Origin: Vermamoeba vermiformis | Taxonomy: Eukaryota | Assembly: GCA_045837725.1 (NCBI GenBank) | Contig: JBEWZL010000233.1 | Span: 62,001-98,149 of the forward strand | Length of the DNA stretch: 36,149 bases | Reading direction: 5' to 3' | Shown here: positions 1 through 36,149 of the stretch, in pieces | Position numbering within the stretch: the first letter of the stretch is position 1 | How the letters are laid out: each line of letters opens with the position of its first letter | Translations under genes and position numbers: made by a program | The notes under the pieces: generated by a model | What the model was told of the DNA's origin: nothing | Seen by the model: the letters and a program-made list of their open reading frames with translations, nothing else | Databases searched by the model: none

Positions 1-712
1 AGCTGATAGGTTGGTTGGGCACTTGAGCAAGATCTGGGCAAAGTTAATATTGCGAATTGAATCAAGTTACGACACACTGAATCAATAATAGAAATATTCG
101 CGAACACATATTTCGCGGCACTTACAGACTGAAACTGCGGGGCTGTTGCGGCACACGTACTCAACAATGTTGTACACGGTGGTGGGGAGAGGATCCGTGT
201 TATCGCCACCGTCAACGTAAAGGAAGGCAGTATTGTATTCGACCTATTGAGTATAAAGAGAATGTTAATTAGGACCACGTGCGGAAGTTAATCGCGATTA
301 TTTACTCACATTGTTAGGAACACAAACTGTCAAGATATGAGACCAAACATGTTGAGATGAGTCGGCAGGAGTCAACCAGTATTGGGAGGTCATGTTCAAC
401 AACTAAAACAACAGATCGCGTTAGATTGCGGTGACATGACACGTCAAACTTTTCAACTAGAAATTATTTGATACTGCGTAAGAACAGGAGAGGCAACAAT
501 AATTTGATGCTCGATTGGAGTTAAATATGCGTTGAAGTAGTACTTACAAAGGCGGTGTAAACGTCACCCTGGATGGTGCCAACTTGTTCCCAGTCAAAGG
601 CGTCGTCGTCGGTGTAGACGTACTTCTCGATGGGAGTCTTTCTGCGACCAGCAAAGCTGCCGAGAACGAGTAAGGCACAGATGGTAAAGACAAAGAGAGT
701 CTTTGGGGACAT
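1..712 (-). CDS. PqaA / autocrine proliferation repressor AprA-like secreted protein (5' part; runs off the window start)
   Basis: Spliced translation: signal peptide MSPKTLFVFTICALLVLGSFA, then TPIEKYVYTDD, LLNMTSQYWLT..VWSHILTVCVP, AFLYVDGGDN, LAQVPNQPIS. These match PqaA-family motifs as I recall them (MTSQxW, WxH, GGxN, VPNQP). Donor GTAAGT at 547; further GT-AG introns downstream. Confidence 0.8.
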
Positions 713-1461
713 TGTTTCAATAAGTCAGGTGGTGTGGGTGGAAGGAACTTATTGAAAAATAAGGATCAGTTGTGGTGTTTTAAGGGAATTTTGGGATTGA
801 GAGTAGAAAAGCGCAGTCATTTCGCTTTTATTTTTTTAGCGGTTCACACAAGATACTGTGACATCTGGCTCACATAATTTCGTCGGCTGAACACTCGACT
901 GCAAGACTAATCCTCGCGCATGTGTACTATGTATAGTTATATATCGTACTTTATATTTTCGTTTGTTTCCGCTTTCCGCTTCGATTTGGAAGTTAAATTT
1001 TTGCCAACTTCCCGTCGGTACCGAATAAAATTTATTCGCGCGGAAAATCTTTCGGTAATTTCGTAAGATAAAGAGCTTGTGTAATATGCAGTACCCTGTG
1101 CTATTATGACAAATGCAACCAATAGGTCTAACGCTTGCCTTTCACGAAACTGCAGAAACAGAAGTATTAACGATCAAATTGTGTAAAAACGAATTCGCAG
1201 ATCAAAGCCACCACTTGCAGTATGAATATATATAACACGCGAGAAGTGAGTCCCGCTGTCATGTGTCACTGGCTGATTTAACATCTCGAAACAATTTCTT
1301 GCGAATTGCAATCAAATGTGCACCGACCTTCTATATATAGTCCGACACACATTGATGCACGTGTTTTAATGATAATATTAATAAGTTATCTCGCAAAGCG
1401 GAGCACGAGAATTACGCCGCGACGTTAATGATTGAACCATGCTCGCTTACCAAGTTTGCCC

Positions 1462-3403
1462 CTAATTGGCCAGTATTTTCAATAACATCTGCTCGATAGA
1501 GGTGCTTGATTCGTCTTCGGACAATAACATGAAGGATCCAAGGCAAGTCCTACCGCCATATTAACAATCTTGTTTGCTATTAACTGATTCATACCTATAG
1601 ACGTTGTATTTTAGCACCTTGCTGCCCTTTTCATTTTCTAGATTGCACACGAGCATGTCGTCTTCAGATCGGGTCCAATGTCCTTCGTAATTAGTCGCCT
1701 CGTAGTCCCAATTTTCTGAAATGTATTTGAGTGTAAATGCATGCGTAATGACAACTTACTTCTAAATACCGCCGTGCCATCGAGCTCTAATTCGAGTGTC
1801 AAGTGGTTAAAGCCAGTGTGAGTCGAGTAAAATGTTTTTCCCGCGAGGTCCCTAGCCCAATTAATGCGCGTTAGTCATTGTCTATTTGTGCGTGTAACTA
1901 CTCACCACTCTACGACAGGTGCGCTGAATGGATTGTAATTGCCTTTCGCAACGGCATTGAAAACAGGCTCGATTTGCAGGCACCAAGGCAGCTCTCGCAT
2001 CACTGTCACATCGTGTTCCGTGAACTGCGCGCCGTGTGCTAACAAACAATCTATCACACAACGAGATTGCCTGATGTCCTGCACAGAGATCATGCACGCA
2101 ATGGCGAGGGGCGAGTCCAGTGCTATATTGCGGCTCTTGCACAGCGCAGGATTGAGTGGCGCATTGACGTCTAGGTGCTGGTGAGATATATGCCGCAATG
2201 CATGAGAATAATTGTGTCGCTACCTGCTCCTCGTGCCAGCAGCTGAATCAAGAACTCTAATTTGCGGCCATCTTTGTTGCTGACCAGTGCTGCAATGTAG
2301 CCAGCGTGCGGCACTAGTGGCGTGTGTTCTGCGAGCACTGTGAACACGTCGTAGTTGCATGTGTAGCAACAAAGCTCGAGAGGGGCTAACTAGAGGCATT
2401 GTATTAGCAAGGCGGTGCATTCTGGACTGCATTGTACCTTGTAGGCGAGTGTTTCAGCGCTGGGAAAGTGACTGGTTAAGTCCAGCGGATAATTGTTCTG
2501 CAGTTGTAATAGCGCGGACAATGCTCTGTCTCGACGGCCCTAGTGTGTCGATCAGTCAGTGTGTGCACATTATGCACGGTTGTGACGTACGATAGACCTG
2601 AATACAGGGCCCCAGACATTCGAGAGAAACAGACGCAGCATGATAGCACTGTATTTAGATATGTAATGCATCACACGCCGAAACACTCTCGAGTCCAATA
2701 GCTCCTCGTGATCTTCAAAGCCGTGCCCATCATTCCAGTAGATGGCTAGCAGATTCCACAATATGCCGTGAAAGTCGTTGTCTTTTCTCAACTTGTCGTC
2801 GCTGTAGTCGGCAAAGAAGGACATGAAATAATCCACAATGGCGTCTGCGTTGTATTTCTTAATTAGATCAAAGTCTGGGTTTGCGCGGCCTGGTGTGCGA
2901 CACATGCCAGCTATGCGGCGGACAGATGGTGTTTGCCCAAGCACTCGCCAGTATGCGGTCACATAGTGCACTGAATTAAAGCAAATAGACCTCTAACTAG
3001 ATATTAGATTCAATCAATACGAACGTGAAACTTTACGTGTTTCAAAGTGGGCGGATACCAACTGGACAGTTCGTTTATTCTTCGACTATCTCTATTTTGT
3101 TGTGTCCTAATTACTGTAGCATTAGATTAACGATTGAGCACAGCGCACTTACTGTTGGAGAAGGGAGAAATAGATTTTTACTTCTGCATCCAAGTCCAAT
3201 AAACAATAAAGCTGTTTACACGTCAATCGTGTTGAAAATATTGAAAATAAATCAACATTTAACACTATAATATTCAATAATTCATTTGGAAGGAACAATA
3301 ATTTTGACCAAGGCTGATCTTCGGCCACAAGCGTGACGAGCTCCAATCGAGTTGCAGGATTGAATTCCCGAAAGTGTTGGGTAATTCTATTATTACGTGC
3401 CAT
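1462..3403 (-). CDS. F-box plus ankyrin-repeat protein, multi-exon
   Basis: N-terminal LLFLPNELLNIIVLNVDLFSIFSTRLTCKQL is F-box-like. Spliced downstream exons give PLELCC..., LLARGA|DVNAP, SPLAIAC...LLAHGA (ankyrin-like). Last exons join in frame to TAG at 1464-1462. Confidence 0.6.
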
Positions 3404-3570
3404 TAAAAGTGTCGGGATAGCTTTGAAGACAGGTTTTGAATCGAAATAAGCGTTGCCCTTTCTGAAATACTTCCAATCACATCAAAGTGACGCAGTAAGA
3501 CATTGCTAATTTCGTTGATGCCATATTAGAAGTTTGTGCAGTGGTTGAGTTAATTTAATTTCGCAGGTAT

Positions 3571-4557
3571 TTACAATTTAGCTTTCAATGGCACTTCCGC
3601 GCTTGTTTCGTCAAATAACTCCCAAGGTAGCTCTAGTAGCTCCAGTATAGGCTTGCTATCCATTTCGTCTATCATGAGTTGCAGATCTACCTCGGTCGTT
3701 AAGCTAGCTTCCGGTTTCCAGTATTTGACGCAACTGAGCCAGAAATCCGTTATAAAAGACTTGACTACAGCAGACGGCACGTAGTACTTGTGTACTTTTC
3801 CATTTGGTTGTCGAACAGGTCGTTGTGCGTACTTGAATTGTTGCAGCACTGGATCCGTGCGGGCTAACTGTTCAAATTGCTCATGGTTAATCATATGCGG
3901 CGAAGATAGACGTATGCCAAGCCACAAACAATTGGTGGACTTCGATTCAGGGGAGAGCGGTGGTTGAACGTAACGCATGTTGATCGCTCTGAAGCCGAGG
4001 TTGTACAAGATGCGATGTCTGTCGCGCGGGTCCATAACATCCAGATCGTGACTGACCGAGGCCTTGTTAGTCTCTAAGTAAAATCCATCTACTTTCTTCT
4101 TGTTGCGCAGTCGCTGCGCGTCCTGATCGGCCATGAATTCAGCCTGGTTGGCCAGCAGTTTCGACACTTTTTTGCCGCGCGTGCGTTCATTCAAGCAAAA
4201 GTACGACAGCAGCACGCTATTGGATGCGATCATATATTCAAAGCAACAGCCGCCAACCATCGGACCTAACGGGCCAAATCCACACCAATTACTGATGGCA
4301 GTGTTGCTTTTGTGCGACGTTGATCGTTGCGGCAGATTTTCAAAGACAACGACGAGATGAGCAACGATATTAGAAGGGTTCTCTTCTTGCAACGCCTCCA
4401 CCCAAACATCGATCGGATCCAATTCATCGGGAATAATACCAAAGTTGGGCATTAAGAAATCATTGTAGAATTTTTTTAGTATGTCTTCGTCGTAATGGTA
4501 TCTTAAATCCACAAATGTGAAGCCATTAACGGTGGTGACTGACTGATCTTGATGCAT
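3571..4557 (-). CDS. GNAT-family N-acetyltransferase-like protein, intronless, 328 aa
   Basis: VGGCCFEY...LLSYFCLNERTRGKKVSKLL (acetyl-CoA motif A-like), FYLE, RILYNLGFR..MRYVQPPL (motif B-like). Confidence 0.7.
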   Translation of the reverse strand: MHQDQSVTTVNGFTFVDLRYHYDEDILKKFYNDFLMPNFGIIPDELDPIDVWVEALQEENPSNIVAHLVVVFENLPQRSTSHKSNTAISNWCGFGPLGPMVGGCCFEYMIASNSVLLSYFCLNERTRGKKVSKLLANQAEFMADQDAQRLRNKKKVDGFYLETNKASVSHDLDVMDPRDRHRILYNLGFRAINMRYVQPPLSPESKSTNCLWLGIRLSSPHMINHEQFEQLARTDPVLQQFKYAQRPVRQPNGKVHKYYVPSAVVKSFITDFWLSCVKYWKPEASLTTEVDLQLMIDEMDSKPILELLELPWELFDETSAEVPLKAKL

Positions 4558-5018
4558 TGCGTGCGATTATTAATAGGATTACCTTAGATAAAATAAATTT
4601 AGTCCATAAAATAATATTGCGATCGGTATCGTTAAACTGTATTTTAACTGATCCGATCTGGATGCAAAATGGTTATCCTGCAAACTAGTTGAGCCGTTAA
4701 CTGTAATTGTTTGCAGCATAATAATATTTTTGGTATGCGCTTACTTGATAAATAGTGCATCCGGTGGCCAAACAAAACAAAACGAGCTCGGAGATCGGGG
4801 TTCTATCTATTGAACACGGTGCCTTCTTCGCTTAGAACTCACGCAAGCAAATATGTTGTGCTGTGGTTGTGGTCTTGGGACCTCCCGTTCGTTCGTTAAA
4901 TGAACAAAGTTGGGAATCATCTACCAGGGCGCATGCTTATTTTTCTTCTAACGCCGGCTTTCATTCAGCTGAAGTGCAGTTGTGTAAACCACGCCTTGTT
5001 AGTGTCTGAATATCGACC

Positions 5019-8000
5019 ATGGCTGAGAAGGAACTTAAACCGGATTTCAAAGCTGAATATGCCAAGTCCAACCGCTCTTCGGTAACTCACCTACTTCTAC
5101 CCTAATACCTTTTCTAAATTAAATTAATTAATTTAATTTACCCCAATAATAGTGCAAGGGCTGCAGCGATAAATTGGAGAAGGATCTGGTGCGTATTGGA
5201 AAGTTGGAGCGAGCAAGCAACTTCGACGGTGAAATTTACGTTTGGTTCCATCCTCGTAAGTATATTTGATGTGCAGTCGTTATGCTATTGCGTGCAAGCG
5301 AATTGGTGACACCACCCTTTTTTTCCTGAAATTGGCAGCGATATTTTTTTTTTAATTCACGGTTAATTCTAGGTTGTTTCTTCAACAAACACGGCGGCTT
5401 GGTCAAGGATGTAAATGACATCAAGGGCTTAACTGACTTGCGTTGGGATGATCAACAAACTTTGAAGAAGTTCGTCGGTGGAGATGCAGAGGACGAAGAT
5501 GAAGACATGGACGACGACAACATCGAGGGTGTAGTCGTAGAGTATGCCAAGAGCGGTCGCGCTAAGGTAATATACTGATTTTTTTTGACGTCCCATCCGC
5601 TTCTTCGTTTTTTCTCGCCAACCTGACTGATTGTGAATTCATTTCCAGTGCAAGTCGTGCTACCAAGCCATTGCCAACAAAGAGCTGCGTGTTGGTGAAC
5701 AATATCGCGACGAAGATATGGGCTATTCAGGCACCAACTGGTACCACTTGAAGTGTTTCACGGTACCCGACTCCATCGAATCCGTCAAGGACTTGGACGG
5801 CTATTCGAAACTTAAGCCTGCTGATAAGAAGCTCGTTGAGGCTCACTTCACTGCTGCGTTCAAAACTAATTCGAAGAAGCGAAAGGAGCGCGAGGACGAT
5901 GTTGAAGAGCGCGTAAGTATTTGATCAGCAGCTTGGGGACTAGATATTGACTGGTTATTGACAGGCTGCCAAAAGACAAAAGACCGATGATGCTGAGCGA
6001 CAACGTGTGGAGCAGTTGTGGAAGATCAAGGACAAGCTCAAGAAGAAGTATAACACTAACGAACTCAAGGCCATTTTGAAGTACGCGCGCTGACATTCAC
6101 GCTATATTCTTGACGACACTTACCAATTTTGATTAGGTTCAACGATCAATCTTATCACGGTGGTCCCCAGGAGTTGATCGATCGTGCGGCCGACGGTGAG
6201 CTGTAAGTTAACAAAGAAAGGCATAATTAATTAGATGGATTCAATGCCTAACCACACTTCAGCAACGGAGCCTTGCCCTTGTGTTCGGAGTGCAAGAAAG
6301 GTCATTTGTATTTGGACGCCGGTCAGATCAAATGTCACGGCTATTTGTCTGCCTGGTCCAAGTGCACTTTCACTTGCCCACCCGCTGACATTAAAGAGCG
6401 CGCCAAGTGGAAGTATCCCAGCGACGATGAGATGGATGAACTCATCGAGAAGATCAAAGAGGACAAGAACAAAGACAAGGCTCCTGGTGTCACCATTTCG
6501 GTAATTGATTCATTCTGTCCTTGCTCCACGGCTGTGATACTAATCAATCACTTATTAGCATCCCGAGCTGTTCAATGACTTGTTGTTCGCCTTCGTGGGT
6601 GATGTGGCCAACAAAGACACGCTCACGGAGTCAATCACCCAGCGCGGTGGTCAAGTGAATGCCAATGTGGTCAAGAAGGTCACGCACGTTGTTTCCACCT
6701 ACGACGAAGTGTCCAAGGCCAAGCAGACTACTAAGATTGCTAATGCCGTCAAGTGGGACATTCCCATTCTGTCCTCTGGTTTCATTAACAAGTCAGTCGA
6801 GGACGGCAATCTTAATTCCTTGGAAGACTTCAAGTTGTGGAAGGACGGCAAGGCAGTGCAAGTTGATGACAAGTATCAAGCTGCCGCTGCAAACAACAAT
6901 GGCCCTAAACAACGCAAAAAGCTCGCTATTCCTCCAGTCGACGAGAAATGCTCGCTCACTGGCGTAAGTGCCTCACCACCAACTATTACGATCGCTTACC
7001 CAGTCATTTAGGGTCAAATCCTCGTTGAGGGAACCGATGTCTATGCGACCATGTTGAACATGACTGATTTGACGCAAGGTCAATCGGGTCGCAACAGCTT
7101 CTACTTGATGATGATCGTCACCAATGCCAAGAAGAACAAATTCGTTCTCTTCCGCAAGTGGGGTCGTGTCGGTCAAGAAGATGCACCTACCACTGAAGGT
7201 GAATACACTAAGAGCGATGCCATCGCTGAATTCGAACGCATTTTCTACGAGAAGACGAAGAACACGTGGGACCAGTTCTTGGAGGACACTTACGAGAAGA
7301 AGCCAGGCAAGTTCTTCCCCATCGAACTCGGTGGCGATGAAGAGGAGGAAGTCGATGACGCCAAGCTCAAGCGTGCCAAAGAGATTTTGCAGGCTGGTAC
7401 TACCTGCAAATTGGACCAACGTGTGCAAGACCTCGTCAAGCTGTTGTTCGACACAAACATGTTCAAAGAGCAGATGAAAGAAATGAAAATCGACGTCAAG
7501 AAAGTACGTAATAATATTCATATGTACATGCAGTCCGGCGACTAACATGATATTGTCTGTTAGATGCCTCTCGGTAAGTTGAGCAAGACCCAACTTGCAA
7601 AGGGTGTTGCCGTGCTCGAAGAAATCGAACAAGAGTTGGCCAAAGACAAGCCTAGTGCTGCTTTCTTGCTCGATGCTAGCAACAGGTACGTAGTGCCACG
7701 CAATTATTACGAATGAATGAATCGCTAATCTCCTTAGATTTTACACGATTGTGCCCCACGACTTTGGTTTCGAGAAGCCAATACCAATCGACAACAAAGA
7801 ATTCTTGCAAAAGAAATTCGATCTCATTGAAGTAAGTACTCAAATGCAATACTATTATTCGATACTAACTACTTGCACTAGATTTTGGGCGATATCGAAG
7901 TGGCAGCACGTATGTTGGAAGCTGAGGGCAAGATGGGCACAGATCCGATCACCGAGCAGTACAACCAACTCAAGAACGAAATCCACCCCGTGGAGAAAGA

Positions 8001-8794
8001 CAGCGAGGAGTGGAAGCGCATTCAGACCTTCTGGGACAACACGCGCGAGAACAAGAACATCACCATCGAAGAGATCTACACCGTCAATCGTCAAGGCGAG
8101 CGTGAACTCTTCACGCAACACAACAAACTCGACACGCGCAAGTTGTTGTGGCACGGTAGTAAGGTCGCCGTATTCGCTGCGTAAGTTGGATCTGGCCTCT
8201 TTTGCTCCAAACTTGCCGTCTCACTATGATTATTTCATTAGCATTCTGAGCGGAGGTTTGAAGATTATGCCTCACGCTGGTGGTCGTGTCGGTCGTGGTT
8301 TGTACTTTGCGGACATGATCTCCAAGTCCGAGCAGTACCTCGGTCTGCACGGTGACATTGTAAGTGGCTTTTGCGCCCCTAATTGTACTTGGTGTATACT
8401 CATTGCTCTATTTGCGTAGGGTCTCGTCTTGTTGAATGAAGTCGCACTCGGCAAGATTCATCGCATTCAACACGATCGCCCTGATTTGGTCAAGGCTCCT
8501 GGCGCTACTAGTGCTGTCTTGGCCGAGGGTTCAATTCATCCAGATCCCAAGTTCGATTATGAAGAGTAAGTAGTATAGTAGTCATCTTGTAGCTCTGATC
8601 AGTATAATAATTTCATGTCCAGCAAAACCCTCTCCCCGAGCGAGTATCCAGTGCTCATTCCTCAGGGCAAGGTTGTCAACAGTGGTGTGCGCGGCAGTTT
8701 CATGCACAATGAATTTTTGGTGTACGATCAGACCCAAGCTTCAATGCGCTACCTTATCAAGCTCAGAAACAAGGGTCGCGCTGGCTGGTGGTAA
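5019..8794 (+). CDS. Poly/mono(ADP-ribose) polymerase: two PARP zinc fingers, PADR1, BRCT, WGR, regulatory and catalytic domains
   Basis: EYAKSNRSS|CKGC...WFHP|CF; EYAKSGRAK|CKSC...WYHLKC; GALPLCSEC..CHGYLSAWSKC; BRCT (GGQV..VTHVV); FRKWGRVG; MPLGKLSK; FYTIVPHDFG; LLWHGS, GLYFAD, NEFLVYD (H-Y-E triad). Many GT-AG introns; stop TAA 8792-8794. Confidence 0.95.
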
Positions 8795-9079
8795 ATATTT
8801 AAGTTTTACAGGTTACATAAATTTGCCTTATGTGGGCATTTTAATTTAGTTGACGTCAGTTACTTTAAGCAGACTTTGTTTTTGCGACGTCCGTGATATG
8901 TTGGACCAGCATCAATTCGTGGGTAGCTGCCGCAACGCTAAAGAGATTCTGCCCGCAACGACTCAAAATTCTAAATTTGCCCAAGGTCGGGCGGGCAAAA
9001 CCATGTTGGGCGAATCTTTTGCAAATATTTCTCTACTCGAATCAGCGCAATCGAGCATTAGCTTATTATTAGTGACAAC

Positions 9080-10269
9080 ATGAAGAATCCCCTGTTTGTA
9101 TTATTGATGGTGATACTGAGCACCACGTTTGCTGCAGTATATTACGTCGATCAAGAACAAGGAAACGACCTATCAGATGGAACCAGCGTTGCTACTGCTT
9201 GGAAAACCTTACCTGGCGATCCCGCAGTGGATTTGACCTCCGAACCCGGAAAGCGATTTACCACCGGATATACAGCTGGCGACAGATTTTATCTCAAAAG
9301 AGGCTCAATTTACTATGGAAACTGGTTGTTTAACAACAATTGGAGCGGAACAGTTGATGCTCCTTTATTTATTGGATCAGCTCCGGCAGACATCGACTTT
9401 GGTCCTCCAAATACCAAAGCTATTATGGATGGATCTATTGCCATTACTGGTTGGGTGCCTATCGATCAATCTGAAGCATCAGAGAACAGCAATTGGGCTC
9501 ATTTCGTGAAGTTCACTTTGAACCAAGATTACGATCCGGCCGTTCACCTCTACTGCGACAGTCAAATGATGTATGGTTCTCAAGCCAAGCCAACGGAAGA
9601 TATGTTCGATTTTGAAAGAATAGATTTCTCCGCATTCGATATCGACCCTGCATATGGAACGTTTTGGGAGTTTACGACAGGCAATTACTCGGCTGGTGGA
9701 GTCGTTCGTTTTGTGGATGATAGAATCAACAATCTTACAACAACCAGCCTTATCAATACCTATGCTAATATGCGAGTCTTTGGCAATTTATACCGAACTT
9801 TCCTGATCATAGACGATAAAATTGTCAACGGCAAACGATCATTATTCTTGCAATGGCCAGCTGGTGTCAACCCGCCGGTAGATGTTGGACTTAGCTATTT
9901 TAGATGGACTCTCTCTCATCATCCCACTTTCATGGATCGTCCTGGAACTTTTTCAGTGAAACCTGACGGAAGAACTTTAATTGCATGGTTTCCGTGTCCA
10001 GTAGCAAACGCTAGAATTACCAGCTTACTCTCTGGAATCGACATGCGTGGAGCTGACAACGTGGTCATCGACAGTGTCATACTGCGCGTCTGCCAGTGCC
10101 AACTCCTGAAGCAATCCCTACTGCTATCGGCGTTCCAAACTCTCCAACAGCCCCCAACGCAATCCCAAGTTCATCTGCCCCTCAAGAGAATGTGACTTCG
10201 GGAACGGACAAAACTGTTGCAAGAAAGTTTGCGTACTTTGTAATAGCATTCTTCCTGTATTTCGTTTAA
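9080..10269 (+). CDS. Secreted right-handed beta-helix (pectin-lyase-fold-like) protein; C-terminal region frameshifted or deleted, possible pseudogene
   Basis: Signal peptide, YYVDQEQGNDLSDGTSVATAWKTL, GDRFYLKRGSIY and GIDMRGADNVVIDSVILR, typical of bacterial-type beta-helix proteins. Main ORF stops at 10195; a P/S/T-rich linker plus hydrophobic tail lies in another frame ending TAA 10267-10269. Confidence 0.65.
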
Positions 10270-10361
10270 TGCCAACTTCATTAATGATTCAATAAACTTC
10301 TAATAATGTTTAGAACTACAAATCAGAATTTATTTTAAACTAACTCCGTAACTTGACGGTG

Positions 10362-12318
10362 CTAACAAGCGTTTTTTAGCTTGGGATGACAAAGTACATT
10401 ATTCTGTTTCGGAACAAGCAGTAATATGGAGTCTAACGCACTGGTCGGTGTAAGGGGTTGGGTAGATAACACTATCGAATTGCCTGTCCAAGCTGCATAT
10501 GGTTTCAAATTGTTAAGTCTTCCAGCGATAATTATCTTTGGATCGCTTTTCAGAACTTTGATGGCTTTTGGATCGCTGGAGTTTAGATACAGATCAATAC
10601 ACTTATTTTCTGTCATATTTGTGTCATTAATCATGTAATACGAGGCAAACATCGTATTGATTGCTCCTTCACTCAGTCGTAGAGAAAGGCCAACAACATT
10701 GGAGTAGTATTTGCGCCAGTCGTCGGAAAGTGGAAATGTTTTGAGAATGTTATCGAACGAATTGCAAAACATCCAGTCTCCGGTGAACTTTTGTCTTACG
10801 TCGGTAATATCCATATTTTCTATTGAGGTAAATGACGTGTAGTTGCACAGTGTAGGACATTGAAATGACTGGTCACTCGGTGCGTCATTGGCCTCAGGAC
10901 GTGGCTGTGGACTCGTGTCCATACTTGTCGCTATGCTTATTATGCCGAGTAATAAAACTGCTGTCAATCCAATCCAAAAAGCTTTGCGCATTGCAGCAGG
11001 CAACCTTAGCTTCATGAATTCAAAGGTCTTAGGCCGGCTCGTGTGCTCGTTAATAAATTGATTGATAACAAGCAATTCTTTTTGTATTTGAGCCTGATTG
11101 TCGTTAACATTGTCCATTTCCGAATGAAGTCGCTGAGCATCGTCATAATTCTTCTTAACAGCCTCGCTTATGAACGGTATCAGAGCTGTATAATCAATGT
11201 GTAACACGCCTGTGGTATGGTATTATTGTTATAAGTCAATCTTAACGAATTTCAGTCCTGAACGCACCATCAATCTCGGTCACGGCTTCGGGTATTCGCT
11301 TCTGCACTTCTTGCGCGATATAGCCGATGTACTTTTTTGATCTTAATTGAGGATACTTTTCAGGGTCCATTTCATAGCTGACACCATCAATAAAGTACAA
11401 AATATCTCGCGGATCCTTATCTCCTGGTCACAAAATATTAGATCCTGTAACATATCATTTTTCACGGCATAAAGTAATTATATTTCATATTTCATAAAAT
11501 ATGACGCCAAAATTTACCTTCCGCTATTTTTTCTATGTTGATTTTAACGCGGCGATCGGATGTTCTGTAAAAATTCAACGCTCTAAAATTGCCTAAAACT
11601 TCGGCATTTTGCTGGGCTATGATTTGGTATTGTGGCTCGTAAAATTCGCTCCTTACATTCATTTCACTGTCAGGACTGCCATCGTTGCTTGACAAACAAT
11701 TGATCCGCTCGTCAAAAGAGTGCTCGGCAGCGTAATTACGCTGGCCTATTGAGGGCTCATCATCAACATAAGTATTATTGTTGTAATTAACCGTCGCAGA
11801 TTTGCTAATTAACCATAAATAAGGGTCTAAAAATACAAACGTTAATTACGACAACCAAACTTTAATCAATAATTACCTTTCTCTGCTTGTTTATTATTTT
11901 TTGCTACTATGAAGAACGGTTCTGTAGTGGCTATTTCGACGAGTTGGTTGTTTTGATTTTCGTACAGGACGATCTGTCCGGGTATTCTTGATAACTTTTT
12001 GAAATTGAATTTTCCTTCTTGTATTGACAATCTGAATCTATGAACTCCTTCTTCTACGGAATGTACGGTGTGCTTAGACCAACGAAAGGTATTTTGAATC
12101 AAAGATAAAGACTGATAATGACATACATCCTCAGCGTCAACAAATCCAACGGCATCATAAGTTGATAATACTAAATTCAAAATGAATTCGCGCCTATGAC
12201 CTCTAGAAGATAAAATAAAACCAAATGGCTCTTGAATAGCTTGACACTCGAAAGCTTCCGTTGAATTTTCTGTATCTTGAATATAAATATGAAATTCTTT
12301 CCTAACCGCAATGTTCAT
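10362..12318 (-). CDS. Membrane-tethered peptidase S74 (intramolecular chaperone autoprocessing) protein, MYRF/MrfA-like architecture, 4 exons
   Basis: Spliced translation: beta-rich N-domain, linker, RTSDRRVKINI, IDGVSYE, IGYIAQEVQKRIPEAVTEIDGVLHIDYTALIPFISEAVK, coiled coil, TM AFWIGLTAVLLLGIISIA, Cys-containing C-terminal domain. Introns near 11876-11827, 11517-11424 and 11267-11210 keep the frame. Confidence 0.85.
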
Positions 12319-12485
12319 GGTGAAGTGATAATGTAATAAATTGATTTAACGCTCTATTTTTGGTTAAACAATGACTTTTGACACCGTTTGACATCCCTCA
12401 GAGATCATCTACTGAAATACAGCTAAATGAGCTCGTTCATTTGTGTGCGTGAATAAAGTATCGTATTTGACTATCATACAGGGCT

Positions 12486-15400
12486 TTATTTGTCGGGCAC
12501 AAAGCTGTCACCGCGCAGAGTCGTGAACAGCTGTGTACTGCGCAGTGACGGCACATCAAGGCTGCTCTGACTCGTGTTCGGTGTGGGTGCCAGGGTCGCT
12601 AGCTGCCAGACACAAATTGCGCGATCTAACTCGCGCCCACCCGTCCACATCTCGTTCTCATTGGTCTGTATAATCGTGCGCACACCGTCTTTGTGGCGGT
12701 CCTTCAGCTCTTGAATGAACTCCAACTTCTTCGCGTCCCAGATGACAATTTCTTTGGTCCACATGCCACTGCTCGAAGTTAGTGTCTGCACTCGTTTGTG
12801 ACACCTGTCATTCGGTGACACCTGTCATTCACGTACCTCCACACTTGGCTGCGACTAGGCACAGAGGTGAGACTCAAACACTTGCCGGGGCAGTCTATCT
12901 TCTTCACCAACTTGCGCGTCTAAAAGTGCTGAATTAGAATCGCTGTCAGATCACTCGCGACCAGTACCTCTGCATCGTGAATCAGAATGTAATCATTGCT
13001 CGCGGACCAGATCTTGTTGTCTTCAGCAATCACTGCGTTGATGAGACTACGGATGCGTGAATATCGAAGTCAATTAACGGTTGACGGTGCCACTTACCCC
13101 TTGTGTCCCTTGACTGTTTCCACAATGTCGTGTGTCTGTCACGATAACATTACTATCGCACTGCACTCATTAGGACTGACATGCGCTACTCACATCCAGA
13201 TTGATCACGAACAGATCACCATCGACCGAGCCTGCCCAAATGAAGTTGATGCACTGGCACATGGCACTCACCCCCTGCGGCACTCTGATGCGGCCCTTCT
13301 CTTTGTAGCTCTGTCCCTAGTGTCAGCACTGCACTGCGCTGCTACCACGAGCTTACCTGTGTGTCCCAGATGATGATCAGACCCTCCACACAGCTGGCAG
13401 TCCACACGTCGTGACGAGGACCGCTGCCACTGTCCTCTTCGTCGAACAGAGCACTGCTAATGACACGTGTCAAACACCGATTCACACCGCACAGCTAACA
13501 CTTACTCGGGCTGCGGACCATTGATGCGTCCTCGCTCTTTGCGCATCTTGACGACAGTCATCTTGGACTTGGAGCGCGGCGAGGACAATTTCATCAGCTT
13601 GAGCATGTCGAGCTCTTCGTCGCTCTGCAGGGGCTTGTTGTTGACGAGGATCATCGCTTTGATGACCTCTTTCTCGGCATTCAGTGTCTGCACCACGGCC
13701 ACTTTCTGCTTGTCGATCACGTGCACGGTGTGCAGACCACTCGAGCACCAGACTGTGCCCTCCACTTCGAGCAGCACGTACACTCTGTCGCGCACAATGG
13801 GTACCTCTTTCAAGCACGTGTATTTCTGTGCAGTGCGCGGTGAGTGCGTGCAGTGAGATCGTTGTGCAGCGTTACCTTGGAGTCCCACAGCTGCACGGCA
13901 CCGTTGCCGAGTCCAGTCCACACCAGTCCCTCGCGGTCACGCAGCAGCACTTGCACCGAGTCGCTGGGCCCTTGCAGTGGTCCTCCGCCGTCTTGACCGC
14001 GCATCACTCGCTGGAAATCTGCCACGCGACGACTGACCTTGCCGACTAGTGACACGTGTCAGCAGTAGTTCTTGTGGAGCTATCACTTACATTGCGAGGG
14101 CAGTGTGGCATTCACGGTGAGCACTGCTTGCGCGACACTGGCCGCGAACTTCTTGGCCTCGTCGGTGGACTTGAGCTTGAACTGCCACCGCTTCTTGTCG
14201 GGTCCGATCAGCGTCACTAAGAGCTGGTCCTCTGCAACGATGGTCAGTCACGCGATCTGGTTTCAGTGAATATGTAATTCCGCACCGTTGAGCTCGACTT
14301 GACTGTTGGCGAGTGGCACGGTGTGTTTGATGTTGTACTTGTCGAACAGCACGTCCTTGCTGGTGAGCAGCAGCATGTCACTGAACAGCACGTGATGATA
14401 TTCTAAAAATACATCGCGACCTTTCTCTTTTTGGATCAAAAATAGGCCGCCACGTGACACGAGCGACCGTTGCGGCACAATCAGGTCCTAAAAATAGAAC
14501 ATTAACTCCCACACCTGATGAAGCACGGTACGCACTTTGATGGGTGGATCGAGCTGTTTGGCCACGTGCAACATGTCACGCGAGCTGTCAAACTCCTTCT
14601 TGCGCGAGTTGATCAGATCCGCAATCTCTTTGATGCGCGTGAGTGCTTGGCTGATCAGCGGGTAGTCTTTGTGCTCGGGCTGCGTGTGCTTCTGCAGCGT
14701 TTGCAGCAACAGCACGTAGCGCGGAATACTATATTTGGAAAGCGTTAGAATACGTGCCAGCAGTGTGTTCAGTGAACGGCATACCGCTGAATGGGCTGAA
14801 TTAGCAGCGACTGCAGCTTGTTGTCGTCGAGATCTTGCGCCTGACACGTGTCAAAGTGTTAGTTGTCAAGTGTCAAACACTGCACTGCATCGCTTACCTT
14901 GAGAAATTTCGCAAAGACATCATTATTCCGCACTTTTTCAATCACTTTGAGCGCGTTGTCAAAGTTGTTAACGTACTGGATATATACCTTGAGGAATTCG
15001 GTCTGAAAATGTGACACGTGTCATTCACTGACTTGCACTGAGACTACTGATTGACACGTACCATGTTAATAAATATCTGACCGATGCATTGATCGATATT
15101 CCATTTCCTAATTTGGGTTTGCAGCTGTGCGAGCAGTGACTCGTTGACACCAACAATAACTGCAAAGATTAATGATCAGAGCCATGTCTAAATATAGTAA
15201 CTTGCCTTTGATCTGCGAGAAGATCTTTTTGACATCTTCGGGATTCAGTGAACGGCTCTGCATCGCTTCAGCCAAGAGTGGATCGTACAACTTCTGCAGA
15301 CACAGTGCTGTTAATACAGGCCCCACAATATATATAGGGTGCATATATAGATATAAGTGTACCTCAGACATGTATTTGAGGTTGGTCACGTAGTACTCTT

Positions 15401-15756
15401 CAGTGCTCACAATCTCCTTGGCGACGTGCGTGCGTGTCTTAAGATCTTTGTACTTGCGGCGCGCATTGAAGGTCAGTACCATAGCCTGCGCCAATATCAC
15501 TGTTTTGCGTCGATGCATGAACACCTTGCACGCGTGTGAGATGATCTCGCCTGCATTCTAGAAACAGAAGCGAAATTGAATATTGGGTTAAATAATTAAT
15601 ATTAACGATTATTCGCAGTTATCAGCACTGCATATTAGCTAAATAATATATTTTCATAATTAAATGCGCCATAAGAGAATATCCTACCTGCAACTTAACC
15701 ATCTCACTCTGCAGCAGATGTGCAGTCTTCTTGCCCGTAATCTTTGCTCGACTCAT
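12486..15756 (-). CDS. RhoGEF (IQ-like helix, DH, PH) with C-terminal WD40-like beta-propeller
   Basis: RTHVAKEIVSTEEYYVTNL, IPRYVLLLQTLQKHTQPEHKDY, IADLIN (DH); HVLFSDMLLLT (PH); VWTGLGNGAVQLWD, IVIWDAK, MWTGG..AICVWQ (propeller). Many short introns; start Met tentative. Confidence 0.88.
12798..12830. repeat. Tandem 16-bp duplication GTGACACCTGTCATTC in the last RhoGEF intron
   Basis: Identical copies at 12798-12813 and 12815-12830. Confidence 0.9.
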
Positions 15757-16264
15757 CGAGTAATAAATAAATATTAAGGAACTGTACACTATGATACAAA
15801 TATCTGCTATATTACAACTGAAAATGCTGTGCTGATTTTCACGCAAAAAATGCAACTGAAACGACGGCCACAAAATCTTTGCGCCACTCACGAGCACCGC
15901 ACAACTAAGACAAGTACACATAACACCACTAGCACCGACAAAATATATTGCGCTCGATATTTCAGACTGACACGATAGACCTTGTAGGCCGTATTAGCTG
16001 ACCAAATATTGCATCCGGCTCCAACGATTAAAAACAAATAATTAATTTTCTAATATTTCAATAATTATATAACCACCGTAAATATAAGAGAAACATTCAA
16101 TGGAATAAGATTGGCCCTGAATGAGCCCTGAATTAAAATTGCCCTGATGAGCTTCCAGGGCCCTCGCAGGGTCTTGTTTGTTTTGCTTCTCGTCCGCAGC
16201 CTCAGTTATTCGTATTTTCTGTATTTATAAACCACCACGTCTCATTATTAGTCGCTGAGTAATA

Positions 16265-18205
16265 ATGGAGAAAGACGAAGCGGCTACAACTCAAATCCCC
16301 ATTCCCGCCGAGGAGCAGACAGAACCGAATTCACCGAAGGGAGACGATACTAGCTCGTCTAAATTTAATGAGAACTGGTATTTAACTGCTTTCTGAGCCT
16401 ACATCCGCTAACTAGGTCTTTCATTGCAGGAGGAAGGATCCAAACGCGCGCAAACTGATTGTTATGATATGTCTTACCTATCTCTTCCTTGTCGTAGAGC
16501 TTGCCGTGGGGATTATTACTGGTAAGCAGTATTTGGTGCACTGAATTTCTGAGAGTTTCATCTGGATTCAGAATTTGGAAATTGAATTCAATTTCAAAGT
16601 CCTCCTCGTATTTCACCATTATTGACTTATCCTAACAATACTGTCAATTTTAGGCTCTTTGGCACTTGTCAGTGATGCGTTTCACATGCTGTCAGATGGT
16701 ATCGCGCTGATCATCGCACTTCTTTCATTAATCGTAAGTCTAACGCAACTTCCATATCTCTTTTCAATAATACTCGGCATATGAATTCATTGCCCTATTT
16801 TCTTGCAGTACACGAAGCGCAAACAAAGTGGCAAGTTCTCATATGGCTGGGGTCGATCTGAAATTATTGGAGGACTAATCAACGGCATCTTTCTCATCTC
16901 GACATGTCTCTACATTACTATAGAGGCCATACAACGCTTCATCGAGATTACAGTCGTCCATGATCCGCTGCTCGTCGTGTGGGTTGGCCTTGGAGGTCTG
17001 GGCGTGAATCTGATCGGCATGTTCATGTTCATCGGTGACTCGGGCATGCATCACCACCACCACGGGCACAGTCACGGACACGGACACGGACATGGACACG
17101 GACATAAGCACAAACACAAACACAAGCACCACAAGGAGGACTCCGTCACTGCCCTGGAAGAGGGTACTTCCAAATCAGGCAGTGGCACCAGCAGTCCAGA
17201 CCACGAGCACTCAGACCATTCAGACCACTCCGATCACTCCGATCACTCCGATCACGAGCACAACGCCAAGAAGCAGAAGAAAAAAGCCTCGAAGAACATC
17301 CGCGCCGTGTTCCTGCACTTGCTGGGCGATGCACTGGGCTCAATAGGCGCCATTCTCTCTGGCCTCGCCATCTACTTCTTCACCTTTCAAGAGCGCTACT
17401 ACTTCGACCCTGCAGTCTCTATTCTCATCGTCGCGCTGATCCTTCGCAGCAGCATTCCACTGGGTAAGTGACACGTGTCAAACTGTGACCTGTACGCTAA
17501 TCACATGATCGTTGCAGTGCGCAGTTGCATCACCATTCTGATGCAGACTGTGCCGCGCACATTGCAACTCGATGAACTGCGCGCTGAACTCGCTGGGGTA
17601 CGTGATTGCCATATTAGGCAATAGACTGCGACTGACCGTGTTTGCAGGTGTCAGGTGTGGTGAAGGTCCACGAACTGCACGTGTGGTCGCTGATCGACGA
17701 CAAGCTGATCAGCAGTGTGCACGTGTTGTGTCTCAAAGAGGCCAATTTCATGAAAATAGCCGCAGCGATGAAGGACGTGTTTCACCGCTACAACATTCAC
17801 AGCTCCACCATTCAGCCCGAGTACGTCAGCAAGAAGAAACTCGCCGAGGTAATTGCCGTCCTCCTGATATACCCTCGTAGACTGACACCCTATGCTCAGA
17901 ACAAAGTGCTCGAGTGTCGCTTTGGCTGCAATGCGGAGTGCGCGCCAGAGAACGCGTGTTGTCCGAAAGAAGTCGAGATACTCACTGACGAGGGTAAGCA
18001 CTGCAACCACTGCCATGGGCTGTGTACTCACTCGCCTTGTCGTACAGATGTCACGTCTATCCTCTTGAGATCTGGTACTAAGAAGGATGGCCTCAAACGA
18101 CGCAAGAAACATGGCAGATCTCGATCCAAATCCGTTAAAAATGAAGAGACTGAGATGGTCAGTTCGATACCCAAGTCTCCGAAAGTGGAGCGATATGACA
18201 GTTAG
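16265..18205 (+). CDS. Cation diffusion facilitator zinc transporter (ZnT1/SLC30, Zrc1/Cot1-like)
   Basis: SLALVSDAFHMLSD, FSYGWGRSEIIGGLING, His-rich loop, NIRAVFLHLLGDALGS, VHELHVWSL, IHSSTIQPE, Cys-rich tail; HD/HD zinc-site motifs intact. Confidence 0.95.
17049..17262 (+). repeat. Coding microsatellites encoding the His-rich loop: (CACGGA)n, (CACAAA)n, (CACTCCGAT)n
   Basis: Tandem units directly visible, translating to HHHHHGHSHGHGHGHGHGHKHKHKHKHH and (HSD)5. Confidence 0.9.
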
Positions 18206-18430
18206 TAGATATTGTACTCTGGTTGCATGTAAATAGGTCCGTTTCTAAAAATAGTAATGTCGAATTTGTTGAATCAAAAAAGATTCGTACACACCATCAA
18301 GTGCGATTTGATTCACGCGCAGCGCAACACGACCGCGATTAATAGCTCGTTATTGAATATAGCAACAATATTCGGCTATTGTGGTATCGAGCTCTTATTC
18401 AATACAACGGTCAAAGTGCACATCTGACAA

Positions 18431-20327
18431 ATGGACCCGACAACGAGGGTAAGAAATAATTAAGATAAAGTGCCTTAAGATCACAATATCACGTATAATA
18501 TTTTTACTTGTTGTACCTGAATGCTTTACGCTTTTACGCTCCCATCTGATAATTATTTTGTTTAGCTCGAGGGTTTCCTTTTGAAGCGAGGAAAAGGTAA
18601 ATATGGCCACACTATAATACCAATACGCAGGATTTAACGCTAGAATGCAGTTGCTCGCGGTTGGAAGAAGAGATGGTTTCAATTGGGAGACCGAGACTTC
18701 TCACGGCTGTATTATTCTGAAGAGAAAAACTCCGAAAAATTAGGTTATATTGGTAAGTAGTTGTATTCTTGCGAATCAGACCACAATTTGTACTGCAAGC
18801 TCGGATTAGCTCCGCAGAGACTTTGCCGCTCCAGTGGTTACATTCCCTAACTGACGCATTCTACGACTAGACCTAAAGGTGTCTGAAGTGCGCGCGAGCA
18901 AGGCAGACAGTTTTGTGATTGAAATTAGCAATGCAGATCGCACCTTTCAGCTCCAAGCCGCGAATGAAGTGCAGTTCCAGTCGTGGTACGAGTTCTTGCG
19001 TCGATGCACGCGCGAGGCCTCGAGCAACACTGAGCCACTGCACCAAGAGATCAAGCGTCTGCTGCGCGTGATACACGAGCTGAGTGAAGAGCGGCGTCTG
19101 GCCCTCGAACTGACCAATCGCCTGAACGAAGAGCTGGCCGGTGTGACGGGCCGATTGAACGAGCAGTTGAGCGCGGCCAACAGACGCATCGCTGCACTCG
19201 AGAGCGAGAACGCACAGCTGCGCCGCGCACAGGGCTTGGAGGTCAGTGCGGCGGTGTCAGTGCCACTCAGTTCAGTGAACGAGACACCAGAGACCAATCA
19301 CAGCACCACGCACAGTCCCGCGCGACCAGTGCGACCAGTGCAAGCCGTGAATACCAACAACGCGTTCCGTGCCTCGATGCGCAAGACACTGCGCCGCACA
19401 CTGGAGCTGAAGCGCGATGAGATGCGCATGGCGAGCAAACAACGTCTGCTGGACATTGAAAGCGAAGTGGAGCTGTTGTTGGAAGAGCTGAATCTGCTGC
19501 ACGACATTGACGGGGACGATGCGGAGTTGAGTGACAGCGAGGACACGATGGACGTGCCTAGCGGTACTGACAGCGCGACTACCACTGACAGCCTGACCAA
19601 CAACACCACTGCCAGTGACGAGCAGAGTGACGAGCGCAAGTTGAAGAAGTCCTCGTCTGAAATGAACTTGAAAGAGCTCAAACACCGCGTGCAGTCCAGT
19701 TCACATCAGACTGCTGCAATCGTGGACATTTTGCACGAACGAGCTGCGACTGTCGTGCAACAAGCACAGGCTGAGGCGAGTGACCCCAAGCAACAGACAC
19801 GTGACAATACGAATGCACCTGACAGCACTCAGTGTGACAGCACTGAGAGCGGCACTAGCGCGAGTGTCAACAACACCAATGTAGACAGCACTACATCGGA
19901 GAGTACTGCACAGCACATTGAACGGCCCAAGTCACTCGATCACGTGACCACTCACTCGAGTGACAGCGAGGACCACTCGTCCACACAGCGCGACAGTACC
20001 CCTGCCAGTGAACAGCACACGGGCCACAAGTCCCTCGCTGAGCCCTACAGACAGCGTATTGACAGTCAAGCCCCCGGCAAGGAGTACGTTGCAGCACGTG
20101 TCAAATCAGCGCGCACACAGTGGCTGACACGTGACAGCATGACCAACGGCCAGCCTGGCGAGCTCAAACCCAAAGTGCCCTTGAAGCGCATTGACACAGC
20201 GCCCAGCGGTCACTCGTTTGTGCGCGGTGTGCCACGTGCCAACACGAAGACCCCAGCCCTTGCCCTGAACAGTCCGCGCGGTGTCAATCAACCAGTGGTC
20301 ACACCGAGCATGTTGGAGGACAAGTGA
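18431..20327 (+). CDS. PH-domain protein with coiled coil and long S/T-rich disordered tail
   Basis: Small exons MDPTTR|LEGFLLKRGK|VARGWKKRWFQL..LYYSE..KLGYI|DL..RTFQLQAANEVQFQSWYEFL give a canonical PH domain; heptad-rich region follows. Confidence 0.85.
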
Positions 20328-20583
20328 GCGGATCTGCGTGTATTCTTTTGTAGTATATTGTACTATTAGCCACCATTTTGAAAGTAAAATCAACTAAGCG
20401 AAATGAGTACGAGGTGCTTCATAATTAATGTTATTAGTGCCCAGTCTGGCCACTCGTGTTGATTCACAGAATTTCGTTCCGTTTCGCGCACAGAATTCCA
20501 AACTCCTGCACCAACAGCGAACAACAACTCTGAACAGCAGTACAAGACATCATTTGCGTAGTGTAATGCGATAGTAGTATTCA

Positions 20584-22123
20584 ATGGGTAAGACAACACA
20601 TTGCACAAACGGCACGCCGAGTTAATTTCCTTAAAAAATATCAAGCGACCGAAGCTAAATTAACTCCTTTGCAACACTTCTTGTGTGGGTCGATGGCACG
20701 CATGGCAGGTAAATAAAATATATTCCGATTTATTTAGAATTATTTGCAATTAATTTTCCACCCGAAATTGAGTTCACCCTCGTTAAATGATAATGGCTAT
20801 AATACAGCTATTTATTCGACACTATAATTAACCTCTCCCACTACTAGACGCGGTGATCATGTGTCCAGGTCAGTACTTGTCCCCCTCTCCCCAGTGCACT
20901 AACCGCACCGCTAGCCGACACGATCAAAACACGGCTGCAGTTCCAAGGCACGCTGCAGCACGTGAAGCACTACAACAACTTCTTTCACGCCTTCACCGTC
21001 ATCCTGCGCGAGGAGGGCGTCAGAGGATTCACCCGCGGACTGCCCGCACGACTCACTTACGTCACCCCTGCTGCGGGTAAGTGTTTGACACGTGTCACTC
21101 AGACGCAAGCACGTGATTGACACGCGTTGACAGGCATCAGCTTTCTGTGCTACGAGAAATTAATTTCAGCGCTCAAAAAACCCAAGGTATACCGCGAATT
21201 TACCAAGCCCTGGTGGATGATTGGTGCTGACACTGACCTCTGTTTGACACCTGTCAGGGCGAGCAACGACTGTGGCTGGACAAAGTGCTGCCCTTTGTCG
21301 GCATTGCCAGTGCGCGTGTGATGGGCACGACACTCAGAACTCCGTTTGACATTGTGAAGCAGCGCATGCAGGCACGAGTCACCGATTGACACGTGTCACC
21401 CGCTCAGTACTAATCGCTGACTTGACAGGTGCAAGACTCGATTCAGAACGTTGCCAAATATAGAAGTTCCATGGCTGCCGCGAGTGCCATCGTGAAGCAG
21501 TTCGGGTACCGCACGCTGGGCCAGTCCATCTTTGTGGCACTCTGCCGCGACGCACCATTTGCAGCGGTGGTAAGTGTCACGTGGAGTGTTGGTCGCAGGC
21601 ACTAATTGACACGTGTCACTCGCAGTACTTCTTCACGTACGAGGTCGCGAAGAGGACGCAGAGTGAACTGATTGGTCGCGACAAGATGGGGCTGGCCAAT
21701 CACCTCTTGGCAGGGGCTGCGGCAGGGGCGAGTGGCGCACTGGTCACCGCACCCATGGATGTCGTCAAGACGCGCTTGCAGACTGAAGTGAGTTTGCCGC
21801 GCGATCAGCGACGCTACAAGGTGAGTACCTTTATATAATTGGAGTATAGTACGCAGTGCCCTATTAACGTCGTGCAGGGTCCCATCCACGCACTGCGCAC
21901 GATTGCACGCGACGAGGGCATGCGAGGGCTGTACCGCGGACTGGGGGCACGGCTGTTGTATTTGAGTACGTGCTGTGTGCTGTCTGACACTGCTCGTGTC
22001 ACGTGATTGACTGTTCTATTTTTAGCTCCGTCTGCGGCACTGGTCTGGGGATTTTATGAAAGCTTTAAACGCGGATTTTTGTACATTAATAACCGTAGTG
22101 GTGCAGTAAATACCAAGAGCTAG
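20584..22123 (+). CDS. Mitochondrial carrier (SLC25) protein; substrate uncertain (SAM-carrier/mitoferrin-like)
   Basis: Three signature motifs after splicing: PADTIKTRLQ, PFDIVKQRMQVQ, PMDVVKTRLQ; EEGVRGFTRG and DEGMRGLYRG. The start relies on a 4-nt coding first exon (ATGG). Confidence 0.9.
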
Positions 22124-22275
22124 TCTCACCCTTATCAATTAATTGCTCGTCTGTTGACTTGATCACGTGACTCCTGGGAGATTTCGCGTCGCGTGGTCTT
22201 TTTGTTCAAAGATCCGAACAATTCCACAGCAGTTCAGTAGTTGAAGATTGAACAGAAGATAACCACACATCACAT

Positions 22276-23933
22276 ATGCAGTCTTTAATTACCTCAGTCA
22301 GCAGAACCCTCATGCAGAGGACAAACAGAGCTGTCGCGCGGAGTTTGACAAGCAACAGATCCACGCGCAACAAGCTGACTAATTCGTTGTTTAATATTAG
22401 CAAAGTATCATATTCAACTGCCACTACAACCAGTAAGTTATTGCACTCAATTAAAATTGAATAAAAATAAGGAAAAAAATTACAAAAATACTAATAATAA
22501 TTTGTTTCTCAGCACAAAACAGCAATGCATTCGCGGGCATTAAGTTCACCAAGAATGAATCTGCTATTCAGACCGCTAAGAAGGTCAAAGGCGTGGAATT
22601 GTTGGGCAGATCTATTTACCTCGACATGCAAGCTACAACACCCGTAGATCCGCGTGTATTAGACGCTATGTTGCCGTACTATACGGAACAATTCGGCAAT
22701 CCTCATTCGCGCACGCATCTCTATGGCTGGGAGAACGAAGAGGCTGTGGAACAAGCGCGCGAGGTAAGTCGAGCTCGGATCCAAAGAGAAAAAAAGAGAA
22801 AAAAAGAATAGCTGCCATAACCATTATACATATGGATTAATTGTCTAAACGGAGAATTAATGCATTACATTCAACAGCAAGTCGCCAAGCTGATCGGAGC
22901 GGATCCGAAAGAGATCGTGTTCACGAGCGGTGCCACCGAGTCAAACAACATTGCCATAAAAGGAGTTGCGCGCTTTTACAAAGACAAGAAGCCCCACGTG
23001 ATCACCACCGTGCTGGAACACAAGTGCGTGCTGGATTCGTGTCGCGCGCTGGAGAAAGAAGGCTTTCAAGTGACGTACTTGCCCGTGCAGAGCGACGGAC
23101 TGCTCGACTTGAATGTGCTCGAAGCTGCGCTCAAGTCGCGTCCTGACACTGCTGTCGTGAGTGTCATGGCTGTCAACAACGAGATTGGCTCGGTGCAGCC
23201 CCTGGCCGCGATTGGTCAGTTGTGTCGCAAGTACGGCGCATTCTTTCACACCGATGCTGCACAAGCTGCTGGCAAAGTGCCACTCGACGTGAATGCGATG
23301 AACATTGATCTGATGAGCATCTCGGGACACAAGCTCTACGGGCCCAAAGGTGTCGGGGCACTCTACGTGCGTCGCAAGCCGCGAGTGCGCATTGAAGCGG
23401 TGCAGTCGGGCGGTGGTCAAGAGCGCGGCATCAGATCTGGCACTGTGCCCACGCAACTCGCCGTGGGACTCGGTGCTGCCGCTAGAATTGCGCGCGAAGA
23501 GTTCGAGAACGACAGCAAGCACGTGAAGATGTTGTGGGACAGGCTCTACCAGGGCATCAAGTCGCGCATCAGCCACGTGACGGTGAATGGTTCGCTCGAG
23601 CACCGCTACTACGGCAATCTCAACGTGTCCTTCGCGTACGTGGAGGGTGAGTCACTCATGCTGGGCCTCAAGGACATTGCCTGCAGCAGTGGCAGTGCGT
23701 GCACCAGTGCCAGTCTCGAACCCTCGTACGTGTTGCGTGCCCTCGGTGTCGACGATGAGATGGCGCACAGCTCCATTCGCTTCGGCATTGGTCGCTTCAC
23801 CACCAAAGAGGAGATTGACTACGCACTGGATCTGGTCACGCGCGAAGTGAACAGATTGCGCGAGATGAGTCCATTGTGGGACATGGTGCAAGAGGGCATT
23901 GATTTGAAGACCATTCAGTGGGCTCAGCACTAA
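22276..23933 (+). CDS. NFS1: Mitochondrial cysteine desulfurase
   Basis: Arg/Ser-rich presequence, [38 protein letters not shown] (PLP lysine), SSGSACTS (catalytic Cys), [10 protein letters not shown]; two introns. Confidence 0.97.
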
Positions 23934-24288
23934 TCAGATCCGTTGTATTTCTGAGAAACTTGTACATAGTAATGATAAAGCTATTTCGCAAACTGCAGTG
24001 ATGGTCACTTGGAAATAAGGCAGTAGTAGTATACAACAAGTTTACATTTTACATGGTTATGTACAAAATTGTTTTTCAAGCGGATCTGCTCCGCTCCAGA
24101 TACCGGCCAGGGATGAGCTGCGGGGTGACACTAGTGACTAGTACATAGTCATGTATCACCCTTCATATACGAGCTACTGTTTGCATCAGCTGGACAGGGG
24201 TGACTCGTCCTAAACAGCACGTGCAAGCTCAAGAACACAAGTCACTCGCGCAAGTCTCCAAATGACACCTGTCACTCGTGTCAGTCCT

Positions 24289-25690
24289 TCAAATGACAGC
24301 CTGTTCTGCGCGCTGTTTGATGACATCTGTCAAGCTGTGAAAGACAGTGTCAATGTTCGAGGTGTCAATAGTGCAGGTCACGTAGTTCACCATGTTGCTG
24401 CCGCGGTACAGACTGCTAAATTTGGTCTTGATGAATTCCAGCGAATTCTCCCAGTCCCCAGGGCCTTGAAATTCACTGAAATGTGTTGACAGCGGTGCAT
24501 TGGGCAGCTTGGCCTTGAAGACATCGAGTTTGTTGTAGAACACAATGAGCAGCGTGTTCTGAAACAGCTTGGAGGTGCCAATCTCTTGAAACAGTTCCAA
24601 CGACTCCTGCATCCGATTCACGCGCTCGTCTTCCACCAGCTTCATGTCGTCTAGCTACGGTCAGCACGGCGAGGAGTTAGCGCATGGGACTTACATTCGT
24701 TGAGCGCGACAAAGTAGATGATGGCCAACACATCTTCAAAGCAGTTGAGCCACTTGCGTCGTTCACTGCGCTGTCCACCCACATCCACAATGACAAAGTC
24801 CACGCCCTCGTAGTTGAACGACACCTCTGTGATGCCTGTAGTCTTCTGTCGCGCGTGTAAGATGTCATCTACCGACGGTGCGTAGTCATCGCGATATATT
24901 CGATCGAGATTTTGTAAGAAACTAAGCGAAGAGTTAGATCGGATCTGACCGTTACAAATAACAGTTGTTTGCGTACTAGTCTGCGGAGGGCTCTATTTGA
25001 TATTCATTGCGCCTACCCCACGTCTCTTGAATGCCGCTGTCTTGCCACACGCGTTTCATGGGCTCTACTAGTTCGATCGACAGACTGCTTGCTTCCAAGA
25101 TGCGCAAACAATCCGTCTATAATGCAACACATTCAATAAATATGACTAGTTTAAGCACATTACTGACCTTGATTTTGGACGAGACTTTGATCTTGAGTTG
25201 TGTAGCAGCCCGAATCAGCTGTTGAGCGACCGTGAGCGAGAGATTTTGAATCAATTCGCGATAGTTATCGAGCTCTTGCTTCTTAAAGCCATTCAAAAAC
25301 AAGATTTTCATCTGTTTTAAAAATGTACTCTTGCCGGATTCACCAGTGCCTTAAATAATAAGCTTACATTAATTATGTGTACCAATGCAAATTAATGTCT
25401 ATCATTGTAATGAGAATGTGTGATCGTAGTAGCCTATAGAGCGTTGATAAACAAAGACTAAGCGAGCATTAATAATTAACGGCAATTTTATCAAAATATT
25501 GAATTAAATTAATCGATTAATGCTGCACACGCATCGATTGATACTGCACGCAATTATATGTCGCATACGTACCTAGTAACAGCAGTTTAGCGTGTAATTT
25601 CCGGTCTTGCCGCTCTCGTCGCAGCGAATCGTCGATCGCCTTGGCTTTTTCGCGGTCAGCTTTATTGTCACCTGCCGCGCAGCACCACAT
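24289..25690 (-). CDS. Heterotrimeric G protein alpha subunit
   Basis: MWCC..., [69 protein letters not shown]. Confidence 0.95.
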
Positions 25691-26065
25691 GAGCGAGTGT
25701 GCTTGGTATAGTGGTCGTGTATATAGTGCTCACACTTGTTCTCAGCGAGGTTTGTTCGAAACAATTTCGTAACGGCTATGACGACCCTTGAAATTTCAGA
25801 AAATTGGATCCGGTCAAGTTAGGCTTGAAGGGTCCTTGAAGCAGTTTTAGCCGGTTACGCGAAGTATATTCGGGACACCGCCGCGGTGCAACAAATACCA
25901 TTTACTACCAGTACTAGCGTCAACATTGAAGAGTCACCCTGCGTGTGAACGGACACAGCCCTGGCAGAGCGAGTCATTTCTCAGCGCAGCACTGGGCCAT
26001 TAATCGCATTGCACCAATACTACTGTACACTAGATACATTGTATATTCAATAGTATTGGTACACG

Positions 26066-27436
26066 ATGTCTGAAATAAGCAAGCACATCTGCGCCACACC
26101 AAACTGCGGCAAACAAGCCACGCTGCAGTGCCCTACGTGCATCAAGCTGGGTACCACGAGCTATTTCTGTTCGCAGGACTGTTTCAAAGCCTTTTGGCCC
26201 ATTCACAAAGCCGTGCATCTCAATCCACCTTCAAAGTCGATCCACGAGACATACTTGGACTGGCGACCTGAATTCAGAGGATTTGATTTTACTGGACCAT
26301 TAAGACCAGGAAAATTGAGTCCTGAGCGAACTGGTAAGCGGATCTAGGCCAGAAATGTCGAATAATTATTTGTAAAAATATTTTTAATGTTGTAATATGA
26401 TCCTTAGTGGCGGAGTGCTACCCACATTATGGAAAGTATTATCTTCAATATTAACACATAATATTCAACGCTTAGTGCCTGAACACATTGCCAGACCTGA
26501 CTACGCGACACATCCGCGCGGCGAATCTGAAAGTGAACTCAAGTCCCGTGCCTCACACTCCATTGAAGTGAAGAGCGCTGAAGAGATCGCAGCCATGCGC
26601 ACAGTATGCAAGGTAAGGCTAACAGTCCGCGCCATCCAGCTCTAACGCGTCCCCCCCAGATCGGTGCGCAAGTGCTGCACGATGTCGGTACACAAGTGAA
26701 GGCAGGCATGACCACTGACGACATTGACGCGCTGGTCCATCAGAAGTGCATTGAACTCGGGGCCTATCCCTCGCCCCTGCGCTACAAACGCTTCCCCAAG
26801 TCGTGCTGCACCTCGGTGAATGAAGTCATCTGTCACGGCATACCCGACAGCACCGTGCTGCGCGAGGGCGACATCGTCAACGTCGATATCAGCGTGTACT
26901 ATCAGGGCCACCACGCCGATCTGAACGAGACGTGGCTGATCGGTGAAGTGGATGCGCAGAGCAAGCTGTTGGTCGACACCACCTACCAGTGTCTGCAAGA
27001 GGCCATCAAGATCGTCAAGCCCGGCACCATGTACCGCGAGGTGGGCAATGTGATCACGCGTCTGGCCACGCAGCACGGGCTGTCAGTGGTGCGCGCCTAT
27101 TGCGGACACGGCATTGGCAAGTTGTTCCACTGCGCGCCCAATGTGCCGCACTACGCCAAGAACAAGGCGATTGGTGTCATGAAGCCAGGGCACGTGTTCA
27201 CCATCGAGCCCATGATCAATTTGGTGCGTCAGTGCTGATCCACGATGCTGCAGATACTAACACTAGCACTATATTAGGGCTCGTGGAAAGATGTGTTGTG
27301 GCCCGACGAGTGGACCAGTGTCACCATGGACGGCAAGCGCTCGGCTCAGTTTGAACACACACTGCTCGTCACCGAGACTGGCTGCGAAGTGTTGACGCAG
27401 CGCACGCAGGGCACTTATATTGATCGCTTTGTGTAG
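26066..27436 (+). CDS. METAP1: Methionine aminopeptidase 1 with N-terminal C6H2 zinc finger
   Basis: [82 protein letters not shown]; three introns. Confidence 0.97.
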
Positions 27437-27677
27437 CGGTGTACTGCGCAGGGGGTGCAGATCTGACGTGTTTTGTATCATAGAGTAAAGGACTGCACTC
27501 GCCAGGCAATAAGAAGCAACGCGTTATTGCGTAATATAACATAGAAGCTGTTAATAGCCTCTTTTTTATGAAATTTCACTTAATCACGTGCCGTGCAAAA
27601 TCTTCAGCGAGGGCTTAGTTTGCCAACTGCAATCAAACAGCAATTACTACAGCGCTGTATAGTAACACGTGCACACG

Positions 27678-30120
27678 ATGAGCAAGTTCCAGTTAAATGT
27701 GGTGCACAAAGGCACTAAAAAGCCGCTCAAGTTGGCAGCTTCAGATACCGTCGGCGTGCTGCTCGAACAAGCAGTCAGCGCACTCGGATTGACTAAGCCC
27801 CTCGCTGAATATGTCGTATATAATCCTAGTACTGCTGCGAGACAGCGATGGCTCGCCAATGAGTTGATCGTCTCGGAGCATTTGAAAGAGCAGCAAGATG
27901 TGGAGGTGATTACACGGTGGATGATAGTGCGCGTAGAATTATGGGCACCCTCAACGAGCAATGTGCCCTCCAAGATCTTATCCACCAAGTACTTGGCGAT
28001 GGATGCTTTCGTTCCATTACGCAAGTTCTTGCAGATTGCAGCGAAAAAAATTCAACTGGAAGATATGGATGCATTCGGATTATATAACGATAACATAGGT
28101 ATGTATTAGTTGATGGCTTTATTATTTTGAATTTTAACAAAAGATTTTTCCTAAATTTCCTGCGTTATTAATTATCTAATAAGGATATTATTAAAATAAT
28201 TTAATATATCGGCTACAATATTGCAGCGCATTAAATTTACCGACAAGTGTAATATACACAATGATTTCTAAAGATTGATTTAATTCAATGAACTCTCACA
28301 ACGCACTATAGTGCTAATACGCACCTTTCAATATCATCGAGTCCGTTACAACTGCATTGCAGTACTAGTACAAATACGCGGCACTAACACCACACGCAGA
28401 GCTCGATCTCGACCACTCGCTGCGTGACTTGGACATCAAATTGACACGTGTGCCACCACGTGATCAGCCCGTCGCAGCACCGCAGAGTGAAGAGGCGGAA
28501 CAACGGAACAATGTCGGACATTTGCTGCTGGTCTTGAAGAACAAGAAAGCCTTTTCAGGTCAGTAGTCCTGTCATCGGGTCTATTTTTAGCACCACTAAC
28601 GGCTGGCCATATTTAGATCTGCAGGACGGACACGCGAGCATGACGAACACTATAAATAGCAGCGAGTCGACTGCCATCTTCGGTGCACCGCTGTCACGTG
28701 CCATCAAACCAGGGCAGAGTGTGCCGCAAGTGCTGTTGGATTGCGCGGAGTATTTGGCGAACAAGTTGGAGGTCGAAGGATTGTTCCGCTTGAGTGGCAG
28801 TCAGAACGACATTGACCGCTATCAAGCTGAATACGACAAGGGCCACGCGGTGGATCTGTCCAAAGAACTCGATCCGCACTGCGTCGCGGGCATATTCAAG
28901 CTCTATTTGCGCGTCATGCCCGAGCCACTGCTCACATTTGAACGGTACGTAGCCATTTATAGCAATGACCTGCGGAATAACTGATCTCGCACGCAGATAC
29001 AACGCATTCATCAGCGCGCAACAAGAGCGCGACGTCAAGTCACGTGCTCAAATCGTGCGCCGATTGGTCCGTTCGTTGCCCGCCGATCACTACAACACAC
29101 TCAAGTTCCTGTTCGAACTGCTGTCGCGCGTGGAGAAGTTGAGTGCTGTCAACAAGATGGCCGTGCACAATCTCGCGACAGTGTTCGGTCCCAATCTGCT
29201 GCGCCTGCCCGGTGCGCAAGAGAACATGCTGCAGCTGGTGGAGGACACGCCGATTGTGAACGGCTTGGTCAACACGCTGCTCAAGGACTACGACTGCGTG
29301 TTCGGGGACAGCGAGGACGACAAGCCCCTCGAAGCACGCGCACTGTTCGCGTACACGAGTCAGGGGCCCAATCAGGTAGATCTGGCGCAGAATCAAGTGG
29401 TGTGCGTGCTGTCCGCGGAGGGCAAGGACGGCTGGGTGTGGATTGACGACTACAAGGGCCACACGGGCGTGGTGCCTGCGAGCTATTTGAAGAACATTGA
29501 CAGCAACGAGGGCAAGCGACTCAAGTTCATGGAGGAGATGGAAGTGGTGCGTGCTCGAGTTCTATTTTTAGCTCGCCACTCATTTGATTGCAGGTGCGTC
29601 GTCAGCTCGAAGCGGAAGAACACAAGTTTGAACAGCTGTCAGATCTGCACGGCAAATTGACGCACGTGATCGACCACCTGACCTCGCTCATCAAACTCGG
29701 TGGCAACAGCAACAACGTTCGTGAAAATGATTCAGTGAAACAACGATTGCGCGATCAAGGGCCAGCAAAAGCGACGCAAAAGTTCGAAGTGTTCTACAGC
29801 AAGATTGAAGGCTACAACAAGAGCAAGCTGCAGCTGCAACAGACGCGTGCCCCGCTGTACGACGAACTGCTGGCCACGAAGAAGATGATCGCTGGGGACT
29901 TGGTCAAGTACAAAAAAGTCAAAGATTTGCTGCCAAAATTGGACGAACTGCTGTCGCTGATGAACGAGGAGATTGAACTGCGCAAAGTGAGCGACGAGAA
30001 CAAGGACCAGGTGCGTATTGACTAGTGTCGCTGTGAGTCACGCGATGTACTGACACTTGTGCCTCGTAGCTGTTCAAAGATCTGACCGACATTCGCGTCA
30101 TTTTCCAAGCATTCAAGTGA
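27678..30120 (+). CDS. RhoGAP-SH3 protein with ubiquitin-like N-terminal region and C-terminal coiled coil
   Basis: IFGAPL, VPQVL, EGLFRLSG (arginine finger), DPHCVAGIFKLYLRVMPEPL, NKMAVHNLATVFGPNLL; SH3 ARALFAY..GWVW..GVVPASYL. Confidence 0.9.
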
Positions 30121-30254
30121 GCCACGTGATCGAGCTATTTTTAGACCCTTTTTGTTGTACAATAGAGACTGCTGTCGTCGCGACAGTAAATCCCACTGCT
30201 AATTATGGAAGTCTGTTACACTCTATGTACATTTATTGCACTTATTTGTACAAT

Positions 30255-31651
30255 TCACTTTGACCACGTGATTTTAATGTCAGCCACGCAATGTTCTATT
30301 TTGGGCGCATAGTTCTTGACTGACACGAACTCCACCAATTGACACGTGCCAATGCCGCGCCTGTCGTGCCACTGTTTGACAGCTGCAAACACCTCGCTGA
30401 ATCCAATGCCAAATTTGGCATCGCACTCCTCCGCGGAGGTCACTGCACACTGACCAATCACACGCGCGTCAGGTATTTGATGCGGGCCTGCGAGGTGATG
30501 ATAGTGCACGATCACGCCCGTTGGATCTGCAAAGAACATGGCGCGGTTTAAAAATGGCGCGGTCTCGGGCAAATAACCCATCAGAATGCGCTGCGCACGT
30601 GCCTCGTATTCGTTGCAGACCTCTGTGCAGGTGTCAGTCACATGTGACATGGTTCTGCGGCATAATAACAGTGTACTGACCTCTGTTGTCGCCGAGCACT
30701 GGCGTCACAATCTCCGTCACGTGATTCAACTTGACATTTTCGGACAAATAGCGGAATGAATTTGGATTCTTTTCGATGGCAATCAGCTTGTGTAGTTTAC
30801 CATATTTGGCAAGTGGCAACGTGAAGTAACCAATGCCTGCAAACATGTCAATAGCGAGTTCAGGTGCCTCGTTGACACGTGTCGTAAGGTGTGCGAATCG
30901 AATTCTTTCCGCACTGTTGCCCATGGAGTACATCACGTGACTGACATCTAATTTGTACTGTCGCGACTGGTCAGTGATCGCTGTTGCCATATATAGTAAT
31001 GTGCCGTACCTGCACGCCATTCTCCACGTGCACTGTGGTCGTGGCTGGTTCGTTGTCTGTCACGTGACTCCACAGCAGTCGCACGTGCTTTGGATCGGGG
31101 GTGCGGAGCTCTCCTCCGATACCTCGCCCACGTGATTCGACGACGATCGATCGGAGCTTGTATTGTCCAAAATAGGTTAAAAAGGCCTGTGCAATGTCTT
31201 GCAATCTTTGCAGTTGTGTTTCATCGTGCTGTTCGCGCTCAATGTCACGTGACATGAGAGTGAACAGTAAAATATCTCCCAGCAATCTCCAGTGCAATAA
31301 TTTCGGCAAAGAATGCAATTCTTCTTCACTCCATCGCGCTGACTTGCCTAATTCGGCAGTCACGTGCCTCAACCACGGTGCGAGACCGTCTTTATCGCCC
31401 TGTTGGGCAGTTTTCTTCGTTTTGAAGCTATTTTTAGCGACCAATCGCACGTCATGCAAGCTTTGCAGTTGTTCATCGGTCAGATCCTCGCGCAGTGGCA
31501 GTGCATTGATCTCAGTGCCATCAAGTGTCACCGTTGCTGGTCTATAAATGGGGTGGTCTATTTTTAGTGCTTTCAAGTGTTGCAGTTGTGTTTTGATCTG
31601 CTCTTTTTGCTGCACCACCACACAGCGGATCTGTTCTGTGGTTTCGTTCAT
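30255..31651 (-). CDS. TYW2: tRNA wybutosine-synthesising protein 2 (aminocarboxypropyltransferase, Trm5/TYW2 family)
   Basis: VHVENGVQ|YKLDVSHVMYSMGNSAERIR, DMFAGIGYFTLP, EKNPNSFRYL, GDNR|EVC, RILMGYLP, VKNYAP..HCVADI; two introns. Confidence 0.85.
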
Positions 31652-31972
31652 GATAATGTATATATTATTGCTGCTATTGATTTTTAATTATAGTATAATT
31701 AATGGCGTGTTAATCAAGTGCTGTAATCGCCGCTGTTAATTGTTGTATTGTGGATCCGATCGTTTCTAGAAAGTCGTCCTTGCCGCAGTCAAATGCTCTG
31801 CGTATATTGTAAATACTAATACATATATTTTAAATATTAATATCCTTTATAAACACCGTCTCTTCGTGCTGCGGTGTTTGTGCGATCGTGAAAACAACAA
31901 ATTATTACTGCCGCCAACACAGCACCACACCTCAGTGCCATAAATATATATACACATCACTATAGTGTACCA

Positions 31973-32363
31973 ATGAGCACGTCAGACATTACAAACACAC
32001 AGTTCTCGCTGTTGCCAGATCTGCTCTTGGTATTGGACAGCTTGCAAGCCAAAGACGCGTCACTCGCCATCAAACAGGTGCGCTATACTAGTGTATATGC
32101 AATATAATTAATAGGATCGATTGCAGTCTGCTGCGTTCAAAAAGAAGTGTCAAGATGCAGAAAGTCAACTCGCGCAACTTCCGGGCGTGGATTTGAGCTT
32201 AGAGGAACAGAAACAAGTCTACGTTGAGCTGTGCGATCGATATCAACGCAAGAGGTAACGTAGCGGTGCTTGCCTGTAGTCGTATTGTACTCACACCGCT
32301 CACAGTGCTCTGATCAGCAAGTACAAATCGCTGCTGATCTTCAACGAGATCAAGCACGAGTAA
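31973..32363 (+). CDS. MED9: Mediator complex subunit 9 (3 exons: 31973-32077, 32127-32254, 32306-32363)
   Basis: Spliced product MSTSDITNTQFSLLPDLLLVLDSLQAKDASLAIKQSAAFKKKCQDAESQLAQLPGVDLSLEEQKQVYVELCDRYQRKSALISKYKSLLIFNEIKHE matches the Med9 pattern LP...LPGxxxSxEEQ...KxxLxxKYKSL; both introns GT-AG and frame-preserving. Confidence 0.85.
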
Positions 32364-32539
32364 TGTGCATGAGGCGATAGTAACAGCAATGCCGAGGCTC
32401 GTTCTTTGTAACATAGACTGTACATACTAATAATAAAAATAATAAGTGACGAAGAACTGCGCTAATAGATAGTGCTATTTATAGAGCAGGGTATTATTTA
32501 CAAATAAGGCAAATGCTCATTAAATTCCTAATTAGGAAA

Positions 32540-34135
32540 TCACTTGGGCGCGTGATGACCCGCGAACAGACACGAGTACCGCACCAGCCGTTGAATCAGC
32601 TCGGCTTTGCTGCCTTTTATGGAAGCACCGGTGTACTGCGCCAATCTCGCTTTGATCTCGGGCAGTGACAGCAGTGACAGCGAACTCAAGTCGAGCGGTG
32701 GTGTGTCACGTGACTGGTGCGCGACCTGCGCGAGTTCTTTGTGCGCCAAGTACGACTCTTGTTCCGAGCGATCGTCCTCGAACAGCGCGGTCAGGGACTC
32801 GTTGTGCTTGTCACGTGACACTGACCAGGGCTGTGCTGTCTCGTTGGTGTCTTGTTCTGCAAAGATGAACGGTGCGTTGTCCGGCACGTGACCAGGCACG
32901 TGACTGTGGAACAAGGACAAGTGGCGGAACAATCGCTGCACGAGCTGTGGCTTGGTGCCCTTGGTGCTCAAGCGATATCTGCGCGGAGATATTCGTCAGT
33001 GTACTGCAAAGGGGATTGCCTTATATGGCAATGTTGTTGGGGACGTACCTTTTGAGCTCCGTCTTCAGCTCGGGCAATTTCATGCTGGCAATCTCGTTCA
33101 AATCTCTTCGCTTGACAGGTGTCACGCGCTGATCAGTCACGTGATTGGTCACGTGGTCAGTGTGCTGCGTCCAGTACGGTGTCACGTGCGGGGGATAGAG
33201 CTGCGCGGGGGCGGAGAACGTGACATCGACGGGCAACACCGCGGACAAATCGGAAATTCCCGAGGGATCAGTCACGTGACTCGTGTCGTAGTCGTGCTCG
33301 GAATAATTCAGCACGTGACTGTCGGACTCGTGCGAGTGGAAGAATTCGCTCGTCTCGACCACGTTGTACAGCCCTGGCACCATGCCAGTGCTCGCAGCGG
33401 TGTTAGTGTTGTACGAGCCAGGTGCAGTGCTGTGAGTGGTAGTGTGGTACGAGTCGCGTGCAGTGACTATGGCACTAGCACTGGGCAAGAGGTGGTGTTT
33501 GACCGCAGCTTGATCTTGTTGCTCTTTCTCGGAGTCAAACAGCGTGTCGTCGATGCTCATCAAGTCCTGGAGGAATATTGGTAAATATGAGGGCAATGAT
33601 ATTGGATTATTGACAGAAAGAGCAGGATAATAAATTCTTTGGTACTAATAGCGAGGATATTTGTTGATCGGACAATTCTTGATATTTTTTTATAAGAAAA
33701 ATTACCATCTTTTTCTAGCCGTAAGCAAATTTGATTTTTAATTTGTTTCATAATATATAATATTTGTGCAATTTTATGTTTCAAAAACTGAATATTCCGA
33801 TCTAATTCCCAAAGTTTCAAATAAAATTAATCTACACTTACATCCTCAGCAATAGGCCAAGATGATTGATCAACGGTCGATTTCACATAATTTTCGTAGC
33901 AATATCCGCACACTAAGCCACCAAGCTCGATAGTCGTGTTCAAAGTCTTGTTGATGCGGTCGCGCACTTGAGCATCTATCAACTTGGCTTGGGCCAAGTC
34001 AGGAATTATATACAAACATATAGTACAATAGTTGAAGTGGTTGTTACTGTCGTCAGTGTATTCAGTCTCGCGAAACAATTCTTGAAACTGTTGCCAATCG
34101 GCGGGGGGCGCATTCGATGAGAGCTCGAATGACAT
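32540..34135 (-). CDS. Nuclear-type protein with N-terminal CxxC...CxxC zinc-binding module and two SAP domains
   Basis: Exon 1 34135-33842 (CTIC...VCGYC) ends at GTAAGT and joins in phase to 33566. SAP motifs MKLPELKTELKR|YRLSTKGTKPQLVQRL and LSLPEIKARLAQYTGASIKGSKAELIQRL. The 3' end is less certain. Confidence 0.75.
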
Positions 34136-34297
34136 GCTATCAGTCAACTTTGAGTCATGTGCATGGCCACTGTGTTGCGTGCAATGTCGATTACAAATAG
34201 GAGTGCGTGTAGTGCGAGGTGTGGTGTTCACTACTGGGGGCGAGAAATAAAACAGCCCTGTGCGCATTCATCACATTCATTCATTGCCTGCAGCACC

Positions 34298-36089
34298 ATG
34301 AACAAGCGAGAGGCTGCAGACCAACAGACCGAGGTGCTGCCACCGCCCATGAACAATGAGGAGGCGATCAAGTGGCTCGAAGAGGAATTGGGACCAGATT
34401 CAGCCGCCAGTCCGCGCCACAGTCTGCGCGGTGTGAAGGGACTGCCCACGCAAGTAGACGATCTGATATTGTTCTGGAACAAGAGCAAGTGGAATGACAC
34501 CATGCTGGGCGATGTTGAAGAGGATGAAGTCGTGCCTGTCAAACCACCCAAGGGTGCGCAGGTGTTGCAGTGGGATTTCAACGAAGAGAAGCGTGCTGAA
34601 CCACTGCCATTCTGGTTCAACGAATTTCCTAGCTTTTTAGGCACTGTCATGGTGATGGGTACGCATTAATTTGAATTAATAATCGATTTTCACAAATATT
34701 ATTTTTTAATTGATCTGAGTTCACGACGTACCAGTGTGAAATCAAGAATATACAGCCAGTAATTGACAAAATAATTATAAAATATTATCGAGCCATTACA
34801 ACTTATACTTAGAGAGGATGTTAAGTGGATATTTCCAGATCTAACCTCAATCTTTGTACCGTGCAGGAGGTGCGCTGTTCTTCACTAAAGGTGTCGTTAA
34901 TGTTGCATGGGGCTATGCCAAGCACGTATCGGGCAGTGCTACACGCAAGGCCATGTTCAAAATGCGCCATCAGCGCGATCAGTGGATGTTGCGCCGCGAA
35001 CAACTGCGCGAGCACGGACCAGTGCCACTCACTCACGAGCGCAATGTCGTGCCACAGAGCGTGTTGAATGTAGCGCGCGCACGATCACAGCGCTACTTGG
35101 ACCGCGAGAATCAGATCATGACCGAGCTGCGCAACACTGGCCGCTTGTTGCAGATGCGCTTCAATCGCGCACCCAAAGACGAGCGCAAGGGCCTCACCCT
35201 CGAAGATCTCATCACAGCCAACAGCGGCAAGTTGATGGTGGAGCCCGATGATGGCAAAGTGCCCAAACTGCCGCGCGTGAGTCGATTCCCCGGCCTGCAA
35301 GTACTCGCGCGCATCTTGTGGCAGCTGCGTCCCGTGCCGCGCCAAGGACTGCGCACACTCAAGAAGGTGCATCGCATGCTGATGCGTCGCTTGAAGAAGG
35401 GCGTCAAGTTCAGTGCGCTGCTCGGCATCTTCATGCTGATGCTGCTCGCGCTGTTCAACAGTGGCGTGGAGCACATGTGGGAGTACGAGCTGAATCCCGT
35501 CGTGCAGGCACAGGACAAGCGCTTCTGGGCCTACGTCGCACAGCTGCGCAGCGATGCACTCGGGGGCCGCGAGATTGGCATTGATTGGGGTGTGGTGCAC
35601 ATGCAGCGTGCCCTCGCCGAACAGTCGCCCGCGTACAAAGCTGAGCTCGAAGCACGCTACGGCTCACTCGAGCACTTGCAGGGACCAATTGCCAGGGCCA
35701 AGCAGCGGCTCAGTGCCTGGTACGCGCCATTCGAAGACCACGTGCACGCCTGGCGCGCCGAGTTCTTGCGCGACAAGTACGTGTGGCCCCTCGTCGTCAC
35801 ACTGCCCATTCTGCTCTGGTTCTACAATCGCTCCGACAAGTACCACGCACTGCTCGGCTTCTCACTGGTCACCACGGGTGCGTATTGGATGACGGATCCG
35901 AACTTGAAGGCCTATTTCAATCAGCCCGTGTCGATCAGCACCATGCGCGATGTCTCGGAGAATGGTGTGCGCAAAGCATGGTCTGAACGCACTTCTGAAT
36001 ACGCCACGCGACTGAGAGAACGCTTGGCACGCGAGACACAACTGGCCAAGGAACGACGCGAGCACAAGAAGGACAAACAACAATCTTAG
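34298..36089 (+). CDS. Uncharacterised multi-pass membrane protein (2 exons, intron about 34659-34866)
   Basis: Donor G|GTACGC, branch CTAAC near 34841 and acceptor GCAG at 34866 join the two ORFs in frame. Hydrophobic segments FLGTVMVMGGALFF, FSALLGIFMLMLLALF, VWPLVVTLPILLWF, ALLGFSLVTTGAYW. GC-rich codon bias as in neighbouring genes. Confidence 0.75.
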
Positions 36090-36149
36090 AGCTACTCCAA
36101 TGTATATATGCAACTGCGAAGTCAATTTTGTTAATAAATCATTTATTGG

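Follow-up and report, generated by a model that had tools for sequence, protein, structure and literature searches.

A spliced gene of Vermamoeba vermiformis combining a phage-type S74/ICA domain, a predicted transmembrane helix and an orphan N-terminal head

To our knowledge, self-release from a membrane driven by the ICA domain has been shown in eukaryotes for MYRF and MrfA only, and the cargo is of the same NDT80 type in both. In addition, the databases hold many uncharacterised eukaryotic proteins described as 'S74 domain-containing'. Equivalent Ser-Lys dyads are found at S911/K916 in endoNF, S767/K772 in MrfA and S587/K592 in MyRF (PMC3828593, PMC8326128), and the change of either Ser or Lys to Ala blocks the cleavage of MrfA (PMC3828593) and likewise that of MyRF (PMC8326128). 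In phage endosialidases and tail fibres, the domain is terminal and is discarded once the extracellular fibre has folded. S74 domains in a eukaryotic setting are also described for the fibres of polinton-like and giant viruses (PMC12220804). These fibres are large and modular (laminin-G, collagen, BppL_N), carry S74 at the C-terminus and belong to viral elements.

Here we describe a gene from a 36,149-nucleotide stretch of Vermamoeba vermiformis DNA, which was analysed as a whole and is called the window below (Table 1). With a probability of roughly 0.55, we take its product to be a type II single-pass membrane protein that has the release layout of MYRF and MrfA but a different cargo. We read it as a new version of the MYRF layout, with a head outside known families. 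If the same release machinery indeed carries different cargo, then it would be a portable module that is not confined to a single family of transcription factors. In the literature searched, as far as its texts were available, we came across no eukaryotic protein described as joining ICA and TM without NDT80, though supplements may list some; a 2025/2026 survey of membrane-bound regulators took in NDT80-bearing proteins only (10.64898/2025.12.20.695554). The finding carries limited weight, as the head is an orphan whose signs of constraint are weak and uncharacterised eukaryotic S74 proteins are already numerous.

Table 1 Features of the gene, with positions counted from the first letter of the window
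Feature	Position	Strand	Content and basis
Whole gene	12318..10362	minus	Four exons giving a 584-residue protein; joined frame open for 584 codons
Exon 1	12318..11877	minus	ATG (12318-12316), orphan head (residues 1-147) and first base of codon 148; open frame, joined to exon 2 in the X4 and X9 contigs
46-base stretch inside exon 1	12087..12132 (equally 12089-12134, GT..AG on the + strand)		Skipped by the X4 contig
Intron 1	11876..11827	minus	50 bases, GT..AG, phase 1; skipped in the X4 contig; loose end of X9
Exon 2	11826..11518	minus	Acidic linker (residues 148-216), beta-stalk-like stretch, cleavage motif and S74 start; PHROG 1699 match, alignment with phage fibres
S74/ICA domain, whole	11118..11620	minus	Residues 217-333, with introns 2 and 3 falling inside
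SDRRVK motif	11560..11543	minus	Ser237 predicted nucleophile, Lys242 predicted general base; aligned to phage fibres
Intron 2	11517..11424	minus	94 bases, GT..AG, phase 1; skipped in the X4 contig
Exon 3	11423..11268	minus	S74 core (GYIAQEV...PEAV); Pfam PF13884, PHROG 5668, PHROG 1699
Intron 3	11267..11210	minus	58 bases, GT..AG, phase 1; skipped in the X4 contig
Exon 4	11209..10362	minus	S74 end, long helix, TM helix, C-terminal tail, TAG stop (10364-10362); sequence and model
Long helix	11183..11040	minus	Residues 312-359; last S74 helix plus probable trimeric coiled coil; AF2 model of exon 4
TM helix core (predicted)	10982..10926	minus	Residues 379-397; Kyte-Doolittle and exon-4 model; K/R-rich flank on the N-side
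C-terminal tail	10919..10365	minus	Residues 400-584 with 6 Cys and 4 N-x-S/T sites; location predicted as lumenal or extracellular

The four-exon gene model and its expression are supported by RNA-like contigs. A 1617-base contig of run X4, whose kind was guessed to be RNA, leaves out 11210-11267 (58 bases), 11424-11517 (94) and 11827-11876 (50), i.e., exactly the three predicted introns, with CT..AC borders on the + strand. A contig of run X9, which comes from another study, stops at 11828, and its 15 loose letters are the end of exon 1, giving the joint between exon 1 and exon 2 for a second time. The contigs matching the window show no letter that differs from it. As the X4 contig spans 10386-12249 only, the ATG and the stop codon lie outside RNA coverage. 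For intron 2, a nearer AG at 11446-11445 could be read as an alternative acceptor, and it would bring a stop into frame. Thus, the four exons proposed in the first-pass annotation and the joining of exon 1 to the S74 exons both hold in RNA-like contigs, and the landmarks which it had named are found in the sequence as well: SDRRVK lies exactly where it was placed on the minus strand, TTEPFFIVAK is the end of exon 1, and GYIAQEV falls within exon 3.

Judged by profile matching and alignment, exons 2-4 encode one complete S74/ICA domain with its dyad in register, as had been proposed. Exon 3 alone matches Pfam PF13884 over profile positions 17-58 of 58, with an E-value of 2.7e-6 and a score of 28 bits where 22 is the cut-off, and also PHROG 5668 (1.3e-6). 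A profile made solely from five phage tail fibres finds residues 217-333 of the spliced product at E 7e-19, while none of 1000 shuffles reaches E <= 10 in the control, so that a chance match is excluded on these profile scores. PHROG 1699, the distal subunit of long tail fibres, is matched by the exon 2 product (residues 53-100 of its ORF) at profile positions 858-905 and by exon 3 at 910-953, with both stretches collinear. By tblastn, exon 3 matches phage tail fibres in 60 records; used alone, it has no match among longer proteins (4 candidates) and none in PDB by phmmer. When the profile of the five phage fibres also includes exons 2 and 3 of the present gene, it matches PDB 6f45 (2.9e-19) and the MYRF ICA domain 7dc3 (1.5e-11).

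The alignment also covers the predicted active residues. Ser237, Asp238 and Lys242 align with residues that are invariant in all five phage tail-fibre C-termini, and the catalytic-type Ser and Lys are five residues apart, in register with the known dyads. The Ser-x4-Lys dyad is shared with MrfA, where the motif reads SDLRIK (PMC3828593), and the Thr ahead of the Ser has its counterpart in T910 of endoNF (same source). Directly before the motif there is a G-x-hydrophobic beta-stalk stretch, as in phage fibres. By analogy with these systems, the cleavage would take place between Thr236 and Ser237. With 584 residues in total and a single Ser-Lys pair as the target for mutation, the protein would, if it shares the release machinery, offer a small test case that is easy to tag.

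Behind the domain, the parts follow in the order that had been proposed, i.e., a helix, a single predicted TM helix and a tail. The single-sequence AF2 model of exon 4 has an overall pLDDT of 42.8 and is usable for two helices only. One of them (helix 9-56 of the model, pLDDT 57-69) extends over 48 residues after the S74 core and aligns with the C-terminal helices of phage fibres; a helix after the ICA domain is also common to MYRF and MrfA. The other (71-95) covers the predicted TM helix, where the Kyte-Doolittle plot has its maximum of 2.19 (residues 379-397), the sole such peak in the protein. The Cys residues claimed for the tail are present; more precisely, it is a region of 185 residues with six Cys and four N-x-S/T sites (model pLDDT <50). 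Exon 4 has no Pfam match at E <= 1, and is thus without MRF_C1 and MRF_C2. No relative of its product was found among 2252 candidate proteins, in metagenome contigs (73 patterns) or in viral contigs (7 patterns), and the tail has no family in Pfam, PHROGs or NCBIfam and no match in the ESM Atlas. In this lack of known relatives, the tail is different from those of MYRF and MrfA.

Since the single TM helix has a K/R-rich flank on its N-side and is followed by the Cys- and sequon-containing tail, a cytosolic N-terminus is implied, although this topology call comes from simple rules and not from a dedicated predictor. The N-terminus has no hydrophobic stretch, hence no signal peptide. The protein would therefore be of type II, and would share with MYRF and MrfA the single-pass layout in which the ICA/S74 domain sits on the cytosolic side ahead of the TM helix. 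In addition, the predicted cut site lies 140 residues (16.4 kDa) ahead of the TM helix, compared with ~15 kDa in MrfA (PMC3828593), and in both proteins the head is set apart from the stalk by an acidic linker (PMC8326128), with a pI of 4.13 for residues 148-216 here.

From these parts, a route of release can be proposed by analogy. The protein would be inserted into the membrane with its N-terminus in the cytosol, where the S74/ICA domain, together with the helix that follows, would zip three copies into a trimer. Once the trimer has folded, Ser237, activated by Lys242, may attack the Thr236-Ser237 bond, so that a soluble trimer of residues 1-236 would be freed into the cytosol. Each freed chain would consist of the orphan, probably beta-rich head of 147 residues, the acidic linker and the short beta-stalk, while the 16.4 kDa stump, the TM helix and the Cys/sequon tail would stay in the membrane. 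Trimerisation, cleavage and release are all proposed on the model of the known systems. The predicted released piece has 27.4 kDa per chain and a pI of 5.29; its length of 236 residues, fixed by the position of Ser237, refines the ~230 residues given in the first-pass annotation, whose idea of a released N-terminal piece is kept. It contains only three di-basic clusters and no classical NLS. This is different from MYRF and MrfA, and as the piece is acidic with few basic clusters, a DNA-binding nuclear factor is not favoured. A regulatory role of the cargo, not necessarily through DNA binding, is the leading guess, and we offer it as speculation.

The head has been compared with a wide range of collections. 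It matches no Pfam family at E <= 1, NDT80/PhoG (PF05224) included, no PDB sequence at E <= 10, and none of the PHROGs and NCBIfam profiles. A word-index search among longer proteins gave relatives in none of 107 candidates. In an exhaustive phmmer search against 1.84 billion representative proteins, there were three matches, none of them to MYRF-like proteins. These three, Sushi repeats and two repeat artefacts, were rejected as spurious, being short stretches of tandem-repeat proteins. The ESM Atlas gave no usable match, the phage records gave none by tblastn, and the pattern matches in IMG/VR viral contigs (5) and in JGI metagenomes (86) yielded no confirmed relative. Within the window, there is no paralogue of the head either (top tblastn E 0.027). 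None of these searches revealed a true relative of the head, which leaves its conservation and function unsupported. The orphan status is in part due to poor database coverage of unannotated eukaryotes, and the gene's own product is also absent from the protein collections searched.

In accordance with the first-pass annotation, which recognised no NDT80 motif in the head, NDT80/PhoG, MRF_C1 and MRF_C2 are all absent at E <= 1 in Pfam. The protein is therefore not an ordinary MYRF/MrfA orthologue at the sequence level, and has a 147-residue orphan head in place of the NDT80 part. One could still suppose a divergent MYRF/MrfA-type transcription factor, whose head would be an NDT80/p53-like Ig-fold DNA-binding domain that has diverged beyond the reach of sequence methods, and which would then simply belong to the MYRF family. 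The order of parts is indeed that of MYRF and MrfA (beta-rich head, linker, stalk, ICA and TM), in size the head comes close to an s-type Ig domain, and its single-sequence AF2 model is all-beta, with nine strands and no helix, at low confidence (pLDDT 33.6). Moreover, NDT80+S74 proteins without the MYRF C-terminal domains, from amoebozoans and other lineages, have been reported (10.64898/2025.12.20.695554). We nevertheless consider this very unlikely, given the missing Pfam signals, the empty PDB search, the lack of MYRF-like proteins among the representative matches, and the pI values of head (6.30) and released piece, the latter without a classical NLS. The Ig-fold DNA-binding identity suggested earlier for the head is not borne out: the sequence searches give no relative, and the model has the low pLDDT just mentioned.

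The composition of exon 1 raises another question, namely whether the head is an established protein part at all. The gene may be young or decaying and specific to its lineage, in which case the S74-helix-TM module, one of several paralogues, would have gained a recent, possibly non-coding upstream exon; the head would then lack both a settled fold and a settled function, and the protein, instead of being a regulator, might be one of the varying products of a rapidly evolving family. The GC3 of exon 1 is 0.293, against 0.429 in the remainder of the gene, and is close to that of the introns (0.24-0.36) and the intergenic DNA (0.33-0.35), while housekeeping neighbours reach 0.65-0.73. This fits a young or weakly constrained sequence, as do the orphan status of the head and the low pLDDT of its model. 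Furthermore, the X4 contig skips 46 bases inside exon 1, which breaks the frame, and a paralogue transcript, glimpsed over 40 bases, matches in the stalk region only (36/40). On the other hand, the frame of exon 1 is open for 159 codons, and as none of 20000 shuffles stays open (P ~4e-6), an open frame by chance is excluded. GC1 exceeds GC2 in exon 1 (0.449 vs 0.306), which is a coding-like pattern. Exon 1 is also spliced in phase to exon 2 in contigs from two studies, another contig of run X9 (11930-12186) retains the 46 bases without a skip, and poor database coverage partly accounts for the orphan status. On balance, we regard such a young or decaying gene as unlikely, and keep the membrane protein with a different cargo as the preferred reading.

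As the top sequence matches of the domain, with the invariant Ser, Asp and Lys, are phage tail fibres and endosialidases (endoNF; PDB 6f45), a captured surface-fibre gene, either viral (polinton-like or giant virus) or bacterial, should be considered too. The head would then be a receptor-binding or adhesive tip acting extracellularly, and S74 would just fold it. S74 is ubiquitous in the fibre proteins of protist polinton-like viruses (PMC12220804), and the low GC3 of the gene is shared by its secreted-looking convergent neighbour at 9062-10195. But unlike the phage proteins, the present one has its domain in an internal position, followed by a membrane anchor and the long tail, in a spliced nuclear gene; and unlike the fibres of polinton-like and giant viruses, it is encoded by a small host gene with introns and has a predicted TM helix, while its head and exon 4 have no relatives in the IMG/VR viral contigs. 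The three spliceosomal introns and the expression argue against a captured fibre, as does the failure to find the head in phage records. Since a signal peptide is absent, standard insertion rules do not allow the head to be outside. In addition, the gene is surrounded by ordinary host genes, such as PARP1-like, RhoGEF/WD40 and NifS-like ones, with host genes within ~170 bases on either side, and there is no viral hallmark among the long frames scanned in the window (30 of 81). A captured fibre is thus highly improbable in our judgement.

A broader proposal can be attached to the preferred reading of a released, non-NDT80 cargo. The gene may represent a second, independent eukaryotic use of the self-cleaving domain of phage tail fibres as a membrane-release switch, with the freed trimer serving as a signal or regulator, and may be what is visible of a small, lineage-specific family in which ICA-released factors carry exchangeable heads. 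We put this forward as tentative and rather doubtful. The separate family of autoprocessing regulators that was first suggested did not gain a second member, save for the 40-base glimpse of the paralogue transcript. Scanning the window for Rfam families and tRNAs gave no match. The convergent neighbour, for its part, has an N-terminus with a weak likeness to bacterial lacto-N-biosidase.

The S74 gene, a minus-strand gene predicted by the first-pass annotation to encode a self-cleaving, membrane-tethered factor, gives an open frame of 584 codons when its four exons are joined by script. Its introns (50, 94, and 58 bases) are each bounded by GT..AG and each in phase 1. The possibility that exon 1 is a chance frame is ruled out: none of 20000 shuffles of a 480-base stretch remains open, and the analytic P is ~4e-6. 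The motifs quoted in that annotation are all found where it placed them, i.e., SDRRVK at 11560-11543 (residues 237–242), TTEPFFIVAK closing exon 1, and GYIAQEV, which lies at residue 284 of the spliced product.

We have compared the positions 10000-12700 of the window with contigs of X4 and X9, two public sequencing runs of separate studies. The X4 contig (1617 bases, kind guessed as RNA, from another study and under another organism label) spans 10386-12249 and omits exactly 11210-11267, 11424-11517, and 11827-11876, with CT..AC on the plus strand, which confirms the three predicted introns to the base. X9, from a third study, supplies four intron-free pieces over the gene and a fifth on the upstream gene. 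One of the four stops at 11828, and as its 15 loose letters are the reverse complement of the exon 1 end, it provides an independent joint between exons 1 and 2. RNA joining exon 1 to the S74 exons, on which the gene model had been staked in advance, thus exists, and the gene is real and expressed. The contigs of both runs stop short of the start and stop codons. All five pieces of the X4 contig and all five of X9 show 0 other letters against the window, so they offer no evolutionary comparison.

On the other hand, the X4 contig also omits 46 bases within exon 1 (12087-12132, equally 12089-12134), and this counts against a clean picture of the exon. Since its length is not divisible by three, the skip breaks the reading frame of the head (residues 1–147). 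The ends of the skip are GT..AG on the plus strand, antisense to the gene, while the X9 piece 11930-12186 reads through the stretch with no skip. The joint most likely comes from a spliced RNA of the opposite strand that was fused into the contig by unstranded assembly; alternatively, it may reflect a deletion in that strain or an artefact.

The predicted S74 domain with its Ser-Lys dyad has been borne out by several searches. Exon 3 by itself is enough for a Pfam match to Peptidase_S74 over profile positions 17–58 of 58 (E 2.7e-6, 28 bits, cut-off 22), and exons 2 and 3 occupy the adjacent and collinear positions 858–905 and 910–953 of PHROG 1699, a phage tail-fibre family. A tblastn search with exon 3 reaches tail-fibre genes in 60 phage records, weakly (E 0.007–0.3 among the 15 listed). 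When the last 150 residues of the tail fibres from five of these records are aligned with residues 206–350 of the spliced product, the two introns leave the domain unbroken, with Ser237, Asp238, and Lys242 in columns invariant in all five fibres. A profile built from the fibres only matches residues 217–333 (E 7e-19; 0 of 1000 shuffles at E ≤ 10). With exons 2 and 3 added, the profile matches four solved structures, namely the long tail fibre distal subunit 6f45 (2.9e-19), the ICA domain of MYRF, 7dc3 (1.5e-11), and two further tail-fibre proteins. Judged by sequence, the product is a member of the S74/ICA family of self-cleaving, trimerising domains. In this family the catalytic dyad consists of a Ser and the Lys five residues on, and the chain is cut directly before the Ser (PMC3828593, PMC8326128). 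Either alanine mutant abolishes cleavage in Dictyostelium MrfA (S767/K772, motif SDLRIK; PMC3828593) and in animal MyRF (S587/K592; PMC8326128), and neither residue varies in the alignment shown in PMC3742443.

Behind the domain, the first-pass annotation had listed a coiled coil, one transmembrane helix, and a Cys-containing tail; a long helix, a single transmembrane helix, and such a tail are indeed predicted. When exon 4 is modelled from its sequence alone, a helix of 48 residues spans spliced residues 312–359 (pLDDT 57–69) and a second one 374–398, the remainder being below confidence. The only hydropathy peak lies at 379–397 (Kyte-Doolittle 2.19) with Lys/Arg on its N-side, and the 185-residue tail behind it carries 6 Cys and 4 N-x-S/T sites. 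No hydrophobic N-terminus is present in the 584 residues. By the usual rules, the product would be a type II protein with head and S74 domain in the cytosol.

We favour, with a probability of about 0.55, a membrane-tethered precursor that uses the MYRF/MrfA mechanism for a different cargo. It would trimerise through the ICA domain and the helix behind it, cut itself between Thr236 and Ser237, and set free a cytosolic trimer of 27.4-kDa chains bearing the orphan head. The predicted cut site is 140 residues (16.4 kDa) ahead of the transmembrane helix, compared with about 15 kDa in MrfA (PMC3828593). Head and stalk are separated by an acidic linker (148–216, pI 4.13), and MrfA is described as having a long disordered linker in the same position (PMC8326128). 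In the literature searched, supplements being outside its scope, no eukaryotic ICA-plus-TM protein without NDT80 was found described; the survey of membrane proteins in 10.64898/2025.12.20.695554 covers only NDT80-bearing ones. The self-cleavage mechanism is directly testable.

The head matches nothing in Pfam at E ≤ 1, hence no NDT80_PhoG, as anticipated. There is likewise no match in PHROGs, NCBIfam, phage records (tblastn), or PDB sequences (E ≤ 10), no usable one in the ESM Atlas, none confirmed in viral or metagenome contigs, none among 107 candidates from a word index of longer proteins, and no paralogue within the window (tblastn). Three matches from an exhaustive scan of 1.84 billion representatives were rejected, all being short stretches of tandem-repeat proteins. 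The gene's own product is also missing from the protein collections searched, so this blank is partly due to poor coverage of the lineage. AlphaFold2 without alignment renders the head all in strands at pLDDT 33.6, an unusable model. Although the proposed mode of action is like that of MYRF, the defining NDT80 domain is not recognised at sequence level, so the product is not classed as MYRF; that it is one whose NDT80 fold has diverged beyond detection appears quite improbable. The pI values (head 6.30, whole released piece 5.29) and only three di-basic clusters in the released piece do not favour a DNA-binding nuclear factor, though the piece may still be one, and any function of the head is unsupported. 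It is unlikely, if less so, that exon 1 is young or weakly constrained and sits on a paralogous S74-TM module. Here the GC3 of exon 1 is 0.293 (0.429 in the rest of the gene, 0.65–0.73 in housekeeping neighbours), to be compared with a GC of 0.24–0.36 in introns and spacers, yet GC1 is kept above GC2 (0.449 vs 0.306).

S74 is common in the fibres of polinton-like viruses of protists (PMC12220804). The window consists of densely packed nuclear DNA of a eukaryote, with no viral hallmark among the 30 scanned of its 81 frames of at least 100 codons. It is hardly probable that the protein is a fibre captured from a virus or bacterium and active extracellularly. The spacers on the two sides of the gene, 12319-12485 (167 bases, ending at the stop of the RhoGEF/WD40 gene upstream) and 10196-10361 (166 bases, between convergent stops), are very short, and there is no other room for promoter, UTRs, and poly(A) signals.

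Features of the S74 gene and its surroundings
Feature	Coordinates	Strand	Remarks
S74 gene, exon 1	12318..11877	minus	ATG at 12318-12316
S74 gene, exon 2	11826..11518	minus	
S74 gene, exon 3	11423..11268	minus	
S74 gene, exon 4	11209..10362	minus	TAG at end
Convergent neighbour	9062-10195	plus	377-codon intron-free frame
PARP1-like gene	6252-8419	plus	multi-exon; PADR1, BRCT, WGR, PARP_reg, PARP catalytic in successive frames
RhoGEF/WD40 gene			ends 168 bases upstream of S74 gene ATG
F-box protein gene			
CDF transporter gene			
Mitochondrial carrier gene			
NifS-like gene			
G-alpha subunit gene			
M24 peptidase gene			
RhoGAP-SH3 protein gene			

The convergent neighbour is a secreted-looking orphan with a signal-like N-terminus and with no Pfam or PHROG family. 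Its residues 24–116 weakly resemble the N-terminus of LnbX, a lacto-N-biosidase of bacteria (E 1.5e-6 in NCBIfam, well below the cut-off; E 4.4e-4 to PDB 7v6i), and its GC3 (0.434) is low like that of the S74 gene. Two codon-usage classes actually lie side by side in the window: conserved housekeeping frames at GC3 0.65–0.73 (NifS-like, CDF, 18855-20327, 34845-36089), and a low class at 0.39–0.53 (S74 gene, convergent neighbour, 3571-4566, PARP exons). In addition, another contig of X4, 332 bases long, agrees with 11566-11605, in the beta-stalk just before the cleavage motif, at 36 of 40 bases and then diverges. It is probably a paralogue transcript, so several S74-stalk genes may be present in this organism.

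Follow-up and report, generated by a model that had tools for sequence, protein, structure and literature searches.

A 12-letter palindrome in very short introns of three unrelated genes that lie side by side in Vermamoeba vermiformis

The window analyzed here is a single 36-kb stretch of Vermamoeba vermiformis DNA (36,149 nucleotides), from which all counts and tests were drawn, and it carries a minus-strand RhoGEF gene, a zinc transporter gene of the cation efflux family, and a mitochondrial carrier gene as neighbours, with a minus-strand G-alpha gene and a minus-strand SAP-domain gene at higher coordinates. The perfect 12-letter palindrome TGACACGTGTCA occurs in this window in eight exact copies, the full count given by an initial annotation of the sequence, and a variant with CC/GG in its centre occurs in five; the annotation had listed four of the variant sites correctly (12799, 12816, 21245, and 24263) and missed the fifth, which lies on the other strand at 33113. 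With one further copy containing a TC centre, these make up 14 matches to TGACANNTGTCA (TGACA-N2-TGTCA). All eight exact copies and three of the variants lie in 10 short introns (45–71 nt) of the RhoGEF, zinc transporter, and mitochondrial carrier genes, with the exact copies divided four, one, and three among them, as previously counted. The copies, none of which is assigned a strand, are as follows.

12799..12810, variant TGACACCTGTCA in RhoGEF intron 12772-12836 (minus-strand gene), reading TGACAGGTGTCA in transcript sense
12816..12827, second copy of the variant in RhoGEF intron 12772-12836, 9 nt to the 5' splice site
13461..13472, exact, within the 49-nt RhoGEF intron 13457-13505, 4 nt to the 3' splice site
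14050..14061, exact, within the 45-nt RhoGEF intron 14046-14090, 4 nt to the 3' splice site
14842..14853, exact, within the 57-nt RhoGEF intron 14841-14897, its final A doubling as that of the 3' AG
15012..15023, exact, within the 59-nt RhoGEF intron 15003-15061, 9 nt to the 3' splice site
17469..17480, exact copy in zinc transporter intron 17464-17517 (54 nt), beginning at intron position 6, straight after GTAAG
21086..21097, exact copy in carrier intron 21077-21133 (57 nt), 9 nt to the 5' splice site
21245..21256, variant TGACACCTGTCA within the 71-nt carrier intron 21187-21257, its final A doubling as that of the 3' AG
21387..21398, exact, within the 57-nt GC-AG carrier intron 21372-21428, 15 nt to the 5' end
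21607..21618, exact, within the 56-nt carrier intron 21570-21625, 7 nt to the 3' splice site
24263..24274, non-intronic variant, beyond the coding region of the minus-strand G-alpha gene and starting 14 nt past its stop codon
24321..24332, TC-centre copy TGACATCTGTCA in coding sequence of the G-alpha C-terminus
33113..33124, non-intronic variant, upstream of the minus-strand SAP-domain gene and ending 29 nt before its ATG

The placement of the motif in introns, as first annotated, is borne out by two kinds of evidence. Three carrier introns (21077-21133, 21187-21257, and 21372-21428) have been spliced out of transcript-like contigs from run X7, where they correspond, among the 15 joints listed, to joints 21075/21133 (GT..AG, cut +1), 21184/21256 (cut +2), and 21368/21426, the last of which slides up to 4 places to give GC..AG, and the other seven motif introns were assigned by reading-frame continuity and splice consensus. 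For example, a carrier-like reading frame is restored once intron 21570-21625 is taken out. An X7 transcript piece stops at 17462, by the zinc transporter intron, and RhoGEF intron 12772-12836 is partially supported by two reads from a related strain that join 12767 to 12837; its acceptor may lie 3 nt further, at 12769. The two variant copies in this intron are 17 nt apart, and the 12816 copy belongs to a 17-nt tandem duplication. The curated set comprises 64 introns with a total of 4132 nt (11.4% of the window), the shortest being 40 nt, and the probability that 8/8 exact copies would be intronic under uniform placement is ∼3e-8. Intergenic DNA is present in the same neighbourhood, yet it holds 0/8 exact copies. 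Outside introns, the variant at 24263, which had been described as lying just past the G-alpha stop, is probably in the 3' UTR of that gene, and the one at 33113 is found just downstream (in the sense of the SAP-domain gene) of a CACGTG box cluster. The TGACATCTGTCA copy at 24321 is the only TGACA-N2-TGTCA match within coding sequence and probably falls outside the motif set.

Base composition does not account for these numbers. No match to TGACACGTGTCA was found in any of 100 dinucleotide shuffles, and a 4th-order Markov model trained on positions 12501-36149 gives 0.097 expected copies against the eight observed, which disposes of the lower-order composition that the initial annotation had named as a possible undoing of its claim; its own expectation of ∼0.002 copies agrees with an order-0 estimate of 0.0014 for the same interval. 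Similarly, the 14 matches to the dyad compare with 0.08 expected from shuffles. When the spacing in TGACA-Nk-TGTCA was varied over k 0–30, all 14 of these matches fell at k = 2, with 0–2 matches at each other spacing and 0.19 expected per spacing. All 10 half-site letters are invariant in 14/14 copies, and the central pair alone varies (CG in eight, CC/GG in five, and TC in one). No copy with a half-site mismatch was found in any curated intron of the window; three other one-mismatch matches (20125, 30340, and 30873) lie in coding ORFs outside the curated introns. The site sets of real transcription factors are usually degenerate, and with no mismatched copies in introns, copying or RNA pairing would explain the exactness as readily as binding. 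The flanks of the copies are more alike than shuffled flanks (6.45 vs. 5.00 of 20), the motif is found in both orientations relative to transcription, and the likeness of the flanks is independent of transcript direction, with the all-sense assignment ranking 847/2048.

The palindrome CACGTG is known as the E-box or G-box and is bound by bHLH or bZIP dimers. A CANNTG core is present in all 14 matches, as CACGTG in the eight exact copies, where the initial annotation had placed it, as CACCTG/CAGGTG in five, and as CATCTG in one. The resemblance does not extend to the flanks: in the 51 other CACGTG sites of the window the base before the core is mostly T or G (43 and 31 of 102 half-sites), whereas TGA precedes the core in 16/24 intronic half-sites, and the intronic 12-mer therefore forms a separate CACGTG flank class. 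A further likeness is to the dimer site of TALE homeodomain proteins. In the TGIF1 homeodomain–DNA crystal structure, as given in the cited part of that report, two homeodomains are bound to 5'-ATTGACAGCTGTCAAT-3' (PMC6158717). Two inverted TGACA half-sites, a 2-bp spacer, and often a T before the half-site are common to both, so that the TALE identity proposed at first annotation holds for half-sites and spacing but not for the central dinucleotide, which is GC in the crystal site and CG or CC/GG here; the copies in this window lie in introns and not in promoters, and the likeness is one of sequence alone (PMC6158717). TALE homeobox factors are reported in Entamoeba, and the family thus exists in Amoebozoa, according to the portion of the source cited (PMC11586516).

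The motif is also regionally restricted. Motif introns account for 10/32 introns within 12.7–22.03 kb and for 0/32 elsewhere (Fisher p 0.00085), and a further half-site is present in 7/10 motif introns compared with 10/36 other introns of the right domain (12.5–36 kb) and 1/18 introns of the left (1–12.5 kb). Over the right domain, exons included, CACGTG, TGACA words, and palindromes generally are enriched, and over the left domain they are not. CACGTG occurs 60 times on the right (6–14 expected) and three times on the left (three expected), and palindromic 6-, 8-, and 10-mers number 518, 148, and 49 on the right against 393, 102, and 25 in block shuffles, with 200, 51, and 14 on the left against 207, 53, and 14. 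In the right-domain exons, these words exceed synonymous-codon shuffles on both strands, with 22 vs. 7.8 (sd 2.0) for CACGTG, 13 vs. 2.9 for TGACAG, 9 vs. 1.9 for CTGTCA, and 10 vs. 2.9 for TTGACA; for AGATCT, another palindrome, the exon figures are 10 vs. 1.3. Enrichment of palindromes as a class, AGATCT in exons among them, would be expected if a regional mutational or repair bias (e.g., template switching on quasi-palindromes) created short perfect palindromes, with intronic TGACAC as a seed and the 12-mer having no function of its own. We nevertheless consider such a bias very unlikely as the origin of the motif, as the eight palindromes all stop at exactly 12 nt in the alignment with none continuing into its flanks, the same non-palindromic variant recurs five times, and the motif is confined to 12.7–22 kb although the palindrome-rich domain reaches 36 kb; a single spacing class with invariant half-sites would also be unexpected.

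Within the introns, the motif lies close to the splice signals. The 3' splice site is 1–9 nt away for six copies, and the 5' splice site is 5–15 nt away for four, so that all 10 placements are ≤15 nt from an intron end (joint probability 0.016, with the threshold chosen afterwards). The overlap with a branch-point-like YTGAC or with the 3' AG, as annotated, is seen in the six introns with 3'-proximal copies: TGAC is 10–18 nt from the 3' end, which the range of other introns covers (median 16), and it takes the YTRAY form, looked for ∼10–35 nt upstream of the 3' splice site, in 5/6 (distances 13, 13, 10, 10, and 16), the sixth having an A before TGAC. In two introns the motif supplies the sole YTRAY candidate, as TTGAC in the 13461 copy (8–35 nt from the 3' end being considered) and as CTGAC in the 14050 copy. 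This overlap and the placement near intron ends suggest a link with splicing and count against a purely DNA-level reading. At the RNA level, the first half could act as an extended branch-point sequence and the second half could pair with the first or with GUGUCA/UGACAC elsewhere in the intron, bridging or masking splice signals or marking the intron for a splicing or retention regulator. In line with this, the 3' AG takes its A from the motif in two introns, another copy starts at position 6 of the 5' splice site, stand-alone intronic TGACAC is sense-biased after subtraction of the 12-mer copies (8 TGACAC vs. 3 GTGTCA), and 13/13 non-coding copies are at probably transcribed positions. Predicted folds are more stable in motif introns than in the others (mean z -0.91 vs. 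+0.11, p 0.008). The 15012 copy is predicted to pair over 8–9 bp with ACGTGTCA directly after the 5' GT, and three introns (15003, 21077, and 21570) would fold end to end at z -1.5 to -2.7, with the lowest value in 21570-21625. A mirtron-like hairpin intron was considered as a class and rejected, as end-to-end folding is predicted for only 3/10 and z averages no lower than -0.91 over the class.

An RNA signal leaves several of these observations unexplained, and we regard it as rather unlikely. The four introns with 5'-proximal copies have other branch-point candidates, such as CTAAT 17 nt from the 3' end of the zinc transporter intron, a loopless palindrome cannot fold on itself, versions with a spacer (k ≥ 3) are not enriched, and end-to-end folding is restricted to 3/10 introns. 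Regional clustering and orientation-independent flanks would be unexpected for such a signal, and since the same spliceosome serves the 18 left-domain introns, one of which has a half-site, the motif is no general splicing requirement. The pure splicing-signal option of the initial annotation leaves the 5'-proximal copies, the clustering, and the direction-independent flanks unaccounted for. The YTGAC placed 10–18 nt ahead of the 3' splice site, in some cases extending into the AG, resembles the branch-point and fused branch-point–3' splice-site motifs of intron-poor protists, but the four copies at 5' intron ends do not, the second half of the palindrome is without counterpart in those motifs as the cited portion describes them (PMC2483917), and the palindrome is absent from most of the window's introns.

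Restriction to introns, clustering in three adjacent unrelated genes of which two are unusually intron-dense (RhoGEF with 16 introns and the carrier with nine), both orientations relative to transcription, and placement close to intron ends could also be produced by an intron-associated mobile element, relic or active (an introner, introner-like element, or MITE), with the palindrome as a terminal or transposase-binding repeat; local transposition that made or reshaped the motif introns would explain a cluster that spans neighbouring genes of both strands. The one diagnostic change common to the five variant copies is subfamily-like, and the more stable predicted folds are accompanied by slightly longer exact end-to-end inverted repeats (3–8 nt in motif introns, one of which reaches 8, vs. 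3–7 nt in others, p 0.02). Stable folds and end-to-end inverted repeats are described from introner-like elements of fungi and from Amoebophrya introners, the latter with terminal inverted repeats of 8–20 nt, in the cited part of the source (PMC7789003). Introners of Micromonas, Aureococcus, fungi, and dinoflagellates are likewise intron-specific repeats at unrelated gene positions, in both orientations, with hairpin potential and clusters in intron-dense genes, but as presented in the portions cited their similarity extends over most of the intron and they usually have terminal inverted repeats and short direct boundary repeats, whereas here it covers 12 nt and weak flanks, the arms abut, and no boundary repeats were seen (PMC9860276, PMC12130899, and PMC7789003).

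With the 12-mer and splice sites masked, all-against-all local alignment of the 64 introns gave a mean score of 6.95 vs. 6.43 for shuffled controls (95th percentile 10 vs. 9), and the best motif–motif pair scored 14 against a null maximum of 16 in this one window. Slide ambiguity, the measure of target-site-like boundary repeats, was 1.80 nt in the 10 motif introns and 1.35 nt in the 54 others (p 0.35), and within-gene flanks are no more alike than between-gene flanks (permutation p 0.89). Classical introners were rejected on the lack of whole-length intron similarity and of target-site-like repeats, and the intron-generating element suggested at first annotation is not supported. In addition, the shared unit of only ∼12–25 nt is below any known transposon, removal of the 12-mer would leave two host introns at 33 and 37 nt, below the set minimum of 40, and the exonic enrichment of the same words is left unexplained, which together make a mobile element an improbable source of the motif. 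Internally symmetrical stwintrons and related introns of Hypoxylaceae fungi share internal dyad symmetry without flanking duplications, and for these proliferated introns a mode of spread distinct from DNA transposition has been suggested; their terminal inverted repeats are 45–55 nt with high whole-length similarity in the portion of the source cited, whereas here the symmetry is 12 nt and the rest is unrelated (PMC8469720).

Of the options raised at first annotation, the chromatin or DNA-binding one appears to fit best, and our leading reading, put forward tentatively as plausible though short of probable, is that the 12-mer is a putative DNA-level homodimer binding site seeded on branch-point-like half-sites. 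A homodimeric sequence-specific protein would read the rigid dyad-symmetric 12-mer on double-stranded DNA as two inverted TGACA(C>G) half-sites whose spacing has no freedom, in a TALE-homeodomain dimer geometry with an E-box centre. Short introns would already hold one half-site as a branch-point or 3' splice-site signal (YTGACAC or TGACAG), sense TGACAC being common in introns with 17 copies against 2.5 expected, so that only the mirror half must be added, and because coding sequence would be unable to hold the full 12-mer, it may arise and persist in very short introns. The outcome would be a homotypic cluster of about a dozen sites in a 9-kb neighbourhood of three genes, nested in a larger domain (12.5–36 kb) of DNA, exons included, enriched for the same words. 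The lack of exact copies in intergenic DNA, the more structured motif introns, and the differing TALE centre count against DNA binding. We count in its favour flanks that are above shuffles yet direction-independent, copies in a 3' UTR and before an ATG, rigid spacing, invariant half-sites, exonic words on both strands, splice-signal seeding, and clustering. A 12-letter palindrome is thus confined, far above chance, to very short introns of V. vermiformis in three genes that are neighbours but unrelated, and a putative binding protein, possibly of the TALE family, may act there in gene-body regulation, chromatin marking, or coupling to splicing.

The perfect 12-bp palindrome TGACACGTGTCA, built of two inverted TGACA half-sites around a centre that is also an E-box, occurs eight times in the window (at 13461, 14050, 14842, 15012, 17469, 21086, 21387, and 21607), and five variant sites differ from it only at the centre, reading TGACACCTGTCA or its complement (12799, 12816, 21245, 24263, and 33113, the last on the other strand). 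The initial annotation had located the first four of these variant sites correctly and had missed the fifth. The general form TGACANNTGTCA has 14 matches where 0.08 are expected; the 14th, at 24321, has TC at its centre and falls within the coding end of G-alpha. No match to TGACACGTGTCA appeared in 100 dinucleotide-preserving shuffles of the window, and Markov models trained on positions 12501–36149 put its expected number between 0.0014 (order 0) and 0.097 (order 4), so that lower-order composition, the explanation that would have refuted the earlier claim, does not account for the eight copies observed. All evidence on the motif comes from one window; the recurrence is real.

The architecture of the motif is strict. 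Inverted TGACA/TGTCA pairs occur 14 times at a spacing of 2 nt; every other spacing between 0 and 30 yields zero to two, where 0.19 would be expected at each. The ten half-site letters are invariant in all 14 copies, the variation being confined to the centre. Each of the eight palindromes stops at 12 nt, and the curated introns contain no copy with a mismatched half-site; the three other single-mismatch hits (20125, 30340, and 30873) fall in coding open reading frames (ORFs), outside those introns.

Genes were placed by Pfam scans of all open frames of at least 70 residues (85 + 86 frames).

Genes of the window, each assigned by Pfam except the 490-residue ORF
F-box gene, minus strand
PARP gene, plus strand
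About 12.5–15.8 kb, minus strand, RhoGEF with WD40-like parts
16.4–18.2 kb, plus strand, cation-efflux zinc transporter
490-residue ORF, plus strand, without a Pfam family
20.5–22.1 kb, plus strand, mitochondrial carrier
Class-V aminotransferase/cysteine desulfurase, plus strand
G-alpha, minus strand
Methionine aminopeptidase, plus strand
RhoGAP-SH3, plus strand
TRM5, minus strand
SAP-domain gene, minus strand

The cysteine desulfurase has its best named relative in Planoprotostelium fungivorum (75% identity), and its further top named matches include dictyostelids, Arcella, and Balamuthia among fungi, so the host is most likely an amoebozoan, conceivably Vermamoeba on indirect hints. A 96%-identical cysteine desulfurase used as a metagenome query returned at least 80 loci, all of those listed at 72% identity or less and none a close relative. 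A metagenome scan with the central 490-residue ORF gave no matches, nor did scans of viral and prokaryote-genome collections with a G-alpha exon, and Rfam returned zero families in the window. The idea that the 490-residue ORF is a DNA-binding or transposase gene found no support, the ORF having no Pfam hit and a translation that by eye looks like coiled-coil followed by a serine/threonine-rich region. A 377-residue open frame at 9062–10192 also lacks a Pfam family and has zero depth in the transcript-like contigs of the sequencing run X7, in which its neighbours are covered.

Introns were called by region- and strand-restricted gene-finder runs with manual checks, giving a curated set of 64 introns (4132 nt, 11.4% of the window). 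X7 is a putative RNA run; its contigs are 99+% identical to the window and skip GT..AG stretches. Of 44 such joints the 15 listed, all in the curated set, fall in PARP (seven), the carrier (six), and the desulfurase (two). Ten curated introns of 45–71 nt hold all eight exact copies and three of the five variants, and the probability of eight intronic copies out of eight is about 3e-8 under uniform placement, which bears out the earlier claim that exact copies are restricted to introns. Three motif introns have listed X7 joints (21077–21133, 21187–21257, and 21372–21428), the last being GC-AG once a four-place ambiguity of its joint, seen in X7 contigs, is resolved. The remaining seven were called from splice consensus and the restoration of one open frame, RhoGEF and zinc-transporter introns being absent from the 15 listed joints (44 in total). 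For example, intron 14232–14285 and the RhoGEF intron chain derive from splice consensus and open-frame restoration, removal of intron 21570–21625 yields carrier-like sequence, an X7 piece stops at 17462, adjoining the donor of intron 17464–17517, and in a related strain two reads connect 12767 with 12837. A strain 95–99% alike is seen in runs X21–X23. Two acceptors in tandem, GAG followed 3 nt on by CAG, may lie at 12769–12772 at the 3′ end of RhoGEF intron 12772–12836, and the related-strain reads appear to take the downstream CAG. The carrier also contains a 21-nt micro-exon (20848–20868) between introns 20709–20847 and 20869–20914, seen in X7 contigs. The two non-intronic variants are both non-coding, one beginning 14 nt past the G-alpha stop codon and the other ending 29 nt upstream of the start codon (ATG) of the SAP-domain gene.

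Very short introns of about 45–70 nt offer almost no space beyond the splice signals, and the same exact 12-bp palindrome overlaps these signals despite the scarcity of space. The motif lies 1–9 nt from the 3′ splice site in six introns and 5–15 nt from the 5′ splice site in four; placement of all ten within 15 nt of an intron end has a chance probability of 0.016, with a threshold picked after seeing the data. The overlap with a branch-point-like word or the 3′ AG that the initial annotation noted for several copies is seen in the 3′-proximal group, whose TGAC is 10–18 nt from the 3′ end with a preceding pyrimidine in five of six, and which supply the A of AG in two introns; the introns of the four 5′-proximal copies have separate branch-point candidates. 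In introns 13457–13505 and 14046–14090 the TGAC of the motif is the sole YTRAY candidate, and in the other introns the nearest YTRAY is 9–34 nt from the 3′ end in 42 of 54 (median 16). One copy starts at intron position 6, after GTAAG. Sense TGACAC is among the most enriched intron 6-mers (17 against 2.5 expected), and its complement occurs 13 times in introns, mostly within 12-mers. Predicted folding is somewhat stronger in motif introns than in others (mean z −0.91, n = 10, against +0.11, n = 47; p 0.008); mirtron-like folding as a class was not supported, only three motif introns (15003–15061, 21077–21133, and 21570–21625) being predicted to fold end to end. The last carrier intron (21966–22025) contains TGACAC and GTGTCA 5 nt apart, a hairpin-like form of the 12-mer, together with a GTCACGTGA box, and ends in GTTCTATTTTTAG.

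We tentatively favour the reading, drawn from sequence patterns, that the 12-mer may be the site of a putative homodimeric DNA-binding protein. Three features weigh against it and keep its rivals alive, namely that the copies are exact, that they overlap splice signals, and that intergenic DNA has none. One rival, the relic of a mobile element, as in the footprint of an intron-generating element first suggested for the motif, appears unlikely. When splice sites and the 12-mer were masked, all-against-all alignment of the 64 introns was no better than for shuffled sequences, and boundary repeats resembling target-site duplications were not longer in motif introns (1.80 nt against 1.35 nt, p 0.35), so the suggested footprint was not borne out. 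End-to-end inverted repeats are slightly longer in motif introns (p 0.02, maximum 8 nt), and the flanks of 12 copies (tandem duplicate 12816 dropped) agree at 6.45 of 20 positions against 5.00 for shuffled flanks. Flank similarity was not greater within than between genes (13 copies, p 0.89), and it did not follow transcript sense (rank 847 of 2048 orientation assignments). The folding and inverted-repeat features of motif introns resemble introner-like elements only loosely, and the whole-length similarity that defines such elements, like the target-site repeats, did not show in this one-window sample. When the motif was sought in viral contigs with a GTT prefix, 27 single hits resulted, a number compatible with chance. 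Four IMG/VR contigs (L087, L096, L097, and L098), called tailed-phage by major capsid protein E and tail proteins (Pfam/PHROGs), carry two to three copies each of a 14–16-nt palindrome centred on the 12-mer, at gene ends overlapping or just past stop codons, which suggests an intergenic repeat of the phages, unrelated to the amoeba.

The motif is regional. It is present in 10 of the 32 introns within 12.7–22.03 kb, about a third, and absent from the 32 others (Fisher p 0.00085); this 9-kb neighbourhood holds the three adjacent motif genes, with both strands represented. PARP, with 14 predicted introns (13 curated), has none. A sharp compositional boundary separates positions 1–12500 from 12501–36149. 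Left of it, introns are AT-rich with branch-point candidates mostly of CTAAC/CTAAT type. An RNA-level splicing or pairing signal is a doubtful explanation, as an extra TGACA(C/G) half-site is found in 7 of 10 motif introns and 10 of 36 other right-part introns yet in only 1 of 18 left-part introns, and one spliceosome serves both parts, so that this word is not a general splicing requirement. A regional mutation bias that generates palindromes seems improbable. Palindromic k-mers are enriched in the right part (6-mers 518 against 393, 8-mers 148 against 102, and 10-mers 49 against 25) and, as a class, show no enrichment in the left part.

Related words extend beyond introns. CACGTG occurs 60 times in 12.5–36 kb against 6–14 expected (orders 0–2), and three times in 1–12.5 kb where about three are expected; right-part exons contain 22 copies, whereas synonymous-codon shuffling leaves 7.8 (sd 2.0, maximum 14 in 500 shuffles). 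Half-site words are enriched on both strands of these exons (TGACAG 13 against 2.9, CTGTCA 9 against 1.9, TTGACA 10 against 2.9, and GACACG 11 against 3.0). The strongest exonic outlier, ahead of CACGTG, is AGATCT (10 against 1.3 by synonymous-codon shuffles, z 8.3), and the related GATCTG and CAGATC are enriched too. A concentration of exonic CACGTG near splice sites found no support (median distance 47 against 53 nt). In introns TGA precedes the CACGTG core in 16 of 24 half-sites, whereas elsewhere T (43) and G (31) prevail among 102; because these flank letters differ, the intronic 12-mer forms its own flank class alongside the TCACGTGA-type class of coding and promoter-like DNA. Boxes of TCACGTGA type (11 in the window) and GTCACGTGAC type (five) belong to a classical class of bHLH-ZIP-type sites, separate from the 12-mer of the introns, and form CACGTG-dense clusters at 30934–31361 (seven), 32707–32897 (four), and 33138–33317 (five), the last 55–235 nt upstream of the SAP-gene ATG and the other two inside the TRM5 and SAP open frames. 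Another recurrent word, the A/T-rich, dyad-like CTATTTTTAG or its complement, occurs eight times (14488, 18245, 22016, 28581, 29562, 30135, 31428, and 31558); four copies are intronic in sense, two of these (14488 and 22016) forming the 3′ splice site as GTTCTATTTTTAG, and two further copies lie just past stop codons.

Binding by a homodimer is suggested by the rigidity of the dyad, whose half-sites are invariant and whose spacing takes a single value, by flanks independent of transcript direction, by copies in UTR-like DNA, by half-site words enriched on both strands of exons, and by clustering across a multi-gene neighbourhood. Restriction to introns would then follow, since coding sequence cannot hold the 12-mer and introns already carry one half-site as a branch-point or 3′ signal. 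The TALE-type dimer-site likeness recognized at the outset is upheld by the canonical TGIF1 site, on which a crystal structure shows two bound homeodomains and whose half-sites and spacing are identical to those of the 12-mer (PMC6158717), and TALE homeobox factors are described as present in Amoebozoa (PMC11586516). The closest known systems are introners (PMC9860276, PMC12130899, and PMC7789003), symmetrical stwintrons (PMC8469720), TALE/E-box dimer sites, and branch-point motifs, and none matches fully in the passages compared. Full-text searches for the 12-mer and its 10-mers turned up nothing but primers, boxes of plant promoters, and other uses unrelated to introns, and no such motif is described in the literature covered on introners in Amoebozoa, short-intron palindromes, and Vermamoeba introns.

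It is conceivable, if rather unlikely, that the motif represents either an undescribed intron mark of Amoebozoa, made of the dyad and a putative DNA-binding dimer, or a minimal palindromic module copied into introns non-classically. As an intron mark, the dyad would have its first half in common with the branch-point signal, and a dimer would sit at the ends of chosen very short introns, where it may tie a gene-body DNA-binding factor physically to the selection of splice sites or branch points, or to the retention of introns, throughout a neighbourhood of several genes; a module would require a copying mechanism other than classical transposition. Protein docking, if true, would provide a clear natural example of a factor that acts at the DNA level at intron ends, suited to studies of chromatin–splicing coupling in a compact genome, and a copied module, if true, would extend the routes of intron creation and remodelling beyond introners.
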